Source: Patescibacteria group bacterium (lineage in GTDB: Bacteria > Patescibacteriota > UBA1384 > XYA2-FULL-43-10 > 1-14-0-10-43-13). From it: 64,000 nt of DNA. Of this stretch, positions 1 through 64,000 are shown in pieces. Location: contig JBAZNP010000001.1 of NCBI GenBank assembly GCA_041649155.1, positions 558,869 to 622,868 on the forward strand, written 5' to 3'. Both the position numbers and the translations under genes were made by a program. Each line of letters opens with the position of its first letter. Positions within the stretch are counted from its first letter, which is position 1. The notes under the pieces are model-generated. The model worked only from the letters and a program-made list of their open reading frames with translations. It did not search any database and was not told where the DNA came from.

Positions 1-626
1 TGCTTCCGTCATGTAATCGGAGATCTCTAATGTATTCGCATGAGAAACAGGTAATCTTTTTATTTCTTGATTACCATTATTATTAAACTCTTTTATTTCA
101 ATTTGTGAAAACGATGACAATCCTTTCGGAAACATTTTATCGTATAAAGACTTGAATTTATCTTTTATCGTATTTGCTAATGCTGGATTATTTTTTAGCT
201 TAACATCGATTTCTTTTTCAAATGAATCTTTATTTTTCTGCAATGCTTCTCCCCAATTTTTTTCCAAGGAAATGTTTTCACTATTTACAATAAAGTTGCC
301 GATTGGCTCAGATAAAACATCGGCAGGAATTTCTTTGGAACCATCTTCTTCGGTCTCAATATGTTCTGGAGCAAATTTTTGTGCAGTCTCTACACAAAAT
401 GACGTTTTGTAACTCTCTTTCATACGGAGAAAATTTATTGCTTCATTCTGATTAGCTGCTTCAGCTTTAATGCCGGAAAATAGAGTCGCGAGTATTGCTG
501 CGGGTATGACGTACTTTTTGTCCTTCAAAAAACGCTCCCACCCTGATGATTTATCATGCTCTATCTTTGTCATTTCCAGATCATGTTCATTTAATCCCAT
601 TTCTTTTGGCGAAAGTTCTAAGTTCA
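1..626 (-). CDS. Hypothetical protein, partial (3' end beyond window start). Begins MNLELSPKEMGLNEHDLEMTKIEHDKSSGWERFLKDKKYVIPAAILATLFSGIKAEAANQ...
   Basis: Manually translated minus strand: uninterrupted 208-codon ORF from ATG at 624-626 to the window edge. Not in the ORF track because no stop lies inside the window. Sits immediately downstream of the hydrogenase large-subunit gene on the same strand. Weak RBS (aaagga). Confidence 0.5.
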
Positions 627-641
627 TATCATTCCTTTGTT

Positions 642-1892
642 CTAATGTGTTGCGCAAGTTATGCATGGATCATATGCTCTGATCAGCATTTCAATTGTCT
701 TATTTCTTTCTTCTTTATTTAAATCTTTAATAATCGGTCCCAAGCTTTTTATGCTGAGCTCCATCGTGGCCAAGTTTTGTACTGTTGGTGTGATAATATC
801 ACACTCTATAATGAAGCCGTCTTTATCCAGTTTGTAGTAATGAAAAAGTGTCCCTCTTGGTGCCTCGCAGGCTCCAACTCCGGAACTAAAACCATTTGGT
901 AGCTTTACTGGTTCTTTTTTATCTATGCCGTTTTCTATAAAATATTTAACTAACTTATTTGATTCTACTGCAAAGTAATAATTTTCAATTGCCTGCGCCA
1001 TAACATTGTCAAAAGGATTATCAAAGTCTTCAATGATCTCTAATTCGTTTAACAACCGATGAACTTCTTCGCCCATAAACTGTCTTCCTAAATTCATTCT
1101 GGCCATTGCTCCCACCATCATTTCGTAACCTTTGAGTGTGGCAAATTTGGCCCTGGTGTATGGTCTTAATTCTTCATTCAGGTAATGACGGTAATTTTTA
1201 GCTGGAAATTCTTTGCCTTTTGAATTTGCAATGTCGCCATCATAAAAGGAATAATCTTTGCGATTATGCAGAGCACTATAAATTACTTTTTGGCTGACTT
1301 TTGGATATGTAAAACTCTTGAAAAGAAGAACGGTTTCTCTAGCGGTTTCAATGATTTCTGTTGATTTTTCTAATAATTTTTTTAAATCGTCTTTTGACGG
1401 GTAGCTTTTGAATCCGCCTGGTACGTTTGCAATTGGATGGACTGCCCTTCCTCCGATCGTATCTAAAATAGAATCGGCATATTGCTTTAATGAGATTGCC
1501 TTTTTAAATATTTCTGGATGATTTTTTTGCAATTCAAAAGATGAAGAAAGACCATAAAAATCAGGCAACACTAAAAGATATAAATGTAACGAATGACTCT
1601 GGATCATCTGTCCGCAGAGCATTAATTTTCTTAATCTATTAGTTTGCTCCGTGGGAATGATGCCGCAAGCTGCTTCTATGCCTTTTGTGGCGGTGACGTT
1701 GTGAATAGTGGGGCAGATGCCGCAAATTCTGGATGTGATTATTGGTGCTTCGTAGTATTTTCGACCTAATAAAATTTTCTCAACAAAACGATCGTTTTCT
1801 AGTCCGATAATTTGGGCCTTGTCGACTTGTCCGTTTCTCAGGTGGGCATAAAACGCGGCATGTCCTTCAATTTTTGGTACAGCTTCTGACAT
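642..1892 (-). CDS. [NiFe]-hydrogenase large (alpha) subunit, group 3 (sulfhydrogenase/F420-non-reducing type)
   Basis: N-terminal RICGICP (RxCGxC) and C-terminal DPCITCATH (DPCxxCxxH) Ni-Fe ligand motifs. 416 aa. Last gene of a 4-gene minus-strand cluster. Confidence 0.9.
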   Translation of the reverse strand: MSEAVPKIEGHAAFYAHLRNGQVDKAQIIGLENDRFVEKILLGRKYYEAPIITSRICGICPTIHNVTATKGIEAACGIIPTEQTNRLRKLMLCGQMIQSHSLHLYLLVLPDFYGLSSSFELQKNHPEIFKKAISLKQYADSILDTIGGRAVHPIANVPGGFKSYPSKDDLKKLLEKSTEIIETARETVLLFKSFTYPKVSQKVIYSALHNRKDYSFYDGDIANSKGKEFPAKNYRHYLNEELRPYTRAKFATLKGYEMMVGAMARMNLGRQFMGEEVHRLLNELEIIEDFDNPFDNVMAQAIENYYFAVESNKLVKYFIENGIDKKEPVKLPNGFSSGVGACEAPRGTLFHYYKLDKDGFIIECDIITPTVQNLATMELSIKSLGPIIKDLNKEERNKTIEMLIRAYDPCITCATH

Positions 1893-1915
1893 ATTATTGT
1901 CCTAAAATAAATTTA

Positions 1916-2647
1916 TTATTTTTTGTTTAATCTTAAATGTTCTTTTTCGTAATCACCATAAATGGTTAGCCAGTTTTCGATTTCCTGTTCTTCTAACATT
2001 GTACCAAGAATTTGGCGTATTTTCTTAAAATTGGCTTGATCTACAGGTCCACGACAGCCAAGACAGGCTTCACCTTTATTAATACAAATACTGCCACAGC
2101 CGGCTCTGGTAATGGGACCGAGACATGGTTTGTCGTTTTTTATTAAACATTTATTTCCGTTCAAACGGCATTCAGAACAGACAGATACATCGGGCAAAAC
2201 AAATTTTTTATCCCAATACGCGTCCATTAAGCATTTTACTAATTCAGAGTGACTTACTGGACAGCCGGGGACTATATAATCCGTTTTGATTGTTGCAGGA
2301 ATTGACTTTACGGTATTGTTTTTGAGAAACATTTTATGTGGCATGCGGTTTCTTTCTGACTGAATTCCACCCATATGAGCGCAAGCTCCGATTGCAATGA
2401 CGGTTTTAGTTTCCTTGCGAATTTTTTTCAGTAATTCAAATTCTCTTTTTGATTCAGGACTTCCTTCGACTAAAGCAACATCAAATGGTCCAGGCAGGTT
2501 ATCTTCTTGTCCCAACCGGAAATTTTTTATGTCATAAAAATTTAAAATTTGGTTAAGATGATCATAAAAAGAGAGTAATTCAAATTGACATCCTTCACAT
2601 GAGGTTAATGAAAATATTGCTAAAGATTTTTTTGGAAAGGCGGTCAT
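1916..2647 (-). CDS. [NiFe]-hydrogenase small (delta) subunit, group 3 type
   Basis: Proximal-cluster motif LTSCEGCQ and additional CxxC clusters (CSECRLNGNKC, GCGSIC...CLGCRGP). 243 aa, a truncated small subunit typical of cytoplasmic group 3 enzymes. Confidence 0.85.
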   Translation of the reverse strand: MTAFPKKSLAIFSLTSCEGCQFELLSFYDHLNQILNFYDIKNFRLGQEDNLPGPFDVALVEGSPESKREFELLKKIRKETKTVIAIGACAHMGGIQSERNRMPHKMFLKNNTVKSIPATIKTDYIVPGCPVSHSELVKCLMDAYWDKKFVLPDVSVCSECRLNGNKCLIKNDKPCLGPITRAGCGSICINKGEACLGCRGPVDQANFKKIRQILGTMLEEQEIENWLTIYGDYEKEHLRLNKK

Positions 2648-2671
2648 AAATTTGTAATTAATAATTCTTAA

Positions 2672-3478
2672 TTATTTGCCCAATTCTCCTTTAATTTTAT
2701 CAAATCGGAATACTGGTCCATCTTCACAGACTAAATATTTTCCAATGTTGCAATGCTGACAAATACCAATTCCACATTCCATTCTTCTCTCAAAAGAAAT
2801 GTAAACATTTTCTTCGGGAAGCCCTTTTTTAAATAAGACTTCATTACAATACGGGATCATGATTTCCGGTCCGCACATTAAAGCGACTGTTTTTTTGTTG
2901 TCGAAATTAATTTTTTCAAGTGCTTCTGTTATCATTCCGCGATCACCCCAAAAGTCTTTGCTTGAATGTTCAACCATTACTTTTAAAACATCGATTTTAT
3001 TTTGTAGTTTTTTTAATTCATCCTTAAATATAACATGATGATCTGTTCTGAAGCCGGCAACTAAATAAATTTTTTTGAACTCGGTTTTGTACCTTATTAA
3101 ATTTAGCAAAAGTGGTTTAAGAGGAACGAGTCCCATACCGCCGGCAATTAAAATTATGTTTTTGCCTATTAGTTTTGAGATGGGCCAGCCATTTCCGTAT
3201 GGTCCTCGCACGTTTAGAAAATCGCCCGGACTTAATTCTACTATTTTATTTGTTGTGCCGCCGGCTGCTCTTACGCAAATATCAAATGACTTCTTTTGGT
3301 CCGGATCGGAACAGATAGCGAGGGTTGCCTCTCCATAATGGTCGATTGCGACCTGAACAAACTGCCCCGGGTTGAATTTGATATGACCTTTGAGTGAAAA
3401 TAAAAAAGTTTCCGGAGCAACCTCTTCTTTGGCTACAATTTCATATTTTTGGTAGGCAAAGCCTCTATCGTTTTTCAT
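2672..3478 (-). CDS. Hydrogenase gamma subunit: FAD/NAD(P)-binding oxidoreductase with C-terminal 2Fe-2S (PyrK/sulfite reductase B-like)
   Basis: Flavodoxin-reductase-like fold signatures (FNPGQFVQV, GGMGLVP) and C-terminal CGIGICQHCN cluster. Position inside the hydrogenase cluster. Confidence 0.8.
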   Translation of the reverse strand: MKNDRGFAYQKYEIVAKEEVAPETFLFSLKGHIKFNPGQFVQVAIDHYGEATLAICSDPDQKKSFDICVRAAGGTTNKIVELSPGDFLNVRGPYGNGWPISKLIGKNIILIAGGMGLVPLKPLLLNLIRYKTEFKKIYLVAGFRTDHHVIFKDELKKLQNKIDVLKVMVEHSSKDFWGDRGMITEALEKINFDNKKTVALMCGPEIMIPYCNEVLFKKGLPEENVYISFERRMECGIGICQHCNIGKYLVCEDGPVFRFDKIKGELGK

Positions 3479-3579
3479 AATTTATATAGATACAAATAAC
3501 AAGATATAATTAATAATTCCTAAATCCTAATGTCAAAATGATTTGAAAATTTGGAATTTAGATTTTGTAATTTAATTGG

Positions 3580-4701
3580 TTATTGTTTCTCGTCTTTTGT
3601 TTCTTTTTCGCTGTCTTGTTCTATTAATGATTCCAAAATATTTTTCATATTTAAGTGAGCTGGGCAGGCTTCAATACATCGGCCACATCCGGTGCAGAGA
3701 AAGCGTTTGTTTTTGTGATATGATCTTACAAATTTGTGATGATACCAGTTATAAAGGCGATCGACATTTTTTGGTCTGAAATCATAATGATTTTGAATTT
3801 CAGAGAAACGTTTTGCAAAGCACGAATCCCAATTTAAGCATTGCTTACTTTCTCCTGTTAATTCATTTTTGAAGTCCTGTCTTGTGCAGAAGCAAAGGGG
3901 ACATACTGTGGAACAGGCGCCGCAACCGAAACAATTTTCTGAAATTTTATCCCAAAATTCTATATGTTTTTCTTTATTATCGATTATTTTAGAAATATTT
4001 TGTTCTGCAAAAGTTTTCTGGTTTGGTTTTATCTCACTTATCTGCAATTTTTTTTGTGACTGTTTTATGCCATTTTTCTTTAAAATTGCCTCCCCTCTTT
4101 TATTGCCGGAAAAAATGGCGTATTCGTTTTTTTCTTCCTGAACGTGTAAATCAAAAGGTGCCAATTTATTCGTTCCTGTCAAATCGCAAAAGCAATTTTC
4201 GTTTGGAAAGCATTCACTGGAAAATATTAAAATATTTTCTCTTTTGGGCAAGATTTTAGTGTCTGTAAATTCTTCCAATAGGTAATGCAGGGCCCAGACA
4301 TCGCAATTATTTAGACCGATTAGAGCAATTTTATTTGAGGAGTGAAGCGATCGAGAACTATTTCCGTTATTCCCGATCTCCAATTTGTCATTCCCGCCCC
4401 TTACTTTGTCATTCCCGCCCCGATGATTTATCGGGGTAAACATCCGGCGGGAATCTACTATTAGTGGATCACCGACTGGATCGGGGATGACAGAGGTAGC
4501 GTTCGGTTCCAAGAGGTTTGGAAATAAAATTTTCTTGAAAGGAATTATCGGCTTTTTATGACCAAGTTTTAAATCTGATGAGCTATTGAGCGCATCAAAA
4601 ACCAGCTTCCCGTCTTTTAACTGGGTGCCGTAAACTGTGTGAGTTTTTTTAATATAATCAATTAACTGATTTAATTGATGAATGGTTATTTGCGATTCCA
4701 A
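3580..4701 (-). CDS. Hydrogenase beta subunit, 4Fe-4S ferredoxin-domain protein, carrying an in-frame repeat-derived insertion
   Basis: Two Cys clusters: CFGCGACSTVCPLCFC and CTGCGRCIEACP. First gene of the minus-strand cluster. Residues ...INHRGGNDKVRGGNDKLEIGNNGNSS... are encoded by MITE-like repeat sequence at ~4383-4460. Confidence 0.75.
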   Translation of the reverse strand: MESQITIHQLNQLIDYIKKTHTVYGTQLKDGKLVFDALNSSSDLKLGHKKPIIPFKKILFPNLLEPNATSVIPDPVGDPLIVDSRRMFTPINHRGGNDKVRGGNDKLEIGNNGNSSRSLHSSNKIALIGLNNCDVWALHYLLEEFTDTKILPKRENILIFSSECFPNENCFCDLTGTNKLAPFDLHVQEEKNEYAIFSGNKRGEAILKKNGIKQSQKKLQISEIKPNQKTFAEQNISKIIDNKEKHIEFWDKISENCFGCGACSTVCPLCFCTRQDFKNELTGESKQCLNWDSCFAKRFSEIQNHYDFRPKNVDRLYNWYHHKFVRSYHKNKRFLCTGCGRCIEACPAHLNMKNILESLIEQDSEKETKDEKQ

Positions 4702-4899
4702 TTGCCCTCCATACTTATTTTATAGTTTTATCTTGTTTCGGGCAAATTTATTGAACAAAAGAATTACATCGTGATAAGATTAAAATGTAATATTCTTCGA
4801 GTTTGCCTGCCAGTGAGTAGGTAAAACGAGAAGTTTTAAATGTTTTTAAGTTCTCGGCTTTGCCTCGAACAATATGATAAAAATAGTTTTTGGAGGGCT

Positions 4900-6030
4900 A
4901 TGAAAAGTATTCGCGATGTTGAAGTTAAAAATAAAAAAGTCTTTTTAAGAGTTGATTTTAATGTTCCTCTTAAAGACGGCAAAATAACTGATACCAACAG
5001 AATAAAAAACTCTGTTCCGACGATAAAATATTTATTAGATAATGACGCAAAGATTATTATCGGCACTCATGTCGGCAGGCCGGAGGGAAAAGTAAATACG
5101 GAATTTTCAACTGTTCCAATGGCACAAGAATTGGCGAAAATGCTTGGCCAAAAAATAACTGTGACCGACCACGTCATCAATGATAAAGTTCTTTTAGAAA
5201 AAATTGATGCCATGCAGCCCAAAGACATTATTGTTTTGGGTAATTTAAGATTTCATCCTGAAGAAGAAGCGAATAATCATATGTTCGCAAAAAAACTGGC
5301 CAGTTATGCTGATATTTATGTAAATGACGCTTTTGCTGTTTCACATCGGTCAAATGCTTCAGTGGATGCTATTACCAGCTATCTGCCTAGTTATTCAGGT
5401 CTTCTTCTCGAATCAGAAATTACTTCTTTGGGATTATTATTAAAAAATCCACAGCCGCCTTTCGTGCTAATAATCGGTGGAGCAAAAGTTGTGGATAAGG
5501 CCGGTTTGATGAAAACCTTGGCCCAAAAAGCTGATAAAGTATTGATCGGCGGAGCGGTTGCAAATACTTTTCTATTAGCCAAAGGTGAAGAAGTGGGTCA
5601 ATCCTTAGTTGAAAAAGAAATGGTGGAAGATTGCAAGAAAATGCTGGAGGAACTTGGAGATAAAATCATATTGCCAGTTGATACAGTCAAAGATAGCGAA
5701 GGCGATAATTTTAAAATAATGGATATTGGTCCAGCTACCATAGCGAAATTCAGGAGCGAGATTTTAAGTGCAGGATCAGTTTTTTGGAATGGGAACTTGG
5801 GCTATACTGAAGACGGGAGATTTGCGGTGGGAACGATGGCGATTGCAAAGGCAATCGAAGAGAATACTTTCGGAACAAAAGTTGCTGCCGGCGGTGATAC
5901 AGTCGGTTTCCTTGATCAAAACAACATGCAAAAAAGTTATTCCTTTATTTCAACCGGTGGCGGAGCGGCGTTAGAGTTTCTGGCCGGCGAAAAACTGCCA
6001 GGGATAGAAGCGCTTAATAAAAATATATAA
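4900..6030 (+). CDS. pgk: Phosphoglycerate kinase
   Basis: KVFLRVDFNVPLKDG N-terminal motif and full-length PGK-like sequence. Start chosen at ATG 4900 (MKSIRDV...) after GGAGGG rather than the tracked 4840. Confidence 0.9.
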   Translation: MKSIRDVEVKNKKVFLRVDFNVPLKDGKITDTNRIKNSVPTIKYLLDNDAKIIIGTHVGRPEGKVNTEFSTVPMAQELAKMLGQKITVTDHVINDKVLLEKIDAMQPKDIIVLGNLRFHPEEEANNHMFAKKLASYADIYVNDAFAVSHRSNASVDAITSYLPSYSGLLLESEITSLGLLLKNPQPPFVLIIGGAKVVDKAGLMKTLAQKADKVLIGGAVANTFLLAKGEEVGQSLVEKEMVEDCKKMLEELGDKIILPVDTVKDSEGDNFKIMDIGPATIAKFRSEILSAGSVFWNGNLGYTEDGRFAVGTMAIAKAIEENTFGTKVAAGGDTVGFLDQNNMQKSYSFISTGGGAALEFLAGEKLPGIEALNKNI

Positions 6031-6046
6031 TCTGGAAATTTCAATT

Positions 6047-6115
6047 GTCATTCCAGACTTGATCTGGAATCTATATAAATAGTAACTGGATCCTGAATCA
6101 AGTTCAGGATGACGC
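6047..6115. mobile_element. MITE-like element (GTCATTCCAGACTTGATCTGGAAT-CTATATAAATAGTAACTGG-ATCCTGAATCAAGTTCAGGATGAC) directly upstream of fba
   Basis: Two perfect 8-bp-stem hairpins with an AT-rich TATATAAAT spacer. Termini GTCAT/ATGAC are inverted. Confidence 0.8.
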
Positions 6116-6124
6116 GAGGAAAAA

Positions 6125-6949
6125 ATGTTCATAAATGTTTCAGAGGAATTAAAAAAATCTAGAAGCGGCGGTTATGCGCTTGGTGCTTTTAATACAAATA
6201 ATCTTGAAGCGACAAAGGCTATTTGCGCAGCTGCTAAAAAGTCGGGCAAACCAGTAATAATTCAAACAACTCCCGGGACGATTGAATATGCAGGTTTAAG
6301 ACAAATATTCGAAATTGTAAAAACGGAAATTGAAGAAACAGGAATTCAGGCAGCGCTTCATCTTGATCACGGCAAAGATTTTGAAGTTGTAAAAGAGTGC
6401 ATTGATATTGGTTATCGCTCTGTAATGATAGACGGCTCAAAGTTACCTTTTGCTGAAAACGTTGCCCTGACAAAAAGAGTTGTTGATTATGCGAAGCCAA
6501 AGAATGTTTCGGTTGAGGCGGAGATAGGCGCTATTGGAACTGATGAAGGTGGAAAGAATGTAGGAGAAGGCACAATGAGTTCTCCTGACGAAGTAAGAAG
6601 ATTCGTGGATCTAACAGGCATCGATTCGATCGCTGTCTCGGTTGGAAACGAGCATGGGGCTCCTGAAGGGGAAAAAATTAATGTAAAGTTGCTTGAAGAA
6701 ATTTCAAAAATTATAGAAATTCCTTTAGTTATGCATGGTGCTTCCGGACTGTCTAATGAAGACATTAAAGCGGTTATTGGTCTTGGCATCGCCAAAATTA
6801 ATATTGATACACAAATTAGAAGGGCGTTCATCGCTGGAATGTCAGACATTGATGAAGAATGCAAAGACTATAGAGATGTTCTGAAAAAATCGATAAACAA
6901 TATAGAGAAAGTGGTAGAGGAAAAGATAAATTTGTTTTCAGAAAAATAA
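6125..6949 (+). CDS. fba: Class II fructose-bisphosphate aldolase
   Basis: YALGAFNTNNLE, HLDHG, MHGASG motifs of class II FBA/tagatose-bisphosphate aldolases. 274 aa. Confidence 0.9.
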   Translation: MFINVSEELKKSRSGGYALGAFNTNNLEATKAICAAAKKSGKPVIIQTTPGTIEYAGLRQIFEIVKTEIEETGIQAALHLDHGKDFEVVKECIDIGYRSVMIDGSKLPFAENVALTKRVVDYAKPKNVSVEAEIGAIGTDEGGKNVGEGTMSSPDEVRRFVDLTGIDSIAVSVGNEHGAPEGEKINVKLLEEISKIIEIPLVMHGASGLSNEDIKAVIGLGIAKINIDTQIRRAFIAGMSDIDEECKDYRDVLKKSINNIEKVVEEKINLFSEK

Positions 6950-6960
6950 ATTTTCGTCTT

Positions 6961-7082
6961 GTCATCCCGAGCAGAGTGTAACGGAGTCGAGAGATCTTGT
7001 GATAGTTAATTCATTAAAAGATTTCCCTGCCTGCCGGCAGGCAGGTCCGCCCCTTCGACAAAGCTCAGGGAGTCGAAATGAC
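6961..7082. mobile_element. MITE-like element, long variant in inverse orientation, with nested 20-bp palindrome (7026-7045)
   Basis: GTCATCCCGAGCAGAGTGTAACGGAGTCGAGAGATC...[CCTGCCTGCCGGCAGGCAGG]...CTTCGACAAAGCTCAGGGAGTCGAAATGAC. Halves are reverse complements of those at 11306-11410. Confidence 0.75.
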
Positions 7083-7108
7083 AAAATAATAATAATTCAT
7101 ATAAATTT

Positions 7109-8122
7109 ATGAAATATGACATCGTAACAATTGGTGATGCATTTGAGGATGTTTTTGTTTTTCCTTCTGATCTTCATGTGAAAAGAGATAAAAACTTTTC
7201 CGGTGGATACGGAGTTAGTTTTGAGCTGGGCGAAAAAATTCCCTTAAAGGAAGTTAGCTATGATGTTGGCGGTTCCGCCTGTAATGCATCTATAGGTTTT
7301 TGTCGGATCGGGCTTGATGCTTCCTTGGTTACAATAGTCGGACAGGACTCGCCAGCTGAAAAAATTTCAACACGACTTTCTTCTGAGTCTGTGGATCTTT
7401 CAAATATTAAAATTGATAAGAAAATGAAAACTAATTTTTCTACAATATTTTCTCTACCGGAAGGTCGAACTATTTTTACATACCATGGCCTTAAAGACTA
7501 TAATCAGTTAAGGATTAAGAAAAATATTCATTCTAAATGGTTTTTTTTGGCACCGATTGGAGATGGCACGGAAGAATTAGAGAAAGATTTAATTGCTAAA
7601 GTGTCGGAAGAAAATTCTTTTTTGGCTTGGAACCCTGGTTCTTTGCAGATAAAAAAAGGAGCTAGTAAGTTTCGTAATTTATTAAAAAATACCTCAGTAT
7701 TATTTCTAAACAGAGAAGAAGCATTAAAATTTATTGATTATCCGGTCAGACCATCCGAGGAAGAAATGCTTAAAAAATTATTTTTCCTAGGTCCAAAATT
7801 GGTTGTAATCACTAACGGGGATAAGGGCGCAAAGGCTTATGACGGAAAATCTATTTATCATGCGAATTCAATTGAAAATTTGAAAATGGTTGATGCAACC
7901 GGTGCCGGAGATAGCTTTGCGGTTGGTGTCATCTCGAATTTATTTTTGTGCAATTGGTCGGGGGAGTCCGATCAGGAATGTATCTCAGTGGCTCTTAAAT
8001 GGGGGATTGTTAATTCTTCGTCGGTGATTGGTTATGTCGGAGCTCAAAAGGGATTGTTGAACAAATCTCAGATCGAGAAGGAACTGGCCGGCAATCCAAG
8101 ACTAAAAGTAGAAGTTGATTAG
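7109..8122 (+). CDS. PfkB-family carbohydrate kinase (ribokinase/phosphofructokinase-like)
   Basis: C-terminal DATGAGDSFAVG anion-hole motif and GG N-terminal motif of the PfkB family. Placement within the glycolytic gene run. Confidence 0.8.
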   Translation: MKYDIVTIGDAFEDVFVFPSDLHVKRDKNFSGGYGVSFELGEKIPLKEVSYDVGGSACNASIGFCRIGLDASLVTIVGQDSPAEKISTRLSSESVDLSNIKIDKKMKTNFSTIFSLPEGRTIFTYHGLKDYNQLRIKKNIHSKWFFLAPIGDGTEELEKDLIAKVSEENSFLAWNPGSLQIKKGASKFRNLLKNTSVLFLNREEALKFIDYPVRPSEEEMLKKLFFLGPKLVVITNGDKGAKAYDGKSIYHANSIENLKMVDATGAGDSFAVGVISNLFLCNWSGESDQECISVALKWGIVNSSSVIGYVGAQKGLLNKSQIEKELAGNPRLKVEVD

Positions 8123-8166
8123 TAAATTAGTTGTAATTTTTCAGTAAATCAGCTGTCACTCTTCAT

Positions 8167-8235
8167 GTCATCCCCGTGAAGACGGGGATCCAAGATAGTA
8201 ATGGATTAGTAGATTCCCGTCTGCGCGGGAATGAC
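8167..8235. mobile_element. MITE-like element variant (GTCATCCCCGTGAAGACGGGGATC...GATTCCCGTCTGCGCGGGAATGAC)
   Basis: Two hairpins with GTCAT/ATGAC termini. Same family as the insertion inside hydB. Confidence 0.7.
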
Positions 8236-8464
8236 AAAGGGTCTTGAGTTGTCAGTTGAGCTAAAAGCTTGCCATGCATTGTGGACTATTTTGCTATTGC
8301 TAAATAAAAGTAATTTATCGTATAATGTTGTATATTACATTAATTTAAAATTTAGAATTTAAATTCAATTTAAAAATCTAAATGTTTAAACATTTTAAAT
8401 TAAATTATTGAAAATTCATTTTAAATTGAAAATTTTAAACTTTAAATTACTCCGAAGGAGTCTT

Positions 8465-9319
8465 ATGCACAGAGAAAAACTTACGGTGACAGTGAAAAAA
8501 GATCTTATTAAAAAGATCGATTCAATTGTTGACGGAGTGAAAATTAGAAACCGTTCTCATGCTACTGAATATTTGATCGAACAGGGGCTAGGTATAAACA
8601 AGGTCAACAAAGCAGTTATTTTGGCTGGTGGCAAGGGAACGCGTCTAAGGCCTTTTACATACGAACTTCCTAAACCATTGATCCCATTACAAGGAAAACC
8701 TCTTTTGCAGCACAGTCTTGATTTATTGAAATCTCACGGCATCACCGAGATCTATCTTTCAATCGGGTATAAGGGCGAACAAATTAAAGAATATTTCGGC
8801 AATGGTGAGAAGTTTGGCTTAAATATTAAATATCTGGAAGAGAAAGAACCCCTTGGAACTGCCGGTCCGTTGAAATTGGCGGAGAAATACCTGGATGACA
8901 CTTTTCTTTTAATCTGGTGTGACGTCTTGGCTGACATCGATCTTGATGATTTCATCTCTTTTCACAAAAATTCAGGTGGATTAGCTACAATGGCTCTTGC
9001 CTCGGTGGACGATGTAACAGCATTTGGAGTCGCCTCCCTGAAAGGATCTAAAATTAATGGTTTTGTTGAAAAACCAACAAAAGAAGAAGCGCCAAGCAAC
9101 TTAATTAATGCTGGCATGATTATTTTAGAGCCTAAGGTTTTTAAATATTTCCCTGATCAGAAAGTGATTTCGATCGAAAAAGAAGTTTATCCTAAAATCG
9201 TCGAAGCAGGAAAGATGTATGGTTATCCATTTTTTGGCCAATGGTATGATACTGGAACTCATGAAGCTTATGAGAAGGCAATCAAAGGCTGGAAAGGCCA
9301 TCGGGCGGGAAAGAAATAA
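8465..9319 (+). CDS. Sugar-phosphate nucleotidyltransferase with an N-terminal ribbon-helix-helix (CopG-like) domain
   Basis: ILAGGKGTRLRPFTYELPKPL NTP-transferase signature. N-terminal ~45 aa (LTVTVKKDLIKKIDSIVDG...RSHATEYLIEQGL) looks RHH-like. RBS ggag before ATG 8465; the tracked start 8408 lies in a very AT-rich repeat. Confidence 0.75.
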   Translation: MHREKLTVTVKKDLIKKIDSIVDGVKIRNRSHATEYLIEQGLGINKVNKAVILAGGKGTRLRPFTYELPKPLIPLQGKPLLQHSLDLLKSHGITEIYLSIGYKGEQIKEYFGNGEKFGLNIKYLEEKEPLGTAGPLKLAEKYLDDTFLLIWCDVLADIDLDDFISFHKNSGGLATMALASVDDVTAFGVASLKGSKINGFVEKPTKEEAPSNLINAGMIILEPKVFKYFPDQKVISIEKEVYPKIVEAGKMYGYPFFGQWYDTGTHEAYEKAIKGWKGHRAGKK

Positions 9320-9417
9320 GCAGTAAGTCGATAAGCGTGTAAACATGTAAGCAGTAGGGATAAAAATATCAGCTCTAAAGAGTTGATATTTTTTATGGTA
9401 ATCGTTTACTCTTAGTT

Positions 9418-9504
9418 GTCATTTCGACTCCTTGGCCTTGTCCAAGGGTGGAGAAATCCTATAAATAAACCAATAGAAGATCCCTCCACTTCGGTCGGGA
9501 TGAC
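9418..9504. mobile_element. MITE-like element, long variant (GTCATTTCGACTCCTTGGCCTTGTCCAAGGGTGGAGAAATC-CTATAAATAAACCAATAGAA-GATCCCTCCACTTCGGTCGGGATGAC)
   Basis: Same architecture as 11306-11410. Confidence 0.75.
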
Positions 9505-9599
9505 ATAGGGGCAAGTAAGTATTTTTTTGTGTCTTCCATTACTAACCAATAAGTGGTATAAGTTTAATTAGCGATCTTTTGACATGGAGGTAAGGGAGG

Positions 9600-9890
9600 A
9601 TGTCAGATAGGTTTTTTACGGGAGCGATAACATCTACTAGGATCATGGTTGCTTCCAGATCTGACGGCACTATTGCCGTTGATGGGTTTCTAGCAGAAAC
9701 AGCAATCCTTTCTGAAAGTTTAGGAAATAAGACCTCGCTTAAGTTTAGCGATCTCAGTCGGATTAATCAGGTGAATCTAAGGATTCTTAGCAACGGTAAA
9801 CTGTCCTACACATTGGGACCGTTCAGGGTTGGAGAATTGAGCCATCGAAAGGGATGTGCGGTGCTTAGCATTCCTTTTGAACTTCGTTAA
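9600..9890 (+). CDS. Hypothetical protein (96 aa)
   Basis: Strong RBS (ggaggtaagggagg) directly upstream and a perfect 9-bp GC stem terminator directly downstream. No recognisable domain. Confidence 0.4.
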   Translation: MSDRFFTGAITSTRIMVASRSDGTIAVDGFLAETAILSESLGNKTSLKFSDLSRINQVNLRILSNGKLSYTLGPFRVGELSHRKGCAVLSIPFELR

Positions 9891-9906
9891 TCCTTTTTCA
9901 TTATTA

Positions 9907-9937
9907 GCGGCCGCCTTTAGGCGGCCGCCTTCTTTTA
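9907..9937 (+). terminator. Rho-independent terminator (GCGGCCGCC-TTTA-GGCGGCCGC + T-rich)
   Basis: Perfect 9-bp GC stem followed by CTTCTTTT. Confidence 0.7.
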
Positions 9938-10032
9938 ATATCGGATTTTTTTTGCTAAGCTAATTAGGTCAGAATCAAAAATTATGAATCTGGAATAATG
10001 AATTTTAATAATAAATTGTTTGGCATCTAATA

Positions 10033-10077
10033 GGATCCTGAAACAAGTTCAGGATGACACTATTAGTTTGTCATGAC
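10033..10077. mobile_element. Partial MITE-like element (GGATCCTGAAACAAGTTCAGGATGAC...GTCATGAC) immediately upstream of tig
   Basis: Second-hairpin half of the 6047-6115 type. Confidence 0.55.
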
Positions 10078-10089
10078 GTTGGAGAAAAA

Positions 10090-11289
10090 ATGGAAGTTAA
10101 ATCAGAAGATCTTAAAAAGGGTAAGTTTAAATTAACTATTACTGTTTCGGCGGGGGAGATGGTCAATTATTTCAATAAGTCCTACGAAAAAATTGCGCCA
10201 ACTATAAAAATGGATGGATTTCGTCCAGGGAAAGCACCAAGAAAATTGGTTGAAGCAGCAGCCGGTACTGCCAGAATTCTTTCTGAAGCGCTGGATATGG
10301 CAATATCAGAAAATTACTACAAAGCAATAATTGAAAAAAATCTTAATCCGATCGTGCAGCCAAAAATTGTTGTAAATAAATATCCGAATTATGGCGACAC
10401 AACAGAAAGCGTTAAGGAAGATTTTGTATTTGAAGCAGAAATTGAAGTTTTGCCTCCAGTTGAACTGGGCGATTATAAAAAGTTGAAAGTTGCTAAAAAA
10501 TCTCCAGATAAGGCTAAACAAGAAGATGTCGAAAAAGTACTGAAACATTTTCAAAAACAATCATCCACTTTTGCTGATCTTGATCGCGCAGCCAAAAAAG
10601 GAGACAGAGCTGAGCTAAATTTTGAAGGTTTCTTAAAGAAAGTTAGAATTGATCAGATGTGTTCTAAAAATCATCCTGTAATTTTGGGCGAGGGAAACTT
10701 AATTCCAGGATTTGAAGATGAAATTATCGGAATGAAGAAGGGCGAAAAGAAAGAATTTAAGATAAAATTCCCGAAAGATTATCATTCTAAAGAATATGCG
10801 AGTAAAGAAGCTGAATTTAAGATCGAATTACTTGACTTGAAAGAAGTCAAATTATCGGAACTTGATGACGAATTTGCGAAGAAATTTGGTCACAAAAATA
10901 TGACCGAATTAAAAAATGCAATTGAGAAAAATTTAAATCAAGAGCTGGAAGAAGATCACAAGAGAAAGCTTGAAGCCGATGTGATTGAAAAAGTTTTAAC
11001 CGTTTTGAAAGTTGAAGTGCCGGAATCTTTGGTTGAACAGGAAACTCAAAGAATTTTAGGTGAATTTAGTAATCAGCTGACTTCTCAGGGAATAAATATT
11101 GATAGATATCTGGAAAGCATCAAAAAATCACAGGAAGATTTGCTTAAAGAGATGAAACCTCAAGCTGAAAAAAATGTTAAGACCGGACTTTTGCTCGGCA
11201 AGATTATTGAAGAAAAGAAATGGGATCCAAAGGATCCAAAAAATGGTGAAAAAGCGATACAATATTTGGTTAGTGAACTAACCAAATAA
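10090..11289 (+). CDS. tig: Trigger factor
   Basis: Ribosome-binding N-terminal domain, central FKBP-type PPIase region (PGFEDEIIGMKKGEKKEF) and C-terminal chaperone domain. Start set at ATG 10090 after GGAG; the tracked start at 10054 lies inside a MITE terminus. Confidence 0.85.
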   Translation: MEVKSEDLKKGKFKLTITVSAGEMVNYFNKSYEKIAPTIKMDGFRPGKAPRKLVEAAAGTARILSEALDMAISENYYKAIIEKNLNPIVQPKIVVNKYPNYGDTTESVKEDFVFEAEIEVLPPVELGDYKKLKVAKKSPDKAKQEDVEKVLKHFQKQSSTFADLDRAAKKGDRAELNFEGFLKKVRIDQMCSKNHPVILGEGNLIPGFEDEIIGMKKGEKKEFKIKFPKDYHSKEYASKEAEFKIELLDLKEVKLSELDDEFAKKFGHKNMTELKNAIEKNLNQELEEDHKRKLEADVIEKVLTVLKVEVPESLVEQETQRILGEFSNQLTSQGINIDRYLESIKKSQEDLLKEMKPQAEKNVKTGLLLGKIIEEKKWDPKDPKNGEKAIQYLVSELTK

Positions 11290-11305
11290 ATCGTTACTGC
11301 TGGCT

Positions 11306-11410
11306 GTCATTCCGACTCCTTGGCTTTGTTCAAGGGTGGAGGAATCTTACAAATTAAATTGAAAACTATTATAAGATCCCTCGACTCCGCTACGCTCTGC
11401 TCGGGATGAC
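11306..11410. mobile_element. MITE-like element, long variant, upstream of the MFS transporter
   Basis: GTCATTCCGACTCCTTGGCTTTGTTCAAGGGTGGAGGAATC...GATCCCTCGACTCCGCTACGCTCTGCTCGGGATGAC. Confidence 0.75.
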
Positions 11411-11496
11411 AACAGGAGATAGTGAGCAGTTATAAAATTCGTTATTCGTTAATTCGTATTGCAAATTAACTAGTTAACAAATTAACTATTTTTCAA

Positions 11497-12729
11497 ATGC
11501 AAAGCACATTTTTAAATGTTCTAAAATTTCCTGATTTTAAAAAGATTTGGTTGTCCCAAGTTTTTTCTCAAATTGCTTTAAATATGGTTACTTTTGCTTT
11601 GGTTTTGGATATTTTTGAAAAAACAAAGTCAAATACTTCAATCTCTTTGGTTATGATCGCTTCGGCGATTCCAGTTGCAATATTTGGACCGTTTTCAGGA
11701 GCGATTGCCGACAGAATTTGTTATCGAAAAATCCTCATGTATACTAACATTTTCCGTTTTGTTGCTGCAATTTTGTTGATAGTTGCTCATAGTAATATTT
11801 TGGCTATGCTAGAAATCATTTTTCTAATTTCGGCATTATCGCAATTTTTTACTCCTGCCGAGTCCTCGTCTATTCCTTTAATTGTTCCCAAAGAAAAACT
11901 TGTTCATGCAAATTCTTTGGTCATGACCACAACTTACATAACACTTTTGATCGGTTATGCTTCTGCCGGTCCGATTATGAACTATATTGGTTCTAAATGG
12001 CTTTTTGTAATATGTGCCGGTCTTTTTTTGCTTGCGACCGAGGCTACAAGAATGCTGAGTGATTTTGATAAAAAAGAAAATAAGTTATTGTCGATACAAA
12101 CACTCGCTTCTGATATTGCAGAAATTTGGAAAGAAGTTAAAGACGGTCTTAAATACTTAAGACACAAAAGCAATGTGTTAAATCCAATGATAAAGCTCAC
12201 AATCGGGTGGGCAATGCTTGGAGCGTTCATTACTCTATTGCCTGCTTTTGGTGAAAGTGTACTGAAAATCGCCCCAACGTTTATTGGCCCAACAATAATT
12301 GCACCTGCAGGTTTGGGGATGCTTATTGCAGCTGTCGTGATCAGTAAGAGAACAAAATTGAATCAATTAAAAGTTTTAGACAGCGGATTTCTGATTGCCG
12401 GTATTGGTTTTATTTTCTTTTCATTATATAAGTTTTATGATGCCTTTGAGCTTTCCAAATTATTTTTAATTTTATTGGTAATTGTGCTTGGTTTTGGTTC
12501 GGCGATGATTCAAATTTCTGCCCAAACATTATTACATTTGAATTCAGATGAAGAGCAAAGAGGCCGTGTTTTTGGGATTTCTTCGATGCAGTTGCGCCTA
12601 GCCACTTCTTTGCCGGCTCTAGTCATTGGTGGTGTTGCCGACCTGACTTCACCGCTTGTAACAATGATGATTTTGGCATCATTATTCTTTATTTACTCTT
12701 TCTCACTAATATTTGAAGAAAGAGTATGA
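11497..12729 (+). CDS. MFS-type transporter
   Basis: 12 predicted TM helices; MFS-like motif (GAIADRICYRK) between TM2 and TM3. 410 aa. Confidence 0.75.
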   Translation: MQSTFLNVLKFPDFKKIWLSQVFSQIALNMVTFALVLDIFEKTKSNTSISLVMIASAIPVAIFGPFSGAIADRICYRKILMYTNIFRFVAAILLIVAHSNILAMLEIIFLISALSQFFTPAESSSIPLIVPKEKLVHANSLVMTTTYITLLIGYASAGPIMNYIGSKWLFVICAGLFLLATEATRMLSDFDKKENKLLSIQTLASDIAEIWKEVKDGLKYLRHKSNVLNPMIKLTIGWAMLGAFITLLPAFGESVLKIAPTFIGPTIIAPAGLGMLIAAVVISKRTKLNQLKVLDSGFLIAGIGFIFFSLYKFYDAFELSKLFLILLVIVLGFGSAMIQISAQTLLHLNSDEEQRGRVFGISSMQLRLATSLPALVIGGVADLTSPLVTMMILASLFFIYSFSLIFEERV

Positions 12730-12801
12730 TAAATCAAAAATTCTAATGTCTAATTTCAAATTATTCTAAACAAGCACCAGCCAATAAGGTAATGGTTCAC
12801 T

Positions 12802-12870
12802 GTTATCCCAGACTTGATCTGGGATCCATATAAATAATTACTGGATCCTCGGGTCAAGCCTGAGGATGAC
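12802..12870. mobile_element. MITE-like element upstream of clpP
   Basis: GTTATCCCAGACTTGATCTGGGATCCATATAAATAATTACTGGATCCTCGGGTCAAGCCTGAGGATGAC. Confidence 0.75.
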
Positions 12871-12978
12871 ACGAGATATTTGTAATTAGGATTTAGAAAT
12901 TATTATTTTTCTATTGTCAGAATAATTTTCTGGTGGTAGAATACTGTGTTATTAGATTTATTATAAATAAGGAAGATT

Positions 12979-13557
12979 ATGAGTTATTTAATCCCCACTG
13001 TAATAGAAAAAACTTTTCAGGGCGAACGCGCCTATGATATATATTCCCGTCTTTTGAGGGATAGAATTATATTTTTGGGAGGTCCGATAAATGATGCGGT
13101 TGCAAATACTGTAGTCGCTCAGCTTCTTTTTTTGGAATCCGAAGACCAGAAAAAAGATATCCAGATGTACATTAATTCTCCTGGTGGAGAAGTTTATTCT
13201 GGCATGGCCATTTACGACACAATGAATTATGTAAAGCCCCACGTTTCAACTATTTGCGTGGGATTAGCTGCTAGCATGGCCGCTTTTCTCCTTTCTGGCG
13301 GGGAAAAGGGTAAGCGTTTGGCATTACCGAATTCCAGAATTTTAATCCATCAGCCAATGGGCGGGACGCAAGGACAGGCGTCTGATATCAAAATTCAGGC
13401 AGAGGAGATTTTAAAGATCCGCGAAGAAATGAATAAAACTCTATCAAAAAATACTGGTCAACCTTTGAATGTGATAGAAAAAGATACAGACAGGGATTTC
13501 TACATGAAAGCAATAGAGGCAAAGAAGTATGGAATAATCGATAAAATTATTTCTTAA
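12979..13557 (+). CDS. clpP: ATP-dependent Clp protease proteolytic subunit
   Basis: Ser-His-Asp triad context: GLAASMAAF (active Ser), ILIHQPMGG (His). Typical 192-aa ClpP. Confidence 0.95.
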
Positions 13558-13687
13558 AGTTGTGGTATAATAGCAAGTGAACTATATTATTATAGTGCTG
13601 TGGATTATTTTTTGAGCGAAACGAAGTGTGGTCGAGAAGTTCGATAATTCTCGATTCGTCGAGCTCTCTTGAACAATAAAATATTAT

Positions 13688-14284
13688 ATGGGAGGGGTTG
13701 TGAAAATTAAATCAAAAGCATTTACATTAGTTGAACTTTTGATAGTAATGGCCATTATCGGAGTGCTTGCTGCAATCGTTGTAGTCAACTTAACCAGGTC
13801 ACAAAAAATATCAAGGGATGCACGAAGAGTTGCTGATTTAGATACAATAAATACTGCTTTAATGCTGCATTATGATTCAAAGAAAAAGGTGATTACCAGT
13901 GCATGCGATAATAACACTTATACAGTTAATGATTTGAATTTAAACCATTTCTTGGTTGATGAGGGGTATTTACCGAGTATGCCGAAAGACCCCAAATATC
14001 CAACATCTGGCAATTATTATGAGCAATATTTATATGTTTCAACAACATATTCTACCCACTATTATCCTCATGTAGCAAGTTCTTGCGGGGACTATAGTGA
14101 TAGTGTGGCATTTAGCTGCAGCGCTTCTACTGGAAGTCCTTGTAGCAATTACTTCCTTTATGCCAACTTAGAAACTGATAAATACCAAAATATTACAACT
14201 GAATCATTATGGACAGCTAATCACATGTCTTCTTTAAGTTTCAATGATAAAAATTTATATTATATGTTAGGACCAAATAAGTAA
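13688..14284 (+). CDS. Type IV pilin-like protein (prepilin-type N-terminal cleavage/methylation domain)
   Basis: KAFTLVELLIVMAIIGVLAAIVVV class-III signal peptide (G/FTLxE) followed by a hydrophobic helix. Confidence 0.8.
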   Translation: MGGVVKIKSKAFTLVELLIVMAIIGVLAAIVVVNLTRSQKISRDARRVADLDTINTALMLHYDSKKKVITSACDNNTYTVNDLNLNHFLVDEGYLPSMPKDPKYPTSGNYYEQYLYVSTTYSTHYYPHVASSCGDYSDSVAFSCSASTGSPCSNYFLYANLETDKYQNITTESLWTANHMSSLSFNDKNLYYMLGPNK

Positions 14285-14303
14285 TTAGGGTAAATAATTA
14301 AGT

Positions 14304-15260
14304 ATGAACATTCAAGAAATTTATAACTTAGCAATTCAGATTGGCATCGACAATGATCCAAGGGGTCGAGCCAAAGTTGAAAAAATTCTTTCAAAAAGGA
14401 AGGAAGAGTATTTGGAATTGCCGAAAGAGAAGAAGAAAGATTTTGATATTTCAAAATTGGAAAGTCCTTATTCTGACTCAGGAATTCATTTTGGAGACAC
14501 TAAAAAGGAAATTAAAACCATTCTTGTCGGCATTGACATTGGTGTTGAGGAAATTTTGCTGGCAAAAGAACTAGAAAGGCAAGGCAAGAAAATTGACTTG
14601 ATTTTTGCTCACCATCCGGAAGGCAAAGCCTTGACTAATTTGCATGAGGTTATGGATATTCAAACCGATGTTTTGGCTCGTGCTGGAATGCCGGAAAACA
14701 TTGCCGAAGGTGTGCTGGCCGACAGGATTAGGGAAGTTTCGCGAACAATTGCGCCGATCAATCATTACAAACCGGTTGATGCTGCAAAATTATTAAATAT
14801 GCCTTTATTAAATATTCATACACCAGCCGATAACTGTGTTTGGAATTTTGTTGATAAATATATAGAAGAAAAAAAGCCTGAAACTGTTGGCGAAGTGGTT
14901 GAGACTCTAAAAGAAATTCCAGAATACGCAGAGGCAGCCAAATTAAATACTGGCCCAACTATTTTCGCCGGCAGCGAGAAAGGGAGAGCGGGAAAAATTG
15001 TGGTTTCAGGCATGACTGGTGGTACCGGCGGCAGCGAGAAGATTTTTGAACGCATGAGTCACTATGGAATTGGAACCGAAATTGGCATGCATTTAGGAGA
15101 AAAACATCGGGAGGAAGCAGCCAAGCATTATATTAACATTGTAATTGCCGGTCATATTGCTTCTGATTCTTTGGGTCTTAATATTATTATGGACGAGCTC
15201 GAGAAAAAAGGGATTGAGATTATCCCATGTTCGGGATATATACGACATTCGAGAATATAA
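14304..15260 (+). CDS. Nif3-like dinuclear metal centre protein (YbgI/DUF34 family)
   Basis: FAHHPEG, NIHTPADN and AGHIASDSLG motifs match the HHP / HTxxD / GHYxSE pattern of the Nif3 family. Confidence 0.55.
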   Translation: MNIQEIYNLAIQIGIDNDPRGRAKVEKILSKRKEEYLELPKEKKKDFDISKLESPYSDSGIHFGDTKKEIKTILVGIDIGVEEILLAKELERQGKKIDLIFAHHPEGKALTNLHEVMDIQTDVLARAGMPENIAEGVLADRIREVSRTIAPINHYKPVDAAKLLNMPLLNIHTPADNCVWNFVDKYIEEKKPETVGEVVETLKEIPEYAEAAKLNTGPTIFAGSEKGRAGKIVVSGMTGGTGGSEKIFERMSHYGIGTEIGMHLGEKHREEAAKHYINIVIAGHIASDSLGLNIIMDELEKKGIEIIPCSGYIRHSRI

Positions 15261-15291
15261 ATATAATAAATATAAAAGTACTAGGAGGGAT

Positions 15292-15903
15292 ATGCAATTT
15301 TTTAAAAGAAAAAAAGCCTTTACTTTAATAGAGATTTTAGTAGTTGTATCTATTATTGGTATATTAGCTTCTGTCGTTACAGTTAACTTGATTTATGCCC
15401 AGAAGAAGTCGAGAAATACAAAAAGAATCGGAGATTTGGAGGCAATGAACAATGCCATAAAACAATATTACGCTACAGAAAATAACTTGCCTGATAATCG
15501 CGCTAGTAGCGGAGCCTGTATTGTAGGGTCAAGCTATGGAGGCGGAGTTTGCCTTGGCGAATTAATAAGTAATTACATGGCTGTGCTTCCAACTGATCCA
15601 TTAAATCAGCCTGGCAATAAATATTCTTATCATAATTATGGCACTTACGTTACGATATTTGCGAGTCTTGAGCCACAACAATATGGTCCTTTTCCATATG
15701 GCTGGAACTGTAGCGGTGACAACTCGTCTGGCGGTTGGTGGGCTGGCATGGAATGTGATAGTATAGGAGATTCAACGGAAAGAAAAATATGTACCGATGC
15801 TCTCATGGACAATAACCCAACAACAACATATACTCCTCCAGAAGGAATAACATTAAATGTGCCGGGAGATACCAAAAAGTATTGCAATGGATTTAAACTA
15901 TAA
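15292..15903 (+). CDS. Type IV pilin-like protein
   Basis: KKAFTLIEILVVVSIIGILASVV prepilin N-terminus. AGGAGGGA RBS before ATG 15292; the tracked 15145 start overlaps the upstream gene. Confidence 0.8.
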   Translation: MQFFKRKKAFTLIEILVVVSIIGILASVVTVNLIYAQKKSRNTKRIGDLEAMNNAIKQYYATENNLPDNRASSGACIVGSSYGGGVCLGELISNYMAVLPTDPLNQPGNKYSYHNYGTYVTIFASLEPQQYGPFPYGWNCSGDNSSGGWWAGMECDSIGDSTERKICTDALMDNNPTTTYTPPEGITLNVPGDTKKYCNGFKL

Positions 15904-15908
15904 TACTT

Positions 15909-16502
15909 ATGTTTATATTTAATTTATTAAAAAGAAAACAGAGGAAAGGGTTCACACTAGTTGAACTTCTAGTTGTTACGGCGATTATTGCAATGCTGGC
16001 ATTAATTGTGGTTATTAATGTGAGTCAATCGCAAAAACGTTCACGTGATTCGAGAAGAAAAGCAGATCTTAATTCAATTTTAACAGCTATGCTGTTTTAT
16101 TATGATGATCATAATACTCTTTCATTAGCTGGGTGTAATTGTGGATATAACAATGAAGGGAGAGGTTGGTTTAATTATGTGGGTGGCGGGTCTTACGCTA
16201 CTTCAATTGCGGAATATCTTAAATCAAGTAACTATCTAAGCAGTACTGTCATCGACCCGTCAGGCAAGACCTCTTGTATGCCAGGCGCTGGTGGTAGTTG
16301 TGATACTGAAGATGGCGGACCGTATATGCTGCATTATGATCTTGGTACAGGAAAAAAGATTACTGTTTATGCTAAAATGGAATCGACGAAATCGGTGGTT
16401 GATGTTAACAACAGTTGCAATTCCAGTCCTGCTATTCCACCGGCAGGGACTCTATATTGTACTGACTACTATAGGAATTATTCTTTAACTGCTACAAAAT
16501 GA
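15909..16502 (+). CDS. Type IV pilin-like protein
   Basis: KGFTLVELLVVTAIIAMLALIVV prepilin N-terminus. Confidence 0.8.
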   Translation: MFIFNLLKRKQRKGFTLVELLVVTAIIAMLALIVVINVSQSQKRSRDSRRKADLNSILTAMLFYYDDHNTLSLAGCNCGYNNEGRGWFNYVGGGSYATSIAEYLKSSNYLSSTVIDPSGKTSCMPGAGGSCDTEDGGPYMLHYDLGTGKKITVYAKMESTKSVVDVNNSCNSSPAIPPAGTLYCTDYYRNYSLTATK

Positions 16503-17092
16503 GTACTATAACATATCGAGGAGGACGAGTGGATAGTAAAAGAGCTTTCACATTAATCGAATTATTGGTTGTGGTTGCTATTATTGGTATTTTGGCGACT
16601 ATTGTGTCATTAAACATTGTTGGCGCACAGGAAAAATCAAAAGTTGCCAAGGCGGTGGAGCAAATAAATACAGTCGAAAAAGCAGTGAAAATGTATTACG
16701 CTGATGTTTATGATTGGCCGCCAACTTGTAGGTCTGTTGATTATCATGCAGACTGTAATTCAACAGAAGACCCATTTTTGTTAACTCCGACCGGTGTTGA
16801 TAGATGGAATGGTCCCTATATAGACGAAGGTATTTATAACATGAAGCATCCTTGGGGGGGAGCCGTAGAATATTGGAAGGATACAACTGCAGGTAAATTG
16901 AAGGTTGTTTTAGACGATGATGCACCAGCAAAAGCTTCAGTTGATAATAGCGGAAATATCCCCGATTCGGCATTGCTAAAAATTGATCAGTTAATTGATG
17001 ATGGCAATTTACATACAGGATCTGCATTGCAGTCAACTGATGGTGGCGCAGGGTACATCGGCGAGATAGTGCATTCTTTCGTTTCCTTGTAA
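16499..17092 (+). CDS. Type IV pilin-like protein
   Basis: RAFTLIELLVVVAIIGILATIV prepilin N-terminus. 4-nt overlap with the upstream gene. Confidence 0.8.
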   Translation: MSTITYRGGRVDSKRAFTLIELLVVVAIIGILATIVSLNIVGAQEKSKVAKAVEQINTVEKAVKMYYADVYDWPPTCRSVDYHADCNSTEDPFLLTPTGVDRWNGPYIDEGIYNMKHPWGGAVEYWKDTTAGKLKVVLDDDAPAKASVDNSGNIPDSALLKIDQLIDDGNLHTGSALQSTDGGAGYIGEIVHSFVSL

Positions 17093-17184
17093 GAGTTTTA
17101 TTGGCAAACATTGATTATTTGTAATATGCTTAAAACAATAGTGTGGGTTATCTGAATACCTAAACAGATCTATAAGGAGGCGGG

Positions 17185-17730
17185 GTGAAAAAAATAAAAG
17201 ATTGCAACCTTGAGCAAAGTCGAATGGGCTTTACTCTGATTGAACTATTGGTTGTAGTGGTTATTATTGGTGTTTTAGCCACAGTTGTAGTGGTTAGCCT
17301 AACCAGCGCTCAGGAAAAATCAAGAGATGCAAAGAGAATCAGTGATCTAAAACAAATTGACCTGGCGATTGATTCATTCTATACGGACTATCAACATCTT
17401 CCCGGTGGGTCATCGATGGGCACCTTCAGCCTTTATGTTATAAACAACAATACTTACACTGGAGATACCTCAAGCTGTAGTGCTGGTGGTTTATTGCCTT
17501 ATCTTCCTGACGTGTGTAGGGATTATGGACCCAAACATACTACTGCCACCGCTGATGCTTACAAGGACGTTTATTTATATGGTTTCGCTGATGCCAAGAA
17601 AGACACTTACCATCTTGGTGCTCAATTCGAATCTTCTAATAATCAAGGTAATACATTCACTTATTGTAGTTCGAGTTCAAATTGTTCAGCCACTGATACA
17701 AGTTATACTGGTTATTATCTAATAAAGTAA
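17185..17730 (+). CDS. Type IV pilin-like protein
   Basis: MGFTLIELLVVVVIIGVLATVVVV prepilin N-terminus. GTG start after AAGGAGG. Confidence 0.8.
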   Translation: MKKIKDCNLEQSRMGFTLIELLVVVVIIGVLATVVVVSLTSAQEKSRDAKRISDLKQIDLAIDSFYTDYQHLPGGSSMGTFSLYVINNNTYTGDTSSCSAGGLLPYLPDVCRDYGPKHTTATADAYKDVYLYGFADAKKDTYHLGAQFESSNNQGNTFTYCSSSSNCSATDTSYTGYYLIK

Positions 17731-17771
17731 TCTAATATTGTTAGTCGGACAATGCCAAAAAAAGGAAAGAA

Positions 17772-18299
17772 ATGAAATATAAAAAAGGGTTTACTCTGAT
17801 AGAGATTTTGGTCGTCGTCGCTATTATTGGAGTTTTAGCCACAGTTGTGATGGTAAACGTAAGAAGAAACATAGCCAAAGCTAACTATACAAAAACTCTG
17901 AGCGACATGACGGCGATTGCTAAGTCAGTCAATCTTTATACTGCCGAACACAATGTAACAAAACCAAAGGAATGGAGCGGGTATAGAAATTATTCTCATG
18001 CTACTGATGGCGCTCACACATTTTATAATAGTACGGATTCTTCTGACTCTAATTACAATGATTTTTTTGCGGACAAATTAGATAACGTGAGACCCGTGCC
18101 ACCATGTGAAGGTTCTGCTTATTCTTATTACAACAGTTCGACTTATTCTTTTATCATATATTGGACACCGAATTCTGGAGGTCATAGTAATGTTATGTTG
18201 CCAGTGGAGGGTGTTATGCCTTCAGGTTATGTTAATATTAAAAACAAAACTGAAAAAAGCATTTCATGTAAAGAAACACGGGACTCAGATTTTCAATAA
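17772..18299 (+). CDS. Type IV pilin-like protein
   Basis: KGFTLIEILVVVAIIGVLATVV prepilin N-terminus. Confidence 0.8.
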   Translation: MKYKKGFTLIEILVVVAIIGVLATVVMVNVRRNIAKANYTKTLSDMTAIAKSVNLYTAEHNVTKPKEWSGYRNYSHATDGAHTFYNSTDSSDSNYNDFFADKLDNVRPVPPCEGSAYSYYNSSTYSFIIYWTPNSGGHSNVMLPVEGVMPSGYVNIKNKTEKSISCKETRDSDFQ

Positions 18300-18346
18300 T
18301 TTGCAGATAGCTTCTTAGCTGGCCTATATTAATCTAATTTGTGCTG

Positions 18347-18375
18347 TTGACAAAATCTATTTTTTTGAGTAGTAT
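18347..18375 (+). promoter_or_regulatory. Putative sigma70-type promoter for 16S rRNA (TTGACA-17 nt-TAGTAT)
   Basis: Consensus -35 TTGACA at 18347-18352, a 17-nt spacer, then TAGTAT. About 210 nt upstream of the 16S 5' end. Confidence 0.5.
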
Positions 18376-18582
18376 TGACTTACTGAATAAAAACTAACTG
18401 TTCGAATACATTGGGGGATTGTTTTTATTCTGTTAAAATTTGCTCTTTGACAACTAAATAGTGATAAGTACGCTTGTTTCAACTCTTTCCACATGAAGGA
18501 GTTGAACAATTCTTTTGAGAGAAAAAAAATTTGATTAGTATAAGAGCTAATCAAACTCATAAATATTTGTATCGTAAGATAC

Positions 18583-20045
<1,463 letters not shown>

Positions 20046-20170
20046 TAAGGAGAATCGTCCATCAATTCAATGATGGTTCGATACGGTCGATCGTCTGATA
20101 TTCGTTCTTGAATATCGAGACGCAAATCCTATGCTAAACCTTAGCATAGGTGCGTACTTTATCACTATTT

Positions 20171-20245
20171 AGTTGCAAAAGAGCTAAAAACAACAGACCT
20201 GCCTGCCGGCAGGCAGGTTACAGATCGTACGAATAATACGAATGC
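20171..20245 (+). repeat. Direct repeat copy 1, flanking the 16S-23S interval (TAAAAACAACAGA + 20-bp palindrome + TACAGATCGTACGAATAATACGAAT)
   Basis: About 85% identical to 41788-41866 in the same orientation. Confidence 0.8.
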
Positions 20246-20565
20246 TGTATGAAAAAGCCACTCGAAAGAGTGATTTTTTGTTATAATAAAAACAGAGGTG
20301 ATGATTATGCGGAAGTTAAGAAGACAGAATATGGGGGAAAGAAGGGGTTTTGCTACTCTATTGACTCCTCTGCGCGATAGAGTGGATAATAGCCGAAAAC
20401 CACATTCTAGAGGTATTCGCTTCAGGAGAAGTTTACTTCATGGTCATCATGTGCGAAGCGGCAGTACTCTCGGCTCGGGCGTCTCTTCTCGCCCGAGCTT
20501 ATTTTTGCAAAATTTAACGTTCTTCGAGTTTAAATTAATTCTTAGGATAAAAGATATAGCAGTCT

Positions 20566-20603
20566 ATCTTAGGTTTACATACGGCCGTTGCAAAATCTAA
20601 GAT
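20566..20603. repeat. 38-bp repeat copy A: ATCTTAG-GTTTACATACGGCCGTTGCAAAAT-CTAAGAT
   Basis: 7-bp inverted arms around a 24-nt core. Identical copy at 21188-21225. Near-identical copy at 52548-52585, with 6 substitutions in the first 10 nt of the core. Confidence 0.8.
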
Positions 20604-20621
20604 AGGCACTAGAATATAAAT

Positions 20622-21194
20622 ATGGTTAGATATTCAAAAAAATATGGAGATATGCTTGAAAATCCATTTACTTGGGGGCTGGAAATTGCATTGGGATATC
20701 TTTTAAAATTGGGAAAAAATTATGTCTATAAAGCACGTGACAGCAAAGCGCTATATGAAGAGTTAAACAACGCTAGCGATCATCAGCTTTCGCCTCGCCA
20801 AGTTTCAAATATGATTTATCAGTTGAAAAATAGTAATTATATTGAAATTTGTGACGAAGAAGGGGAAAAATCAATTAAGTTAACCAATAAAGCAAAAATA
20901 AAATTAGTTGAAAAAATAATTGAAGAGGAACCCAAAGATAACAAATATCGTTTTGTCTCTTTTGATATCCCTGAACGATTACATCATAGGCGTGATAAGT
21001 TTCGTCGAACAATAAAAAGGATGGGATTTCGTCAAATCCAACAGAGTTTATGGGTTACGGATAAAAATATAGGGGAAATGGTCGATATTGCAGCCCAGGA
21101 ATTTGAAGTTGAAGAGTATGTCGCCTACATTGTTTCTGAAAAATCAAACATTGATCTGCACATTAAGAAAACATTGCATGTGGAGCTATCTTAG
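20622..21194 (+). CDS. PaaX-like regulator: N-terminal winged-helix plus C-terminal Cas2-fold domain
   Basis: C-terminal YRFVSFDIPERLHHRRDKFRRTIKRMGFRQIQQSLWV matches the YDI...R+K..K.L...G.R.Q.SV(F/W) Cas2/PaaX_C signature. N-terminal region is wHTH-like. Flanked by 38-bp repeat copies A and B; the stop codon TAG lies inside copy B. Confidence 0.6.
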   Translation: MVRYSKKYGDMLENPFTWGLEIALGYLLKLGKNYVYKARDSKALYEELNNASDHQLSPRQVSNMIYQLKNSNYIEICDEEGEKSIKLTNKAKIKLVEKIIEEEPKDNKYRFVSFDIPERLHHRRDKFRRTIKRMGFRQIQQSLWVTDKNIGEMVDIAAQEFEVEEYVAYIVSEKSNIDLHIKKTLHVELS

Positions 21195-21225
21195 GTTTAC
21201 ATACGGCCGTTGCAAAATCTAAGAT
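21188..21225. repeat. 38-bp repeat copy B
   Basis: Identical to copy A. Overlaps the stop of the PaaX-like gene. Confidence 0.8.
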
Positions 21226-21239
21226 GCATTAAAGATAAT

Positions 21240-21656
21240 ATGGAAAAAAATGATGGTCTAGCTTATACATTTATGGTGGCGGGAGTTGTGTTGCATCAGG
21301 ATGGTAAATACTTGCTTGTTCAGGAAAAAAAGCCTGTATGTTATGGCAAATGGAATTTGCCAGCCGGTAAAGTTGATAAAGGTTATTCAATTGAAGAGAC
21401 AGTGATCAAAGAGGCTAAAGAAGAATCTGGTTTTGATGTTGAGCTCATAAGAAAAATTGGTGTTTATCAGGATAAAGTTGATGAGCCTGTTAAGCATGCT
21501 TTTGAAGCAAAAATTATTGGTGGAGAACTTTCTGTGCCGGAAAATGAAATTTTAGATGCGAAATGGTTTTCTTTTCAAGAAATATTAAATATGAAAAATG
21601 AGCTGAGGGTTGATTGCGTGTGGCAGGCAATTGAAAAAGCAGAGGAATTAAGATAA
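21240..21656 (+). CDS. NUDIX hydrolase
   Basis: Nudix box LPAGKVDKGYSIEETVIKEAKEESGF (GX5EX7REUXEEXGU). Start set at ATG 21240; the tracked 21210 is a TTG inside repeat copy B. Confidence 0.85.
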   Translation: MEKNDGLAYTFMVAGVVLHQDGKYLLVQEKKPVCYGKWNLPAGKVDKGYSIEETVIKEAKEESGFDVELIRKIGVYQDKVDEPVKHAFEAKIIGGELSVPENEILDAKWFSFQEILNMKNELRVDCVWQAIEKAEELR

Positions 21657-21736
21657 TTTTTAAATTTGTTTGGACTATCACTGTGATTTGGGGTCTTGAT
21701 TATTGTTCGGTTTGAACTTTTCACATTGACACTGTA

Positions 21737-22759
21737 TTGTTCATTATCAATATGGAAAAATCTTTTCAAAAAACATCAAATTATAAAAACTGTCAAAATC
21801 TTTTAGATGAATATAGGATTAAAAAAATAAAGCACAGGGGTAAGCTTTTGTCTTTTGATATGGAAATGGGAAAGACTAATTTAGACGTTATTGAAAAAGA
21901 TATTACTGTCTATAATCCGACTAAACCACTTACCAACCATGGAACTAGATATCTACTTGCCAGAGTTGAGCCAAAAAATTCCGAAAAATCAAAAGTTGTA
22001 TTTTTTGAGAGAAAAAATAGAAAATGGCAAGTTTCAGATTATCCAACCTTTGATTTGCAGGATCCTTTCTATATCCAAAATATTCAGGGCTGGCAGATTT
22101 TGGGCGGAGTTAAAATTTATGAACAAGATTCCAAAATATTTGATTACCAAACTGTTTTTTATCGATACAAAAAATGTGCGACAGAACTGATTGATAAAAA
22201 AGGTGTGCTTCTTAAGCCTTTCGCTGTTGGTCCCAGAAAAATGAAAGACATCAGATTAATTGAACTAAAAAACGGAAAAGTCGGTGTATTTACACGTCCT
22301 CAGGGTGGTAAGGCTGGTTTGGGTAAAATTGCTTATGTTGAAATTAATTCTCTTGATGAGTTGGAAAAAGGAATACCGAAAGCTAAAATCATTGAAAACC
22401 AATTTGGCGATAATGAATGGGGTGGAGTTAATGAATTACATTTATTGAATAATGGAAAAATTGGAGTTTTGGGACATATTGCCTGTTATGAGGGCGAGGT
22501 CAAACATTATTATGCGATAACTTTTGTTTTTGATCCGCAAAATCAGACTGCTTCAGATATAGAAATTATCGTTACAGCTGATCAATTCCCTAAAGTTAAA
22601 TCAAAAAAACCAGATCTTGGAAAAATTATTTTTAGCGGTGGATTGGAAAGGCAAAACGACGGAACGGCCGATCTTTATGTTGGGATTGGCGACACAAAAG
22701 CAGGGCAGATCGAAATAACTGATCCGTTCTTAAAATATGAGTACGCTTTAACTAACTAA
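21737..22759 (+). CDS. Hypothetical protein (340 aa), possibly beta-propeller/glycosidase-like fold
   Basis: Long ORF with good coding statistics. No motif I can name with confidence. Confidence 0.55.
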   Translation: MFIINMEKSFQKTSNYKNCQNLLDEYRIKKIKHRGKLLSFDMEMGKTNLDVIEKDITVYNPTKPLTNHGTRYLLARVEPKNSEKSKVVFFERKNRKWQVSDYPTFDLQDPFYIQNIQGWQILGGVKIYEQDSKIFDYQTVFYRYKKCATELIDKKGVLLKPFAVGPRKMKDIRLIELKNGKVGVFTRPQGGKAGLGKIAYVEINSLDELEKGIPKAKIIENQFGDNEWGGVNELHLLNNGKIGVLGHIACYEGEVKHYYAITFVFDPQNQTASDIEIIVTADQFPKVKSKKPDLGKIIFSGGLERQNDGTADLYVGIGDTKAGQIEITDPFLKYEYALTN

Positions 22760-24265
22760 AATATTTCCTTTCATATCACTTGGAGCTGATAGATCCATGA
22801 GGTTTAATATCGTTGGCGCGATATCAATAAGTTTGCCATTTTTTTGTTTTAGCTTTAATTTTTTGTTGCTGACAGCTAAAAAAGGTACGGGATTATTTGT
22901 ATGTTCAGTATCAGAAAGACCATTTATTGGGTTTATCATCTGTTCAGCATTGCCATGATCGGCGGTGATCAGGGCGATGCCGTCATAGCTTAAAATCTTT
23001 TTTATCATTTGTTTCAAACACGTATCAACTGCTTCTACTGCTTTAATTGCGGCTTCCAGATTTCCGGTGTGACCGACCATATCGGAATTAGCATAATTAA
23101 TTACAGAGAAATCAAATTTTTCTATTTCGGAAATAGTTTTTTTTGTAATCTCCGAGGCTGACATTTCCGGCTTCTTGGCATAATTATCAATCTTGATTGA
23201 TGGAATTATTATTCTTTTTTCCTGTTCGGTTTGTTTTTCGTTTCCTCCGTTAAAAAAGTATGTTACGTGAGCATATTTTTCTGTTTCCGCGATATGAAGA
23301 TGTTTTAATTTCTTTTCAGAAAGCGCAGAAGCTAAATATGAATTTATTTTCATACTTTCGAAGGCGATTTTTACTGGTAAATTTTCCTGATAGGATCCAA
23401 AAGTTATAAAATCTAAATTCTTTACAATCTTTTTTCTTTCAAATCCATCAAAATCTTTCTGAACCATTGCATTTGTTAATTGCCTTGCTCTATCACTTCG
23501 ATAATTATAAAAAACAACACAATCATTTTCGGAGATACAGGGTGTGCCGGAAATTTTTATAGGCAGTAAAAATTCGTCTGTGATGCCGTTTGCGTATGAA
23601 TCTAAAATTGCTTTGGAAGCCGATGATGAAGTAGAAACATTGCCGGAAACTATTACATCGTAAGCCTTTTCAATTCTGTCCCAGTTTTTATCCCTATCCA
23701 TAGCATAAAATCTTCCCGATACACTGGCGATTTCCCCGATCTTTAATTCAGAAATTTTATCTTCAATTTGTTTCAGGAATTTTATACTACCGGTATTTGC
23801 AGTGTCTCTGCCATCAGAAATCAGATGAATAAAAACGTTTTTGACCTCTGTTTTTTTAGCCAATTCAAGCAAAGCAAATAAGTGGGAAATGTGGGAATGA
23901 ATACCACCATCACTAGTCAAACCAATAAGATGGATGTTCCTACTATTTTTTTTTGCAGTTTCAAAAGATTTTTTCAGTATTTGATTGGAAAAAAATGAAC
24001 CGTTACTAATTGATTCATTTATTGCAGTGAGTCCTTGACTAACAGGTTGGCCTGATCCTAAATTTAGGTGCCCTACTTCGGAGTTTCCAGGTTCACCAAA
24101 AGGCAGCCCTACTTCTGTGCCGGAGGCGATGAGTTGTGTTGACGGATACTTTTCGTATAATTCGGCCATTGTCGGAGTATCGGCTAAAGCGACTGCGTTT
24201 CCGCCCCATGTTTCGGCTAAACCCCATCCGTCTAAAATAATTAGTGCAACTTTATTTTTTTGTAT
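22748..24265 (-). CDS. gpmI: 2,3-bisphosphoglycerate-independent phosphoglycerate mutase (iPGM), with a non-canonical start
   Basis: SDGGIHSH and GHTGN motifs and a full iPGM-like body. The conserved N-terminus KNKVALIILDGWG is encoded upstream of the tracked ATG (24169) in the same frame. There is no in-frame ATG/GTG/TTG. The only candidates are ATA (24263-24265) or ATT after AAGGGAGGG. Confidence 0.8.
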   Translation of the reverse strand: MQKNKVALIILDGWGLAETWGGNAVALADTPTMAELYEKYPSTQLIASGTEVGLPFGEPGNSEVGHLNLGSGQPVSQGLTAINESISNGSFFSNQILKKSFETAKKNSRNIHLIGLTSDGGIHSHISHLFALLELAKKTEVKNVFIHLISDGRDTANTGSIKFLKQIEDKISELKIGEIASVSGRFYAMDRDKNWDRIEKAYDVIVSGNVSTSSSASKAILDSYANGITDEFLLPIKISGTPCISENDCVVFYNYRSDRARQLTNAMVQKDFDGFERKKIVKNLDFITFGSYQENLPVKIAFESMKINSYLASALSEKKLKHLHIAETEKYAHVTYFFNGGNEKQTEQEKRIIIPSIKIDNYAKKPEMSASEITKKTISEIEKFDFSVINYANSDMVGHTGNLEAAIKAVEAVDTCLKQMIKKILSYDGIALITADHGNAEQMINPINGLSDTEHTNNPVPFLAVSNKKLKLKQKNGKLIDIAPTILNLMDLSAPSDMKGNILVS

Positions 24266-24436
24266 ATACCCTCCCTTTTAATTTATATAATAATGAAATT
24301 GTCACATGTTTGCAATAAATTGTTTGTTGCCAGCTTCATCCCTTATAACGATAATCAAAAGTTTGGTTCGCAAAACTTTTGACAATAATAAGTGACGGTT
24401 GTACACTAAACAAGAGATACTAAAATTGGAGGGAAT

Positions 24437-26038
24437 ATGGAAAAAAATAAAGTTAGTAAGCTTTTACTTTGGCTGCTTGTTTTTGTGCTGGTTTTAGCAG
24501 GTGCTCTCTTGGCTGTGATCAAATTTAATCTACTAGGTTTTAATTCATCGACAAAAACCGTTAAAGATGAAAAGGTTGCGCTAGACAATATCAGCATAGG
24601 AACAATAAAGGCACCGAAGAATATTTATCCCATGTGTGCTAACGAAGGCTCTGAAATTGCTTTTAATAGTGCTATCTTTGAGACGTTAGCAACTTTCAAT
24701 CGGGACAATATTATTGTTCCGGTGCTTGCCACTAAATGGGATAATCCTGACAATAAGACTTGGAGATTCTATCTTTCATCTGAAGCTAAATTTAGTAATG
24801 GAGATCCAGTAACAGCAGATGATGTTAAATTCACTTTTGATACAATAAGAGCTGATGAGACATCTCAAATGAGCACTGTTCTTCCTACTGCAGAGGTTAA
24901 AGTTATTGATAGCGGTACAGTAGAATTCATAACTCAAAATCCAGATCCTGTGCTTTTAAATAAACTGGCCGGATCTTTCTTTGTTATGTCAAAAAAAGAC
25001 ATAGAAGAGAATGGATTTAATAACAAAAATATCGGTAGCGGGCCATATATTGTTTCGGAGTTTGCGGATGGATATACAAAAATGACTGTTAACGATAGCT
25101 ATTGGGGTGATAAGCCAAAAGTTAAGAATGTGACTTATAAGTCGATTGAATCAGGCAAGGAAGTTGATGCCTTAATTAACGGCGACATAGATCTTATTTT
25201 TTATCTTACTCCCGAGAATAAAGCTGATATTAGACTGACAGAAGCAATACAAAATAACAAAGTTTATTTAGCTGAAACAACTTCCGATAATGTTAATTAT
25301 TTTGATATTGATTCTTTGAGAGATAAAACGCCTTATATTAATTTAGATTCTAATCCGCTTAAAGACAAAAGAGTTAGAGAGGCGATAACTTTGTCGCTAG
25401 ATATGGACGATTTTATCACAGACGTTCCTGATACTGTTATTGCAAATCAAATGGTTACTCGAGGTGTATTTGGATATAATCCAAGCATTACCAAAACTCA
25501 TCGCGATGTAACAAAAGCTAAGGAACTCATGAAGGAAGCGGGCTATGAAAATGGTTTTACGCTAACTGTTGACATAATTGAATCTTCAACAGCCGTTGAT
25601 CTAATTAATAGATTTTCAAGTTATCTTACCGGTATAAATGTAAAATTAGTGCCGAACAGTCTCTCCCAAGATGATTTTTTTGGAAAAGTTGTTAGTAAGG
25701 ATACCTCGGCATTTTTTGTGGGATTTTCCACAACATCTAAAGATGCCAGCGAAGTTCTAGAGGGCATGATTCACACTCCCAGTGATGTCTATGGCCAGTA
25801 TAATTTAGGATATAGCAATGCCACTTTAGACAAAATGATTGAGGAAGCCTCTATCACATTAAATCAACAAACCAGACAACAGGAATTGCAAGAAGCAATG
25901 AAAATAGCAATGGAGGATTACGCTAAAATACCTCTTTTCTCATATAGTTTTGAGTCTGCCGTTTCGTCAAAAATTTATTGGCAACCTAGGGTGGATGCGC
26001 TTTTAATTGCTACCGAACTAGCTGGGAAAGTGCAATAA
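24437..26038 (+). CDS. ABC transporter substrate-binding protein, family 5 (oligopeptide/nickel type), membrane-anchored
   Basis: N-terminal TM anchor. Overall SBP_bac_5-like architecture (533 aa), with the typical WGDKPKVKNVTYK and DIDLIFYLTPEN segments. Confidence 0.8.
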   Translation: MEKNKVSKLLLWLLVFVLVLAGALLAVIKFNLLGFNSSTKTVKDEKVALDNISIGTIKAPKNIYPMCANEGSEIAFNSAIFETLATFNRDNIIVPVLATKWDNPDNKTWRFYLSSEAKFSNGDPVTADDVKFTFDTIRADETSQMSTVLPTAEVKVIDSGTVEFITQNPDPVLLNKLAGSFFVMSKKDIEENGFNNKNIGSGPYIVSEFADGYTKMTVNDSYWGDKPKVKNVTYKSIESGKEVDALINGDIDLIFYLTPENKADIRLTEAIQNNKVYLAETTSDNVNYFDIDSLRDKTPYINLDSNPLKDKRVREAITLSLDMDDFITDVPDTVIANQMVTRGVFGYNPSITKTHRDVTKAKELMKEAGYENGFTLTVDIIESSTAVDLINRFSSYLTGINVKLVPNSLSQDDFFGKVVSKDTSAFFVGFSTTSKDASEVLEGMIHTPSDVYGQYNLGYSNATLDKMIEEASITLNQQTRQQELQEAMKIAMEDYAKIPLFSYSFESAVSSKIYWQPRVDALLIATELAGKVQ

Positions 26039-26083
26039 CAAATTTGGCTCGGACCTAATGTTCATGCTAAATATTAAAATAAA

Positions 26084-26971
26084 GTGTTCAAATTAAATAG
26101 TCTGAAAAAGAAGTTTATCCTTTTGATTACTGCTATTATGCTGGTTATTTTTTCTGTGTCCGGCTATATAGTGTGCCAGGACAGCATAAAAAAAACCAGA
26201 AGGAACTTAACCCAGCAGGCAACTGCCTTCGCTAAACTATCAACAAAGCCTCTGGCTGAGGCCTATGAATTATACTTTGATTCTGGATATTATAAATTCA
26301 GGGAAATTTTTAGGGAAAACAAGGACCTGGATTCAAGCATTAAAAAAATTCAAATTATTAATGTTAATGGAAAAGTTATACTTGATTCAGGCAAGATAGG
26401 TGATAGCAGCTATTTGGGCGGAGATACTGAAACAGTAGATAAATCAACATTAGACAAAGTTACAAGTGCAGATCCGACTTATGAGCATAATCAGAATAAT
26501 GCATCCGAATTAACCGAAATTTTTTATCCATATTTTTCAGATTGGGGTAGTCATCCTTATACTGTAAGATATTTTGTTTCATATGATCAGATTAGATCGA
26601 ATATAATAACAATTATTGAGCAAACCGTTCTTTTGTTTATAGTTTCTTTCTTTATTGTTGTTTTCGCCATTACCAGTTCTGTTAATCGTTTTATTTTGTC
26701 TCCAATTAAAAAGGTTAGTGAGTTGGCGCAGAGGATCAGTCGGGGAAAATACGGAGAGAGAATAAAAATAAAGACAAATGACGAGATAGAAGATTTGGCC
26801 GGTTCTACTAACAAAATGGCTAGAAAATTGGAACAGGATATTATAGATTTAAGGGAATTAGATAAATTAAAAGATGAATTTATCGATGTGGCCGCTCATA
26901 ATTTTAAGGCTCCCTTAAATCATTTGAAATTTGATATAGCCTATCTTATCCAGCATGTTGAAAAAAAGTGA
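26084..26971 (+). CDS. Sensor histidine kinase, N-terminal part (2 TM + HAMP + DHp H-box), ending in a frameshift
   Basis: Two TM helices and a HAMP-like segment. H-box AAHNFKAPL. The ORF ends at HVEKK* inside an A7 homopolymer. Confidence 0.7.
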   Translation: MFKLNSLKKKFILLITAIMLVIFSVSGYIVCQDSIKKTRRNLTQQATAFAKLSTKPLAEAYELYFDSGYYKFREIFRENKDLDSSIKKIQIINVNGKVILDSGKIGDSSYLGGDTETVDKSTLDKVTSADPTYEHNQNNASELTEIFYPYFSDWGSHPYTVRYFVSYDQIRSNIITIIEQTVLLFIVSFFIVVFAITSSVNRFILSPIKKVSELAQRISRGKYGERIKIKTNDEIEDLAGSTNKMARKLEQDIIDLRELDKLKDEFIDVAAHNFKAPLNHLKFDIAYLIQHVEKK

Positions 26972-27546
26972 GCGAAAAAGAGTTTGAACTATTGCAGGAC
27001 ATAAATATTAGCGGAAAAAAACTGCAGCTTTTAAGTGAAGATCTTATCGGCATACAAGCTCTCCAGAACAAAGAGACCGGCAATGTTTTTGTCCCTGTGG
27101 ATTTATCGCAACTGTTAGCAGATGCATTAAATGAATTAAAACACTCTGCTGATGTTAAAAATGTTAAATTTAAGTTTCAGCTAGACAGGAAGATGATTGT
27201 TCTTGGAGAGTATCAAAAACTTAAGCAATTATTTTTAAATTTGATAGACAATGCTATACAATATTCAGATAAAAAGGAGAGCACGGTCTCAGTGCGGATT
27301 AAGGAAAGCGACAATTCCTACATTGTCGAAATTGAAGATCAGGGAGTCGGAATGTTGCCTGAAGAAATTAAAAAGTTATTTCAAAAATTTTACCGTGCTC
27401 CCAGCTCCGAGATTTATAATAAAGAAGGTGCTGGTCTTGGACTCTATCTGGCAAAGCTGATTGTAAATGTTCATCATGGAAATATTTGGGTCGAGAGTGA
27501 AAAGGATAAGGGTAGTTGTTTTCACGTGTCTTTTCTTAAAAAATGA
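26968..27546 (+). CDS. Histidine kinase, C-terminal part (rest of DHp + HATPase_c)
   Basis: N box LIDNAIQYS. G1 EDQGVGM. G2 GAGLGLYLAKLIVNVHHG. Starts at GTG overlapping the upstream stop (GTGA). The frame is restored by +1 nt in the A7 run. Confidence 0.7.
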   Translation: MSEKEFELLQDINISGKKLQLLSEDLIGIQALQNKETGNVFVPVDLSQLLADALNELKHSADVKNVKFKFQLDRKMIVLGEYQKLKQLFLNLIDNAIQYSDKKESTVSVRIKESDNSYIVEIEDQGVGMLPEEIKKLFQKFYRAPSSEIYNKEGAGLGLYLAKLIVNVHHGNIWVESEKDKGSCFHVSFLKK

Positions 27547-27560
27547 TTATGTTTAACAAA

Positions 27561-27592
27561 AAAGTTCACTTAATTTATTAAGTGAACTTTTT
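27561..27592. terminator. Bidirectional hairpin terminator (AAAGTTCACTTAATTTATTAAGTGAACTTTTT)
   Basis: 12-bp stem with a flanking T/A run. Sits between the HK gene (+) and tRNA-Ile (-). Confidence 0.6.
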
Positions 27593-27593
27593 A

Positions 27594-27670
27594 TGGTGGG
27601 CGTACATGGACTCGAACCATGGACCTCGTCATTATCAGTGACGCGCTCTAACCAGCTGAGCTATACGCCC
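27594..27670 (-). tRNA. tRNA-Ile (anticodon GAU), CCA encoded
   Basis: Manual fold of the reverse complement: GGGCGTA acceptor stem, GCTCAGCTGGTTAGAGC D-arm, anticodon loop CTGATAA, T-arm CATGG-TTCGAGT-CCATG, 3' CCA. Confidence 0.85.
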
Positions 27671-27760
27671 AATTCTTTATTGATAATATCAAATTTTGAT
27701 CTATTTTTCAATAATGCAAATTATTTTAGCTTTTTTAAAAAATTGTGTTAATATATTCTT

Positions 27761-28699
27761 ATGGAAAACGAGAAAAAAATAAGAGTCGGTATAATATACG
27801 GAGGGGCATCTTTTGAACATGAAGTTTCAAGGATGACCGCCAAATCAATTCTTATAAATATTGATAAAAATATTTTTGATATTACCGAGATTTACATAGA
27901 TAAAAATGGCAATCTGGACGAAAGTTTACTCAAAGATATTGACATAGCATTCTTGGCTGTTCATGGACCAAACTGTGAGGATGGAAAATTGCAGAAATAT
28001 CTTGAAGACAAGGGAGTAAAATATACTGGTTCCGGCGTAGAGGCGAGCGATCTTAATATGGATAAAATCAGGATGCACGACGCATTCAAAGTAGCTGGAC
28101 TAAGAGTAGTTGAGTATTTTAGTGCTGATAAAAACTCAAATGTTTCGCAGATTGGCGATAGTGTCAGTAACTCCTTCGGTTATCCATGCTTTGTCAAAGC
28201 AAATAATGCTGGCTCTTCTGTCGGCGTTTCAAAAGTAGATAATGTCGCTGGCTTGGAAGAAGCATTGGAAGAAGCATTTAAATGTGATGATGAAGTAATC
28301 ATTGAAGCTGCGATACAAAATCCCAGAGAAATTGAAATAGCAGTGCTTGGCAATAGTGATTTGCTATTGTCTGATCCAGGAGAAGTCGATTCAAGCGGAG
28401 AATTTTATTCATACGATGCTAAATATTTCCACCCGTTTGAAACAAAAGTAAGGGCTGTGTTAACAGGTAAACAAGTCGAAGAAATCAAGACTATGGCTAA
28501 AAAGGCATATGAAACAACCGGCTGTCGTGGGTATTCAAGAATTGATTTTCTAATGGATCGGGATAATAACATTTATATAAACGAAATAAATACTCTACCA
28601 GGGTTTACTAAAATCAGTATGTTCCCTAGGATGATGGAAACATCTGGCATTTCATATAAAAATCTTATAACCAAAATAATTCATTTAGCTTTAGAATAG
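27761..28699 (+). CDS. ddl: D-alanine--D-alanine ligase
   Basis: ATP-grasp motifs: GYPCFVKANNAGSSVGVSKV, EINTLPGFTKISMFPRM. 312 aa. Confidence 0.9.
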   Translation: MENEKKIRVGIIYGGASFEHEVSRMTAKSILINIDKNIFDITEIYIDKNGNLDESLLKDIDIAFLAVHGPNCEDGKLQKYLEDKGVKYTGSGVEASDLNMDKIRMHDAFKVAGLRVVEYFSADKNSNVSQIGDSVSNSFGYPCFVKANNAGSSVGVSKVDNVAGLEEALEEAFKCDDEVIIEAAIQNPREIEIAVLGNSDLLLSDPGEVDSSGEFYSYDAKYFHPFETKVRAVLTGKQVEEIKTMAKKAYETTGCRGYSRIDFLMDRDNNIYINEINTLPGFTKISMFPRMMETSGISYKNLITKIIHLALE

Positions 28700-28901
28700 T
28701 TTGGCTATTTTTTAATTTTAAAAAAATATCTAAAATAAACCGTCTTATTTTGCATAATACTCTATGCTTAATTTTAACTTTGCTTAATATGGCCTTAATG
28801 TGTTGATGCTACAATACAAACTATGTTACCATGCGTTGAGTCTCAGCGACGCTCGTTCGTAGTTGCGGCTGGACAGAAGTAACATAGGAGGTGAAGCACG
28901 A

Positions 28902-29402
28902 ATGCTTGTGCTTACAAGAGGGATGGGTCAGACTATCGTTATCAACGATAATATCGAAGTGACGGTTATTGAAATTAGGAGCGAACAAGTACATCTGAGC
29001 ATAGAAGCTCCTTGCTCAATTCCCATATATCGCAAGGAACCGCTCGATCAGATTGAAACGGAAAATTCGGACGATCCTGATGCCATGATAGTGCCTGAAA
29101 AGCAAACATCCATGTTCATAATGGGAGTGGGTCAGGCTATTGTCATTGGCGATAATATCAAAATAATGGTTGTCGAAATCAATGGTGGGCAGGTACGTTT
29201 GGGCACAGAAGCTCATAGGTCAATTCTCGTGTATCGCAAAGAACTGCTTGAGCAGATAAATGCGCATGCATCGGCCAGACCTGATGTCGCAACGGTAGCT
29301 AAAGTAAAAACGCCTGTGCTTGCAAAGGTGCATCTGGGCAGGTTGGTTTCCGTACGTTGCAAAGAACTGCTTGTGCGATTAATACGGAAACTGCATCTTT
29401 AG
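28902..29402 (+). CDS. csrA: Tandem (two-domain) CsrA-like RNA-binding protein
   Basis: Domain 1 MLVLTRGMGQTIVINDNIEVTVIEIRSEQVHLSIEAPCSIPIYRKEPLDQI. Domain 2 MFIMGVGQAIVIGDNIKIMVVEINGGQVRLGTEAHRSILVYRKELLEQI. Both align to the CsrA consensus (MLxLTRR.GE...IGD.I.v.V......V.iGi.AP..v.v.R.Ei). AGGAGG RBS before ATG 28902. Confidence 0.75.
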   Translation: MLVLTRGMGQTIVINDNIEVTVIEIRSEQVHLSIEAPCSIPIYRKEPLDQIETENSDDPDAMIVPEKQTSMFIMGVGQAIVIGDNIKIMVVEINGGQVRLGTEAHRSILVYRKELLEQINAHASARPDVATVAKVKTPVLAKVHLGRLVSVRCKELLVRLIRKLHL

Positions 29403-29531
29403 AGTCTGATTCCAATGTTAAGAGCAACATCTGAAGCGATTAATGGTTTGCACGGTCGCTTAATCGGTTCTAGTCGAAGGCCGGGAGCTTGTCTCTCGGC
29501 CTATTCTTTTTATATAATAGATATATTAAAT

Positions 29532-29978
29532 ATGATGACAGCAACTCACATAATTGCAGCAGGGTATGTCGGAGAACGGATTGGAAATCCGTTTATAGCT
29601 TTTTTAGTTGGTATAGTTATTCACTTCATACTTGATTCTATCCCGCATTACGATACTACGGACGGCGGTAAATTGACTAAACGGCAATTAACCCTAACTT
29701 TTGTCGATCTGACTATTGGTATATTGATTATCAAATTCTTACTGAAAGCTGACCTAAGTTTTGGAAGTTCGTTTTTGTGGGGAGCGGTTGGCGGGATATT
29801 CCCCGATATTTTGGACGTCATACCGTTTTGGCAGAAAGCTTTTCGAAGCACTAAATTTGGAAAAAGGTTTCATAAATTTCATGATGACATTCAGCGAATT
29901 AGTTTGCCTCCAATTTCAGGGCTTTTAATACAGGCTATTATAATCATCATTTTTTCGTATTTGTATTTAACAAGATAA
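29532..29978 (+). CDS. Membrane protein, possibly membrane-bound metal-dependent hydrolase (DUF457/YdjM-like)
   Basis: 4 TM helices. HFILDSIPHYD histidine cluster. Start placed at internal ATG 29532 (MMTATHIIAAG). Confidence 0.45.
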   Translation: MMTATHIIAAGYVGERIGNPFIAFLVGIVIHFILDSIPHYDTTDGGKLTKRQLTLTFVDLTIGILIIKFLLKADLSFGSSFLWGAVGGIFPDILDVIPFWQKAFRSTKFGKRFHKFHDDIQRISLPPISGLLIQAIIIIIFSYLYLTR

Positions 29979-30110
29979 ATATTGGAAAACAATCTACATT
30001 AAAATAATCGCCAGACTGGTGATTATTTTAAGTGTATTTACTTTTTTCTATAACATGTTATAATTTTATCCATTAACTATCCTGAAGAGATGGTTGGGAG
30101 GGGAGAACGA

Positions 30111-30293
30111 ATGGATTCGTTTTTGATTTTTTTATTCGTAGCTTCAATCTTTGTGCCTTTACAGTGGCCACCTTTATTTCTGGTTTCCTTATGGGAGATG
30201 AGGGTCAGAGATAGCGAGCTGGCGTATCCGGATGGACCGCCCACACATAACTATGCTGGTCGCCTATTGCCGACTGGTCATGATCTTGATTGA
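30111..30293 (+). CDS. Small hypothetical membrane protein (60 aa)
   Basis: GGGAGGGGAG RBS before ATG 30111. One TM helix. Followed by a hairpin terminator at 30310-30337. Confidence 0.3.
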   Translation: MDSFLIFLFVASIFVPLQWPPLFLVSLWEMRVRDSELAYPDGPPTHNYAGRLLPTGHDLD

Positions 30294-30343
30294 TGCAATA
30301 TAAAGTTCTGGACAACCCCGTTTTACAGGGGTTGTCCATTTTT

Positions 30344-31720
30344 TTAAAAATAAAGATCTCTTTCGCCATTTTCAATTCTTTTTAGTCGATCCATGGTTTC
30401 TATTTTTGTGTCTTCTTTTTCGATCATATCTAAATATTTTTCAATTATTTTTTGACCTAGTTTTTTGATTTTCGCATTAGCATAGTCTTCTAGATACTCT
30501 TTAAAAGTTAGTACGGCATTCGGGCGGCAGAGATTGTGAATGTCGCCTGGTTTCGCGATAGCCATAAATTTTTCGCCGGTTCGTCCTTGTCTGTAACAAG
30601 CGGTACAGAAACTTGGAAGCAAATCCTGTTGTAATATACTCTCAATTATTTCTGGTACATTTCTTTCATCGGCAACATTGAATTGTTCTAATATTTTTTT
30701 ATGTCCGTATCCTCCTGGAGCGGTTTTGGAGCCGGCACTGGTTTGGGAAATACCAATCTTAAAGGCCTTGGCTCTTGTTTCTGGTTTTTCTCTTGTTGAA
30801 ATGATCATTCCGGTGTAGGGGACTGCTAGCCTCAAAATTGCAATTATTTTTAATAATTCATCTTCTGAAACTTTATAAGGCGAATTAAATTTCACTGAAT
30901 CGGCCGGTTGAAATCTGGGAACGGAAAAAGTGTGTGGTCCGACTCCGAATTTTTTGTCTAGATACTTTGCATGAGATATTAAGGCTAAAACTTCAAATTT
31001 GTAATCATACAAGCCAAAAAGAACGCCAAGTCCAACATCGTCAATTCCGGCTTCGAAAGCACGATTGTGAGCGAAAAGCTGTCTTTCATAATTCTGTTTT
31101 GGGCCGTTGTGCAGTTTTTCGTATGATTTTTTATGATAAGTTTCCTGAAACAATTGGTATGTGCCGATGCCGACCTCTTTTAATTTGCGATAATCTTCAA
31201 CTGTGGTAGCGGCAATATTTATATTTACTCTGCGGATTTCGCCATTTTTGAATTTTATTTTATAAATTTCTTTAATAACATCGGTCACATAATCGATCGG
31301 GTTTTCTTTTGGGTCTTCTCCAAACTCGAGAAGCAGCCGCTTATGCCCCATATTTTCAAGAATTTTGACTTGTTCCCGCACTTCTTTCAGAGTTAATTTT
31401 TTTCGTGGTGATTTGTTTCTTCTATGAAATCCACAGTATTCACAATCATTTACGCAGAAGCTGGAAACATAGAGAGGAGCAAACAAAACCAGCCTTTCGC
31501 CGTAGATATCATTTTTTATTTTTTCGGCGGTTTTAAATATTTCCTCAATCAATTGCTTACCATCAACATTTAACAAAAAACCGACTTCCTCTAAATTCAA
31601 CCCCTTTTTGTTACGGGCTTTTTTTAGTATTTTCTCGACGATTTTTTTATTTGGTGATTTGGTTAAGCCCAATATCCGATATATTTTTTGTTCATCGATT
31701 ACATCTTTTATATTTGGCAT
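30344..31720 (-). CDS. Radical SAM protein of the HydG/ThiH tyrosine-lyase family, HydG-like (C-terminal CX2CX22C)
   Basis: CVNDCEYCGF (CX3CX2C radical SAM cluster) near the N-terminus. C-terminal CTACYRQGRTGEKFMAIAKPGDIHNLC is an exact CX2CX22C spacing, as in HydG. 458 aa. Confidence 0.75.
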   Translation of the reverse strand: MPNIKDVIDEQKIYRILGLTKSPNKKIVEKILKKARNKKGLNLEEVGFLLNVDGKQLIEEIFKTAEKIKNDIYGERLVLFAPLYVSSFCVNDCEYCGFHRRNKSPRKKLTLKEVREQVKILENMGHKRLLLEFGEDPKENPIDYVTDVIKEIYKIKFKNGEIRRVNINIAATTVEDYRKLKEVGIGTYQLFQETYHKKSYEKLHNGPKQNYERQLFAHNRAFEAGIDDVGLGVLFGLYDYKFEVLALISHAKYLDKKFGVGPHTFSVPRFQPADSVKFNSPYKVSEDELLKIIAILRLAVPYTGMIISTREKPETRAKAFKIGISQTSAGSKTAPGGYGHKKILEQFNVADERNVPEIIESILQQDLLPSFCTACYRQGRTGEKFMAIAKPGDIHNLCRPNAVLTFKEYLEDYANAKIKKLGQKIIEKYLDMIEKEDTKIETMDRLKRIENGERDLYF

Positions 31721-31830
31721 TTTGATCCTTTCTCAGCTCTTTTAGTATATATGATTTTTCCACATGACAAAATGCTTGTAGATTTCTCGATCTGGTGCTA
31801 TAAAATAATCGACGGATATGGAGGTGAGTA

Positions 31831-32163
31831 ATGTGGTACGTTATAGCGGCCATATTGGTGTTAGCGGTAATGCTAGGTAGCAGTGTTTTTTCTTTGTTCT
31901 GGGTTGTGGCTTGGATAAAAATTAAGAATTGGATTAATGCCGAGGAAGATGATTCAAACCGGCTTTTCGAGCGGTTGCGAGATCAGTTATCCTCAAGAAA
32001 CTTGCAGGGTGCAGTTGAGACGTACAGAATAATCGTTCAATTGGGCGATTCAAGCTGGCCATCTCATGCATTAGATCTTATCAGGCAATATGATATGAAT
32101 CTTGCCGAAAAGATAAGATCGCAGTCCGATCTTGTGTCCAATCCTAGCCCTTCGCAAGTGTGA
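31831..32163 (+). CDS. Hypothetical membrane protein (110 aa)
   Basis: N-terminal TM helix. Followed by two stem-loop terminators at 32179-32210 and 32233-32260. Confidence 0.4.
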   Translation: MWYVIAAILVLAVMLGSSVFSLFWVVAWIKIKNWINAEEDDSNRLFERLRDQLSSRNLQGAVETYRIIVQLGDSSWPSHALDLIRQYDMNLAEKIRSQSDLVSNPSPSQV

Positions 32164-32284
32164 TGTTCTATTTCGTTCAGTGGTTTCTACCAGTTGGTAG
32201 AAACCACTTTCTAGATATTTTGATAAAAAATGTGGCCGAGCGGAATATTCCGCTCGGCCAGTTTCGTTTATCAGTAGTGTAGTA

Positions 32285-32605
32285 CTACAGATAGTGAGAT
32301 TCTACATCACTGAGTAAGATGTTGCCTCCGGATGGTCTCTTGAATCTTAGCTTATAGTAGTGATCTCCTTTAGCAGTCCGGTACTCGACACTTCTTGAGC
32401 AACCAGGCTTGATAACAAGTGTGTCGAGCTCCACATCGACTGCTTTGTAATGGGCTATACCATCTATGATAATTTCATTTGGCAACATTCCGGTTGTGGA
32501 GATGTGGTTCCAGAGAGCTCCTCGTATCTTGCTAGTATTTATCCCTTGATTCAGCGAGCAACCATTCAATACAAATGCATGCCCCTGACTTACTGCTATG
32601 GCCAT
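32285..32605 (-). CDS. Hypothetical protein (106 aa)
   Basis: ORF with reasonable codon usage. No recognisable motif. Confidence 0.35.
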   Translation of the reverse strand: MAIAVSQGHAFVLNGCSLNQGINTSKIRGALWNHISTTGMLPNEIIIDGIAHYKAVDVELDTLVIKPGCSRSVEYRTAKGDHYYKLRFKRPSGGNILLSDVESHYL

Positions 32606-32838
32606 TCCCTTATCCTCCTTGTATCTGGGATTTTGACTTTATCTTACTATTATTTGGCCGATGTGTCAATGCAAAAAAGCAGGATATTGGTAATTGCCAA
32701 CTATAAAATTGTTTGTTCTAAGTCGGATGGATTTATTCGCGGCGATATTTAGAGTAAAATATAATTAAATTGGAGGGGATTATTAGAAAAAGTTCTAGAA
32801 AATTTGGTTTTACCCTGTATAAATCCAACAAAGTTGGT

Positions 32839-34194
32839 ATGCCGAAGGCATATTTAACAGGGTTTACTCTTATTGAGATAATGATCGACATCTCGGTTCT
32901 TGCTCTTGTGGCTACAGGCGTACTTTCGGCATACTCGGCCAGCTTTAAAGCGATGGAACTTGCCAAGGCAAAAACTGCCTCTGTTGCATTGGCAAATGAA
33001 AAAATGGAAGAAATTCATAATATGTCCTATGACAGTTTGGCAACGGAGCACGGAATCATATATCCTCCTGGGACTATTAAGGACGATGAAGAATTTACAC
33101 GACGCGGAGTAAAATTCAATGTACATACGATAATATCGTATATTGATGATCCCTATGACGGCAATGCTGATGGATCAATCGTCGGTAAGCCAAAAGATCT
33201 TTATCCTTATGATTATAAAAAAGTCGAAGTTGTAGTTTCTAAAATTGGTCGAGCCGGACATCTGGCGCAATTAACTACGAATATTGCAGCTAAAGCAGCT
33301 GAGACGCCATCTAACACAGGTATTATAAAGCTTTGTGTTGTTGACTCTGCTGGCACACCAGTGTCGGGCGCTACCTTAACAGTTCAAAATTTTGAAGTAG
33401 ATCCCGCTGTTGATATTTCGGGAGAATCAGGAATAGATGGATGTATTATGATACCGAATTTGCCTCCTGATAGTCAGAACAGCTACCATTTAACGGCTAC
33501 TAAAGACGGGTATTCTACGGACATTACTTATCCACGTACTTCTCAGAATCCTAATGAAGAATATCAGGATGTAGATGTTATCGTTCAAAATGTCACAAAT
33601 AAAACATTGGTTATTGATAAACTCAGTACAATGGAGATAAATTTTGTTGATTCGAGTGGAAATTCTTTACCGAATATTAATTTTCATTTGGAGAATTCTA
33701 AAGAAATTTATTTTAATCCTACGACTTTTAAATATTCAGAAAATTTAACCACTGACGCTAATGGTTACCTGAGACTAACCGGCATGGAATTTAGCGACTA
33801 TAAAATTACAACCGGAAGCGGAATGATCGCTGCAATTTCCCCTTATCAGCCGGTTGGCCTTAAAGCGGATGTAAATTTAAGTGTGCAAGTTGTGATAACT
33901 AACTCTCCAACACAGCCCATAATTTTGTCTTCTGACCCGCTAAGTGGAAAAAAAGACGACATTGTTTATGTTACTATTCTCGGAAATAAATTTGACAGTT
34001 TAATCGGTGTTAAACTTATAAATCAATCAGGAGCTGAAATCGTTGGGTCAAATGTAAAAGTAATAGGAAATAATACAATTGAAGTGGAGCTTGATACTCA
34101 TGGGGTTGCAATAGGACTTTGGGATATTGTAGTTACTAATCCTGGAGGTGAAAGTACAAAGCAGTTAAATGGTATTGAGATAAAAAATGAGTAA
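32839..34194 (+). CDS. Large pilin-like protein (prepilin N-terminus plus ~400-aa beta-rich/Ig-like C-terminal region)
   Basis: LTGFTLIEIMIDISVLALVATGVLSAY class-III signal-like N-terminus. Repetitive T/S/N-rich beta-strand C-terminus. Confidence 0.65.
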   Translation: MPKAYLTGFTLIEIMIDISVLALVATGVLSAYSASFKAMELAKAKTASVALANEKMEEIHNMSYDSLATEHGIIYPPGTIKDDEEFTRRGVKFNVHTIISYIDDPYDGNADGSIVGKPKDLYPYDYKKVEVVVSKIGRAGHLAQLTTNIAAKAAETPSNTGIIKLCVVDSAGTPVSGATLTVQNFEVDPAVDISGESGIDGCIMIPNLPPDSQNSYHLTATKDGYSTDITYPRTSQNPNEEYQDVDVIVQNVTNKTLVIDKLSTMEINFVDSSGNSLPNINFHLENSKEIYFNPTTFKYSENLTTDANGYLRLTGMEFSDYKITTGSGMIAAISPYQPVGLKADVNLSVQVVITNSPTQPIILSSDPLSGKKDDIVYVTILGNKFDSLIGVKLINQSGAEIVGSNVKVIGNNTIEVELDTHGVAIGLWDIVVTNPGGESTKQLNGIEIKNE

Positions 34195-34199
34195 ATCAT

Positions 34200-34287
34200 G
34201 TCATTCCGTACTTGATACGGAATCTATACAAATAGTTTCTGGATCCCAGATACAAGCCTGCCTACCGGCAGGCAGGTCTGGGATGAC
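34200..34287. mobile_element. MITE-like element (GTCATTCC...GGGATGAC) with nested 20-bp palindrome. Its 3' terminus supplies the ATG of the downstream pilin gene.
   Basis: GTCATTCCGTACTTGATACGGAATCTATACAAATAGTTTCTGGATCCCAGATACAAG-[GCCTGCCTACCGGCAGGCAGG]-TCTGGGATGAC. Confidence 0.75.
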
Positions 34288-34864
34288 GGCGAAAAATAAA
34301 AAAGCATTTTCCTTAATTGAGATGGTGGTGGTAGTGGCTTTGGTTTCTATGATTACAGTAGTGGTTACAGCTTTTTTTTCAGAGAGCGTTAAAACCTACA
34401 GACTAAAACGTCAAAGTGTGGATCTTGAAGAAAAGGCTGCACAGGTAATGCGGAAATTTGAGATAACTACACGGGCAGCTAGTAAGGTTACTAAAGCGGA
34501 TAACAATGAATTAATATTTCTTCGCTACTTTGACTTAACGAGCGTTTCTCCAACTCAAGTTAGATATTTTATGGATGGAAATCAATTTAAAATAGGACTT
34601 ACGCAACCTTCGGGAACTGAACCGAATATTATTTATCCGCCTGAGAATGAAACGATCGAATTATTAATAAATGATGTTGCGAATGCTGATTTACTCTTTA
34701 CATATTTTGATGGTTCTAATGCCGAATTAAATTTACCGATTAACATTACAAATTTAAAAATGATAGGCCTTTCAATTTCACTTGATAAAAATGGTGATCT
34801 CCCACCGGCATCAATTACGGAAACAACAAAAGTTTCGTTTCGGAATATGAAGGATAATTTGTGA
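34283..34864 (+). CDS. Pilin-like protein (minor pilin, PilW/PilV-like)
   Basis: KKAFSLIEMVVVVALVSMITVVV prepilin N-terminus. ATG at 34283 comes from the MITE terminus. Confidence 0.65.
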   Translation: MTAKNKKAFSLIEMVVVVALVSMITVVVTAFFSESVKTYRLKRQSVDLEEKAAQVMRKFEITTRAASKVTKADNNELIFLRYFDLTSVSPTQVRYFMDGNQFKIGLTQPSGTEPNIIYPPENETIELLINDVANADLLFTYFDGSNAELNLPINITNLKMIGLSISLDKNGDLPPASITETTKVSFRNMKDNL

Positions 34865-34903
34865 AACAAATTATCCTTCATAAATGGATAGCGAATTATA
34901 CTA

Positions 34904-36271
34904 ATGGCTAATTTACGAATGTTAAAAATGAAAATTGGAAAATGGAAAATGAGAATTTCCCGAGTGAAACGCGGGAGCTATTTACCTGTTATTTTAATGG
35001 CCTCGGTTTTGTTTTTGGCTTTTTCGATAGCCATAATCACGCTATCAATGTCAAATGTAAAAATTGCTAACTTGCATAACAAAAAAATCACCTCGATGTC
35101 GATTGCCGAAGCCGGAATAAATTATTATCTTTGGCATTTGGCTCATAATAATGAGGACTATTGTGATGGACAAGCAACATGCGACAGTAATACTTCATTT
35201 AAGCATGATTATACGGATGAAGCCGGTAATGTTTTGGGAACGTATGAACTTTTCATAACTCCGCCATCACTTGGTCAATCTTCTGTTACGGTAAAGTCGG
35301 TGGGCAAGGTTAACGGCACAAGCCCCACTCGCACTATTATCACTACAATCGGAATGCCTTCATTTACTAAATATACTTTGCTTGTAAACGGTGAACAACT
35401 TTGGGTTGGTCCAAGTGAAAGAATTACCGGTACGGTTCACGTTAATGATAGTGGAATATACAACCAAGGTGAAATCACCGGTGACGCTTCATCAACTGAA
35501 TCGACCTATAATAGTTGGAATTGGGGAACTCAGCCGGGTGTGGCAGGATCTGGAATTTATGGCGGATCAAAATCATACCCTATTCCGCGAATTGATTTTA
35601 ATCAAGTGGACGTCGATGTTAAAACGATTAGGGATAATGGGGAAGGGGATTATTATGACAATGCTCCTAGTGGTAGTAGAGGTTATCACATTGTTTTAAA
35701 AACAGATGGTTATGATTTATATAAAGTAACTAATTTCAATAATACAAGACTTAATATTACGGCGGAAACACTTTTGGGCAATCATCGTTATCCGGAAGAT
35801 GGAATTATTTTTCTTGAGGATAGTGTTTGGATTAATGGAACCATTGATAATCAGAAAATAACGATAATTGCTGCTGACCCTGAAAAAAATGGGAATCAGC
35901 GTAAAAGAATTATTATCCCTGATTTATTAAAATATACTAACTTGGACGGTTCTGATAAAATTGGATTAATAACTCAGACCGATATTCTGGTTGCTCAAAC
36001 TGCTCCGTATAACATGGAAATTGATGCTGCCATGATTGCTAAAGATGGGGAAATTAGAATAAACGACTACAGCGGTCTTCATAAAGGCAACATGAAAGTT
36101 TATGGTAGCATGGCTCATAATTCTGGTTTGATTTGGACGTATGATCATGGAAGTGATTGGACGGGATATGCAACTACTGAAACTATTATCGATCAATCAA
36201 ATGTATTAAATCCGCCGCCAAAGTTTCCTTTAACTGGTACATATGAAATATTGAGTTGGCGCGAAGAATAG
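34904..36271 (+). CDS. Pilus assembly / PilX-like protein (N-terminal TM, 455 aa)
   Basis: N-terminal LPVILMASVLFLAFSIAIITLSMSNVKIANL...SIAEAGINYYLWHL resembles the PilX N-terminal domain. Follows two minor-pilin genes. Confidence 0.5.
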   Translation: MANLRMLKMKIGKWKMRISRVKRGSYLPVILMASVLFLAFSIAIITLSMSNVKIANLHNKKITSMSIAEAGINYYLWHLAHNNEDYCDGQATCDSNTSFKHDYTDEAGNVLGTYELFITPPSLGQSSVTVKSVGKVNGTSPTRTIITTIGMPSFTKYTLLVNGEQLWVGPSERITGTVHVNDSGIYNQGEITGDASSTESTYNSWNWGTQPGVAGSGIYGGSKSYPIPRIDFNQVDVDVKTIRDNGEGDYYDNAPSGSRGYHIVLKTDGYDLYKVTNFNNTRLNITAETLLGNHRYPEDGIIFLEDSVWINGTIDNQKITIIAADPEKNGNQRKRIIIPDLLKYTNLDGSDKIGLITQTDILVAQTAPYNMEIDAAMIAKDGEIRINDYSGLHKGNMKVYGSMAHNSGLIWTYDHGSDWTGYATTETIIDQSNVLNPPPKFPLTGTYEILSWREE

Positions 36272-36274
36272 TAA

Positions 36275-36742
36275 AACAACAGATGACGAATAATACAGAT
36301 AATACGAATGACAGAAAAGTAGAACAGCTGATTTATAAGGAGTTGTCTTATAAGCTAGTTGGTCTTGCGTATGAAGTATGCAACACTCTTGGCGAAGGAT
36401 TAAAAGAAGAAGTATATAAAGATGCTTATGCGTTATTACTTGATAAAGAAAAAATTCCTTATGCGAAAGAGTATTATTATTCAATAAAGATAAGAGATGA
36501 AATCATTGCAAAAAGATTCTTTGATTTTTTGATTGATGATAAAATAATAGTTGAATTCAAAGTGGGCGGAAAAGCATATTTTAGTTCTTATAAACAATTA
36601 TTGGAATATCTTAAATCCAGTAAGTATAAATTAGGGTTGATAATCAGGTTTTCGTTAGATGGTGTAAAGATAAAGCGTATCCCAAATTTGTATTAATCAA
36701 CTTAAAAATTAGTATTATTTGTCTTATTAGTAATCTGTTGTT
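36275..36742. mobile_element. TIR-bounded cassette carrying the GxxExxY gene
   Basis: Head AACAACAGATGACGAATAATACAGATAATAC. Tail revcomp AACAACAGATTACTAATAAGACAAATAATAC. Imperfect ~30-bp TIRs. An internally deleted ~90-bp derivative lies at 56588-56677. Confidence 0.65.
36283..36696 (+). CDS. GxxExxY family protein
   Basis: LVGLAYEVCNTLGEGLKEEVYKDAYALLL...IIVEFKVGGKAYFSSYKQLLEYLKSSKYKLGLIIRF matches the GxxExxY/PD-(D/E)xK-like family pattern (GPGFLExxY ... DhhV(E)hK ... LLNYLKxxGLKLGLLINF). Confidence 0.75.
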   Translation: MTNNTDNTNDRKVEQLIYKELSYKLVGLAYEVCNTLGEGLKEEVYKDAYALLLDKEKIPYAKEYYYSIKIRDEIIAKRFFDFLIDDKIIVEFKVGGKAYFSSYKQLLEYLKSSKYKLGLIIRFSLDGVKIKRIPNLY

Positions 36743-36745
36743 CAT

Positions 36746-36937
36746 ATGAAGTTTTTAATTTTTTTAATGTGTGAAGGGCTGGGTTTTGTTTCGATAATTT
36801 ATACAAAATGGCTGGTCGATTCTATCGGCAGATCCCAATTTTTTGAAGAAAAATTGGGCAGTGGTGGAACGTATACTTTCTGGAAGCTACTCGGTGTTGC
36901 ATCAATAATTTTTGGCTTCTTTTATTTGTTTAGTTAA
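36746..36937 (+). CDS. Small hypothetical membrane protein (63 aa)
   Basis: Two TM helices. Followed by a hairpin terminator at 36951-36980. Confidence 0.35.
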   Translation: MKFLIFLMCEGLGFVSIIYTKWLVDSIGRSQFFEEKLGSGGTYTFWKLLGVASIIFGFFYLFS

Positions 36938-36981
36938 TTTTATACAAGAAAAAAGCATCACTTACCGTGATGCTTTTTTCT

Positions 36982-37057
36982 TGGTGGACCTGAGGAGACT
37001 CGGACTCCTTACCTCAGCAATGCGAATGCTGCGCTCTACCAGATGAGCTACAGGCCC
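36982..37057 (-). tRNA. tRNA-Ala (anticodon CGC), CCA encoded
   Basis: Reverse complement GGGCCTGTAGCTCATCTGGTAGAGCGCAGCATTCGCATTGCTGAGGTAAGGAGTCCGAGTCTCCTCAGGTCCACCA. G3:U70 Ala identity pair. Anticodon loop TTCGCAT. Confidence 0.85.
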
Positions 37058-37238
37058 TAAACTTGTTTTAATATACTCAATTTATAAAAAAAATTCCACT
37101 ATTAAAGTGGATTTTCTTTGGTGGAACGCATTGTTGCAAGTAAGAAATATCATTATGAACTCAACTGAATATGTTTATATCCCGAAGATAAGAATAAGAA
37201 CCTATTGAGTTAATTTCTTAATCCCTGATATAATCAAA

Positions 37239-37526
37239 TTGATGATTAACAAATCCAATACTAAGAAAATATTTTTTTTGATTGCCTCTCTTGCGGTAAT
37301 GGTTCTGAGCGCACTTAGTGCTCTGTGGCTCATAGGGGCTTCTTACCATCTTCCAAGTCTTGGTTTATTTTATTTTGCGATAGCTTGGCTTGTCGTACTG
37401 ATTGCTAATTTCATTGCTTGGATTTCGATATTCTGGACCAATAAATTCTATTTTCTATTAAAAATCTGCCTAGGATTAAATTTGGTGCCCATCGTTTTAA
37501 TCCTTTTATGGTTTTTCTTGGGTTAA
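37239..37526 (+). CDS. Hypothetical membrane protein (95 aa, 3 TM)
   Basis: Hydrophobic profile only. Confidence 0.35.
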   Translation: MMINKSNTKKIFFLIASLAVMVLSALSALWLIGASYHLPSLGLFYFAIAWLVVLIANFIAWISIFWTNKFYFLLKICLGLNLVPIVLILLWFFLG

Positions 37527-37577
37527 TTTATTCTTATTTTATTAGTTCTAACCATCACTTTGGGTATAATAAAAAGA

Positions 37578-37823
37578 CTAGTCAGAGACTAATAGATGTT
37601 TATTTCTAAATGCCTTGCCAGAGGAGGATTTTAGATAATCCTCAAATCTTGCGGCTAACTCTTTTGTTTCAAACGCCGCATACCACGCTACTTTGACAGG
37701 TCTAAATTTTGAAGTATGCGGAACACCACCAGATTGATGTTTTCCAAATCGCGCCGAGAGATCCTTTGTTGATCCAGCGTAAAAAGTATTATTTGATAAT
37801 TCCAACAAATAAGTATAGTACAT
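37578..37823 (-). CDS. GIY-YIG nuclease superfamily protein (small, YhbQ-like)
   Basis: YYTYLLELSNNTFYAGSTKDLSARFGKHQSGG...ELAARFEDYLKS matches GIY-x10-YVG...R...H...G...E of GIY-YIG domains. Confidence 0.7.
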   Translation of the reverse strand: MYYTYLLELSNNTFYAGSTKDLSARFGKHQSGGVPHTSKFRPVKVAWYAAFETKELAARFEDYLKSSSGKAFRNKHLLVSD

Positions 37824-37973
37824 GCATTTATTATACAAAAAAGTCCAACTTCACTCAAATCAAAGCACATTTGAGCTACGCTGGACAAACTTCTTGCTTG
37901 CCATCCAGAAACACTTAACTGTTTTGAATGGTTTGGCTTGCCAAGCGAAGCCGATGTTCGTGAAGGCGAAGTT

Positions 37974-38049
37974 TGGTGGACCCGACAGGATTCGAACCTG
38001 CGACATCCTCGTTGCAAACGAGGCGCTCTACCAACTGAGCTACGGGCCC
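37974..38049 (-). tRNA. tRNA-Ala (anticodon UGC), CCA encoded
   Basis: Reverse complement GGGCCCGTAGCTCAGTTGGTAGAGCGCCTCGTTTGCAACGAGGATGTCGCAGGTTCGAATCCTGTCGGGTCCACCA. G3:U70 pair. Anticodon loop TTTGCAA. Confidence 0.9.
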
Positions 38050-38240
38050 ATTTCTGAGTATAATCATACTATAAAAACGATTTATTATCAAGATCCTGCA
38101 ATTCTATAATTATTTAGGAATTATCACGTGGATTTAAGAACTGACCCCCTTGATAGTTTTTAAGGGGCTATTTTATTGACAATTTAAGAAGATGTTGTGA
38201 TACTAACGCTTAGTTGTAGCTTTGAATCGAGGAGGAAGTA

Positions 38241-38546
38241 ATGGATTACTTGGAAGAAAAAAAAGAAAATAAACAGCTTTGGTGGATTTCCGATGGTCGT
38301 TTTTTACAACTTGATGATTATCGTAAAAAACAACTTTTGAATCCCTCAAGAACGATTGAATTGCCCGGTATTGATGCAACAAGTCATGTTTTAAATAATG
38401 CTGCTCAAATTGCTATTGGCATGACCGCATTGATTAAAAGGGGATTAAAATCAAAAACTGAGGTGGATCATGAAATGGTTGATGATATAAAAGATAACTT
38501 GGAAATCATTATAAATTTTATCAAGGCATACAATATTGTAAAGTGA
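38241..38546 (+). CDS. Hypothetical protein (101 aa)
   Basis: GGAGG RBS. Terminator hairpin at 38569-38593. Confidence 0.4.
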   Translation: MDYLEEKKENKQLWWISDGRFLQLDDYRKKQLLNPSRTIELPGIDATSHVLNNAAQIAIGMTALIKRGLKSKTEVDHEMVDDIKDNLEIIINFIKAYNIVK

Positions 38547-38819
38547 TTAATGACAATCCAAGATCACTGGCCCCTGTCATGTTTGGCAGGGGCATTTTTC
38601 GTGAAATTTAATCTTGCTAGATTGATTAAGCTGATTAAAAAAGGAGAGGAATTAAAGATGGGCGAATTAATTATCAAGACTCCAAGGAAGCTGCCGTTAT
38701 CAGTATTTTTGTGATGTGTGACAACGAACTTCTTTTATAAAAGAATGGTCGACCTAATTTTAATGCAAAACATCACACTGGAATAGCGTGATGTTTGTAT
38801 TTGCTGCAGAGCGAGGATG

Positions 38820-39194
38820 CTAAGCAGCTGTTTGTGCTTGTAATAGCGGGGTGTCGGCTTTGCCGATTGGCAATACATCTAAGTTAATCGGCGTAGAAAT
38901 GTCGTTGTTATGCGGAATTCCTTTGCGAGGATGTGGTTGCAGATGTCGGTGAACACTTCTGCTACCTTTGATTTCTATAACAAAAGGAGAAAATTCTTGT
39001 CCGTCTTTCAAGACAATGAATGGTCGGTTGCAATTAATGCATTCACCAACATCCCCCTCTTCGTTTAGCAATTGCCAACTATCTGATAACGAGTCCGGAG
39101 GCAAATGCCCGCAATGTGGACACCCGTATCTTAAATAGTCTTTTTGGCTTATGGCAATGACATCTTCAATACATTGCTCTTCTGGTTCAACCAA
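38820..39194 (-). CDS. Zinc-ribbon hypothetical protein
   Basis: CPHCGH...CINC four-Cys ribbon. Confidence 0.4.
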   Translation of the reverse strand: MVEPEEQCIEDVIAISQKDYLRYGCPHCGHLPPDSLSDSWQLLNEEGDVGECINCNRPFIVLKDGQEFSPFVIEIKGSRSVHRHLQPHPRKGIPHNNDISTPINLDVLPIGKADTPLLQAQTAA

Positions 39195-39342
39195 AACCTA
39201 ATACCTCCATCTGTCATGATTGCGTGCTCATAATAATATAAAGAGACCGATTAGTCAATTTATTCAGCACCTGAGTTGAATAATCGGCGATTAGGTGGTA
39301 ATTTTTCAGTAAGGAATTCATCAAATACGGAATAGGGGGATT

Positions 39343-39708
39343 GTGATGAAAATAGCATTGCTATATCTTGCTGCTCTTTTTGTAGCAAGTGTTGCTACAG
39401 ATTCGATTACGCGCAACGGAATTAGGGATTTGCTTGAGAAGCTTCGGGAAAAAATTATAGACTTTGTTCTTTGGTGCGGAGCATCTCTTTGGGCGGTTGG
39501 AACACTGGTGCTTGACAGGTTCTTTGCTGGACTTGCGTTATGGATCCTATGGATTTTACTTGGATTGGTAGTAGCCGATACGTTGCCGTGGCCTGCATGG
39601 ACTGTCCTTTTGCCTCACATCGGAGCACCTTTACTTATGCTGGTGTTACAATTCATTTTTCTTCAATGTTTTGGAGATTGTGAGTATGATGAGGTTATTG
39701 GGTACTAA
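39343..39708 (+). CDS. Hypothetical membrane protein (121 aa)
   Basis: GGGGG RBS. 3-4 TM helices. Confidence 0.4.
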   Translation: MMKIALLYLAALFVASVATDSITRNGIRDLLEKLREKIIDFVLWCGASLWAVGTLVLDRFFAGLALWILWILLGLVVADTLPWPAWTVLLPHIGAPLLMLVLQFIFLQCFGDCEYDEVIGY

Positions 39709-39764
39709 AACTATGGCCGTTTGGATATTATATCCGGACGGCCAATTGCTTTAACGTTTGTTAT

Positions 39765-40634
39765 CTATTTGTTCTTATGCGTCAGATTAGTCGGCAAGAG
39801 ATCGTCAAGTGATGGAGCGGTGGGTTCGTTTAGTGTGCCACCACCATAATCTCTTGAGCTGTGCATTGGGTACAGGAGGATTAAAAGATACCCGATAAGG
39901 AAAATAACGCTAAAATATTTAGAAAAAATATTAATCATGGAAATTTCGGGATTACCGGTTTTTAGTATTTTAAAGTCGGTGAGATAAATTGCTTCACAGG
40001 CCCCCATTCCAGTATCTGTCCGGGTGGTGCTTGATGATCTGCCTATTCCGGTTGAAGTATTATTTTTCTTCGCGGAATATTCAGCCAAATATCCCTTTAA
40101 ACTGACCTGATCGCCGACTTTCGCTTTTCTCAGTTCTTCGTAGACTGAAGCATTATTATTTTTAGCAGCCAAAAGATGATTATTTGAAAGATCTTCATTT
40201 GAAAATTTTGCATAAACGGCGTTATCATCTGTTTTAAAAAAGCAGACGAATTCTTCGCTATAAAACTTTGCATTTTGGTAGACGCTATTTTCAATGTTTT
40301 TTCCGTAAACAACACAAATATCTTTTGTATTTAAAGGGTCTGATTTTCTGAATCTTGAGTACCATACTTCATTATTAGCAACAGACACAACTAATCCGTT
40401 TAATTCGTAATCATAGAGTGGGGTTATTTCATAAGTTAGATCACTGGTATTGACTTCAAATTTTTTAGTTTCCGTAGTTTTTTGTACTGGTTTGTTAAAA
40501 AGACTTGGGTCAATCAAACTTTTATCAGGAAGGCGGTTTTGTAGAAAAAAAGTGATGACAAAAACTGAAAGAGAAACTAAAAAGAATATTCCTAAAATTT
40601 TTTGAAGCTTAAAAAGACTGTTCATTAGATACAT
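39765..40634 (-). CDS. Hypothetical membrane-anchored/extracytoplasmic protein (289 aa)
   Basis: N- and C-terminal TM segments around a hydrophilic domain. Confidence 0.45.
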   Translation of the reverse strand: MYLMNSLFKLQKILGIFFLVSLSVFVITFFLQNRLPDKSLIDPSLFNKPVQKTTETKKFEVNTSDLTYEITPLYDYELNGLVVSVANNEVWYSRFRKSDPLNTKDICVVYGKNIENSVYQNAKFYSEEFVCFFKTDDNAVYAKFSNEDLSNNHLLAAKNNNASVYEELRKAKVGDQVSLKGYLAEYSAKKNNTSTGIGRSSSTTRTDTGMGACEAIYLTDFKILKTGNPEISMINIFSKYFSVIFLIGYLLILLYPMHSSRDYGGGTLNEPTAPSLDDLLPTNLTHKNK

Positions 40635-40755
40635 TATACAATATTGTCTGATTTAATTTAATTAAATATCAGATTTAAAAAAGCGACCATCGTATTTTTA
40701 ATAAATGGTCGCTTTACCCTTTTATTTTAAGGAATATATTTCTTTAAAAAATTAG

Positions 40756-40938
40756 TTAACGATTTTCCGATTTCTTGCCTTCTTCAATAAGCTCCTTGAC
40801 TCTTTGTCCGCCTTTGGTTCCAATCTCAGAATAGAAGCCTCGTCCATATCTCTGGCTCGTGGTTTTTCCGCCCTTCTTGCCACCTTTTCTGCCAGCTTCC
40901 TGTACGCTCATTTGACCCTTGTTATCTTTCATCTGCAT
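40756..40938 (-). CDS. KGG-repeat stress-induced protein (GsiB/YciG-like)
   Basis: MSVQEAGRKGGKKGGKTTSQRYGRGFYSEIGTKGG matches the KGG repeat. Confidence 0.65.
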   Translation of the reverse strand: MQMKDNKGQMSVQEAGRKGGKKGGKTTSQRYGRGFYSEIGTKGGQRVKELIEEGKKSENR

Positions 40939-40975
40939 TTAAAATTCACCTCTTTTCAATTATCCGTTTGAAAAT

Positions 40976-41245
40976 TTACCATTCGTCATATTCACTTTTG
41001 TTTTTTCCTTTGTTCCGTTTCTTATTTTCAGCTTTCTCTCCCTTTTTTATAAGATCCCGTACTTTTTGCCCGCCCTTAGTGCCTATCTCATGATAGAACT
41101 CCGGTCCGTATTCACGACTTGTGGCTCGACCTCCTTTAGTACCTATCTCATGATAGAACTCCGGTCCGTATTCACGACTTGTTGTCCGGCCGCCTTTTTG
41201 TCCTGCTTCCTGTACGGACATTTTAATCTTGCCTTTTTCTGCCAT
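40976..41245 (-). CDS. KGG-repeat stress-induced protein with internal 60-bp tandem duplication
   Basis: TSREYGPEFYHEIGTKGG appears twice, encoded by 41073-41132 and 41133-41192. Confidence 0.65.
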   Translation of the reverse strand: MAEKGKIKMSVQEAGQKGGRTTSREYGPEFYHEIGTKGGRATSREYGPEFYHEIGTKGGQKVRDLIKKGEKAENKKRNKGKNKSEYDEW

Positions 41246-41296
41246 TTTTATCCACCTTGTTCCTAATTAATTATTAAAATAATTAAGTCTAAAAAT

Positions 41297-41503
41297 TTAC
41301 ATGTTCTTGCTTCTTCCACGTCTCTTTCCTCCTTCGCTTTCTTTTCCTTTTTCGATAAGGTCCCTAACTCGGTGTCCGCCTTTAGTACCTATATCATGAT
41401 AAAATTCTGGTCCATGTTCTCGGCTTGTGGTTTGACCTCCTTTTTTGCCGGCCTCCTGTACTGTCATTTGGCCCTTTTTTCCTCGCATTTGCATAATCTT
41501 CAC
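41297..41503 (-). CDS. KGG-repeat stress-induced protein
   Basis: MTVQEAGKKGGQTTSREHGPEFYHDIGTKGGHRVRDL. Confidence 0.65.
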   Translation of the reverse strand: MKIMQMRGKKGQMTVQEAGKKGGQTTSREHGPEFYHDIGTKGGHRVRDLIEKGKESEGGKRRGRSKNM

Positions 41504-41633
41504 CTCCTTACTTTTTTGTAACGCAAACCCATAGTATATTTAACGGAGCATTGAATCATTAATGAAACACCCAAATAACCCCAAAAGAAATCATTGTTTT
41601 TTTAAGTTAATTAACAAAAGTGGTTTTGTGCTA

Positions 41634-41788
41634 TTGACATCTTCAAAATAATTAGTTAAGATCTCTTTAGAAACTCTAAAAGAGGTCTATGGTCAATCAC
41701 TACACCAATGAGAGGGGGACAAGCGGATGAGATAAAATAGGGGTATTTTATTTTTTTATCTCAATTATCCGCTGCGGCGGTTTTTTTT
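41634..41788 (+). ncRNA. Candidate small RNA: TTGACA-17-TAAGAT promoter to CCGCTGCGGCGG-T8 terminator (~120 nt transcript)
   Basis: Consensus -35/-10 at 41634-41662. Internal hairpin GAGATAAAA...TTTTATCTC. Intrinsic terminator at 41769-41788. No ORF. Confidence 0.3.
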
Positions 41789-41866
41789 GTCGCAAAAAGC
41801 ATAAAAACAACAGACCTGCCTGCCGGTAGGCAGGTGACAAATCGTACAGATAATACAGATTACGAA
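41788..41866 (+). repeat. Direct repeat copy 2, flanking the 16S-23S interval (with nested palindrome)
   Basis: GCAAAAAGCATAAAAACAACAGA-CCTGCCTGCCGGTAGGCAGG-TGACAAATCGTACAGATAATACAGATTACGAAT. Compare 20171-20245. Confidence 0.8.
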
Positions 41867-42235
41867 TTGTACGAAATATCAGGATAGCAATTGTGAGATA
41901 GGGGCTCACAAGTTGAGATTCTATAGCGCACATTAACAATTAAATAACGCTTTATTAAATATTCAACCACATTTAATAAAGCAAAGAGCAAATATATAAC
42001 TTAAATAATAATATTTGTGTAATTTCAAATTTACCCAGTTAGATGGCGTAAGCTTATCTAACAGGGTGTATATCTTCCGATATAAAAAAATTTCTCAAAA
42101 CAAGTAATTAATATTTCATCCGCCATCTGGCGAGATGGAATCCAGTAATTGCTAGTCAAGATTCTAAGTCGGGCAGTGGGGCAGATACTCAGTAATGAGT
42201 TTTTGCCTTCACTATTCGACCTCTGGAAAAATAAT

Positions 42236-45062
<2,827 letters not shown>

Positions 45063-45293
45063 TATTATTTTTACAATCTTGACTAGTGATTACTGGGTTA
45101 TTCCAGTATTCTTCGAGCGTTTATGATACCGTTCATTGGCTTCCATCTCCTCACCCTTTCTTCGAAAGGATGAGGGACGATGCTGGTGCATCGGATCTAG
45201 CTCAATTTGTTTTCAAATGTGGATGTGGTTTTAGAATAAAGCCTCATCCTGTGTGAAAGCAAAATATTTGCTTTTAAAATTTAAAATAGTTTT

Positions 45294-45412
<119 letters not shown>

Positions 45413-45482
45413 AAAGCTATTTTTTTTATTACAAAAAAAAGACTTGATAAATTCAAGCCTTTTTAATGTGGTTTGCTTTAGA

Positions 45483-45536
45483 CTTAGCAGCTGCCGCATC
45501 CGTCGCAACCTTCGCATCCACCATTAGGATCGTACA
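45483..45536 (-). CDS. 17-aa cysteine-rich peptide MYDPNGGCEGCDGCGSC
   Basis: AAGGAG RBS 6 nt upstream of ATG. Hairpin plus T-run terminator immediately downstream (45430-45470, minus strand). Lies 95 bp downstream of padR-like on the same strand. Confidence 0.35.
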
Positions 45537-45632
45537 TATTTTACTCCTTATTTTTAGTTGTCAGTTGTCAGTAAATAAGTGAATCAGTTTTTATATAATT
45601 TACAACTGATTTACTTACAACTTACTACTATT

Positions 45633-45992
45633 TTACAGCATTATTGCTTCTCGAAGCAAGGGCAAAACTTCGCCGTAGGATTTTGCTGCGGAACGATGAG
45701 CAGATCTTCCCTTTTCTGTCAGCGAATACATTTTTCTAATTCTTGAGCCAACAGAAATTTCATTTGAAGTTGCGTAACCATCTTTTTCTAACTGATCAAG
45801 AGCTGGGTATATGGTTGATTCGGTTGGTCTGCAAGTCCCTTCGGAAAGTTCTTCAATTCTTTTGACAATTCTATAACCGTAGCTTTCTTTGTCTTTGTAT
45901 AAAACCTTTAAAAGAAAGAATTTAATCAATCCTTGATTGATAAGTTTTCTCCAATAGCCTTCTGAAGTTAAATCCACGTTCGCTCCGTTCAA
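45633..45992 (-). CDS. PadR-family transcriptional regulator
   Basis: LLKVLYKDKESYGYRIVKRIEELSEGTCRPTESTIYPALDQLEKDGYATS winged-helix of PadR type. Confidence 0.75.
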   Translation of the reverse strand: MNGANVDLTSEGYWRKLINQGLIKFFLLKVLYKDKESYGYRIVKRIEELSEGTCRPTESTIYPALDQLEKDGYATSNEISVGSRIRKMYSLTEKGRSAHRSAAKSYGEVLPLLREAIML

Positions 45993-46185
45993 ATTAAAAA
46001 ATCAAAAATAAAAATGCAAAACTTTTTTACCAATTTTACATTGTGATTTTTATTTTTATATTTTATATTGAAAGACCCCTCGTCTTTCGATGCACATTTA
46101 TAGTATATGATGCTTTATATTTTGTCAAATTTGCGCTTGGTGCTCTAAACGGTTATAATTTGAATGATTTTTAAGAGGAATTCAT

Positions 46186-46809
46186 ATGAAAACTAAACTA
46201 TTTATTGATTTTGATGGTACTTTATTTGATACTAGACGCTTAAAGACAGATTTGTTTAATACCTTTAAGTCAATGGGGTTTGCTGAAGATAAGATTGAAT
46301 TGACGTACAAAAAGGCTTGCGAAGATTATATTTATTCTCCAATTGAACAATTGCAATTATTGCAAGATTTTAAAAAATGCGACGCTAAAGAAGCCACAGA
46401 AAAATTTGAAACACTTTATAAAAAAGTGCCGGATTATTTATTTAAGGACTCGGTAGATTTTTTGGGGAGTTTAGATAGAGAAAAGTATGAGGTAAGTTTA
46501 TTAACTTTGGGCGATGAAGATTTTCAAAAGAAAAAAGTTGAGTCATCTAAAATTGCTAAATATTTTGATAATATTTATTATTGCAGAAATCAAAAGTGGA
46601 TCTTCCTGAAAGAATTGGTTGATCTGGATGAAAAGTTTTTTATTATAGATGATAGGGGCGATGCGATGTATGAAATATCTAAAGAATTCAAAAATAGTAT
46701 ACCAATAGAGATTAACCGGTCGAAAGAAGCACTTGATATTATGGAAAAACCATCGTCTTATGATGGCTTGAGTATAAAAAATTTTGTAGAGGCTACACAA
46801 TATTTATAA
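46186..46809 (+). CDS. HAD-superfamily hydrolase
   Basis: Motif I LFIDFDGTLFDT. Motif IV-like FIIDDRGDA. Confidence 0.7.
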   Translation: MKTKLFIDFDGTLFDTRRLKTDLFNTFKSMGFAEDKIELTYKKACEDYIYSPIEQLQLLQDFKKCDAKEATEKFETLYKKVPDYLFKDSVDFLGSLDREKYEVSLLTLGDEDFQKKKVESSKIAKYFDNIYYCRNQKWIFLKELVDLDEKFFIIDDRGDAMYEISKEFKNSIPIEINRSKEALDIMEKPSSYDGLSIKNFVEATQYL

Positions 46810-47020
46810 AGGGTATCATACTCCAGGGCAAGCCCTGAACCCTGCCCCGATGAATCGGGGCATATTGCGCGGCAAGCCGCGCGGTATTTCACCTTTTTTA
46901 CGCACTGAGTTATTTACTAATATATCTTGTAATAAAGGAGCTTGATGCCTGAACTTCCGGAAGTCGATCCCACTTCGCTAAAGCTTTGCGGGACAAGAAC
47001 AATTAAAAAAGGAGAAACTG

Positions 47021-47953
47021 ATGCCTGAGTTACCGGAGGTAGAGACGATTAGGCTGGGATTGCAGAAGACTATAGTAGGTAAAAAAATTGAAAAATTTGA
47101 ATCAAGAGATTCAAAAGTTGTTCAGTTTAAGCCCAAAGACGTGGAGGGAATGTATGTTTCTAATATTGAACGACGAGCTAAGATATTAATTCTTTATTTG
47201 AATAGTTCTCGGCCTCTGGCCTCGAACAATAAATATTCTTCGAGCGAAAGCGAGAAGTCCATTCTTTGTCATCTTAAGATGACCGGCCAATTGATTTGGG
47301 AAGCTTGTTCTGGTGGGACTGAATTTTGCCTCAAAAAGAGTCGGGTTGCTGGCGGGCATCCATCACCGGATTGGGTGGCAAAATTACCAAATAATTATAC
47401 GAGAGCAATATTCACTTTTAATGATAAGTCAGTTTTGTTTTTTAACGATTTGCGCAGATTTGGTTATTCAAAACTATATAATACTAAAGATTTGAGTAAT
47501 ATTTCAGAGCTGAAAAAATTAGGTCCGGAGCCCTTTTCTAGTGAATTTACAGTAGAATACCTGATGAGGCGAGCGGCAAAAATACCAAATCGTAAAATCA
47601 AACAGTTTATTACCGATCAGGAGATAATCGCCGGTGTGGGGAATATTTATGTCGATGAGGCTCTTTTTTATGCAGGAATTTTGCCGACAAGGCCGGCGAA
47701 GGATATAAAATTATCGGAATGGCAGAAAATTCGCGATTCAATAATTAAAGCCTTGGAACTTGGTCTAAAATACGGCGGATCTTCCGAAGATACTTATGTC
47801 GACGCATTTGGTAATCAGGGGACAATGAACGAGCATTGCAATGTTTACAGGAGGACGGGCCAAAAGTGCAACAGAAACGGCTGTCAGGGCACTGTGAAGC
47901 GCATCGTACTAGGTGGTAGGGGCACGCATTTCTGTGAAAAATGCCAAAGTTAG
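47021..47953 (+). CDS. mutM: Formamidopyrimidine-DNA glycosylase (Fpg/Nei family)
   Basis: N-terminal MPELPEVE (catalytic Pro2/Glu3). H2TH region. C-terminal zinc finger CNVYRRTGQKCNRNGCQGTVKRIVLGGRGTHFCEKCQ. Confidence 0.85.
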   Translation: MPELPEVETIRLGLQKTIVGKKIEKFESRDSKVVQFKPKDVEGMYVSNIERRAKILILYLNSSRPLASNNKYSSSESEKSILCHLKMTGQLIWEACSGGTEFCLKKSRVAGGHPSPDWVAKLPNNYTRAIFTFNDKSVLFFNDLRRFGYSKLYNTKDLSNISELKKLGPEPFSSEFTVEYLMRRAAKIPNRKIKQFITDQEIIAGVGNIYVDEALFYAGILPTRPAKDIKLSEWQKIRDSIIKALELGLKYGGSSEDTYVDAFGNQGTMNEHCNVYRRTGQKCNRNGCQGTVKRIVLGGRGTHFCEKCQS

Positions 47954-48094
47954 AATTATGAATTTAGAATTAGGAATCATGGGGCGGAAAATATACATTG
48001 AATATCAATCAGTATTCAGATAAAATATTACTAGTTTATTGAAATGCTTGATTCTAGATTCTTGATTCTAGAATCTGGCTAAAAAGGAATTATT

Positions 48095-49378
48095 ATGGAA
48101 ATTTTACGAAATATGTGGAGGAGAAAATTCAGGACTTTTTTAACTGTAACAGGTATTGCTGTTGGCATTTTTGCATTTACAGTTATGGGTTCTATGGCAT
48201 TGAAATTAAATAAAATGATCGATGGTGGCAAGAAATACATCACTGGCCAGATTACAATCATGCCGAAGGGAACTGATTTTGCTACCGGTCAAATGAGCGG
48301 AATGTTGCCGATAGACACATTAAATAAAATCGCTAAAGTCGAAGGTGTTGAAGCAGTGGAGGGTTCGGTCAGCATAGCGGTTGATGAGCCAAATCCAGAT
48401 GAACCGGTTTCCATGAGTATGAGTACACCACCAACAATTTATTCGCTTGATACAGCTTCAAATTTTAAGAATAAAAACTGGGAAACTCTGGCAATGAAGG
48501 AAGGAAAGTTGATTGATAAAGATAGCGCCGATAATGATATTTCAATCGGTTCAACAGTCGCTTTGGATAAAAACTGGAAGGTGGGCGATACGGTAAAAAT
48601 AAGAGGCAAAGAATTTAAAGTTGCAGGTATTTTGGAAAAGACAATGACAGGACCAGATAGTTATGTTTTTATAAAATTACCAGTAGCGAGAGAACTATAC
48701 ATTGAGTCAAATCCATTTTTGAAATCACTTAGAGATCGTGCGTCAGAAGCGGCCAATATTTCCGATACAGAATTGGCAAAACTTTCACCTGAAGCCAGAA
48801 ATCAGGTTATACAGGCTAAGGCGTTTAAGGTTGAAGATGTCTCAACCGGAGCAGCAGCCTCATGGAAGAGTGATGCTGATCCCGAAGCGGTTGTTAATAG
48901 AATTAAAGATCAATATAAAAATGAAGTTGTTGTATTGTCGCCGCAAAAAATGGGCGAGCAAATCGACAAAGCTTCGGCAACAATGAATGCCATTATTTAC
49001 GGAGCCGCAATGTTGGCTTTAATAGTTGGTATTTTTTCAATAACAAATACTATGGTGATGTCAATTTCCGAAAGAACAAAGGAAATTGGAATTAAAAAAG
49101 CAATTGGTGCTTCAGGTAAATCTATTTCTTTTGAGTATACACTGGAAGCTGGAGTTATTAGCTTGATCGGCGGACTTGTTGGCATGGGAATAGGGGTTTT
49201 GGCAATTTCAGTTATTAATTCGAAAATGGCGAGTAAGGGAGCGGAGATATTCTTAATCGAGCCAAACTTTTTAACAGGTGTTATTATCTTCTCATTTTTT
49301 ATTGGTATTGTGGCTGGATTTATTCCAGCGATGAGAGCGGCAAAGCTCAAAGTTGTGGAAGCGATCAGAGAACTATAA
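48095..49378 (+). CDS. ABC transporter permease, FtsX/MacB family (MacB_PCD + FtsX domains)
   Basis: N-terminal TM, ~250-aa periplasmic domain, C-terminal 3-TM FtsX domain. Confidence 0.8.
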   Translation: MEILRNMWRRKFRTFLTVTGIAVGIFAFTVMGSMALKLNKMIDGGKKYITGQITIMPKGTDFATGQMSGMLPIDTLNKIAKVEGVEAVEGSVSIAVDEPNPDEPVSMSMSTPPTIYSLDTASNFKNKNWETLAMKEGKLIDKDSADNDISIGSTVALDKNWKVGDTVKIRGKEFKVAGILEKTMTGPDSYVFIKLPVARELYIESNPFLKSLRDRASEAANISDTELAKLSPEARNQVIQAKAFKVEDVSTGAAASWKSDADPEAVVNRIKDQYKNEVVVLSPQKMGEQIDKASATMNAIIYGAAMLALIVGIFSITNTMVMSISERTKEIGIKKAIGASGKSISFEYTLEAGVISLIGGLVGMGIGVLAISVINSKMASKGAEIFLIEPNFLTGVIIFSFFIGIVAGFIPAMRAAKLKVVEAIREL

Positions 49379-49429
49379 TCTTAGTTGTCAGTTGTCAGTA
49401 AATAAGTTGTAAGTTATTTAAGGAATATT

Positions 49430-50107
49430 ATGAATAAAATAATTATTGAAGCTAAAGGGTTGGAAAAGTCCTATAAAATGTCTAAAACCAACACGGTTAA
49501 GGCATTAAACGGAGTAGATCTTGTAGTTAATGAAGGTGATTTTTCAGCAATTGTCGGACCTTCAGGGTGTGGAAAATCTACCCTGATGCACATTTTAGGT
49601 CTTTTGGATCGGCCAGATGAAGGGCAAATCACTATTGACGGCGTTGATGTGAGCAAATTAAAGGATAAAATTGCCTATAAATTGAGAGCTCAAAAAATTG
49701 GTTTTATTTTTCAGGGATTTAATTTAATTCCGACCCTAACTGCATTGGAAAATGTTGTGCTTGCTGGCAAGTATGGTGGCCTAAAACTGCAAGCCAGAAA
49801 GAAGAGAGCGATAGAATTATTGGAGTTGGTTGGGTTGAAAGACAGGATGAACCACAAGCCAAACGAGCTTTCCGGCGGACAGCAACAAAGAGTGGCGATA
49901 GCCAGAGCTCTTGTTAACAATCCAACGGTAATTTTGGCTGATGAGCCAACCGGGGAGCTGGACAGTAAAACTTCACTGGAAATTATCGATATACTTAAAA
50001 AGCTTAATAAAGAAAACAATCAGACGTTTTTGATTGTTACTCATAATACTGAAGTCGCGGAGGCTTGCAAAAAGACCATTAGACTTAGAGACGGTAAGAA
50101 CACCTAG
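49430..50107 (+). CDS. ABC transporter ATP-binding protein (MacB/LolD-like)
   Basis: Walker A GPSGCGKST. Signature LSGGQQQRVAIARAL. Walker B ILADEPTGELD. Confidence 0.9.
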   Translation: MNKIIIEAKGLEKSYKMSKTNTVKALNGVDLVVNEGDFSAIVGPSGCGKSTLMHILGLLDRPDEGQITIDGVDVSKLKDKIAYKLRAQKIGFIFQGFNLIPTLTALENVVLAGKYGGLKLQARKKRAIELLELVGLKDRMNHKPNELSGGQQQRVAIARALVNNPTVILADEPTGELDSKTSLEIIDILKKLNKENNQTFLIVTHNTEVAEACKKTIRLRDGKNT

Positions 50108-50155
50108 ATCTTTGAAAATAATATTCAAAGATGCATAATTTATTCTCCTATTTTT

Positions 50156-50671
50156 TCATATGTTTACATATTTTAGAACTTTATTTAGTGCGATTTTAAA
50201 CCAATAAGTATATTTGTCAGGTGATTTTTTAAAGTTTTTCTCCAATTTTTCAATTGAAATCCATTTGTAATTTGAAGCTTCCTCCGGATTAGGTTTTGGA
50301 TTATCATTATGGCAACCAATAAAAACATGGTCACACTCATTTTCTGTAATATTGTTTTCCAATTTTATCTTATATCTTAGTAGAAATATCTCCTTTAATT
50401 CGCAATCAAATCCCATTTCTTCTTTTAGCCGTCTGTGGGCGGCAGCTAGAACATTTTCTTTTGGCTTTGGATGGCTGCAGCAGGTATTGGACCAAAGTCT
50501 GGCGGAATGATATTTATTCTTATCTCTTTTTTGAATTAATAATTCTTTTTTATCATTAAATACAAAAACCGAAATAGCACGGTGCAGACTTCCCTTGATG
50601 TGTGCTATCAGCTTTTCATCAATTCCGATCTCATTATTGGATTCATCTACCAAGATTAGTTTTTCTGTCAT
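50156..50671 (-). CDS. idi: Isopentenyl-diphosphate delta-isomerase, type 1 (NUDIX fold)
   Basis: WSNTCCSHP catalytic Cys motif and Glu-rich Nudix-like region. 171 aa. Confidence 0.8.
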   Translation of the reverse strand: MTEKLILVDESNNEIGIDEKLIAHIKGSLHRAISVFVFNDKKELLIQKRDKNKYHSARLWSNTCCSHPKPKENVLAAAHRRLKEEMGFDCELKEIFLLRYKIKLENNITENECDHVFIGCHNDNPKPNPEEASNYKWISIEKLEKNFKKSPDKYTYWFKIALNKVLKYVNI

Positions 50672-50939
50672 TTTTCTAATTTAGAAGGATTATGATCAAC
50701 CATTAATTATTACATGAAAAACTTTTGGTTTGACTGGTACTCGGCTAAGTAGTTTTTTTGCGATTTACAGTTAATATTATATAGAAATAAAAACTGCCTG
50801 GCCACAAGCTAGTTTTTTGTTTATGTGCAGAAAATTTAATTTTCAATTGTCCCGATTAATCTGGGCGACTTTCTTTTTAAAGACATTTTTATTTGTTATA
50901 CTTGCCTTAAAGTAAAGTTAACAAAATCAGGAGTTTAAA

Positions 50940-51686
50940 ATGGATAAATATATAGCAATTGTGTTGGCGGCCGGAAAAGGCACCAGAATGAATGAGGGGA
51001 TTGCTTCTCCAATTCCAAAAGTAATGTTTGAGATTGCTGGTAAACCGATTATTTATTACACGGTTGATAATATCAAAAAAGTTGGAATTAACCATGTTGC
51101 TTTGGCCGTTGGTTATAAAAAAGAATTAATTGAAGAATATTTAAAAGACGAAGTTGAATACGCTGTTCAGGAGAAGCAATTAGGCACAGGTCATGCCGTA
51201 ATGATGGCAAAGGAATTATTGATCGGTAAATCTGAAGCAGTGATTATTTGTTATGGAGATATGCCGTTGGTTAAACCAGAAACGATTAAGAAATTAATCA
51301 ATGTATTTGAGAGCGATAATCCAACAATTGCTATGATTTCAGCAATTTCGGAAGATCCTTTTGGTTACGGAAGAATTATCAGAGACTCAAATGGCGAAGT
51401 TTCAGGTATTAAAGAGCACAAAGATTGCAACGAAGAGGAACTCAAAATTAAGGAGTGGAACCCCGGCTTCTATATTTTTAATTCAGAATGGCTTTGGACT
51501 AATAGTGATAAACTAGATAATAATAATGCTCAAAAAGAATATTATCTGACTGATCTAATAAAATTTGCCAAAAAGCAGGGTAAAAAAATAATTGCCATTC
51601 CAGTTTCCGAAGAATCTGAGGCTTTGGGCATAAACTCTCAGGAACAGTTGAGGGAGGCGGAAGCAGTTCTTGTTAATCGCAAATAA
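50940..51686 (+). CDS. GlmU N-terminal-domain-like sugar nucleotidyltransferase (UDP-GlcNAc pyrophosphorylase domain, no LbH acetyltransferase domain)
   Basis: LAAGKGTRM, LGTGHAV, GYGRII, EHKDC and NAQKEYYLTD all match GlmU uridyltransferase-domain motifs. The protein ends after ~248 aa. Confidence 0.75.
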   Translation: MDKYIAIVLAAGKGTRMNEGIASPIPKVMFEIAGKPIIYYTVDNIKKVGINHVALAVGYKKELIEEYLKDEVEYAVQEKQLGTGHAVMMAKELLIGKSEAVIICYGDMPLVKPETIKKLINVFESDNPTIAMISAISEDPFGYGRIIRDSNGEVSGIKEHKDCNEEELKIKEWNPGFYIFNSEWLWTNSDKLDNNNAQKEYYLTDLIKFAKKQGKKIIAIPVSEESEALGINSQEQLREAEAVLVNRK

Positions 51687-51691
51687 ATATC

Positions 51692-51758
51692 GTCATCCCA
51701 GACTTGATCTGGGATCCAGTTACTATTTATATAGATTCCGTATCAAGTACGGAATGAC
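51692..51758. mobile_element. MITE-like element (GTCATCCCAGACTTGATCTGGGAT...TACGGAATGAC) directly upstream of recO
   Basis: Two 8-bp-stem hairpins separated by an AT-rich spacer (revcomp GGAATCTATATAAATAGTAACTGG), as at 6047-6115. Confidence 0.75.
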
Positions 51759-51769
51759 AGAGCGGAATC

Positions 51770-52507
51770 ATGAATATTCGAACAAGTGGGATAGTACTAA
51801 AGCGTATGAACTTTGGCGAAGCCGATCGGATTTTGACTATTTTTACTGAGCGGTTTGGCAAAGTTAAAGCTATCGCCCGAGGGGTTAGAAAAGGAAGGTC
51901 GAAATTGGCCGGCCATCTTGAACCATTTATGCTTTTAGATTTGCAACTTTATGAGGGTAAAACTTTTTATACTGTCACCGGTTCGGAAATTAAATCTGAT
52001 TTTTCAGAGATTCACACTGAGCTAAAAAAAACTTCTCAAGCCTTTTATCTAGCTGAATTAGTTGATAGATTTTTGCCCGATCATCAGGGATCAGATGAAG
52101 TTTTTAATCTTTTTTGCAGAGCTCTTCAATATCTGAATAAAAATGAGAAAAATTTATTTCTGCGAATCTTTGAGCTAAAAATTATTGAAGCTTCTGGCTT
52201 TTATCCGGAGCTTTATGAATGTGTACATTGCAAAAATAAATTAGAGGAAGAAAGTAATTTTTGGGATGCGGTTGAAGGCGGTGTAATTTGTGGTGATTGT
52301 CAGAAAAAATTTCATCATGGTAAGAAAATTTCAAACCAATTAATAAAATTATTACGCTTAATAGAGAAAAGCGATTTTTCAATTTTGGAAAAATTAAAAA
52401 TATCGAACGAGGTAGAAGAAGAAGCAGAAGAAATATTATCCACATACATCGCCTCGGTCTTGGAAAGAGAACTAAAAAGCAAAGGTTTTATGAAACTGGT
52501 AAACTAG
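51770..52507 (+). CDS. recO: DNA repair protein RecO
   Basis: N-terminal OB-fold (GIVLKRMNFGEADRILTIFTERFGKVKAIARG). C-terminal zinc site C-x2-C ... C-x2-C. Confidence 0.85.
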   Translation: MNIRTSGIVLKRMNFGEADRILTIFTERFGKVKAIARGVRKGRSKLAGHLEPFMLLDLQLYEGKTFYTVTGSEIKSDFSEIHTELKKTSQAFYLAELVDRFLPDHQGSDEVFNLFCRALQYLNKNEKNLFLRIFELKIIEASGFYPELYECVHCKNKLEEESNFWDAVEGGVICGDCQKKFHHGKKISNQLIKLLRLIEKSDFSILEKLKISNEVEEEAEEILSTYIASVLERELKSKGFMKLVN

Positions 52508-52547
52508 TTTTCATTTAAACTTATTTTAATCGTATATATGGATAATT

Positions 52548-52585
52548 ATCTTAGTATTCAATATGGCCGTTGCAAAATCTAAGAT
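52548..52585. repeat. 38-bp repeat copy C
   Basis: ATCTTAG-TATTCAATATGGCCGTTGCAAAAT-CTAAGAT. Compare copies A and B. Confidence 0.75.
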
Positions 52586-52679
52586 AGTTATTAACTGGTT
52601 ATTTTTAAATGTAATATGTAATAAAGAGAAGCGCCCCGATGGAAAATTCCATCGGGGCGCAACGGTTGTGGTGAGGGTG

Positions 52680-53513
52680 TTAGCCCTCTACAAACAGCAT
52701 GGCGCTGTTGCGGGGAGAGTAGATGGGGAAGCCGAGTTCTCGGCCTTTGCGGCGATACCACTGGTCAGAGGCGGCCCAAAGTTTGTTGTTAGGGTGAATC
52801 CAACTACATTCAGCATAAGGATCGATATCTGCTTTGCTGAATGATTTGACATTCATTTCGCTGGTTTCAACTTCGATTAAATATCGGATGCAATGATCAA
52901 GCTGAAAACCCCGAGTTCCCCATTCTGTTGGTTCTTTGGCATACTGGCGAAGGAACGATGGATTCTTGGGAATATTGACTCGTTCAAAGCTCTGTCCTGT
53001 GATGCATGGCCCCATCCAGATACTTATTTCGTTGTTTTTATCTGGCCATTCTTCAAAGAACTTCTGGATAACCCCAAAGGGAAGCTGGATTATTTCCGGC
53101 CACCCGACATGCATGTAGCCAATCCATCTGTCAGACCAAATGATGATGCAGGCGCAATCGCCGAGAAAGGTCTCGATCACAAATGGGAATGAACTGCCAG
53201 TTCTTTGGACGATTAAACCGTCGCAAGAAAAGACAATCGGCATAACATACTTGTCTTTTACGATTTCTACGATATTGTGTGATTCGTGAGCAAGCGATAC
53301 GTGACAAATAGGTCCGAAATTCCTGCCAAGTGTCTTTTCGATAACTTCTCTGCCAATATCGGCCGGCGTGTTCTTGTCCCCGATATAGCCTATTGGGAAC
53401 TTTTGAGTGGCTAGCGGGTACACGACTCTGAGTGATCGCTCGGCGTCGATATACCCAAAATCCTTGAACTGCTTTGACCCGAAAAGGGCCTCAAAATCAT
53501 ACTTATGCGGCAT
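52680..53513 (-). CDS. YfiH/PgeF-like (DUF152, laccase-domain/peptidoglycan-editing-factor family) protein, locally higher GC
   Basis: GDCACIII (cf. TADCLPVLL), MHVGWPE (cf. HAGWRG) and MGPCITGQSFE (cf. LGPCIGPCCYEV) sit in the correct order. GC is visibly elevated versus neighbours. Perfect 12-bp GC hairpin terminator at 52631-52660. Confidence 0.5.
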   Translation of the reverse strand: MPHKYDFEALFGSKQFKDFGYIDAERSLRVVYPLATQKFPIGYIGDKNTPADIGREVIEKTLGRNFGPICHVSLAHESHNIVEIVKDKYVMPIVFSCDGLIVQRTGSSFPFVIETFLGDCACIIIWSDRWIGYMHVGWPEIIQLPFGVIQKFFEEWPDKNNEISIWMGPCITGQSFERVNIPKNPSFLRQYAKEPTEWGTRGFQLDHCIRYLIEVETSEMNVKSFSKADIDPYAECSWIHPNNKLWAASDQWYRRKGRELGFPIYSPRNSAMLFVEG

Positions 53514-53744
53514 TTACCGCACCCCCTTCATATGTAGTATGTGCTTTGAGCTCAAATACGATGAGATCCTTCGGCTGTGCCTCAGGATGACAACTTATTT
53601 GAACATCAACCGTATATTACATCATAAATCTCTGGAAATATCAATAGTGAAGAATGCTACATAGTGTGGTATATTGTTTTTAGTTCTTGGTTTATTTAAA
53701 AAATAATTAGGTCTCTGTTTTCTGGAGATTTATGAAGGGGAGTT

Positions 53745-54320
53745 ATGTTGATAAAAAACCACGGTAAAGTAAGAGAAGATAATGGTTTTACTTTAATAGA
53801 ACTTTTGGTTGTGGTGGCTATTATCGGAGTTTTAGCGACAGTTGTAGTAGTAAGCTTAACTGGAGCGCAAAAAAAATCAAGAGATTCGAAAAGAAAGTCA
53901 GATGTTGCAGCGATTAAACTCAGCATGGATTCGTTTTATGTTGATAATCATCGATATCCTATTTGTGATAACACGACTGAATGCAAATTCAGCAATATAA
54001 CTAATTCAAATGAGCGTTCTATCAATGATACCAACAAAACAATTATTGCAGATGATATAACTAAAATTACAACGTATTTACCAGTTTTCCCCAAGGACCC
54101 CACTGTTAAAAGGAATGGTTTGCCTGCATATTATGCATATGCGGATAGTGATAGCAATGCTCTTGGGAATCAATCTTACTCAATCGGAGTGGCGCTGGAG
54201 GTGGCAGAAGGTGATGATCCGTATGAGCTTGAAATAAGCGGTAAGACATATTATTTATGTAAATCAAGTACGAGTGGGCTTGACGTTATGTGGGAGACTT
54301 GGCCAAAATGCGATTTTTAG
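53745..54320 (+). CDS. Type IV pilin-like protein
   Basis: NGFTLIELLVVVAIIGVLATVVVVSL prepilin N-terminus. Confidence 0.75.
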   Translation: MLIKNHGKVREDNGFTLIELLVVVAIIGVLATVVVVSLTGAQKKSRDSKRKSDVAAIKLSMDSFYVDNHRYPICDNTTECKFSNITNSNERSINDTNKTIIADDITKITTYLPVFPKDPTVKRNGLPAYYAYADSDSNALGNQSYSIGVALEVAEGDDPYELEISGKTYYLCKSSTSGLDVMWETWPKCDF

Positions 54321-54354
54321 ATCAGTAAAAAAAAGGAAACATTGAGGAAATATT

Positions 54355-55839
54355 ATGGCAAAAGAAAATAACAATGCCGCATCCGACAAAGTCGGAGCGG
54401 GCACCCCTGCTTATACTGAAAGCGGAATGCGAGGCAAGATGGAAAAGATTATCTCTTTATGTAAAAGACGTGGGTTCGTCTATCCTGCTTCGGAGATCTA
54501 CGGTGGTTTTGCAAATGCCTTTGACTATGGTCCGCTTGGTGCGCAATTAAAGAAAAATGTTAAAGATGTCTGGTGGCAGAAGTTTGTAACTGAGCGCGAT
54601 GACATGGTCGGGCTTGACTCGGCAATTATTCAAAATCCAAAAACATGGGAAGCTTCAGGGCATTTGAAATCTTTTTCTGATCCTCTTGTAGAATGTAAAA
54701 AATGCCATAAACGTTTCCGTGAAGACCATATTCAAGAATTGTTGGAAAAGATTGGTGCTGCTGCTGACGCGGTGACGGGATCCCTGATCAAGTCCGGGAT
54801 GACAGAAGGGTTATCACAGGAACAAAGAGATATGTTGTTTTGCAAAGGCGCAGAAGAGCATGATTTTACGGAAGCGAAGAATTTTAATCTTATGTTTAAG
54901 ACTTTTATAGGCGTGACGGAAGATTCGGCTTCAACTGCATATTTGCGGCCGGAAACTGCTCAGGGTATATTTTTAAATTTTAAAAATGTTCTGCAGTCAA
55001 GCCGTGTCAAAATTCCTTTTGGTATTGCCCAGATCGGAAAAGCTTTCCGCAACGAAATTACTCCGGGAAATTTTACCTTTAGAACAAGAGAATTTGAACA
55101 GTCTGAGATTGAATATTTTATCAAACCAGACAAAGAAGAGTCGCAGAAAACTTTTGACTACTGGATAAAGATCTGGAAAGAGTTCTTCTCTGATTTGGGT
55201 ATTAAAGATGAAAATCTTACCATTAGAGCGCATGACAAAGAGGAACTTTCTCATTATTCAACTGGTACGTCAGACGTAGAGTATAACTTTCCGTTTGGAG
55301 TATCAGAACTTGCCGGTGTAGCCCAAAGAACTGATTTTGATTTAAAACAGCACGAAAAATATTCCGGACAGGATGTAAAATATTTTGATGAGACTACCGG
55401 TGAAAAATTTATTCCTTATGTGGTTGAACCAACGATGGGTGTTGATCGAGCTGCCTTAGCATTTTTAGTAGATGCTTATGATGAATCAGACGGAACTGAT
55501 GGCAGGGCAGAAGGGGAGGTCACACTTCATCTACATCCAAAACTAGCTCCTATTAAAATCGCAGTGTTCCCGCTGGTAAAAAAAGAAGGTCTGCCAGAAA
55601 TAGCCAAGGAAATAGTTTCTAATTTGCGAAAAGCAGGAATCGAAACTTTTTATGATGAAAGCGGATCAGTTGGTAAGAGATATCGAAGACAGGATGAAAT
55701 TGGCACTCCATGGTGCGTTACAATTGATTTTGACTCGATAAAAGACAAAACAGTGACAGTCAGAGATAGAGATACGATGAAGCAGGAGAGGATGAAAATT
55801 ACAGAAGTAATTGGTTTTGTGCAGGGAAAATTAATCTAA
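54355..55839 (+). CDS. glyQS: Glycine--tRNA ligase, alpha2 (homodimeric, GlyQS) type
   Basis: Class II aaRS motifs. N-terminal RRGFVYPASEIYGG...FDYGPLG characteristic of alpha2-type GlyRS. C-terminal anticodon-binding domain. Confidence 0.85.
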   Translation: MAKENNNAASDKVGAGTPAYTESGMRGKMEKIISLCKRRGFVYPASEIYGGFANAFDYGPLGAQLKKNVKDVWWQKFVTERDDMVGLDSAIIQNPKTWEASGHLKSFSDPLVECKKCHKRFREDHIQELLEKIGAAADAVTGSLIKSGMTEGLSQEQRDMLFCKGAEEHDFTEAKNFNLMFKTFIGVTEDSASTAYLRPETAQGIFLNFKNVLQSSRVKIPFGIAQIGKAFRNEITPGNFTFRTREFEQSEIEYFIKPDKEESQKTFDYWIKIWKEFFSDLGIKDENLTIRAHDKEELSHYSTGTSDVEYNFPFGVSELAGVAQRTDFDLKQHEKYSGQDVKYFDETTGEKFIPYVVEPTMGVDRAALAFLVDAYDESDGTDGRAEGEVTLHLHPKLAPIKIAVFPLVKKEGLPEIAKEIVSNLRKAGIETFYDESGSVGKRYRRQDEIGTPWCVTIDFDSIKDKTVTVRDRDTMKQERMKITEVIGFVQGKLI

Positions 55840-55855
55840 ATAAGTTGGGAGGGAC

Positions 55856-56398
55856 ATGAATAGGAGAGCGTTTGCCCTAGTTAAATCCGGCGAGGCCGGT
55901 AAGTCAAAAGCTTATTTAACGGGGTTTACTTTAATAGAACTTCTAGTGATGGTTGCCATCATCGGTATTTTGGCTACTATAATTTCTTTAAATGTAATAG
56001 GAGCACAGGCTAAAGCGAAGTATGCAAAGGTTATTGCTGATATGGCGACTATAGGTAAAGCGGTTAATTCATATTGGGTTAGTAATTATAGCGAATATCC
56101 GAAAGATGTGACTTATAATACGTTACCAACTGATGCTGGTTTTTCTGAATATCTCTCTGTTTGGCCCAAAACACCTTGTAATAGTAATTACTATTATGAT
56201 TACGAAAACTGGTCAAATGATCCTGTGCCTGTTCCCAACAAAGGGATCATAGGAATCCAATTTATCTATAGGAATGGAAGTGCTAATAGATACATATATT
56301 ATTATAATATTCATGATTTTTCATCAGTTGCCGACTCTCTTTATAGGGGTGTTAACATAGAAGATTTGTCTGATAAAAAAATAACTTGTTCCGAGTAA
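55856..56398 (+). CDS. Type IV pilin-like protein
   Basis: TGFTLIELLVMVAIIGILATIISL prepilin N-terminus. Terminator at 56412-56450. Confidence 0.75.
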   Translation: MNRRAFALVKSGEAGKSKAYLTGFTLIELLVMVAIIGILATIISLNVIGAQAKAKYAKVIADMATIGKAVNSYWVSNYSEYPKDVTYNTLPTDAGFSEYLSVWPKTPCNSNYYYDYENWSNDPVPVPNKGIIGIQFIYRNGSANRYIYYYNIHDFSSVADSLYRGVNIEDLSDKKITCSE

Positions 56399-56411
56399 GC
56401 AATTGTTTAAA

Positions 56412-56450
56412 TAAAAAAATCAGCCTTATAAAACAGGCTGATTTTTTTTT
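56412..56450 (+). terminator. Rho-independent terminator after the pilin gene (AAATCAGCCT-TATAAAAC-AGGCTGATTT + T9)
   Basis: Stem-loop followed by a 9-T run. Confidence 0.7.
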
Positions 56451-56587
56451 AATTATCGTTTTCTGTACTGCATAAATTAGCATTTACTATTATTGTCCAC
56501 AAATTTGTGGAGAGAAGGGTTGTTGACGATGGGGCAAGTAAGCACTAAACTGGTAAGTAGTGGGTGACAGTGGGAAAAGGTGGGAGA

Positions 56588-56677
56588 ACAACAGATGACG
56601 AATTATACAGATAATACAAATATTGGAATTCAAATTCGTCATTAGTATTATTAGTTTTTATTAGTAATCTGTAGTTT
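56588..56677. mobile_element. Internally deleted (MITE-like) derivative of the GxxExxY TIR cassette
   Basis: Head AACAACAGATGACGAATTATACAGATAATACAAAT plus tail TAGTATTATTAGTTTTTATTAGTAATCTGTAGTT. Same ends as 36275-36742 but only ~90 bp long. Encodes the remnant MTNYTDNTNIGIQIRH*. Confidence 0.6.
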
Positions 56678-56679
56678 AT

Positions 56680-57111
56680 ATGTTTATTGGAGAATATTCA
56701 CACAGTTTGGATGATAAGGGGCGAGTATCTCTTCCGGTAAAGTTTCGCGGAAAGTTAGCTTCCGGTTGTGTGGTCACTAGAGGGCTTGACCATTGCTTAT
56801 GGGTGTATTCTTTGGAGGAGTGGGAGAAATTGGCTGAGAATTTATCGTCTCTCCCCATTACTTCCAAGAACGCCAGGAGTTTTTCCAGATTAATGCTTGC
56901 TGGAGCGATGGACTTAAAAATCGATAGTGCAGGACGCATAAATTTACCAAATTATTTATCAAAATATGCTGGCATCAAAAATAAAGTAGTCATTACAGGT
57001 ATGTATAACCGATTGGAGATATGGCCGGAAGAGGGTTGGAGTGAATTTAAGAAAGGAATGGAAGAAAATAGCGAGGAAATTGCCGAGCAGATAGAGGAAA
57101 TCGGCTTCTAG
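56680..57111 (+). CDS. mraZ: Transcriptional regulator MraZ
   Basis: MFIGEYSHSLDDKGRVSLPVKFR and a second DxxGR repeat. 143 aa. First gene of the dcw cluster. Confidence 0.9.
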   Translation: MFIGEYSHSLDDKGRVSLPVKFRGKLASGCVVTRGLDHCLWVYSLEEWEKLAENLSSLPITSKNARSFSRLMLAGAMDLKIDSAGRINLPNYLSKYAGIKNKVVITGMYNRLEIWPEEGWSEFKKGMEENSEEIAEQIEEIGF

Positions 57112-57113
57112 GA

Positions 57114-57170
57114 AACAACAGATTACAGATCATACGAATAATACAGATTACAAATTGGACAGATAATATT
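57114..57170. repeat. Solo TIR-like copy of the GxxExxY-cassette end (AACAACAGATTACAGATCATACGAATAATACAGATTACAAAT), immediately after the mraZ stop
   Basis: Related to the heads at 36275 and 56588 and to the rRNA-flanking repeats. Confidence 0.55.
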
Positions 57171-57344
57171 AATAATGAATATCGCATCTTAACAATTTTA
57201 TTTAAATAAGTAGCCAACAAACACCTTGTGAGTTCATTTAGAAGCTGTACGAACAGCACACGGAGGAGGGTTCCTATTCATAGAATGGGAACAAGCGAAG
57301 GAGGGCATCATCCTCCTACACTCAGGTTTGGTTCGAGGACTACG

Positions 57345-57364
57345 CCTGCCTGCCGGCAGGCAGG
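57345..57364. repeat. 20-bp perfect palindrome CCTGCCTGCCGGCAGGCAGG (solo copy)
   Basis: Same palindrome at 7026-7045, 20198-20217, 34256-34276 (1 mismatch) and 41815-41834 (1 mismatch). Confidence 0.85.
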
Positions 57365-57546
57365 TCCACGCAGCCAAAACTTCGTTTTGGAGGATTTCAC
57401 GGCAAAACTATCAAAAAATAGTCGAGCTCAAAAACAAAAACTTTATTTTTATAGGCACGTTCTGGGTGCATAAAACAAAAAAGTTGGCTACTGATTTTAA
57501 TAAAATTGTAAATCTTTGTTTTTTTAATTTCTTATTGGGAGGGAAA

Positions 57547-57900
57547 GTGGGTAGAGTTCTAACAATCACAAACAGCAGTCACAATATTGCAGGTGTCCGA
57601 AAAAAGACAATTGGAAGAGAAATTGTTATTGGGCCCAATGCAATCAAATTTGTAGCAATTTCAATATTTGCTATATTGGCAATCGTTTATTTAACCCAAT
57701 CAACTTCGGGGGCTAATAGAAGTGTCAAGGTTCAGGATTTAGACGATAAAAAAACACAATTACAAATGCAAAAAGAGCGTCTCGAAGTTGAACAGACTAG
57801 ATTAAAATCTCTCAAAGAAATTGATAGCACGGTTGAAAATGAAAAAAATACTTTAGAACCAGCATCGAATGTGGACAATATAAGTGGAACTGTTCATTAG
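57547..57900 (+). CDS. ftsL: FtsL/DivIC-like cell-division protein (single TM + coiled coil)
   Basis: GTG start after GGGAGGGA. TM helix AIKFVAISIFAILAIVYL then a coiled-coil (QLQMQKERLEVEQTRLKSLKEI). Sits between mraZ and ftsI. Confidence 0.45.
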   Translation: MGRVLTITNSSHNIAGVRKKTIGREIVIGPNAIKFVAISIFAILAIVYLTQSTSGANRSVKVQDLDDKKTQLQMQKERLEVEQTRLKSLKEIDSTVENEKNTLEPASNVDNISGTVH

Positions 57901-57962
57901 GATTAACTGATATCATCAAGCAGGATTATTGCGTCATAGAATAAATTGCAATATTATTATAA

Positions 57963-59732
57963 TTGACTATGTCTGAATATACTAAGACAATTGAAAGACG
58001 CCTAAAGGCCATGGGCGTTATTGTTGTATTAATTACAGTAATACTGATTTTTAGAATGTTTGATATTCAAATTATTAAACATAGTCATTATCTTGCTTTA
58101 GCGCAAGGACAGCAAAGGTTCGAAAAAACGGAAACAGCTCAGAGGGGCAAAGTTTATGTTCACGATTCTTTTTCGGATCCAGATTCTTACTATCCTTTAG
58201 CATTTGATGTTAAGAAGTTCTCTGTCTGGGTTGTACCGCATCAGGTAACAAAAAAAGAGGAACTATCCGGTAAATTAGCAGGTCTGGTTGGTCTTACTTC
58301 ACAGGAGATCTTCGATAAAATAAATAACGACAAACTTTATATACCTCCGATTAAAAAAGGGCTTTCTTTGGACGAAGCAGAAAAGGTTAAAGATGAACAA
58401 TTGACCGGAGTATTCGTCATGCCTGAATATAGTCGCTATTATCCTGAAGCGACTTTAGCATCTCATATTTTGGGCTTTGTTAATGCTGATGGTGAAGGAA
58501 AGTATGGTTTTGAAGGTCATTATAACAACGAGCTTAAGGGAACTGCGGGAAATGTAACAGGAGAGAAGGATACATTGGGCAGAATGATTAATCTTTTAGA
58601 TCAGACTGACCCCAAGGATGGTACAAGTTATGTTCTAACAATTGACAGATCTGTCCAATATTTTGTTGAAAAGAAACTAAATGAAGCCTTACAGACGTAT
58701 CAGGCAGAATCCGGTACTGTCATTATTATGGATGTAAAAACAGGTGGAATTGTTGCGATGGCTAGTGCTCCCAGTTATGATCCTAATAATTTTAAAGATT
58801 ATGCAAAAGATAATGCCGGCATATATGTTAATCCATCGATAGCTCATCTCTACGAACCAGGAAGTATTTTCAAGCCAATCGTTATGTCTGCGGCCATAGA
58901 TCAAGGAGTTGTAACACCAGAAACAAAAGGCAACTTTGACTGGCATGTTATGATTCAGGGGCATGAAATTAAAACAGCAGAAAAAAAAGCATTCGGTGAA
59001 GAAGATATGACACAGGTTCTGCAAAATTCAGACAATGTTGCTATGGTCTGGCTTTCAGAAAAACTGGGCAAAGATTCCATGTATAAATACTTGAAGGCTT
59101 ACAATATGTTTGACAAAACCGGTATAGATCTTGATTCGGAGGTTGCGGGCTATGCGCCTGAGCTAAAGCGTTGGCAAGACATTAATAGGGCTACAATATC
59201 ATTTGGACAAGGTATCTCTGTGACCCCGATTGAGATAGTTGCTGCTTATGCTGCTATGGCTAACGGTGGGGTTTATGAATATCCTCACATTGTTGATAAG
59301 ATGATTTTCTCGGATGGTACTGAAAAAAAGGTTGAGAAACAAGAAGGAGAAAGAATTATAAAGAAAGAGACCGCACAGCAACTTGGAGAAATGCTGTACA
59401 ATGTTGTGGAAAAGGGACATAGTTGGCGTGCAAAGGTGCCAGGATACAAGATAGGGGCAAAAACCGGTACTGCTCAGATTCCAAAAGCAGAAGGAGGTTA
59501 CGAGGAGTCTGAGGACGGATTGGGGATTTATATTCATTCTCTCGCTGGATTTGCACCAACAAATGATCCAAGGTATGCTATGTTAGTTAAGCTGGATAAG
59601 CCGAAATCTAATAAATACGCCGAAAATACTGCTGCACCGCTATTTGGAGAAATTTCTTCTTTTCTATTAAACTATTATTATAGATTGGCGCCAACAGAAC
59701 CGATAACATCGGCTGGTTACACTCCGTCTTAA
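57963..59732 (+). CDS. ftsI: Peptidoglycan D,D-transpeptidase FtsI/PBP2-family (class B PBP)
   Basis: N-terminal TM, PBP dimerisation domain. Transpeptidase motifs SIFKP (SxxK), SDN, KTGT. Confidence 0.9.
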   Translation: MTMSEYTKTIERRLKAMGVIVVLITVILIFRMFDIQIIKHSHYLALAQGQQRFEKTETAQRGKVYVHDSFSDPDSYYPLAFDVKKFSVWVVPHQVTKKEELSGKLAGLVGLTSQEIFDKINNDKLYIPPIKKGLSLDEAEKVKDEQLTGVFVMPEYSRYYPEATLASHILGFVNADGEGKYGFEGHYNNELKGTAGNVTGEKDTLGRMINLLDQTDPKDGTSYVLTIDRSVQYFVEKKLNEALQTYQAESGTVIIMDVKTGGIVAMASAPSYDPNNFKDYAKDNAGIYVNPSIAHLYEPGSIFKPIVMSAAIDQGVVTPETKGNFDWHVMIQGHEIKTAEKKAFGEEDMTQVLQNSDNVAMVWLSEKLGKDSMYKYLKAYNMFDKTGIDLDSEVAGYAPELKRWQDINRATISFGQGISVTPIEIVAAYAAMANGGVYEYPHIVDKMIFSDGTEKKVEKQEGERIIKKETAQQLGEMLYNVVEKGHSWRAKVPGYKIGAKTGTAQIPKAEGGYEESEDGLGIYIHSLAGFAPTNDPRYAMLVKLDKPKSNKYAENTAAPLFGEISSFLLNYYYRLAPTEPITSAGYTPS

Positions 59733-59759
59733 GATGCGTCAAATAACTCAAGTTGGTAT

Positions 59760-61010
59760 ATGAGGAACATTTATTTAAAATTTATTTACAAAATACTTGC
59801 TTTTTATGCAAGGAAAGTAATTGTTACGCACAATCCTTTTGTCATTGCTGTAACCGGTTCTGTGGGAAAGACATCGACAAAGGAAGCCATTTATCAGGTT
59901 TTGCATGATAAATATGGAGATTCAGTCAGAAAGAATTTCGGTAATTTAAATGCTGAAATTGGCATTCCGTTAACTATTTTAGGTTATGAGAAAGTTCCAA
60001 ATAAATTTATCTGGCCATTGTTTTTATTGGCTGCATGGTTCAAAACAAGGGTGAAAAGTTATCCAAAGTATCTGGTTTTAGAAATGGGAGTGGAACATCC
60101 CTGCGATATTGAGTATTTTTCTTCAATAGTTCGTCCTGATATTGCAATAATTACAAGCACTTCATCGGCCCATCTCGCAAATTTCCAAAATGAAGAACAA
60201 TTCCAAAAAGAGAAAATTTCTTTAATTGATCATTTAAGAGATGGCGGCAAGGCAATCTTGAATTTTGATGATGAAAATCTGGTAAAAATTAAGGGTGAAA
60301 ATATTTATTCCGTTGCTATTAATAATAACGCTGCAAATTACAAGTCTGAGAGCATTAAATTATCTCTGATGGGAACAGAATTCAGGATTGCTAAAACAGG
60401 ACACAAGATTTCTGTAAAATCACAATTATTGGGAAATCAGATGATTTACCCTCAAATGTTTTCTTTTGCAGTGGCTGATATAATGGGATTTTCTCTGATT
60501 GAAACCGGCAAATCTTTAGAAAAAATTTCTCCCATACCAGGCAGGTTAAATCTAATTGAAGGAAAGGATAATATTGCAATAATTGATGATACATATAACT
60601 CTAATCCAACTTCGGCCAAGCTGGCCATTGATTTCTTGGATCAGGTGGATTATAAGGGGAGAAAGATTGCGATTTTGGGTAACATGAATGAACTGGGTGC
60701 CAATGAAAAACTTCTTCATCAAAAAATTGCAGAATACAGCAAAGACAAATTTGACCAGGTGATATTTGTTGGCGTAAATTCATCAATTATGCAAGAAAAA
60801 TGTGATCGTAATTCCTTAAGTTTTAAAACAAGAAAAGAACTAATTAATAATCTGGACAAAATATTAAAGCCAAATGATCTTGTGCTCATAAAGGCTTCGC
60901 AAAATAAAAATTATTTAGAAGAAGTAGTAAAAAAAATAATGAAAAATCCAAGTCTTGCAAAAGAGCAGCTAGTAAGGCAAAGTAAAGAATGGATAAACAG
61001 AAAACGATAG
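59760..61010 (+). CDS. murF: UDP-N-acetylmuramoyl-tripeptide--D-alanyl-D-alanine ligase (Mur ligase family, MurF-like)
   Basis: VIAVTGSVGKTSTKE P-loop and Mur ligase middle/C-terminal domains. 416 aa. Confidence 0.75.
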   Translation: MRNIYLKFIYKILAFYARKVIVTHNPFVIAVTGSVGKTSTKEAIYQVLHDKYGDSVRKNFGNLNAEIGIPLTILGYEKVPNKFIWPLFLLAAWFKTRVKSYPKYLVLEMGVEHPCDIEYFSSIVRPDIAIITSTSSAHLANFQNEEQFQKEKISLIDHLRDGGKAILNFDDENLVKIKGENIYSVAINNNAANYKSESIKLSLMGTEFRIAKTGHKISVKSQLLGNQMIYPQMFSFAVADIMGFSLIETGKSLEKISPIPGRLNLIEGKDNIAIIDDTYNSNPTSAKLAIDFLDQVDYKGRKIAILGNMNELGANEKLLHQKIAEYSKDKFDQVIFVGVNSSIMQEKCDRNSLSFKTRKELINNLDKILKPNDLVLIKASQNKNYLEEVVKKIMKNPSLAKEQLVRQSKEWINRKR

Positions 61011-61033
61011 GTGAATAATATCAAAGGAGTTTT

Positions 61034-62047
61034 ATGGAATTGTTGATGATTTCGACTTATGATTTAACAAAAATGTTCTGGCTTGCATTGCTTGCTTTTA
61101 TAATAGCAATTGCATGGACGCCGATTTTAACTAATTTTTTATACAAAAATAAGATCGGAAAGAGGATCAGAAATGGCAAAGACACTCCGATTTTCTCAAA
61201 ATTGCATGAAAAGAAAAATGGGACTCCAACAATGGGTGGAATTTTAATATGGGTAACAGCGGCGATTTTGACTTTAATTTTCAATCTTGAACGAACTGCT
61301 ACATGGCTGCCTCTGTTTTGTTTGGTCTCCGTCGGAATTGTTGGAGCTGTTGATGATCTGTGGAATGTTCAAGGGAAAGGGCCAAATGGCGGAGGAATGC
61401 GTTTCAGGCAGAAATTCATCTTATATACTGCCATTGCAGCTGCTGGTGCATGGTGGTTTTATGAAAAATTGGGTTGGAATTCCATACATATTCCAAGTTC
61501 AGGAGATTTTGTAATTGGTCTTTGGTATGTTCCTCTTTTCATACTCGGGCTAGTTTGGATGGCTTTTTCTTCAAATGAAACCGATGGGCTTGATGGCTTG
61601 GCAGGTGGAATTTTTGCATTGTCATATGGAGCCTACGCTATAATTTGTTTAGTTGAAGGAAAGTCTGAATTAGCTGCTTTTTGCGCCACTATAATGGGCG
61701 GTCTTCTGGCATTTTTATGGTTTAACATTCCTCCAGCCCGCTTTTTTATGGGCGATACAGGTTCAATGGCACTAGGAATGACATTGGGCGTGATTGCCTT
61801 TTTAACTAATACAATTGTCATATTGCCGATCATTACAATTGTTTTCCTAATAGAAGGCTTAAGCTTCATAATTCAGTTTACTTCCAAAAAATTACGAAAC
61901 GGAAAAAAAGTCTTTTTATCATCGCCAATCCATCATCATTTTGAAGCGATAGGTTGGCCCGAGCATAAAATTACAATGCGTTTTTGGATTATTGGGGCGG
62001 TTGGGGCGGTAGCCGGCCTTATTTTAGCTATCGTTGGACGGGGATAG
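61034..62047 (+). CDS. mraY: Phospho-N-acetylmuramoyl-pentapeptide transferase
   Basis: 10-TM protein with DDxxN-like GAVDDLWN, NETDGLDGLA and MGDTGSMALG motifs. Confidence 0.95.
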   Translation: MELLMISTYDLTKMFWLALLAFIIAIAWTPILTNFLYKNKIGKRIRNGKDTPIFSKLHEKKNGTPTMGGILIWVTAAILTLIFNLERTATWLPLFCLVSVGIVGAVDDLWNVQGKGPNGGGMRFRQKFILYTAIAAAGAWWFYEKLGWNSIHIPSSGDFVIGLWYVPLFILGLVWMAFSSNETDGLDGLAGGIFALSYGAYAIICLVEGKSELAAFCATIMGGLLAFLWFNIPPARFFMGDTGSMALGMTLGVIAFLTNTIVILPIITIVFLIEGLSFIIQFTSKKLRNGKKVFLSSPIHHHFEAIGWPEHKITMRFWIIGAVGAVAGLILAIVGRG

Positions 62048-62085
62048 CCCTAGAAATATTAAGTAATTTGGCCTAGAATATAACT

Positions 62086-63516
62086 ATGAGCAATCTCGAT
62101 TTAAAAGATAAAAAGGTCGCTATTTTGGGGTTAGGCATTGAAGGCATGGCTCTTTTGAAGTATCTCGATGGCAAAACTTCAAATATAACTATTCTGGATC
62201 GTCTTTCTGTTTCGGAAATTATTCAAAATTTAGAAGAAGGCGAAAGAGCTGACGCAGAAAACCTGATCAGAAAATATAAAATCATATCCGGTGAAAAATA
62301 TATGGATGATCTTTCTGGTTTTGACGTAGTATTTCGTTCTCCTGGTATTTCCATTAACCATCCCAAATTACAAGAAGCTGAAGAAAAAGGTGCAATCATT
62401 TCCAGTCAGATTAAACTGTTTTTCGATCTTTGTCCGGCCATGATTATCGGCGTAACCGGAACTAAGGGAAAGGGAACGACTTCTTCTTTAATATTTGAAA
62501 TATTAAAGAAGAGTTCTCAGTTCTCAGTTCTCAGTTCTCAGTCAAATCCCAACGTTTATATTGCCGGCAATATTGGTTATCCTGCTATAACGTTGATACC
62601 TCAATTGAAAAGTGATGATATTGTCATACTTGAACTCTCTAGTTTTCAGTTGATGGATTTGGAAAAGAGTCCTCATATGGCGGTTGTCACCAACCTGACA
62701 GTTGATCATCTGGACTATCATAAAGATGTTGATGAATATCAAGATGCAAAGAAAAGTATCTTAAAATTTCAGAGCAAAAATGATTTCGCTGTATTGAATA
62801 GTGACTCAACATTTGATTCTGACTTTATTAATAATGAGACAAGATCCAGTATTAAATATTTTTCTCATACCGAAGATAAAGACGCCGTAGTTAAGGACGG
62901 AAAAGTAGTTTTGGATCCAAAAAACAAAAGTATTACGATTTGTGACGAAAATAATATCAAACTTTTTGGGCGGCATAATCTTGAAAATATTGCTGCAGCT
63001 TCCATTGTCGCTGAGATATTAGGAGTTGATTTTGATGTTATTAAAAAAGTTGTGGCTGAATTTAAAGGTCTGCCTCATCGTCTGGAGTTGGTTTCTGAGA
63101 TTGATGGCATCAAATTTATCAATGATTCTTTCGCCACTAATCCCGAACCAACAATTGCTGCTGTGGATTCATTTTCCGAAAATAAAGTTCTAATACTCGG
63201 CGGAAGCAGCAAAGGTGCAAATTTTGATGAATTATCAAAAAAAATTGTTAAGTCCAATGTTTCTAGTGTAGTGACAATTGGGATTGAGGGAGAAAAAATT
63301 GAAAATTCACTTAGTAAGAATAAGTATGACGGCACGATAATTCAAGGTGGAAATTCAATTGAAGAAATTATCGTTAATGCCAAAAAACTAGCAAAAAGTG
63401 GAGACGTTATTATTTTTTCTCCTGCCTGTGCCAGTTTTGATATGTTTAAAAATTATAAAGATAGAGGTGAGAAGTTTAAGGACAGTGTCCTTAAACTTCA
63501 GAATCATGAATCATGA
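62086..63516 (+). CDS. murD: UDP-N-acetylmuramoylalanine--D-glutamate ligase
   Basis: GLGIEG N-terminal Rossmann and GVTGTKGKGTT P-loop. Contains a (AGTTCTC)x4 heptanucleotide tract at ~62512-62541. Confidence 0.9.
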   Translation: MSNLDLKDKKVAILGLGIEGMALLKYLDGKTSNITILDRLSVSEIIQNLEEGERADAENLIRKYKIISGEKYMDDLSGFDVVFRSPGISINHPKLQEAEEKGAIISSQIKLFFDLCPAMIIGVTGTKGKGTTSSLIFEILKKSSQFSVLSSQSNPNVYIAGNIGYPAITLIPQLKSDDIVILELSSFQLMDLEKSPHMAVVTNLTVDHLDYHKDVDEYQDAKKSILKFQSKNDFAVLNSDSTFDSDFINNETRSSIKYFSHTEDKDAVVKDGKVVLDPKNKSITICDENNIKLFGRHNLENIAAASIVAEILGVDFDVIKKVVAEFKGLPHRLELVSEIDGIKFINDSFATNPEPTIAAVDSFSENKVLILGGSSKGANFDELSKKIVKSNVSSVVTIGIEGEKIENSLSKNKYDGTIIQGGNSIEEIIVNAKKLAKSGDVIIFSPACASFDMFKNYKDRGEKFKDSVLKLQNHES

Positions 63517-63589
63517 ATTAGGAATTAAGCAGGTTGTTTTATTCTTATCAAATACATGATTCATAATTCGTAATTCATTATTCTAAACC

Positions 63590-64000
63590 ATGAATCAAAC
63601 TCAAAAAACAAAACAGGATTATTTAATTTCTCTCGCTGTTTTTGCTTTGGCTGCTTTCGGTTTAATAATGATCTATTCTGTTTCGAAGTATTATTCATTA
63701 CAGGTAACCAACGAGGCCACAGATAAATATTTTCTTCTTAAACAGTTGAAATTTCTAATAGTAGGCATTTTCGCGTGGATGATTTTTCAGTCAATTGATT
63801 ACAGATTTTGGCAAAAAAAATCAGGTTTAATGCTTTTTATTACCTTTGGCCTACTTCTTTTGCCATTTTTACCTTTTGGCCATGGCGGCGGCGTGGGAGA
63901 AAGGTGGATAAACTTAGGATTTGTTAATTTTCAACCTTCTGAAGTTGCAAAATTAACCTTAATTTTTTATCTTGCCGGGTGGTTTTCAAGTCAGGGTGAA
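63590..64000 (+). CDS. ftsW: FtsW/RodA (SEDS) family protein, partial (3' truncated by window)
   Basis: MNQTQKTKQDYLISLAVFALAAFGLIMIYS... with multiple TM helices. Position after murD. Confidence 0.75.
   Translation, partial: MNQTQKTKQDYLISLAVFALAAFGLIMIYSVSKYYSLQVTNEATDKYFLLKQLKFLIVGIFAWMIFQSIDYRFWQKKSGLMLFITFGLLLLPFLPFGHGGGVGERWINLGFVNFQPSEVAKLTLIFYLAGWFSSQGE

Follow-up and report, generated by a model that had tools for sequence, protein, structure and literature searches.

CGTC/TGTC-tagged hairpin repeats occupy most gaps of a housekeeping gene block in a Patescibacteria genome

Results

A 64-kb stretch (the window) of a Patescibacteria genome of ~0.8 Mb was analyzed. Between 4.7 and 13 kb, it carries a housekeeping block with pgk, fba, pfkB, an NTP-transferase gene, a gene for a 96-aa protein, tig, an MFS transporter gene and clpP. 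The motif GTCATYCC was found 18 times in the window compared to 2.84 ± 1.77 times in 100 shuffles, none of which reached 18; four of these matches (19700, 42817, 61775 and a duplicate at 4387) were chance matches in rRNA or coding regions or a partial copy. An element was present at all ten positions listed by the initial annotation, and its proposal that these small, structured, inverted-ended elements form a single family was upheld. The 22 units detected form nine two-unit elements, three single units and one truncated unit. By unfiltered search of the whole window with a covariance model of the unit, 15 units were recovered tag-first at E < 0.1; the same palindromes in reverse scored only ~10 bits compared to 40-45 bits. 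The elements, and the sole GIY-YIG gene of the window, are as follows.

4387-4491: truncated unit (4387-4407), then an outward-tagged two-unit element (4408-4491) with a nested hairpin in the left-arm loop
6047..6113: two-unit, short type, pgk-fba gap; left unit TGTC-ATTCCAGA-CTTGA-TCTGGAAT-C, 17-nt spacer, inverted right unit CGTC-ATCCTGAA-CTTGA-TTCAGGAT-C
6961..7082: two-unit, long type, fba-pfkB gap; interrupted arm stems, palindrome CCTGCCTGCCGGCAGGCAGG (7026-7045) nested in the right arm
8167..8235: two-unit element; right unit TGTCATTCCCGCGCAGACGGGAATCTAC resembles Neisseria NTS/dRS3
9418..9504: two-unit, long type, preceded by the NTP-transferase gene's terminator and followed by the promoter of the 96-aa gene
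10034..10058, minus strand: single unit TGTC-ATCCTGAA-CTTGT-TTCAGGAT-C, 31 nt upstream of the tig start (10090); covariance-model score 40.1 bits
11306..11410: two-unit, long type, tig-MFS gap (orthologous gap 37 nt in relative L006)
12802..12870: two-unit, short type, MFS-clpP gap, upstream of a conserved clpP promoter (12914-12942); left tag degenerate (TGTT), right stem 9 bp with one G-T pair
34200..34287: two-unit, short type; right-arm loop with the nested palindrome CCTGCCTACCGGCAGGCAGG; 94% identical to the 51692 copy
37578..37823, minus strand: GIY-YIG nuclease gene (81 aa, Pfam PF01541)
51692..51758: two-unit, short type, gap between an ispD-like gene and recO; spacer inverted compared to the 6047, 12802 and 34200 copies
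53565..53592, minus strand: degenerate single unit TGTC-ATCCT…AGGAT-C in the gap of a divergent gene pair (17.2 bits, E = 0.07, covariance model); not in the initial annotation
54778..54803, minus strand: single unit TGTC-ATCCCGGA-CTTGA-TCAGGGAT-C (40 bits, covariance model); likewise newly found

Each unit of ~25-28 nt was composed of a [T/C]GTC tag, a palindrome that begins and finishes with AT, and a C. The tag was found in 21 of the 22 units (TGTT in the other), and the AT at both stem ends and the following C in all of them. The stem always opens with A-T and T-A pairs; the invariant C is unpaired and is followed by a short CCA or CTA tail. Paired units with outward tags and a spacer of 17-28 nt were the commonest arrangement. 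Short-type units had stems of 7-9 bp and loops of 4-6 nt, and the arms of the long type (6961, 9418 and 11306) had interrupted stems and loops of 14-45 nt and do not fit the stems of 8-9 bp and loops of 4-5 nt described for the CGTC-tagged repeat family. A second palindrome was nested in two of the loops.

When folded as single-stranded DNA, the elements had z-scores between -2.6 and -6.5, and their tags stayed unpaired. The 6047 element (covariance-model scores 44.8 and 42.5 bits) formed two hairpins at z = -4.9, and the 8167 element (29.6 and 27.2 bits) reached z = -6.45. Either strand can form two small hairpins or one long hairpin as single-stranded DNA. Changes on both sides were observed for 6 of 8 stem pairs, in rows pre-selected for pairing. 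Distant copies were 86-94% identical to each other, and the 6961 element showed 87% complementarity to the 11306 right arm. Spacers were unrelated between sub-types and across taxa; CTATATAAATAGTAACTGG, previously described as a well-conserved spacer, was common to only four copies (6047, 12802, 34200 and 51692) and, in the last of these, has the opposite orientation with respect to the downstream gene.

In the 4.7-13 kb region, which was picked post hoc, seven of eight consecutive gaps held an element compared to three of ~52 gaps elsewhere (Fisher p = 2e-6). An intergenic location, as initially claimed, applies to the cluster but not to the 4387-4491 element, which lies in frame within a minus-strand ORF of 373 aa (3580..4701) for an Fe-S subunit; by protein alignment, ~55 extra residues (…VIPDPVGDPLIVDSRRMFTPINHRGGNDKVRGGNDK…) are missing from the L002 and L006 orthologues. 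The unit at 54778..54803 is within the ORF for glycyl-tRNA synthetase (glyS, 54355..55839) and encodes …TGSLIKSGMT…, a site at which the protein is 16 residues longer than solved GlyRS structures. In-frame intragenic copies were found for the Fe-S subunit and for uvrC (just outside the window), and the glyS copy is probably a further example.

For most copies, the distance to the following start codon was 11-108 nt, compared to the 0-100 bp first proposed; for the 8167 element, it was 230 nt. Donation of an ATG by the element terminus, suggested for two genes, is plausible at 34283, where the terminal ATGAC of the 34200 element includes the probable start of a pilin with a 7-aa leader like those of neighbouring pilins (the gene caller picked 34187). 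It does not hold for tig, which starts at 10090 (homologues 399 aa) with an ATG that is not from the element.

Relatives were compared at syntenic loci with 81%, 75% and 63% Tig identity. Gene order was kept, and one, two and no units were detected, respectively, compared to 14 full units and one truncated unit in the same block of the studied genome. The fba-pfkB gap was 11-16 nt in L002 and L006 compared to 159 nt here. At the 9418..9504 site, the terminator and promoter were adjacent in relatives with no element between them. In relative L004, the gap that corresponds to 10034..10058 held the same sequence type in opposite orientation as part of a two-unit element. Since most of the elements have no counterpart in relatives that share this gene order, the expansion is lineage-specific. 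Insertion polymorphism, for which the initial annotation had proposed a census, was seen as differences in presence and absence between relatives; no flanking repeat accompanied the elements (T-GTCAT...ATGAC-A).

The units match the defining features of CGTC repeats, i.e., the tag, the AT stem ends and the outward tags (PMC3733652). A search pattern derived from the window, GTCATYCNNNNCTTGANNNNGRATCN{15,28}GATYC, was found in at least 120 stretches of GTDB species genomes compared to ~8 expected by chance (a uniform-composition estimate). The matches listed came from well over ten bacterial phyla, including 10 CPR genomes, and among them were Sulfurovum, Novosphingobium/Sphingopyxis, Coxiellaceae and Flavobacteriia, which were named as carriers in 2013 (PMC3733652). 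Among these listed matches, NNNN/NNNN was fully complementary in 125 of 142 compared to a chance rate of 0.4%, T or C preceded 93%, and the unconstrained partner arms had the consensus TGTCATTCCCGCGAAAGCGGGAATCCAG, equal to the published NTS CGTCATTCCCGCGMAVGCGGGAATCYRG (PMC11893778). The published degenerate pattern for Ssn-related motifs (SRM) fit only one of the 22 window units (in the 8167..8235 element). Because A/T stands in the others where that pattern demands G/C, these units are an AT-rich variant of SRM.

SsnA of Neisseria is a small GIY-YIG nuclease that binds and cuts these hairpins as single-stranded DNA; mutagenesis showed that binding depends critically on the C after the palindrome, and cleavage on the 3 upstream nt (PMC11893778). 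In the window units, the 3' C is conserved and so is the GTC upstream. The elements are likely CGTC/TGTC-tagged REPs (SRM, the family of Neisseria dRS3/NTS and Rickettsia RPE-4/6) that would undergo Ssn-type processing.

No Ssn-clade nuclease gene and no transposase gene of any family was found among the genes called in 83 kb (the window and 19 kb of flanks, ~10% of the genome). The GIY-YIG gene at 37578..37823 encodes a member of a CPR-specific subfamily of 78-81 aa and was considered as a candidate partner enzyme, but it has no flanking units in the window and no evidence favoured such a role. At 80 metagenomic loci of this subfamily, only 3 units were detected in 385 kb and none adjoined the gene; similarity of its product to an SRM-flanked Ssn-like protein was only E = 0.001. 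At one other locus, L071, an Ssn-like GIY-YIG gene was preceded by a matching element at a distance of ~50 nt, and the sequence for its C-terminus (…VGND…) looks like a unit overlapping the gene, a layout that resembles NTS-ssnA-NTS of Neisseria (PMC11893778).

Discussion

The alternative that survives best is that the elements act as RNA: transcribed between cistrons, the hairpins would protect the 3' ends of upstream mRNAs, attenuate read-through or yield small RNAs. The cluster genes are all co-directional, the elements start 5-98 nt past stop codons, and some stems have sense-strand G-T pairs (e.g., the right arm of the 12802 element). This element also gave a weak Rfam match to the Francisella sRNA FtrB, aligned over both hairpins. 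FtrB was detected experimentally as a 115-nt RNA with a Northern probe that contains AGTCATTCCCGCGTAGGCGGGAATC (PMC3091763); therefore, doublets of the family can be part of stable RNAs, and many CGTC repeats were argued to be transcribed by Di Nocera et al. (PMC3733652). By contrast, no T-tracts follow the hairpins, the 9418 copy sits between a terminator and a promoter, the RNA form is not bound by SsnA (PMC11893778), and deletion of FtrB had no phenotype (PMC3091763). Furthermore, relatives are without elements at the same sites and, thus, no conserved regulatory need is apparent. We consider an RNA-level function unlikely as the main explanation; effects on transcript processing or stabilisation are possible and could add to a role at the DNA level.

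Correia elements (CREE/NEMIS) have conserved terminal inverted repeats of ~26 nt and promoter boxes at their ends, duplicate a TA at the target and, in the long form, contain an IHF site. The window elements are alike in being small, abundant, intergenic, inverted-ended and RNA-foldable, and the initial annotation had interpreted them as Correia-like MITEs that serve as portable promoters or RNase III/E processing/insulator modules for downstream genes. The position of most copies ahead of start codons, the strong folding and the TATAAAT in the spacer of one sub-type are consistent with this interpretation, as is the outward terminus ATGACA, which resembles a -35 box and was paired at 7078-7083 with TAAATT at 7102-7107 by promoter scan. 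However, the 26-nt repeats, TA duplication, IHF site and end promoter boxes are all missing, and the match is to the other Neisseria class, dRS3/NTS (PMC3733652, PMC11893778). The module claim was not borne out either: the sigma-70-like scan detected 28 sites compared to 24.9 expected (no enrichment) with no plus-strand site in any spacer, and the promoters conserved in relatives (8297-8326 and 12914-12942) are outside the elements and downstream of them. The spacer differs between sub-types and taxa and is inverted at 51692, the same operon occurs in relatives without elements, and three or four copies are within ORFs. A Correia-like role is very improbable.

Slightly less probable again is a REPIN-type origin, in which, as known from Pseudomonas and E. 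coli, REP doublets are moved by RAYT, a Y1 transposase of the IS200/IS605 type. The layout is REPIN-like, with a short hairpin, an unpaired 5' tag, inverted doublets that give one long hairpin, no target duplication and an intergenic location. The window tag, however, is [T/C]GTC compared to GTAG in REPINs, CGTC repeats never flanked RAYT or other transposase genes in the 2013 survey (PMC3733652), and neither Y1_Tnp (PF01797) nor another transposase family was found among the genes called over 83 kb. The idea that the hairpins serve mainly as targets for integration of IS110-family elements or filamentous-phage recombinases, like dRS3 in Neisseria, is the least credible. In its favour, IS insertion into REPs is known from several genera (PMC3733652); against it, no IS, phage or recombinase gene adjoins any copy in the 83 kb and the pattern is rare in viral contigs (15 stretches).

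For CGTC-tagged repeats with Ssn-type processing, a mechanism may be proposed by analogy with Neisseria and other bacteria. At a single-stranded stage (replication, transformation uptake or repair), an Ssn-family nuclease, small and with GIY-YIG as its only domain, would bind the hairpin and 3' C, and would cut just upstream of the hairpin, within or beside the tag. Cutting may fragment incoming motif-bearing single-stranded DNA and so reduce recombination around motif-flanked genes, and the same nuclease-repeat pairing is thought to drive repeat spread. In the studied genome, the family has expanded recently, filling the gaps of one housekeeping block with in-frame insertions tolerated in several proteins. 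Any effects on neighbouring transcripts would be a by-product.

Comparison with known repeat systems

REP/BIME/REPIN elements with RAYT share with the window family the tagged short hairpin, inverted doublets, ssDNA-level processing and a proposed domesticated or selfish lifestyle, but pair a GTAG tag with a Y1 HUH transposase compared to the CGTC tag and putative GIY-YIG nuclease considered here. The consensus of Rfam RF02748 (FtrB, Francisella sRNA B) holds a two-hairpin doublet of the family (GUCAUUCCCGCGUAGGCGGGAAUC … GAUCCCCGUGUCAAGCACGAGGAU), and its alignment to 12789-12895 spans both arms; at 34.6 bits compared to a gathering score of 66, the 12802 element is not a member, and only the repeat core is common. 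RPE-4 and RPE-6 of Rickettsia, an obligate intracellular alphaproteobacterium, belong to the same CGTC family (PMC3733652) and insert in frame in protein-coding genes, as in the Fe-S subunit, uvrC and probably glyS; unlike in Rickettsia, most window copies are intergenic and the organism is free-living or epibiotic.

The NTS/SRM repeats (dRS3) of Neisseria with SsnA (Chenal et al. 2025, Nat Commun 16:2388, PMC11893778) share the motif logic CGTC-AT…AT-C-YRG. Unit 8212-8235 is nearly identical to NTS, and repeat-gene-repeat arrays around particular genes are also found in the window; unlike in Neisseria, no ssnA homologue was seen in 83 kb and a single unit of the 22 fits the published search pattern.

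The closest counterparts are the CGTC-tagged REPs (Di Nocera, De Gregorio & Rocco 2013, BMC Genomics 14:522, PMC3733652), with families CGTC-1 and CGTC-2, between which window units were assigned by stem and loop lengths only. Shared features include the CGTC (often TGTC) tag, the A-T, T-A stem start, the CCA-like tail, 8-9 bp stems with 4-5 nt loops, and the predominance of head-to-head dimers with tags outside. In both groups, most copies are intergenic, an occasional one lies in frame within a gene, DNA-repair genes included, and no transposase gene is found alongside. The window units differ in their AT-richer stems, the three dimers with long interrupted arms and the second palindrome in two loops. 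The host phylum is also new, as the 2013 survey lists Proteobacteria, Chlorobi, Bacteroidetes, Spirochaetes and Thermotogae, not Patescibacteria. A CGTC-tagged repeat family known across phyla is now seen in a tiny Patescibacteria genome.

Anatomy and census of the tagged repeat units

On sequence grounds, the repeat elements of the window are an AT-rich variant of the family described as CGTC-tagged REPs (PMC3733652) and as Ssn-related motifs (SRMs, PMC11893778), in a phylum new to that family. Elements were found on inspection at all ten positions at which the initial annotation had listed Correia-like miniature elements, and GTCATYCC occurred 18 times in the window compared to 2.84 ± 1.77 times in shuffled sequence. 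The total census came to 22 units, arranged as nine doublets, three single units and one truncated unit. Each unit carries a tag (TGTC in 18, CGTC in three and TGTT in one) ahead of a palindrome that begins and finishes with AT in all units; GTC precedes the palindrome in 21 of the 22 and C follows it in every one, with 3' tails of CCA(G), CTA(T/C) or CTT. Short-type stems are 7-9 bp long, as in TGTC-ATTCCAGA-CTTGA-TCTGGAAT-C with its 8-bp stem and CTTGA loop, and the loops are of 4-5 nt in 11 short-type units (CTTGA, CTTGT, GAAG) and of 6 nt in one (CGCAGA). Six long-type arms keep the base AT(Y)(Y)C…G(R)(R)AT with interrupted stems; in these and in three arms with nested hairpins the loops span 14-45 nt. 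Tags point outward in all nine doublets, across spacers of 17-28 nt, and no tail-to-tail or tandem dimer was detected among the nine doublets and three single units of the window.

A covariance model was built from the unit and searched unfiltered over the window. Its scores were 27-45 bits for the short-type units, all of which it recovered, and 17-20 bits for several long-type arms. The tagged orientation scored 40-45 bits compared to about 10 bits for the same palindromes in the untagged orientation; thus, the unit has an orientation. The model also revealed two units missed previously:

53565-53592: repeat unit
54778-54803: repeat unit inside glyS

Folding as single-stranded DNA (ssDNA) gave z-scores of -2.6 to -6.5, with the tags unpaired in the two-hairpin form. 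Compensatory changes were found at 6 of 8 stem pairs across the family, in an alignment of units pre-selected for pairing.

The elements crowd a co-directional block of pgk, fba, pfkB, an NTP-transferase gene, a 96-aa gene, tig, an MFS transporter gene and clpP. Of the eight gaps that lie between 4.7 and 13 kb, seven hold an element, compared to three of about 52 elsewhere (p = 2e-6, for a region picked after the fact). Beyond the block, copies lie at 34.2, 51.7, 53.6 and 54.8 kb. Upstream, the adjoining 9.4 kb contain three further doublets; the 9.5 kb on the downstream side contain none.

The window belongs to a metagenome-assembled genome of the Patescibacteria (CPR), has a G+C content of 37.4% and is also present in ENA assembly ERZ27247363; by trigger factor, its nearest named relatives are Berkelbacteria (about 54% identity). 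An N-terminal segment resembling that of type IV pilins (…(G/A)F(T/S)LIE…) is common to nine genes (13708-18300, 32850, 34294, 53774 and 55912), a density of paralogues unusually high for 64 kb. Direct repeats of about 110 nt at 40777-41477 correspond to tandem small genes, one product of which has weak LEA_5/KGG-type Pfam matches.

Spread of the family across phyla

A pattern consisting of the window short type plus the start of the partner arm was searched against a database of one genome per GTDB species. At least 120 stretches were matched, compared to about 8 expected by chance (an estimate that takes base composition as uniform). The four free stem positions were fully complementary in 125 of the 142 matches listed, against a chance rate of 0.4%. 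Among these listed matches the preceding base was T or C in 93%, CAG was the commonest tail, the doublet architecture was the same throughout, and the partner arms, which the pattern leaves free, had the consensus TGTCATTCCCGCGAAAGCGGGAATCCAG. The matches listed came from Alpha-, Beta- and Gammaproteobacteria, Campylobacterota, Bacteroidota, Ignavibacteria, Nitrospirota, Thermodesulfobacteriota, Dehalococcoidia, Planctomycetota, Cloacimonadota, Aminicenantes, Elusimicrobia and Firmicutes. At least ten Patescibacteria genomes were also matched (Parcubacteria, Peribacteria, Saccharibacteria, Gottesmanbacteria and unclassified), so that the range of the family is widened to at least four CPR lineages (the four named) and to many phyla unnamed in the 2013 survey.

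Horizontal transfer was rejected as an explanation for identical 25-mers in different phyla; with just four stem positions free to vary, a single recognition rule would be expected to produce such 25-mers by convergence. Viral contigs held only 15 pattern stretches and thus gave no sign of phages as main carriers. Rfam at gathering thresholds returned rRNA and tRNA only over the whole window. Literature searches retrieved nothing relevant for Patescibacteria combined with miniature inverted repeats, and only primer noise for the raw sequence words of the elements.

RNA-level, promoter and alternative family readings

RNA-level side effects of the elements are possible. The one signal of a permissive Rfam search was a sub-threshold match of 12789-12895 to the Francisella sRNA FtrB (RF02748) at 34.6 bits; membership was rejected, as the gathering threshold is 66 bits, and the match arises because FtrB itself holds a doublet of the CGTC-tagged family. 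FtrB is a Northern-verified RNA of 115 nt whose deletion had no phenotype (PMC3091763).

A role as promoter or insulator modules, proposed in the initial annotation, was not supported. Promoter-like sites were not enriched in a scan, with none on the plus strand in the spacers, and the promoters conserved with relatives (8297-8326 for the NTP-transferase gene and 12914-12942 for clpP) lie downstream of the elements. The spacer, previously described as well conserved, is so in four copies of one sub-type but not beyond these, and is inverted in the copy at 51692; spacer sequences are unrelated between sub-types and between taxa.

The Correia-like assignment was likewise abandoned. In Correia elements (CREE), the terminal inverted repeats are conserved over about 26 nt and the target site is duplicated as TA. 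Here, the termini common across sub-types amount to only 5-8 nt and the flanks are without duplication. The elements are neither Correia-like nor a promoter module, and the initial interpretation is borne out in part, as regards a repeat family that comes and goes. A REPIN/RAYT system (GTAG REPs), defined by a GTAG tag and by repeats on either side of a RAYT gene, was judged unlikely, since the tag is [T/C]GTC and no Y1 transposase was found among the genes called in the window and 19 kb of flanks. With the Correia-like label replaced, the mechanism to be expected shifts from transcription or RNA processing to nuclease recognition of ssDNA hairpins.

Turnover between relatives

Three syntenic loci of relatives keep the gene order and hold 1, 2 and 0 units (Tig identity of 81%, 75% and 63%, respectively). 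A gap with a 122-nt element in the window measures 11-16 nt in relatives, and in the gap between the NTP-transferase and 96-aa genes the element separates a terminator from a promoter, which adjoin in relatives. In one relative (L004), the hyp-tig gap carries the unit sequence type of 10034-10058 in opposite orientation. Within the window, widely spaced copies are 86-94% identical. These elements are a repeat family with turnover. No target-site duplications were detected beside the elements, and at 75-81% protein identity the flanks in relatives have diverged too far for exact junctions to be defined. The sequence GTCATGAC at 10070-10077, two tags fused head to head 12 nt past the single unit 10034-10058, was considered as an excision footprint or remnant of a lost partner and set aside as uninformative, because two copies occur in the window compared to about 0.7 expected (estimate).

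Copies inside genes and effects on start codons

The repeat at 4387-4491, described earlier as intergenic, instead lies within the open reading frame (ORF) of an Fe-S subunit beside [NiFe]-hydrogenase genes. It encodes about 55 residues that are extra compared to orthologues of 75% and 55% identity. Upstream of the window, uvrC has an in-frame doublet about 6.7 kb before position 1 (18599-18673 of contig L225, which reaches into this region) that adds 25 residues (LSFQPVARELESRKGETGSQIESGMT), and two further doublets lie in intergenic gaps nearby. A single unit in the GlyRS gene encodes TGSLIKSGMT in an indel-rich loop and is probably a genuine in-frame insertion. In-frame copies, notably in repair genes, are described for CGTC-tagged REPs in the 2013 survey (PMC3733652).

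Terminal GATGAC had been thought to supply the ATG of tig at 10054. The tig start is placed at 10090, because trigger factor homologues are 399 aa. The similar proposal for a pilin-like gene, with its ATG within the terminal GGGATGAC at 34283, is probably correct and gives a 7-residue leader as in the paralogues. The repeats yield spurious start codons and ORF extensions in annotation (tig, and the pilin gene at 34187) and also make real in-frame insertions (Fe-S subunit, UvrC and probably GlyRS).

Other repeats in the window

A further palindrome, CCTGCCTGCCGGCAGGCAGG, runs over 20 nt without a mismatch and occurs five times (7026-7045, 20198-20217, 34257-34276, 41815-41834 and 57345-57364); two of these copies fall exactly within hairpin loops of tagged repeats and two lie beside the 16S and 23S genes. 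It was also found (L061:4530, L087:92, L147:5610, L148:79 and L164:5290) on other CPR metagenome contigs and in tagged-repeat loops from genomes of Bacteroidota and Thermodesulfobacteriota. This palindrome appears to be a repeat in its own right, widespread and targeting hairpin loops.

The 16S and 23S/5S rRNA genes are unlinked in the window (18585-20044 and 42232-45411, with 22 kb between them). Segments of 72 nt, 85% identical, follow 16S (20168-20239) and precede 23S (41785-41856); they include the CCTGCC palindrome and an ACAGAT/ACGAAT word array, and may be split-operon remnants or shared processing signals.

One small nuclease gene is framed by inverted repeats:

36283-36696, plus strand: PD-(D/E)XK nuclease-family gene, 137 aa (Pfam PDDEXK_3)

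It lies between 35-nt inverted repeats (36275-36309 and 36708-36742) that are 86% complementary and consist of ACAGATAATACGAAT-like words, and its start codon and first approximately 10 codons come from the left repeat. Arrays of ACAGATAATACGAAT-type words also occur at 20214, 41831, 56592, 57119 and 57144, often near the CCTGCC palindrome. In layout, the locus is like a small nuclease gene accompanied by a repeat family of its own.

A 40-nt sequence, CTATCTTAGGTTTACATACGGCCGTTGCAAAATCTAAGAT, is present in identical copies at 20564-20603 and 21186-21225, just ahead of genes for a PaaX-like regulator and a NUDIX protein, and in a third copy of 85% identity after recO (52546-52585). With its inverted ends ATCTTAG…CTAAGAT, it is possibly an operator. 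Gaps are also filled, genome by genome, with inverted-repeat word arrays in the syntenic loci of relatives, for example GTAGTA/TACTAC (L006), GGTAT/ATACC (L004) and CAAGATA/TATCTTG (L002). The window counterpart is ATTCGTTA at 11411-11496. These arrays are a species-specific hairpin vocabulary, separate from the tagged repeats.

A putative nuclease partner

SsnA, a 94-aa GIY-YIG protein of Neisseria, binds and cuts its motif as ssDNA only, not as double-stranded DNA or RNA; binding depends critically on the C that follows the palindrome and cleavage on the 3 nt that precede it (PMC11893778). Genes for ssnA (cd10448-type, single-domain GIY-YIG) are typically flanked by the motif, and in N. meningitidis the SsnA-motif pair lowers transformation by motif-bearing DNA (PMC11893778). 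As the best-supported reading, we infer that the window elements would be substrates of an ssDNA nuclease of Ssn type specific for hairpin plus tag. Such a putative enzyme would recognise the hairpin and tag of these elements in ssDNA.

In the gene calls for the window and 19 kb of flanks, out of a genome of about 0.8 Mb, neither an Ssn-clade (cd10448-type) gene nor any transposase Pfam family was detected. The only small GIY-YIG gene in the window is the following:

37578-37823, minus strand: GIY-YIG gene, 81 aa, single domain

Its product belongs to a CPR-specific, highly conserved subfamily, whose members in Patescibacteria, CPR2 and WS5 are 55-77% identical. Over 385 kb from 80 metagenomic loci of this subfamily, only 3 units were found and none adjoined the gene; similarity to an SRM-flanked Ssn-like protein of a Bacteroidales genome (L071) was marginal. 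With no flanking units and no association in these 80 loci, and given the marginal Ssn similarity, this protein was rejected as the partner. The gene is flanked by two tRNA genes, and many homologues are on very short contigs. A nuclease role was also rejected for the 96-aa gene (9600-9890); units lie on both sides of it, yet it is a resident syntenic gene present also in relatives without repeats.

Uptake of environmental DNA is widely attributed to Patescibacteria, and the window has about nine pilin-like genes. We consider it improbable that the repeat-gene-repeat array of pgk-fba-pfkB-tig-clpP acts at the ssDNA level as a fence that would limit how far core genes are replaced when DNA is taken up, with an enzyme that may be other than a canonical Ssn. 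With its small genome (about 0.8 Mb), this organism could show which enzyme recognises CGTC repeats and drives their spread, a matter left open in 2013 and answered only in part in 2025.

Comparison with known repeat systems

The elements are not a new kind of system. What is notable is the extension to CPR, the dense repeat-gene-repeat array at core genes, the in-frame insertions and the fact that no partner enzyme is obvious in the window and 19 kb of flanks.

In the 2013 survey (Di Nocera et al., PMC3733652), CGTC-tagged REPs are defined by a terminal CGTC, often TGTC (with TGTC or CCTC variants allowed), and have an 8-9-bp stem whose first two positions are complementary A-T residues, a loop of 4-5 nt that is variable in some families, and an unpaired 3' tail with consensus CCA. 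They are mostly head-to-head dimers with the tags outside, are equated with Neisseria dRS3 and Rickettsia RPE-4/6, and were reported to have no transposase associated (PMC3733652). The window units are alike in tag, A-T-first stems, CCA-type tail, head-to-head dimers and the lack of a transposase among the genes called in the window and 19 kb of flanks. In loop length they are mixed, with 4-5 nt in most short-type units and 14-45 nt in long-type and nested-hairpin arms.

The dRS3 repeat was later extended to the 28-nt NTS, CGTCATTCCCGCGMAVGCGGGAATCYRG, and generalised as SRMs (Chenal et al. 2025, PMC11893778), with the degenerate pattern HGTCWYN(0-2)YYVSBRHN(0-5)WNVSBRGN(0-2)RNCYNB derived from 29 genomes in four phyla (PMC11893778). 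This pattern was matched by one of the 22 window units (8212-8235, nearly an NTS). The remaining units fail at positions that require G or C, their stems being AT-rich variants, and such variants escape the published search pattern. The window units keep the determinants of SsnA, with C after the palindrome in 22 of 22 and GTC before it in 21 of 22.

Follow-up and report, generated by a model that had tools for sequence, protein, structure and literature searches.

Among the described systems, the closest to the element analysed here are REP sequences and their RAYT enzymes (including REPINs and BIMEs), i.e. short GC-rich hairpins that are extragenic and multicopy. REPs are lineage-specific, and RAYT/REP pairs are normally species-specific. 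IS200/IS605 elements ('peel and paste') and their palindrome-associated derivatives recognize hairpins and do not duplicate their target, and their insertion is strand-specific, on the 3' side of a defined base. The IS200/IS605 elements need two distinct ends, left and right, each tens of nucleotides long; their target is a 4-5-nt sequence, preferably in the lagging-strand template. Rickettsia palindromic elements (RPEs), 100-150 bp long and restricted to Rickettsia and close relatives, are palindromic repeats present in frame in functional protein genes and in RNA genes. GC-rich palindromes are also scattered in the AT-rich genomes of organelles (yeast mitochondrial GC clusters, Neurospora PstI palindromes, and sponge, placozoan and Volvox repeats), where they insert into spacers, into each other and occasionally into genes in frame. 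We know of no transposase for these organellar hairpins; the yeast M-type GC clusters have been reported with a short target repeat. MITEs are likewise small, non-autonomous and dispersed. REPs are defined by a conserved GTAG or CGTC tetranucleotide at one hairpin end, and they have been documented nested inside other palindromes and in frame within ORFs, including tRNA synthetase genes (PMC3733652).

The window, that is, the whole 64-kb stretch of DNA that we analysed, contains exactly five matches to the sequence CCTGCCTGCCGGCAGGCAGG, hereafter the 20-mer, when up to three mismatches are allowed. In 100 dinucleotide-preserving shuffles there was no match, and none is expected by chance in the window. 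The MraZ relatives place the source of the window among CPR bacteria, in the vicinity of Candidatus Berkelbacteria. The first-pass annotation had reported five copies of this perfect palindrome. All five are present, but the third starts at 34257 rather than 34256, and only three are perfect, the other two having one mismatch each. These two variants (G8>A at 34257 and C13>T at 41815) correspond to one change seen from opposite strands. All five copies in the 64 kb are intergenic, as follows (^ marks the insertion point):

7026..7045, minus strand: palindrome copy 1, perfect, in a GTCAT-type MITE, flanked on the minus strand by GGCGGA and GAAATC (A^G junction)
20198..20217, no strand assigned (A^T junction symmetric): palindrome copy 2, perfect, splits AACAACAGA^TTAC, 150 nt downstream of the 16S rRNA gene
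34257..34276, minus strand: palindrome copy 3, T-variant on minus (G8>A on plus), in the second-hairpin loop of a two-hairpin MITE, ...CCCAGATACAAG^palindrome^TCTGGG
41815..41834, plus strand: palindrome copy 4, T-variant on plus (C13>T), splits AACAACAGA^TGAC, 400 nt upstream of the 23S rRNA gene
57345..57364, minus strand: palindrome copy 5, perfect, in the mraZ-ftsL spacer, where it forms the tip of a longer hairpin

The 20-mer has the layout (CCTG)2CC.GG(CAGG)2 and forms a hairpin whose 8-bp stem is capped by a CCGG loop, with a DNA folding energy of -8.0 kcal/mol (-7.0 when the variant is folded as its T-strand). Its G+C content of 75%, compared with ~36% for the window (about 34-39% outside the rRNA genes), is indeed strikingly different from that of the host, as initially remarked. 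It has the characteristics of REP-type hairpins (about 20-40 nt, GC-rich, imperfect palindrome, stable), its 20 nt being at the lower size limit. As with REPs, its copies may be numerous and largely extragenic, all five of the window being intergenic and ~10% of the sites listed for other genomes lying in genes; its common variant contains GTAG, and some copies are found in REP arrays beside RayT genes. In contrast, the perfect form has neither GTAG nor CGTC, and the GTAG of the T-variant is inside the 3' arm, not at the foot of the hairpin. Nearly all copies, including the five of the window, are singletons and not inverted doublets as in REPINs. There is also no RAYT gene in the window, and the 20-mer spans many phyla (see below). 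The 20-mer behaves like a REP, yet it lacks two features that define REPs, the terminal tag and the doublet organization.

Only copies 2 and 4, which lie in a 72-nt direct repeat, have flanks that resemble each other. The five sites thus do not have the identical flanks of one larger duplicated segment, the finding that the first-pass annotation had named as contrary to independent mobility. Three families of host repeats in the window each have both filled and empty members, and the difference between them is exactly 20 nt. The host repeats and their unbroken counterparts are the following:

6958..7086, no strand assigned: MITE hosting copy 1, termini TTGTCAT...ATGACAA
34197..34287, no strand assigned: MITE hosting copy 3, with palindrome-free members at 6044-6113, 12799-12868, 51689-51758, 10028-10058 and 54773-54803
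20168..20239, plus strand: 72-nt direct repeat holding copy 2, 85% identity to 41785-41856, its core a copy of the cassette TIR
41785..41856, plus strand: other copy of the 72-nt direct repeat, with copy 4 inside, 85% identity to 20168-20239
36275..36742, plus strand: reference 'empty' cassette of 468 bp, with a PDDEXK_3 nuclease-family gene between 35-nt TIRs (36275-36309 and 36708-36742), TIR AACAACAGATGAC...
56587..56633, plus strand: unbroken cassette-TIR motif (AACAACAGATGACGAATTATAC...)
57114..57160, plus strand: unbroken cassette-TIR motif (AACAACAGATTACAGATCATAC...), directly after the mraZ stop codon

Copies 1 and 3 are located inside hairpins of GTCAT...ATGAC MITEs, and copies 2 and 4 interrupt TIR-like repeats at AACAACAGA^T(T/G)AC, both as described in the first-pass annotation. 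Read on the minus strand, the filled site at 7026 is GGGGCGGA-(20-mer)-GAAATC, and the empty paralogues of this MITE are GGGTGGA^GAAATC (9406-9469) and GGGTGGA^GGAATC (11294-11357). Five copies of the GTCAT...ATGAC MITE have a second hairpin of the form arm-(A/T)CAAG-arm, and the one at 34257 has arm-TACAAG-(20-mer)-arm instead. Finally, the motif AACAACAGAT(G/T)AC... is unbroken at 36275, 56587 and 57114, and at 20189 and 41806 it is broken after AACAACAGA by exactly the 20-mer. The sequence split at 20198 and 41815 is the 35-nt TIR of the 468-bp PDDEXK_3 cassette, and thus the term 'TIR-like' was apt.

No target base is doubled at any filled/empty pair in the window, and no larger element was found with the same ends as the 20-mer, whereas MITEs have TIRs that match those of a parent insertion sequence. 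The 20-mer thus differs from MITEs in having no TIRs distinct from its body, no target duplication and no recognizable parent IS, and it inserts into MITEs. The 20-mer is a separate insert of defined length. The palindrome very probably moves independently of the repeats that it occupies, as was first proposed, because its empty paralogues differ by 20 nt, an orthologous site is filled in one genome and empty in its relatives (the L047 locus, see below), and hundreds of unrelated contexts are occupied across phyla. This reading is based on sequence comparisons.

Some copies may nevertheless have spread as passengers, since one MITE loop position is occupied both in the window and in a relative (L252), and since copies 2 and 4 are in the 72-nt repeat; these two may represent one insertion followed by duplication of the 72-nt segment. 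Copy 3 may have come with its MITE, and thus the five copies of the window may record three to five insertions. In its extreme form, the passenger explanation would have the palindrome enter a few host repeats once and later spread only through those repeats or by segmental duplication. The 72-nt direct repeat with copies 2 and 4, the TACAAG-palindrome variant of the MITE loop common to the window and L252, the orthologous copy 5 in L254 and two copies of a phage contig (L148) with the same flank CCCGTAG^GGGCGGCACAATCTA would all fit. However, three unrelated host families in a single window have empty members, more than 150 unrelated flanks were seen across phyla, and there are insertions in unique sequence, i.e. 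in TrpRS, FtsK and ScpB genes. As a complete explanation it is already largely refuted, and we regard it as very unlikely.

The host repeats have features of their own. The TIRs of the cassette at 36275-36742 are 86% complementary, and copies of the TIR are also present at 20189, 41806, 56587 and 57114, pointing to a family of small mobile cassettes with solo ends. In the GTCAT...ATGAC two-hairpin MITEs (6044-6113, 12799-12868, 34197-34287, 51689-51758 and 8160-8235), the loops are constant (CTTGA / TCAAG) and the stems vary with full compensation; near-identical hairpins were found in a Bdellovibrionales MAG (L012). A single hairpin of this family, at 54773-54803, is within the long ORF 54355-55839, which by synteny with relatives probably codes for prolyl-tRNA synthetase, and it may be an in-frame repeat insertion. 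A 40-nt repeat is present at 20564-20603 and 21186-21225, where it brackets a PaaX/Cas2-like ORF (20622-21194), and again 31 kb away at 52546-52585; two of these copies are identical and the third is 85% identical.

Copies 2 and 4 are near rRNA genes. The 16S and 23S-5S rRNA genes (18585-45411) are ~22 kb apart, with genes for NUDIX, iPGM, Ddl, CsrA, pilins and others in between. The interval between 16S and 23S harbours tRNA-Ile(GAT) and two tRNA-Ala genes on the opposite strand and is bounded by the 72-nt direct repeat (20168-20239 / 41785-41856). Just upstream of the 23S region, three tandem units of 260-306 nt (40775-41477) look, on the minus strand, like repeated small ORFs beginning MS(V/T)QEAG(K/R)KGG. 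On the minus strand at 20197-20218 and 41814-41835, the palindrome together with TCTGTTGTTTTT is terminator-like, facing away from 23S and toward 16S, and copies 2 and 4 with TCTGTTGTTTTT may incidentally insulate against antisense transcription. Scores as an intrinsic terminator are confined to the minus strand at these two copies, due to the host motif, and the other flanks have no T-run.

These two sites are relevant to the possibility that the 20-mer is a selected cis-acting site, recruited for use rather than mobile: the operator of a conserved dimeric protein, or an RNA hairpin that stabilizes, processes or terminates transcripts. The perfect dyad, a length typical for sites of dimeric proteins, the strong conservation of the sequence and the terminator-like scores of copies 2 and 4 with TCTGTTGTTTTT beside the rRNA genes are in keeping with such a role. 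However, the T-tract tail is found only at two sites of the window, the position and orientation of the 20-mer relative to genes are not constant (8 sites with and 10 against flanking transcription), and copies are present inside coding regions, tRNA remnants, other repeats and one another. No protein family recurs nearby, and there is no match to an Rfam family. We therefore consider a selected cis-acting site improbable, at slightly less than one chance in ten.

Copy 5, near the mraZ/ftsL gap, had been described as solo. Rather, a longer hairpin of the mraZ-ftsL spacer has copy 5 at its tip. The site of copy 5 reads GGA^C-GTAG-TCC on the minus strand, i.e. within a small GGAC-GTA-GTCC hairpin. 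The closest relative found, whose MraZ is 90% identical, has a palindrome at the same place (L254); this orthologous copy is a T-variant on the minus strand of copy 5. In more distant relatives, the whole segment around copy 5 is absent, and one of them has two copies elsewhere. A segment of the spacer is conserved among CPR relatives (window 57112-57620, L252 10433-10900, L254 1410-1880 and L255 10433-10830). This segment is closed by a long-range stem (AGTAGCCAAC ... GTTGGCTRCT) and contains CCACGGAGGAGGG / GGAGGG as conserved blocks. It has no Rfam match and may be an undescribed structured RNA.

We scanned 596 Gb of sequence, with one genome per species, for the 20-mer and its position-8/13 variants. 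It was found in at least 120 genomic stretches with unrelated flanks and locus G+C contents of 26-72%, including those of cultured isolates and closed genomes. At even base composition, we estimate that roughly 0.5-2 matches would occur by chance in 596 Gb. The carriers span at least ten phyla. Among the matches listed, the loci belong to Bacteroidota (41, several from cultured isolates), CPR (30), Delta-/Bdellovibrio-type bacteria (11), Planctomycetota/PVC (9), Omnitrophota (8), Gammaproteobacteria (8), Nitrospirota (3), Chloroflexi (2) and Ignavibacteria (2). In addition, 48 stretches of viral contigs carry the 20-mer, and one viral contig of 29.5 kb that encodes a large terminase has at least six copies. 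The two copies of the phage contig L148 have the common flank mentioned above.

Among the matches listed, 63% of the copies are perfect, ~36% have a single change at position 8 or 13, and three are compensated doubles. The T-variant makes up 50% of the listed Bacteroidota copies versus 23% of those of CPR. To our knowledge, the occurrence of one identical sequence across phyla is unlike any known REP family. RPEs also differ from the 20-mer in this respect, the latter being 20-21 nt long and present in CPR, Bacteroidota and other phyla, and so do the organellar GC hairpins, which are organelle-borne, have other sequences, are usually longer and include none common to distant hosts. Literature searches with the 20-mer, its 12-mer halves and the LPAGRQ peptide (see below) returned no relevant paper, and topic searches gave only general work on REPs and MITEs and on organelles. 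Rfam 15 gave no match at any copy of the window at the gathering threshold, and none around copy 5 with E-values up to 1.

Approximately one tenth of the sites among the matches listed lie in long ORFs. There the insert is always in frame, in a 21-nt version, and it is almost always read as xLPAGRQx. Comparison of one TrpRS with a solved structure (PDB 2a4m) shows seven additional residues and no more, GLPAGRQ, corresponding to 21 nt or the 20-mer plus a G. Further genic insertions affect FtsK, ScpB, RfbB (a nested double) and a histidine kinase. We also considered whether bypass or splicing might rescue a frameshifting 20-nt insert. Nothing points to this, since removal of the 20 nt restores no long ORFs in low-G+C loci and since the genic copies are in frame as 21 nt.

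The in-frame 21-nt form of the genic copies reflects natural selection and not an artefact. This bears on the idea that the 20-mer arises de novo in each lineage, through replication slippage, or a switch of template, at (CCTG)n/(CAGG)n tracts, or that it is a sequencing or assembly artefact. Its layout of CCTG and CAGG units and the few copies with an additional CAGG or CCTG would be compatible with slippage. However, there are no isolated half-sites or precursor tracts in the window, the same 20-nt length and sequence are found in hundreds of places, and the 20-mer is present in isolates and in assemblies from many platforms. We regard such an origin as extremely unlikely.

tRNA sequences are another recurrent location. 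In five cases, an intact tRNA copy supplies the unbroken sequence, and the insertion is of exactly 20 nt, after A or G. Most tRNA matches are partial duplicate copies beside an intact gene, and we rejected tRNA genes as functional hosts of the 20-mer on this basis. A viral contig (L152 2230-2330) encodes an otherwise intact tRNA-Met(CAT) with the palindrome in the variable loop (AGG^TC), which would convert it to a tRNA with a long variable arm. Another locus (L021 3960-4225) has a complete tRNA-Met with short inverted repeat flanks, apparently nested in a tRNA-like gene with the palindrome in the D-arm.

The first-pass annotation had asked whether insertion sites are always TA-like or inside hairpins, and neither is the case. 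The junctions are not TA-like: a purine precedes the insert and G or T follows it (G^G, G^T, A^G and A^T). With the palindrome deleted and 60 nt folded, the junction is in a loop at 27.7% of 184 sites versus 28.9% of 920 control positions. Hairpin tips are therefore not a general target, and the MITE loop, a terminator in L111 and self-nesting are anecdotal cases. Insertions are enriched where arrays of short tandem 'words' begin or end (9.3% of sites versus 2.1% of controls, p = 2e-6), and the 9% of sites flanked by direct repeats are in such pre-existing arrays. Some copies of the 20-mer are inserted in other copies, at CCG^G, immediately 5' to the GTAG of a T-variant; GTAG is enriched at junctions, mostly through this self-nesting.

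The single-change variants provide an orientation to the otherwise symmetric palindrome. We wrote each position-8/13 variant as CCTGCCTGCCGGTAGGCAGG (the T-variant, C13>T, which creates GTAG), at 63 sites. The preceding base is G at 45 sites, A at 16, C at one and T at one, i.e. a purine in 61 of 63, and the following base is G at 34, T at 22, C at seven and A at none. The junction types that differ from their own reverse complements are biased 50:4 toward G^G, G^T and A^G (p = 4e-11). As to the perfect copies, 77 of 83 obey the flank rule in at least one orientation, compared with 75% expected.

The marked strand is not associated with GC skew, a crude proxy for the replication strand (25 of 53 positive, p = 0.79), or with the direction of flanking transcription, agreeing with it at eight sites and opposing it at 10. 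Thus, the polarity is a property of the insertion process itself. In the variants, the marked strand has a G.T pair and the other strand an A.C mismatch. Because the G.T pairing exists only on the strand that follows the flank rule, the transposing form would most likely be a single-stranded DNA hairpin, a view that we favour slightly over its alternatives. The absence of target duplication and the strand-specific joining recall IS200/IS605, but the 20-mer is one whole hairpin, its target is approximately one purine followed by G or T, and it has no GC-skew bias.

We looked for enzymes that could mobilize such a hairpin. In an all-against-all clustering of the ORFs of 120 listed loci, no family of neighbouring genes was present in more than eight loci. 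Y1 transposases (PF01797) were found in four Bacteroidota loci, a family that one source labels 'REP element-mobilizing transposase RayT'. In Chitinophagaceae/Ferruginibacter, T-variants are inside GTA-loop REP hairpins beside PF01797 RayT genes (L047 and L258) or inside such a gene (L013). In L047, the T-variant is inside the REP hairpin GTCCCRTAGGGAC directly upstream of the RayT-type gene, and the orthologous site is empty in four Chitinophagaceae/Ferruginibacter relatives (L256, L258, L260 and L263). In L258, it is inside GTGGCGTAGCCAC, 260 nt upstream of the RayT gene, and in L013, the 20-mer interrupts the Y1-like gene.

In the L047 and L258 arrays, however, the 20-mer is a guest inside other REPs rather than the main flanking REP. 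Of approximately eight independently sampled RayT loci, only one carries the 20-mer and seven do not. No Y1 gene is present in the 64-kb window or in the CPR loci examined, a small sample in which one gene per genome could escape. The RAYT reading is also weakened because one 20-mer occurs in many phyla whereas RAYT/REP pairs are normally species-specific, and because there is no GC-skew bias, unlike for IS200/IS605. We therefore propose a Y1/RAYT-type enzyme only tentatively.

A GIY-YIG gene of the window had been put forward as another candidate, at 37578-37823. The gene is real and has slightly different coordinates:

37578..37838, minus strand: small GIY-YIG nuclease gene, 3' of tRNA-Ala(TGC), no palindrome within 3 kb

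In palindrome-bearing sequence, six of seven GIY-YIG genes are at most 131 nt from a copy. The six have the same architecture, in which a partial tRNA copy with the palindrome on the 5' side is followed by the GIY-YIG gene and then an intact tRNA gene without a palindrome. In contrast, only one of 80 GIY-YIG loci sampled independently of the palindrome holds the 20-mer, and we did not retain GIY-YIG as the cognate enzyme. In approximately 35 of these 80 loci, small GIY-YIG genes are beside tRNA genes on the same strand (see window 37578-38049), and several loci have the order partial 5' tRNA copy, GIY-YIG gene and intact tRNA (the set of sites comprises the window, L052, L163, L025, L093, L213, L217 and L183). 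This arrangement looks like a tRNA-targeting mobile cassette, of which we found no description.

Loops of partial tRNA copies also contain clean 20-nt hairpin inserts of other sequences, with an 8-bp stem and a 4-nt loop (L213 ~1890-1990, L217 ~1080-1160 and L183 1-110). Examples are GCCACGTC-ATCC-GACGTGGC, GCCCCGGC-GGAT-GCCGGGGC and GCCCTATC-ATTC-GATAGGGC. The 20-mer may thus be one member of a size-defined class of hairpins.

The main rival of a transposase is the capture of excised hairpins at nuclease-made nicks. Structure-specific nucleases, small GIY-YIG/Slx1-like or others, would cut the foot of the hairpin, and the host would ligate the released 20-nt hairpins into nicks, with no dedicated transposase. 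This would account for the absent target duplication and the broad host range. The proximity of six of seven GIY-YIG genes to a copy, always with a partial tRNA copy upstream, is consistent with it, and the 20-nt hairpins of other sequences in the same tRNA remnants suggest a rule of size or shape rather than of sequence. However, the 20-mer is present in only one of the 80 loci sampled blind to the palindrome and is absent within 3 kb of the GIY-YIG gene of the window. Ligation of a symmetric hairpin does not obviously predict a strong strand polarity, and the prevalence of one exact sequence across phyla favours sequence recognition. Capture at nicks appears unlikely to us, if less so than the other alternatives.

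Two further candidates were rejected. Iterated HMM searches for the PDDEXK_3 nuclease identified four genes in all fetched sequence, none of them near a copy. A serine-recombinase model (IS607-like) with a GG core, worked by hand, predicts junctions that differ from those of L025.

Considering these data together, we are evenly balanced between acceptance and doubt for the overall reading that we prefer, in which the 20-mer is a REP-like, non-autonomous hairpin element moved as single-stranded DNA, with a Y1/RAYT-type protein as the leading candidate enzyme. It would be copied into new sites as exactly 20 nt, in one orientation and without target-site duplication, and the element-bearing strand would be attached 3' to a purine, in most cases G, with G or T on its other side. 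The enzyme would work in trans, not being encoded by the 20-mer, and a Y1 (HUH) transposase of the IS200/RAYT type would be the leading candidate. Selection would operate after insertion: copies would persist in spacers, other repeats and tRNA remnants, and within genes only in-frame 21-nt versions that add LPAGRQ would do so.

More speculatively, the 20-mer could be the smallest mobile DNA yet described, i.e. a single-stranded hairpin transposon of 20 nt whose exact sequence is kept in at least 10 phyla and in phages. It would be part of a wider class of 20-nt hairpins, moved by broad HUH/Y1 enzymes or by an unrecognized structure-specific activity, and able to add a heptapeptide to essential proteins.

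If the reading that we prefer is correct, one 20-base sequence has been copied across much of the bacterial tree and its phages, leaving no footprint beyond itself. This would be hard to square with lineage-specific REP/RAYT systems and would imply an unusually promiscuous single-strand transposase or an unknown route of insertion, to which the strand polarity offers a direct handle. The 20-mer would also account for the short LPAGRQ insertions of conserved proteins, for tRNA remnants that are interrupted and for some of the repeat mosaics at which metagenome assemblies break. As it is easy to search for, it may be used as a tracer of horizontal exchange and recent insertion activity in groups that are uncultured, for instance CPR bacteria.

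Follow-up and report, generated by a model that had tools for sequence, protein, structure and literature searches.

Why does a small gene for a Cas2-like, putatively DNA-binding protein lie between two identical 38-bp palindromes in a Patescibacteria genome, and what might a third copy be doing 31 kb away? To our knowledge, almost nothing is known of gene regulation in Patescibacteria (CPR), with little learned because most of them are uncultured, and loci of this kind offer a rare sequence-level view of it. We analyzed a 64-kb window (the whole stretch of 64,000 nucleotides examined) around the gene. The original prediction had offered two explanations for the palindromes, operators of the encoded regulator or att-like boundaries of a gene cassette. 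Our results support the first well and lend no support to the second as active mobility. The protein is probably an autorepressor of the PaaX type whose private operators come in a pair, and the third copy is probably a solo operator at a RecO-adjacent position.

A two-domain putative regulator gene between identical palindromes

The locus and the region of the third copy contain the following features.

20566-20603, + strand: O-up, predicted upstream operator, an exact repeat reading ATCTTAG / GTTTACAT / ACGGCCGT / TGCAAAAT / CTAAGAT
20588-20615, + strand: predicted promoter of the regulator gene from a promoter scan (-35 TTGCAA at 20588-20593, -10 TAGAAT at 20610-20615, 16-nt spacer)
20622-21194, + strand: mini-PaaX regulator gene, GenBank WC536_03045, 190 aa (Pfam PaaX_M, AlphaFold2, Foldseek)
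21188-21225, + strand: O-dn, predicted downstream operator, an exact repeat with the same sequence as O-up; core at 21203-21210
21240-21656, + strand: NUDIX hydrolase gene (Pfam NUDIX, E 2e-19)
51770-52507, + strand: RecO gene, ending 40 nt before the solo copy
52548-52585, + strand: solo third copy, predicted operator, reading ATCTTAG / TATTCAAT / ATGGCCGT / TGCAAAAT / CTAAGAT
52631-52660: terminator hairpin of the PgeF/YfiH-like gene, between the solo copy and that gene's stop
52680-53513, - strand: PgeF/YfiH-like gene, with its stop 94 nt from the solo copy

The 40-nt sequence CTATCTTAGGTTTACATACGGCCGTTGCAAAATCTAAGAT is present identically at 20564-20603 and 21186-21225, and its 38-nt portion (20566-20603 and 21188-21225) forms direct copies around the 190-aa ORF, exactly as first described; zero repeat matches are expected in shuffled sequence. 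In O-up, the half-sites occupy 20566-20572 and 20597-20603 and the core 20581-20588, and 18 nt separate its end from the regulator ATG. O-dn overlaps the regulator stop codon, the TAG at 21192-21194 forming the last three bases of its left half-site, and lies 14 nt upstream of the NUDIX ATG at 21240, so the ORF does end inside the second repeat with the NUDIX gene just beyond, as had been claimed. The third copy shares 33 of 38 bases with the first two (85% over 40 nt). Both of its half-sites are unchanged, and the differences are confined to the inner-left arm and one core base.

A search of the 64 kb for the pattern ATCTTAG-N24-CTAAGAT returned these three true sites and no others, with spacings of 622 and 31,360 nt. 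A wider scan with the pattern GGCCGTTGCANAANCTAAGAT covered species-representative genomes and JGI metagenome contigs, two collections that do not include the 799-kb source contig. It found two copies in the L001 genome alone among the species representatives and no match in the JGI contigs. With three copies in 64 kb, two in L001 and none in the JGI contigs, the 38-mer shows no sign of being a common REP-type repeat found at dozens of unrelated sites, an objection that the original prediction had raised against itself. In an Rfam search of the window, gathering scores were reached by rRNAs and tRNAs alone, with nothing at the repeats. Other intergenic repeat families are also present in the window.

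The regulator protein, identical in sequence to P0001, matched Pfam PaaX_M (PF20803, 'PaaX central Cas2-like domain') over residues 103-175 (E 2e-16, 60.3 bits vs a cut-off of 24), and PF20803 is carried by all 54 listed homologues. Several Cas2 models matched weakly (E 3e-6 to 5e-5), and the PADLOC Cas2 models gave E 3e-6 to 8e-3. Pfam CRISPR_Cas2 scored 23.8 bits, exactly its cut-off, over 44 residues, and TIGR01573 stayed below its own (21.2 vs 24.5). The Pfam PaaX N-terminal model gave no match, nor did PaaX_C, and the protein stops at residue 190. NCBIfam PaaX scored 19.9 bits vs a cut-off of 264. Because PaaX_C is missing and the NCBIfam score is far below its cut-off, the regulator is a truncated PaaX relative and not a PaaX equivalog.

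The AlphaFold2 model contains a winged helix-turn-helix (three helices and a beta-hairpin wing, residues 15-87, of moderate confidence at pLDDT 52-78) and a beta-alpha-beta-beta-alpha-beta domain. In Foldseek, its best PDB matches were the PaaX structures 8a39 (E. coli; E 2.8e-4, 184 columns), 3l09 and 3kfw, and many winged-helix regulators matched as well. A PDB sequence search yielded no meaningful match, PaaX being found by the fold search only, and a PHROGs search returned nothing informative. Neither Pfam nor Foldseek revealed an integrase or transposase fold or motif, or an HUH/Tyr transposase domain, in the regulator. The protein is a two-domain "mini-PaaX", a predicted winged helix with a Cas2-like PaaX_M domain and without PaaX_C. 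The relationship to PaaX expected at the outset is supported both by profile (PaaX_M, E 2e-16) and by predicted structure, with one correction: the signature once described as Cas2/PaaX_C-like belongs to PaaX_M, and PaaX_C is absent.

The genome encodes a paralogue, WC536_03640, which has its own repeat, GGCAAATATCGTCGATCGTGAGTTTTCAGC; the two paralogues are about 41-48% identical. Our literature searches for PaaX together with Cas2, Patescibacteria or CPR turned up no account of the WC536_03045 family.

Paired palindromes, half-sites and predicted promoters across the family

The family comprises 62 clusters (50% identity) at E <= 1e-30 and about 1,200 at E <= 1e-10. Of about 80 related genes, most share the paired-palindrome arrangement around a site sequence of their own.

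Bracketing by paired palindromes is a rule of this family. Of 73 homologous loci, 47 have direct copies of a 38-40-bp palindrome on both sides of the gene, counted where the repeat common to both flanks exceeded the 99th percentile of mismatched pairs; a strict core-plus-symmetry criterion placed both copies in 50 of 79 loci. Only 1 of 93 neighbouring genes is so bracketed (1% vs 64% of regulator family genes), and the four distant members L090-L093 are bracketed as well. The two copies are 600-790 bp apart across loci, and as a rule no more than a few nucleotides separate the start of the downstream copy from the stop codon, whatever the orientation of the next gene. Because that gene is convergent in 21 of 52 loci, O-dn is in general not simply the next gene's operator. 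We rejected this explanation as a general rule, and it may still hold in the NUDIX case. Extra third copies occur in L027, L053 and L076; in L027 and L053, the three copies surround a second small gene.

The element consists of a conserved 8-bp core (ACGGCCGT, ACGATCGT or similar), A/T-rich inner arms and 7-bp outer half-sites that are locus-specific, mirror-symmetric and matched between both copies. In a profile over 44 loci, positions 9-15 from the core vary between loci (0.03-0.41 bit), while being 75-98% mirror-symmetric and 80-100% the same in both copies; the symmetry and identity signal is lost beyond position 16. From this pattern, we infer that positions 9-15 act as specificity half-sites. 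Relative to copy 1, the third copy in the window and both L001 copies carry 12 substitutions in all, every one of them outside the 14 half-site positions, for which simple arithmetic gives a chance of (24/38)^12, about 0.004.

The half-sites change together with the protein. Family members have a variable N-terminal half and a conserved Cas2-like half, in which the FDIPE motif is kept and its Asp is invariant. Half-site distance follows N-terminal distance when the C-terminal half is controlled (partial Mantel, 0/2000 permutations). Between L003 and L078, identity is 87% for the neighbouring Mfd and 91% for DprA but only 63% for the regulators, and the half-sites differ. Many elements are perfect palindromes over their whole length, and at L093 the two copies differ at inner-arm positions with the changes mirrored in the opposite arm. 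A protein in contact with the outer 7 bp and the core would not call for a full-length palindrome, so this symmetry may owe something to hairpins or cruciforms, or to palindromes correcting themselves.

At the upstream copy, the predicted -35 TTGCAA is fused to the operator core, and the spacer includes the right half-site of O-up. The -10 TAGAAT ends 6 nt upstream of the ATG, and this predicted promoter would therefore imply a leaderless mRNA. The modal group of homologous loci has the same geometry, with 35-38 nt from the core centre to the ATG, TAnnnT 6 nt upstream of the ATG and a -35 fused to the core; 32 of 67 loci have a TANNNT hexamer 4-9 nt upstream of the ATG, vs 15% of background windows. 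In some loci (e.g. L005, L028, L023), the inner right arm of the upstream copy reads TTGCAA instead, and the downstream copy is a near-perfect palindrome. Upstream copies thus appear to overlap the -35 and spacer of a predicted leaderless promoter. A promoter-like match inside the element, TTTACA-18-TAAGAT, was rejected, its -35 being unconserved in orthologous copies and TTGCAA/TAGAAT better suited to the family geometry. At copy 2, a promoter-like TTGCAA-18-GATAAT abuts the NUDIX ATG, where it would be awkward as a start site.

Neighbouring genes, a proposed autorepressor and rival readings

NUDIX is the commonest neighbour family of the homologues (6 of 116 neighbours, among the best 25 of 111 families), and here the NUDIX gene is likely a co-regulated downstream gene, reached via O-dn or by read-through from the predicted regulator promoter. 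The solo copy sits in the convergent spacer between RecO and the PgeF-like gene, and no promoter-like -10 was found after 52548-52585. The original prediction had this copy abutting the YfiH-like gene: the copy exists, but the wording was loose, with 94 nt and a terminator hairpin between it and the stop. Relatives have full modules at the RecO position, in the order NTP_transferase-RecO-[operator-gene-operator] in L085 and RecO followed by the gene in L074 and L086. No paa genes appeared among the best 25 of 68 Pfam families of the 57 window ORFs, or among the best 25 of 111 families of the 116 homologue neighbours, and no recombinase appeared among the best 25 families of either set. The recurrent placement of family members by NUDIX, Mfd, DprA, RecO, DinB, YraN and LigA hints at a possible role in the control of DNA repair or uptake.

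In the mechanism that we propose, a dimer of this minimal PaaX-family repressor would bind the 38-bp palindrome. The winged helices would read the half-sites ATCTTAG and CTAAGAT, whose centres are about 31 bp apart, and the Cas2-like dimer would span the A/T-rich inner arms and the CG-rich core ACGGCCGT. Binding at O-up would block RNA polymerase and so produce negative autoregulation, as PaaX does at Px. O-dn would be a second operator of the same protein, most likely an auxiliary one for looping or cooperative binding, and/or the site of a protein roadblock limiting read-through into the NUDIX gene; for convergent loci, a looping or roadblock role of the downstream copy is our guess. The 52548 copy would give the protein one more place to bind, in the spacer 3' of RecO, and private half-sites for each member would let paralogues within one genome act without cross-talk. 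The PaaX-like profile and fold, the 7-N24-7 geometry, the outer half-sites as the family's most tightly constrained positions, their co-change with the protein, and the overlap with the predicted promoter all argue for palindromic operators of a winged-helix regulator, as originally suggested. The solo copy and the third copies in L027, L053 and L076 lie at gene 3' ends, away from promoters, which speaks against the autorepressor reading.

A rival reading makes the unit an exchangeable or mobile gene cassette and takes the palindromes as recombination (att-like) ends or as a long duplicated target. On this view, the solo copy would mark an empty site or a scar, with the protein helping in excision or integration. 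The bracketing does follow the gene, independent of its neighbours, a convergent next gene making no difference to the place of the downstream copy at the stop codon, and the solo site lies exactly where L085, L074 and L086 have the full module. Single positions have also been occupied by distantly related lineages (L005/L006 vs L003/L078 at Mfd-DprA, and L085 vs L074 at RecO), although ordinary homologous replacement in naturally competent cells could switch lineages in the same way. The three copies around a second small gene in L027 and L053, and the Cas2-like domain with its FDIPE motif and invariant Asp, would fit a cassette as well. We nevertheless consider this reading unlikely. A search of 2.9 million viral contigs yielded no relative, the regulator has no integrase or transposase fold or motif, copy number is low (three in the window and two in the related genome), and identical multi-copy cassettes were not seen, the paralogues of this genome being as diverged as described above. 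Positional orthologues are kept at the 16S and Mfd-DprA positions while their regulators are 59-87% identical, and the L003-L078 pair points to divergence in place rather than a swap of unrelated DNA. Furthermore, simple duplication leaves unexplained why, in some loci, the upstream copy has a -35 that is missing downstream. Att-like boundaries in the sense of active mobility find no support in the viral contigs, the copy number, the conserved positions or the in-place divergence. A narrower version, in which the units are exchangeable cassettes and integration into a solo palindrome duplicates the site, formally as spacer insertion duplicates a CRISPR repeat, seems scarcely likely. Were it true, the winged-helix-Cas2 protein would act on its own site by marking or processing it, the post-RecO copy would be empty or excised, and the family would represent a surviving relative of the ancestor of Cas2 that works on repeat DNA with no Cas1.

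A generic structural repeat unlinked to the protein, whether REP-like, a terminator or stabilizer hairpin or a small RNA, is very unlikely. Single-strand folding is strong, as for any palindrome (-17 kcal/mol for copy 1, z = -4.6; -32.8 kcal/mol for the L005 downstream copy), and both the placement of downstream and solo copies at gene 3' ends and the window's other intergenic repeats would suit such an element, but the bracketing is specific to the regulator family (64% vs 1% of neighbouring genes). Arm mismatches show no excess of G-T wobbles (17 G-T, 28 A-C, 106 other), and symmetry peaks in the outer 7 bp and weakens near the centre, whereas a stable stem would require the reverse. A T-run is not usual behind the downstream copies in the listed sequences, upstream copies precede the predicted start site, Rfam has no match at the sites, and copy number is low. 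We rejected an RNA hairpin or terminator on the kinds of mismatch, the way symmetry changes along the element and the absent T-runs, and a REP on copy number and specificity to the regulator gene family. Chromosome-structuring or centromere-like sites, with the protein as an insulator, segregation or replication-related factor, are likewise very improbable: parS-type sites often flank the gene of their own protein too, the winged helix resembled centromere-binding AspA and TubR in the fold search, and several sites are at non-promoter positions, yet the winged-helix matches are generic, the upstream copies are placed precisely over predicted promoter elements, and no partner ATPase or GTPase gene is adjacent. 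A CRISPR origin, whether as a decayed repeat-spacer-repeat unit or as an orphan Cas2 beside CRISPR-like repeats, is barely credible, even though several Cas2 models match weakly, the 38-bp length and partial palindromy resemble CRISPR repeats and some sources name homologues 'Cas2'. In such a unit, the 584-bp gene itself would have to serve as the 'spacer', the copies are 600-789 bp apart in all loci, and the protein has a predicted DNA-binding winged helix, its matches to PaaX being far stronger than those to Cas2. The 64 kb contain no array-like repeat family and, among 57 ORFs, no cas1 or other cas gene; the early statement that the window lacks a CRISPR array was correct, and a functional CRISPR locus is effectively refuted, though an evolutionary link to CRISPR may exist.

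Comparison with known systems

PaaX_C is thought to sense phenylacetyl-CoA, the inducer of PaaX control over phenylacetate catabolic genes. Like the PaaX proteins of E. coli and Pseudomonas, our regulator has a Cas2-like PaaX_M domain behind a winged helix, which is predicted here, and PaaX structures are its best structural matches. According to published work on E. coli (PMC9493321), the PaaX operator is TGATTC(N27)GAATCA and PaaX is an autorepressor that obstructs RNA polymerase at its promoter. The sites are alike in having short inverted half-sites about 24-27 bp apart within a total of 38-39 bp (ATCTTAG-N24-CTAAGAT vs TGATTC-N27-GAATCA) and in overlapping the regulator's own promoter, which is predicted here. 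In contrast to PaaX, the mini-PaaX is without PaaX_C (190 aa vs about 300 aa), has no paa genes nearby and combines a Cas2-type FDIPE motif with a CG-rich 8-bp operator centre. Its gene lies between two operator copies, and it belongs to a large family with private half-sites, here mostly from Patescibacteria. The layout suggests a rationale for the long spacing of PaaX operators, with the Cas2-like dimer as the spacer.

Within the Cas1-Cas2 complex, duplex DNA runs along a Cas2 dimer. The regulator shares with it a homologous ferredoxin-like domain, the beta1 'hydrophobic-x-(Y/F)-D-I' motif and a basic helix after it, but differs in being fused to a winged helix, in having no cas1, array or leader, and in repeats that stand 600-790 bp apart around a gene. 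The regulators are more Cas2-like in sequence than PaaX, which bears on the relationship between Cas2 and PaaX.

If our autorepressor reading is true, the rule that the gene lies between its own operators predicts the DNA site of each family member, and more than 50 predicted protein-operator pairs could be read from the collected loci. These pairs would be modular, with a variable winged helix and a variable 7-bp half-site set against a constant Cas2-like domain and core. Such a natural library of orthogonal pairs would be useful for studying the evolution of DNA specificity and as parts for synthetic circuits.

Other systems share single traits with this layout. REPtrons (RAYT) and IS200-type elements also have a small gene amid palindromes that co-vary with the protein, in a unit of about 660 bp, but REPs are inverted and number tens to hundreds of copies, whereas mini-PaaX copies are direct and few and the protein has no HUH/Tyr fold. 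Integron cassettes likewise consist of short ORFs between imperfect attC palindromes whose symmetry is conserved above sequence, and the occasional three-site arrays recall them. In integrons, however, each cassette brings its own attC, whereas the sites flanking a mini-PaaX gene have the same sequence; all the mini-PaaX 'cassettes' encode one protein family, and neither an integrase nor attI was seen in the window or the neighbour-gene tables. The lac O1/O2 and gal OE/OI looping systems and the CodY/CcpA roadblocks, which are Mfd-relieved, also pair one repressor with two operators, one at the promoter and one downstream, an arrangement that could plausibly underlie cooperative repression or a block to transcription. 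For mini-PaaX, looping and roadblocking are proposals, and the second operator, unlike theirs, is at the 3' end of the regulator's own gene, a position kept family-wide.

The bracketed regulator gene

The original prediction placed a regulator gene between two 38-bp repeats, and this arrangement was borne out. Two mismatch-free copies of CTATCTTAGGTTTACATACGGCCGTTGCAAAATCTAAGAT enclose an ORF of 190 aa, and a third copy lies elsewhere in the window. Dinucleotide-preserving shuffles gave no matches comparable to the repeat copies, and a pattern search for the outer heptamers at the correct spacing returned only the three true sites in 64 kb. The TAG stop codon of the ORF forms the end of the left heptamer of the downstream copy, and a NUDIX hydrolase gene comes next, also as predicted. 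The locus lies just 3' of an unlinked 16S rRNA gene and its terminator hairpin.

Features of the regulator locus and the third copy
18585-20044, 16S rRNA gene
20472-20499, terminator hairpin of the 16S rRNA gene
20564-20603, upstream copy, exact repeat
20588-20593, predicted -35 (TTGCAA), -35-like match
20610-20615, predicted -10 (TAGAAT), -10-like match
20622-21194 (+), regulator ORF, 190 aa
21186-21225, downstream copy, exact repeat
21240, start of the NUDIX hydrolase gene
52546-52585, third copy, 85% identity

The window derives from a Patescibacteria MAG, and the encoded protein matches WC536_03045, on a contig of 798,787 bp, at 100% identity. In Pfam, residues 103-175 fall in PaaX_M, the "PaaX central Cas2-like domain" (E 2e-16), whose first 40 residues also give weak matches to Cas2 models. 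The earlier description of the protein as Cas2-fold/PaaX-like holds for its fold, with the correction that the C-terminal domain is PaaX_M; PaaX_C is absent from the protein in Pfam. An AlphaFold2 model based on 34 homologues has a winged helix and, after it, a beta-alpha-beta-beta-alpha-beta fold; pLDDT averages 74 overall and about 90 for the C-terminal domain. The comparison with PaaX and Cas2 structures proposed earlier came out on the side of PaaX, the best PDB matches being E. coli W PaaX (8a39), a Jannaschia PaaX-like protein (3l09) and Rv0674 (3kfw). In the family alignment, a variable N-terminal half contrasts with a highly conserved C-terminal half carrying the invariant motif SFDIPE...R..FR..IK..G....Q.SLW.

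Bracketing across the family and anatomy of the element

The 87% identical orthologue L001 carries the same two sites in the same places. Its upstream site and start codon are parted by a MITE-like insertion (about 2200-2310), where an apparent 9-bp duplication (TAGAATATA) includes the predicted -10. A different repeat, 36 nt long, flanks L003, the paralogue from the same genome, on both sides. For 80 further loci, chosen by protein similarity alone, we compared the 130 nt upstream of the gene with the region around and after the stop codon. Scores exceeded the 99th percentile of mismatched upstream/downstream pairs in 47 of 73 loci, and under a strict criterion (CGNNCG core plus arm symmetry) both copies were present in 50/79. 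Neighbouring genes subjected to the same test were positive in 1 of 93 cases. Four more distant members (profile E-values of about 1e-18 to 1e-22) show bracketing too. Bracketing is thus a property of the whole regulator family, which at 50% identity comprises 62 clusters when E <= 1e-30 is required and 1,208 when E <= 1e-10 suffices.

A profile of 44 non-redundant loci, aligned on the core, resolved the element. The 8-bp core is conserved as a type (ACGATCGT, ACGGCCGT, TCGATCGA, TCGTACGA or ACGACCGT), and positions 5-8, counted outward from it, are A/T-rich and conserved. Positions 9-15 hold nearly no information between loci (0.03-0.41 bit), yet show mirror symmetry of 75-98% and 80-100% identity between the two copies of a locus, while past position 16 the signal is at background level. 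The element is therefore 38-40 bp long, with 7-bp locus-specific outer half-sites, which in the window are ATCTTAG and CTAAGAT. This lineage supplies five sites, two from L001 and three from the window. Their 12 substitutions, counted against the upstream copy, are confined to the inner arms and a single core base, leaving the 14 half-site positions untouched (chance about 0.004).

Predicted operators and alternative readings

In the window, the core of the upstream copy is fused to the -35-like hexamer, the right half-site lies within the 16-nt spacer of the predicted promoter, and the -10-like hexamer ends 6 nt 5' of the ATG. Across loci the modal core-to-ATG distance is 35-38 nt, and a TANNNT hexamer lies 4-9 nt 5' of the ATG in 32/67 loci, compared with 15% of control windows; in 16 others the gene has a Shine-Dalgarno-like leader instead, and the element is further away. 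At some loci (e.g. L005, L028, L023) the -35 takes the place of the inner right arm in the upstream copy, whereas the downstream copy forms an almost perfect palindrome. Judged from sequence, this is the geometry expected for autorepression of a leaderless gene, in which regulator bound at the upstream copy would occlude its own promoter.

According to a review of the phenylacetate pathway (PMC9493321), E. coli PaaX recognizes TGATTC(N27)GAATCA and obstructs RNA polymerase at its own promoter, thereby repressing it. The window site, 7-N24-7 and 38 bp overall, shares this unusually wide spacing, and we infer that a Cas2-like dimer would span the site centre and set the paired winged helices some three helical turns apart. 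The regulator is not PaaX proper, because it lacks PaaX_C and any paa context, and its NCBIfam PaaX score is far under the cut-off. Nor is it Cas2 in the CRISPR sense; a CRISPR function is excluded, the window holding no cas genes and, as originally stated, no array.

The downstream copy usually starts within a few nucleotides of the stop codon, with 600-789 bp between the centres of the two copies. Since the next gene is convergent in 21/52 loci, this copy is in general not the next gene's operator, although in the window it may control the NUDIX gene as well. We favour an auxiliary operator or roadblock, which is the weakest part of the model. In some loci (L027, L053) a second small gene is bracketed in turn by a third copy. 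The 400 nt between the zinc-ribbon ORF and the third palindrome of L053 (3230-3630), apparently GC-rich and with no convincing ORF, may be an RNA gene.

The solo copy in the window lies 40 nt 3' of RecO, in the order NTP-transferase, RecO, site. In L085 a complete operator-gene-operator module occupies the same place after NTP-transferase and RecO, and in L074 and L086 the regulator gene likewise follows RecO. In the solo site, the half-sites that go with the window's own regulator are perfectly preserved, and so it looks functional rather than decaying.

Half-site divergence tracks the winged-helix half of the protein more than the Cas2-like half (partial Mantel, 0/2000 permutations) and is nearly saturated at 30-50% N-terminal divergence. 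L003 and L078, whose flanking Mfd and DprA are 87% and 91% identical, have different half-sites and regulators that share only 63% identity (55% in the N-terminal half, 71% in the C-terminal half), a case of rapid co-divergence in place. Positional orthologues occupy the place behind the 16S gene (window, L001, L009/L010) and the Mfd-DprA interval (L003, L078, L005, L006). In a neighbour-joining tree, L005/L006 adjoin the window's clade while L003/L078 are far off, and the two RecO-adjacent genes are also distant from each other; over time, then, exchange or differential loss has shifted lineages from one position to another.

A mobile cassette with the palindromes as its ends would account for bracketing independent of the neighbours, for the solo site and for lineage switching at one position. 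It would do so without any recombinase noted beside the regulator genes, any viral or multi-copy signature or any evidence of recent movement, and we consider it improbable. An RNA or DNA hairpin is a rival insofar as half-sites do not fully explain full-length perfect palindromes or the mirrored differences that distinguish one L093 copy from the other; however, the elements are specific to the regulator family, their arm mismatches lack wobble bias, symmetry is highest in the outer 7 bp, and Rfam has no matches at the elements. The best classification is that of a PaaX-type repressor-operator system of a new form, minimal and self-bracketed, whose predicted operators have private specificities; it is widespread in Patescibacteria-type genomes. 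The finding is real and more general than was visible in the original prediction; we found no description of the family or its architecture in the searchable literature.

Neighbouring genes and other features

Genes for DNA repair, recombination or uptake, and those for NUDIX hydrolases, recur next to the regulator, which hints at a functional theme. NUDIX accounts for 6/116 neighbours, and Mfd, RmuC, IMS, RecO and UPF0102 occur 2-4 times each.

Genes neighbouring the regulator
L003, L005, L006, L078: Mfd, DprA, TopA
L074, L085, L086: RecO
L012, L059: DinB-like
L025, L041: UPF0102/YraN
L080: ligase-like
Window, L001, L010, L054, L061: NUDIX

The sole neighbouring gene with strong flanking direct repeats (860-1000 and 1270-1310) is a small ORF in L089 (998-1261, minus strand); the flanking pieces resemble tRNA fragments, and it is maybe a small insertion beside tRNA genes.

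Intergenic MITE-like double-hairpin repeats of about 70 nt occur in the window at 6044-6113, 12799-12868, 34197-34266 and 51689-51758, and also at 10028-10058 and 54773-54803; the insertion in L001 belongs to this family. The GC-rich palindrome CCTGCCTGCCGGCAGGCAGG has five copies (7026, 20198, 34257, 41815, 57345), two of them inside a 72-nt repeat just after the 16S (20168-20239) and just before the 23S gene (41785-41856), possibly an rRNA processing or termination signal. The rRNA genes are unlinked, with the 23S-5S genes (42232-45069 and 45296-45411) 22 kb from the 16S and protein genes between. tRNAs lie at 27594-27670, 36982-37057 and 37974-38049, with tRNA-Ile/tRNA-Ala on the opposite strand.

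Nine genes have a pilin-type N-terminal methylation motif region (13708-17844, 32850, 34294, 53774, 55912), six passing Pfam N_methyl, which suggests that type IV pilin-like proteins form a large set here. PADLOC models match one protein (mad3, E 1e-35) and another (mad8, 4e-10), with weaker PDC-M43B and AriA matches, and a defence-system component may be present. This small-genome bacterium also has an ORF (642-1892, minus strand) matching PF00374, the large subunit of nickel-dependent hydrogenase, at E 9e-34. The stretch 40879-41477 (minus strand), with internally repeated units of about 43-94 nt spaced 60, 246 and 310 nt apart, looks like a repetitive coding region.

Follow-up and report, generated by a model that had tools for sequence, protein, structure and literature searches.

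CsrA is among the best-studied post-transcriptional regulators of bacteria, and its mechanism, the bridging of two GGA motifs and sequestration by multi-site sRNAs, needs two identical RNA sites that are inseparable in the evolution of a homodimer. Duplication of a homodimer's gene followed by fusion of the copies is a classical evolutionary route. The canonical CsrA/RsmA/RsmE homodimer is represented by structures 1Y00, 2BTI and 2JPP, those of E. coli CsrA, Y. enterocolitica RsmA and P. protegens RsmE with RNA, respectively. Each RNA site is a patch of β1′, β4 and β5, to which one subunit contributes I3, L4 and T5 and the opposite subunit R31, K38, V42, R44 and the helix (PMC5864733); the same composite geometry is described in PMC7652899, and L4 and R44 are the critical RNA-contact residues (PMC5864733; PMC7652899). 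A single-chain form, Re-CsrA, was engineered from CsrA residues 1–44, a GGGGSGGGGS linker and full-length CsrA to obtain a simpler CesT-binding stoichiometry, and was crystallised (PDB 5Z38; PMC5864733). According to the account of Mercante et al. (2009) in PMC7652899, heterodimeric CsrA with one R44A subunit has a single working RNA surface, and CsrA must have both surfaces if it is to bridge two GGA sites and repress glgC fully. RsmN/RsmF (PDB 4K59, 4KJI) is a rearranged homodimer of the CsrA family in which the conserved arginine is still used (PMC3791407).

The gene analysed here lies in a 64-kb window, the whole stretch of DNA that was analysed, from an uncultivated member of the Patescibacteria, and encodes a 166-aa protein. 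Like the canonical homodimer (1Y00, 2BTI, 2JPP), its two halves belong to the same Pfam family, follow an identical β1–β5(–α) order and superpose on known chains at 0.6–2.5 Å, and one complete predicted site contains L4, R6 and R44. Unlike the homodimer, it is a single polypeptide with two non-identical RNA sites, one of them without R6, R31, K/R38, I/L47 and the helix; in addition, it has a linker that is acidic and a tail of charge +8 derived from a third copy. Re-CsrA offers the closer parallel: in both proteins a helix-less first copy is followed by a linker and a complete second copy, an arrangement that keeps exactly the site built from β1 of copy 1 and β4, β5 and the helix of copy 2. 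In contrast to the engineered construct, the present protein is natural and derived from duplication, its linker is acidic and spans 26 residues, and it has further substitutions in the second site and an extra basic tail. The state that we propose, a single working RNA surface, resembles the Mercante heterodimer; that heterodimer, however, was mixed in the laboratory from two chains and carries the lesion R44A, whereas here R44 is kept and R6, R31, R38, L47 and a helix are lost. RsmN has a helix between β2 and β3, while the 166-aa protein has the canonical order of elements; its model contains no inter-strand helix, and Foldseek placed it 11.5–12 Å rmsd from 4K59 and 4KJI. Nor is it a FliW–CsrA fusion, since PF02599 was its only family and the N-terminal FliW domain (PF02623) is absent. 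FliW–CsrA fusions do occur elsewhere (P0010, P0012–P0017).

The tandem csrA gene and its origin

The features of the locus are as follows, in the numbering of the window.

28804..28816, plus strand: promoter-like region read from the sequence, TTGATG and then an extended −10 element, TGcTACAAT
28821..28886, plus strand: GC-rich stem-loop of the 5′ leader from RNA folding, ending directly 5′ of the ribosome-binding site
28886..28891, plus strand: Shine-Dalgarno motif AGGAGG, read from the sequence, 10 nt before the ATG, containing a GGA and conserved in relatives
28902..29402, plus strand: tandem csrA ORF, 166 aa and a stop, from the ATG at 28902 to the TAG at 29402
28902..29045, plus strand: CsrA domain 1, aa 1–48 (Pfam, 72.3 bits)
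29046..29111, plus strand: acidic linker, aa 49–70, DQIETENSDDPDAMIVPEKQTS, net charge −6 by charge count, pLDDT 53–76
29112..29276, plus strand: CsrA domain 2, aa 71–125 (Pfam, 59.6 bits)
29277..29399, plus strand: basic C-terminal tail, aa 126–166, net charge +8, no Pfam match, low-confidence helix at 154–164
29310..29399, plus strand: decayed third csrA copy within the tail, from direct repeats and local DNA alignment
29478..29510, plus strand: intrinsic terminator from a terminator scan, a 10-bp stem with 7 G-C pairs and then a T-run

Comparison of the entire protein with the CsrA family of Pfam (PF02599, cut-off 27 bits) gave 119 bits in two stretches, and residues 1–58 and 68–123 reached 72.3 and 59.6 bits, respectively, when they were scanned separately against the same cut-off; the final 50 residues matched no Pfam family. 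Two CsrA domains thus lie in a single uninterrupted ORF, as had been proposed from the sequence alone, and the doubt raised there, that domain 2 might fail a CsrA profile, is removed by its own score. The basic character of the tail, also noted there, is borne out by the charge count of +8. A six-frame search with a CsrA HMM built here returned this two-domain ORF (28902–29402) as the sole CsrA locus of the 64-kb window; no second csrA was found in it.

The tandem architecture is masked in the NCBI record (P0001, ‘MAG: carbon storage regulator’, on a 798,787-bp contig), since the annotated product begins at Met75 and is just 93 aa long. Reading of the sequence revealed no Shine-Dalgarno motif before the internal ATG of Met75, and the 166-aa reading is therefore better supported. 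Separate translation of domain 2 from Met71 or Met75 was rejected, since a ribosome-binding site precedes neither. The identical 166-aa protein was called on 6 contigs. Four of these were fetched and showed 100% DNA identity to the window (samples ERZ27247363, ERZ27247350, SRR8542065 and SRR6484787), and a further, fifth copy is found in a JGI metagenome (L092). Identical DNA in independent assemblies indicates that the fusion is genuine, and the error against which the sequence-only reading had cautioned, a frameshift or misassembly joining two adjacent csrA genes, is very unlikely.

Relatives of the locus were found by scanning metagenome contigs with the product of the upstream ddl gene, a D-Ala-D-Ala ligase. 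The Ddl proteins of the relatives are 54–76% identical to that of the window, the closest being L068 (76%), L069 (69%) and L070 (64%), and each of these three loci carries a single-domain csrA immediately 3′ of ddl. In the closest relatives this csrA slot lies between ddl and a membrane-protein gene, and L068 additionally shares a histidine kinase, the membrane protein (72% identity) and a radical-SAM gene (82.5%). Since the syntenic relatives carry a single-domain csrA, the ancestral locus held one ordinary csrA, and the fusion arose in place. The CsrA of L068 is itself very divergent (41% identity, compared with 72–82% for its neighbour genes). The CsrA of L070 comprises 66 aa, MLVLARKVEQSIVINDNIELLVIEVRGDQVRLGIEAPRSIPVHRKELLEQIKAENATNVAPEENGL; domains 1 and 2 are 64% and 67% identical to it, respectively, whereas identity between the two domains is only 54%. 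Both domains have the derived residues G7 and Y43 and look like sister copies. Over 147 aligned nt the DNA of copies 1 and 2 shows 69% identity; dS is 0.67, dN 0.33 and dN/dS 0.5. Such a dN/dS ratio is as compatible with relaxed constraint as with specialisation.

Direct repeats in the gene (families D1–D4) recur at copy spacings of 204 and 408 nt. The sequence at the third position opens in register (TPVLAK versus MLVLTR), and has an internal deletion of ~80 nt and a 1-nt frameshift after KELLV. When it was aligned locally to copies 1 and 2 the score was 38, compared with 16.2 ± 2.2 for shuffled sequences, of which 0/2000 reached 38. The tail thus is, with statistical support, a degenerate third csrA copy, and the gene as a whole reads as a local triplication of a csrA unit of ~200–210 nt, with two live copies and one dead.

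Searches of the databases used (protein search, GTDB genomes and cluster representatives) returned no tandem orthologue, and a word-indexed protein search together with the GTDB genome scan returned no close tandem relatives, only single-domain csrA. The best tandem matches are 39–45% identical to the protein. Each domain resembles the single-domain CsrA of a syntenic relative (64–67%) more than it does its sister domain (54%), which argues for an independent fusion, and common descent with the other tandem CsrAs was not borne out. In L055, two csrA genes lie side by side as separate ORFs, beside a flagellin gene. The GC content of the gene is 0.447, and that of 57 other ORFs is 0.372 ± 0.034 (z = 2.2). 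Recent horizontal acquisition, considered on account of this value, was rejected for the tandem form because the relatives have csrA in the same slot.

Predicted fold and the two composite RNA sites

The structure was predicted with AlphaFold2 from a tandem-only alignment (A2) of 40 tandem CsrAs. Two alignments that included single-domain homologues (A1 and A3) were set aside, since MAFFT aligned every single-domain sequence with domain 1 and put some tandem sequences out of register. The model had a mean pLDDT of 82.6 and a pTM of 0.67, with pLDDT 96–98 for residues 1–40 and 71–120. Strands were predicted at 2–7, 11–14, 18–25, 29–37 and 42–44 in domain 1, followed by a helix at 47–49 only, and at 67–75, 79–82, 86–94, 97–104 and 110–112 in domain 2, followed by a helix at 113–125. 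Domain 2 therefore shows in full, and domain 1 in part, the five strands and C-terminal helix that are the hallmark of CsrA; the tail is mostly of low confidence, with a possible helix at 154–164.

A pTM of 0.67 despite ~50 disordered residues implies that the domains pack together in a defined orientation. The prediction is a compact intramolecular pseudo-dimer that would stand in for the interdigitated two-subunit β core of the homodimer, and this monomer model agrees with the asymmetric pseudo-dimer envisaged from the sequence alone. From the topology we deduce that β1 of domain 1 pairs with β5 of domain 2. Foldseek searches of the PDB with each half returned CsrA/RsmA chains at target-normalised TM scores of 0.76–0.92 and rmsd 0.6–2.5 Å, among them 1VPZ_B (0.92, 0.6 Å), 5Z38 (0.84, 0.6 Å) and 2BTI (0.82, 2.0 Å). 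The halves match open chains taken from swapped dimers, which is sensible only if the partner domain fills in, and the crystallisation of an engineered single-chain CsrA (PDB 5Z38) indicates that the topology permits a single chain. The spacing from R44 to domain 2 is 26 residues; other tandem CsrAs have a median of 28, and Re-CsrA was built with 10.

Since the RNA sites of CsrA are composite across subunits, fusion makes the two sites genetically separable. By the published geometry, the single chain would hold the following two sites.

Site A, predicted: β1 of domain 1 with β4, β5 and the helix of domain 2; L2, L4, R6, R99, R106, V110, R112, L115 and the helix, all ancestral
Site B, predicted: β1 of domain 2 with β4, β5 and the helix of domain 1; M74 for R6, and R31H, R38C and L47P; helix lost

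In domain 1, β1 is canonical (L2, L4, R6), whereas H31, C38 and P47 replace the R31, R38 and L47 of the ancestor, as judged from the syntenic orthologues, and the C-terminal helix is cut to 3 residues. In domain 2, β1 is degenerate: a 6-nt deletion removed T5-R6 and M74 occupies the R6 position, which accords with the sequence-only reading that the LTR motif had been lost there and the VYRKE segment retained. The arginine is otherwise nearly invariant, being present in ≥90% of the 40 tandem CsrAs in the column of residue 74 and in 89/90 single-domain homologues at R6. Domain 2 further changed P37 to H105, and retains R99, R106, R112 and L115 (the equivalents of R31, K38, R44 and I47) and the full helix 113–125.

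Contact positions changed relative to the orthologues number 6/8 in site B and 0/8 in site A (Fisher p = 0.007), or 4/8 and 0/8 when only non-conservative changes are counted (p = 0.077). Every derived change at the known RNA-contact positions maps, as far as the published geometry places them, to site B. The protein hence does not have two identical composite sites of L4, R6 and R44: site A is complete and site B is without R6. The one-sided substitutions support the asymmetry suspected earlier and make it wider than had been noted. R44 of domain 1 and the hydrophobic β1 of domain 2 (F72, M74) survive, and site B could therefore keep a weak or altered binding. Site B adjoins the −6 linker, and the helix of site A precedes the +8 tail.

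Natural tandem CsrAs among metagenomic proteins

When 1.84 billion cluster representatives were searched exhaustively with the 166-aa protein as phmmer query, 6892 CsrA matches were obtained at E ≤ 0.001. Local hmmsearch of the best 150 of these 6892 identified 86 proteins with two CsrA domains, 3 with three and 5 with four, and natural CsrA clusters with 2–4 domains thus number at least 94 of 6892. The tandem query enriches the best 150 for tandem proteins, so that the share among all CsrAs is to be read as ≥94/6892. Among the best 150, no tandem match exceeded 45% overall identity to the 166-aa protein. Other tandem CsrAs, such as P0036 (141 aa), P0186 (150 aa), the four-domain P0035 (303 aa) and the phage-borne P0189 (163 aa), likewise have at least two PF02599-type domains per ORF, and resemble the present protein in having a similar linker (median 28 residues) and decay of the linker-adjacent site. 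The present protein stands apart by its independent origin from a local single-domain csrA, and in none of the others was the remnant of a third copy seen as a basic tail.

In two-domain CsrAs the linker-adjacent site decays preferentially. Both sites are kept in 63 of 82 complete two-domain proteins, site A only in 18 and site B only in 1; the polarity of 18 versus 1 is significant (binomial p = 7.6e-5) in a count of cluster representatives that ignores kinship and scores gaps in the HMM alignment as lost. Losses affected mainly β1 of domain 2, in 13 proteins, and R44 of domain 1, in 11, whereas on the opposite side R44 of domain 2 was lost in 1 protein and β1 of domain 1 in 0. Across the tandem CsrAs, first and second domains have R44 in 87% and 99% of cases, a hydrophobic residue at position 47 in 76% and 95%, and R6 in 98% and 88%, respectively. 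The 18-to-1 bias suggests a general rule as to which site is surrendered after fusion.

Full-text searches of the literature returned no description of a natural tandem, fused, single-chain or multi-domain CsrA. The tested library of a 2026 survey of CsrA diversity was limited to proteins of ≤100 aa, and the terms ‘tandem’, ‘duplicat’ and ‘two domains’ are absent from its text, which suggests that the class was probably overlooked. The sequences are public even if undescribed. CsrA–CsrA proteins are probably listed in the domain-architecture tables of Pfam and InterPro.

We regard the protein as a real case of an independently evolved, asymmetric single-chain CsrA, a variant of a well-known regulator whose architecture recurs in metagenomes. 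We would go further only tentatively: natural tandem CsrAs may form a widespread undescribed class in which fusion frees the linker-adjacent site, which is then repeatedly lost or re-purposed, an idea that could well be mistaken. If it is true, the re-purposed site could recognise another RNA motif, bind a partner protein or take part in autoinhibition by an acidic linker, and such proteins would be monovalent or bifunctional CsrAs with a logic unlike the bridging and sequestration of the homodimer. The Patescibacteria protein would then be an especially derived member, its dead third copy recruited as a basic tail with affinity for RNA. Natural single-chain CsrAs amount to ready-made experiments on a CsrA with one canonical site, and site-specific decay together with a natural counterpart of an engineered construct makes a testable story.

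Evolution of the single-chain protein and its expression context

Taken together, we consider it probable that duplication of csrA in place produced a single-chain pseudo-dimer with site A intact and site B lost, that is, a monovalent CsrA. The resident csrA of this Patescibacteria lineage was tandemly duplicated as a unit of ~200–210 nt with no stop between the copies, so that one 166-aa chain contains both halves of the usual CsrA homodimer, and the two domains are predicted to interdigitate intramolecularly into the usual two-sheet β core. The sites, once separable, have diverged, with A remaining ancestral in its contact residues and B losing most of them. Site A would bind GGA-containing RNA, for example at ribosome-binding sites, and repress translation as CsrA does, and site B would no longer bind RNA in the canonical way. 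Such a protein would be unable to bridge two GGA sites, possibly with some compensation by the +8 tail. The gene also provides, within a reduced genome of the Patescibacteria, a csrA whose recent history can be traced; to our knowledge, very little is known about regulation in such genomes.

We think it unlikely, though worth weighing, that the protein is still symmetric in function, with both sites binding GGA RNA, the fusion fixing the stoichiometry or stabilising the dimer, and the differences between the sites reflecting neutral drift. The presence of R44 in both domains and the persistence of domain 2 β1 as a predicted hydrophobic strand are consistent with two working sites, which 63/82 of the other tandem CsrAs also keep by simple criteria. 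However, R6, which 89/90 single-domain homologues possess, is lost here, the domain 1 helix is gone, and the ancestral R31, R38 and L47 are all changed on one site while the opposite site is unchanged.

The same one-sidedness bears on the possibility that a recent tandem amplification of csrA is simply on its way to becoming a pseudogene, without any new function under selection, and that the degenerate third copy foreshadows the fate of the others. A deletion and a frameshift show that this copy is plainly dead, dN/dS is 0.5, no tandem orthologue is known, and the 41% identity of the csrA product of the nearest relative, L068, compared with 72–82% for its neighbours, suggests weak constraint in the clade. 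Yet both domains score 60–72 bits in Pfam and are modelled at pLDDT 96–98, the ORF is undamaged, as are its ribosome-binding site and terminator, the substitutions cluster non-randomly on one site, and the same polarity is seen in many unrelated tandem CsrAs; decay without a function is accordingly improbable in our estimation.

The CsrA fold is domain-swapped, so domain 1 might instead pair with domain 2 of another chain to form swapped dimers or open-ended oligomers. This we consider very improbable, given that a 10-residue linker suffices in Re-CsrA and 26 residues are available here, and that the single-chain AlphaFold2 model is confident (pTM 0.67). Joining of two neighbouring csrA genes by a sequencing or assembly error, to which the 93-aa NCBI product might point, is scarcely credible in view of DNA that is identical across at least four samples and several assemblers, a junction with no stop codon, ribosome-binding site or intact start context before domain 2, and at least 94 other clusters with the same architecture.

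The promoter-like region aligns with TTGATA-17-TATAAT promoters 5′ of the single-domain csrA genes of the relatives, and was not among the matches of a consensus promoter scan. The segment 28818–28915 folds at −34.7 kcal/mol (z = −2.95), a value equalled by 0/200 shuffles. The leader stem-loop has no counterpart 5′ of csrA in the relatives, indicating a lineage-specific insertion; it has no repeat elsewhere in the window and matched no Rfam family. With its own terminator, the gene looks monocistronic. Autoregulation through the leader is only weakly suggested: two GGA motifs are present, but they lie outside the hairpin loops of the predicted fold.

As for antagonists, tblastn searches of the 64-kb window for FliW and flagellin gave nothing below E = 2, in keeping with the earlier statement that no flagellar or fliW genes are near. 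GGA-rich leaders and CsrB-like sRNAs were looked for, as had been proposed: leader scans returned a few genes with 3–4 GGA motifs, in a scan without statistical power, and no CsrB-like GGA-rich region was found in the 64-kb window. Rfam gave no match to a Csr/Rsm-type sRNA at gathering or E-value thresholds. The intergenic GGA peaks of the window reach 5 in 94 nt (6031–6124) and 8 in 365 nt (29979–30343), and the GGA density of CsrB is far above these peaks. A multi-omics study of groundwater places csrA with the strongly expressed genes of ultra-small microbes, a group to which Patescibacteria belong (PMC9938205).

Single-domain, unfused and multi-domain states of csrA

The nearest relative, metagenome contig L068, carries a single-domain csrA after ddl (2630-2818), the slot occupied in the window by the tandem gene, and its product is only 41% identical to domain 1 of the tandem protein, whereas neighbouring genes are 72-82% identical; in addition, the near-invariant P37 is replaced by E. 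This divergence suggests that csrA evolves fast in this Patescibacteria subclade. A different arrangement was found in an Acetivibrionales MAG (L055, 5932-6756), in which two separate csrA genes lie ~400 nt apart, just upstream of the gene for a 1132-aa flagellin; this pair shows the unfused tandem-gene state.

Analysis of metagenome proteins revealed chains with four CsrA domains (P0035, P0041, P0053, P0057 and P0170; 248-310 aa), each of which might form two successive pseudo-dimers, and three further proteins with three domains. Compact tandem CsrAs of 98-112 aa were also present (P0083, P0158, P0165 and P0179); in these, domain 2 begins at HMM position 7-8, immediately after beta5 of domain 1, and the linker, the domain 2 beta1 and the domain 1 helix are all missing. 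In these compact forms the linker-adjacent site, which is built from beta1 of domain 2 and beta4, beta5 and the helix of domain 1, is truncated more radically. Fusions to other domains included FliW-CsrA proteins (P0010 and P0012-P0017; PF02623 + PF02599; 202-226 aa), as well as deaminase-CsrA proteins (P0289 and P0296; PF00383/PF14437 + PF02599; 239 aa) and one RecA-CsrA protein (P0018).

Tandem CsrA on a viral contig

The tandem CsrA P0189 (163 aa) is encoded at 8001-8492 of L058 (contigs L058/L059/L060), on a 224-kb contig listed as viral in IMG/VR (IMGVR_UViG_3300020202_000001). The gene is surrounded by numerous small genes without a Pfam match, with ribonucleotide reductase genes nearby; given these features and the viral listing, the contig probably derives from a jumbo phage with a single-chain CsrA. 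Matches of csrA size (162-246 nt) were detected on seven further viral contigs.

Segments with GGA motifs in the window

Immediately 3' of the csrA locus there may be a small transcription unit, and a second segment with several GGA motifs precedes a gene elsewhere in the window.

30037-30345, +, possible small transcription unit with promoter-like site and terminator
30037-64, +, promoter-like site with extended -10 (10/12 matches)
30111-30293, +, 60-aa ORF inside the unit, with ribosome-binding site GGGAGGGGAG
30309-38, +, strong terminator
6031-6124, +, leader of gene 6125-6949 (5 GGA motifs in 94 nt)

The RNA fold of the unit gave z = -3.3, the intergenic region around it (29979-30343) contains 8 GGA motifs in 365 nt, and a search of the unit against Rfam matched no family. 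A hairpin loop with GGA (GAACGAAUGGAUUCGUU) overlaps the start codon of the 60-aa ORF, and no counterpart of this ORF was detected in L068. The GGA loop, the ribosome-binding site and the ORF make the unit a candidate CsrA target or a candidate gene for a small membrane protein. In the leader, a near-palindrome (CUGGAUCCUGAAUCAAGUUCAGGAUGA) is located among the GGA motifs, and the fold gave z = -1.96.

Split kinase and unlinked rRNA genes

26084-26971, +, sensor histidine kinase, membrane/HAMP part
26968-27546, +, sensor histidine kinase, HATPase_c part
18585-20044, 16S rRNA gene
42232-45069 and 45296-45411, 23S-5S rRNA genes

The kinase is apparently encoded in two ORFs with a 4-nt overlap, the result of a genuine gene split or else of a frameshift; its second part is kept in L068 at 75.5%. 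In Patescibacteria, rRNA genes are commonly unlinked; in the window, the 16S rRNA gene lies apart from the 23S-5S genes, with ~22 kb between them occupied by genes for proteins and tRNAs.
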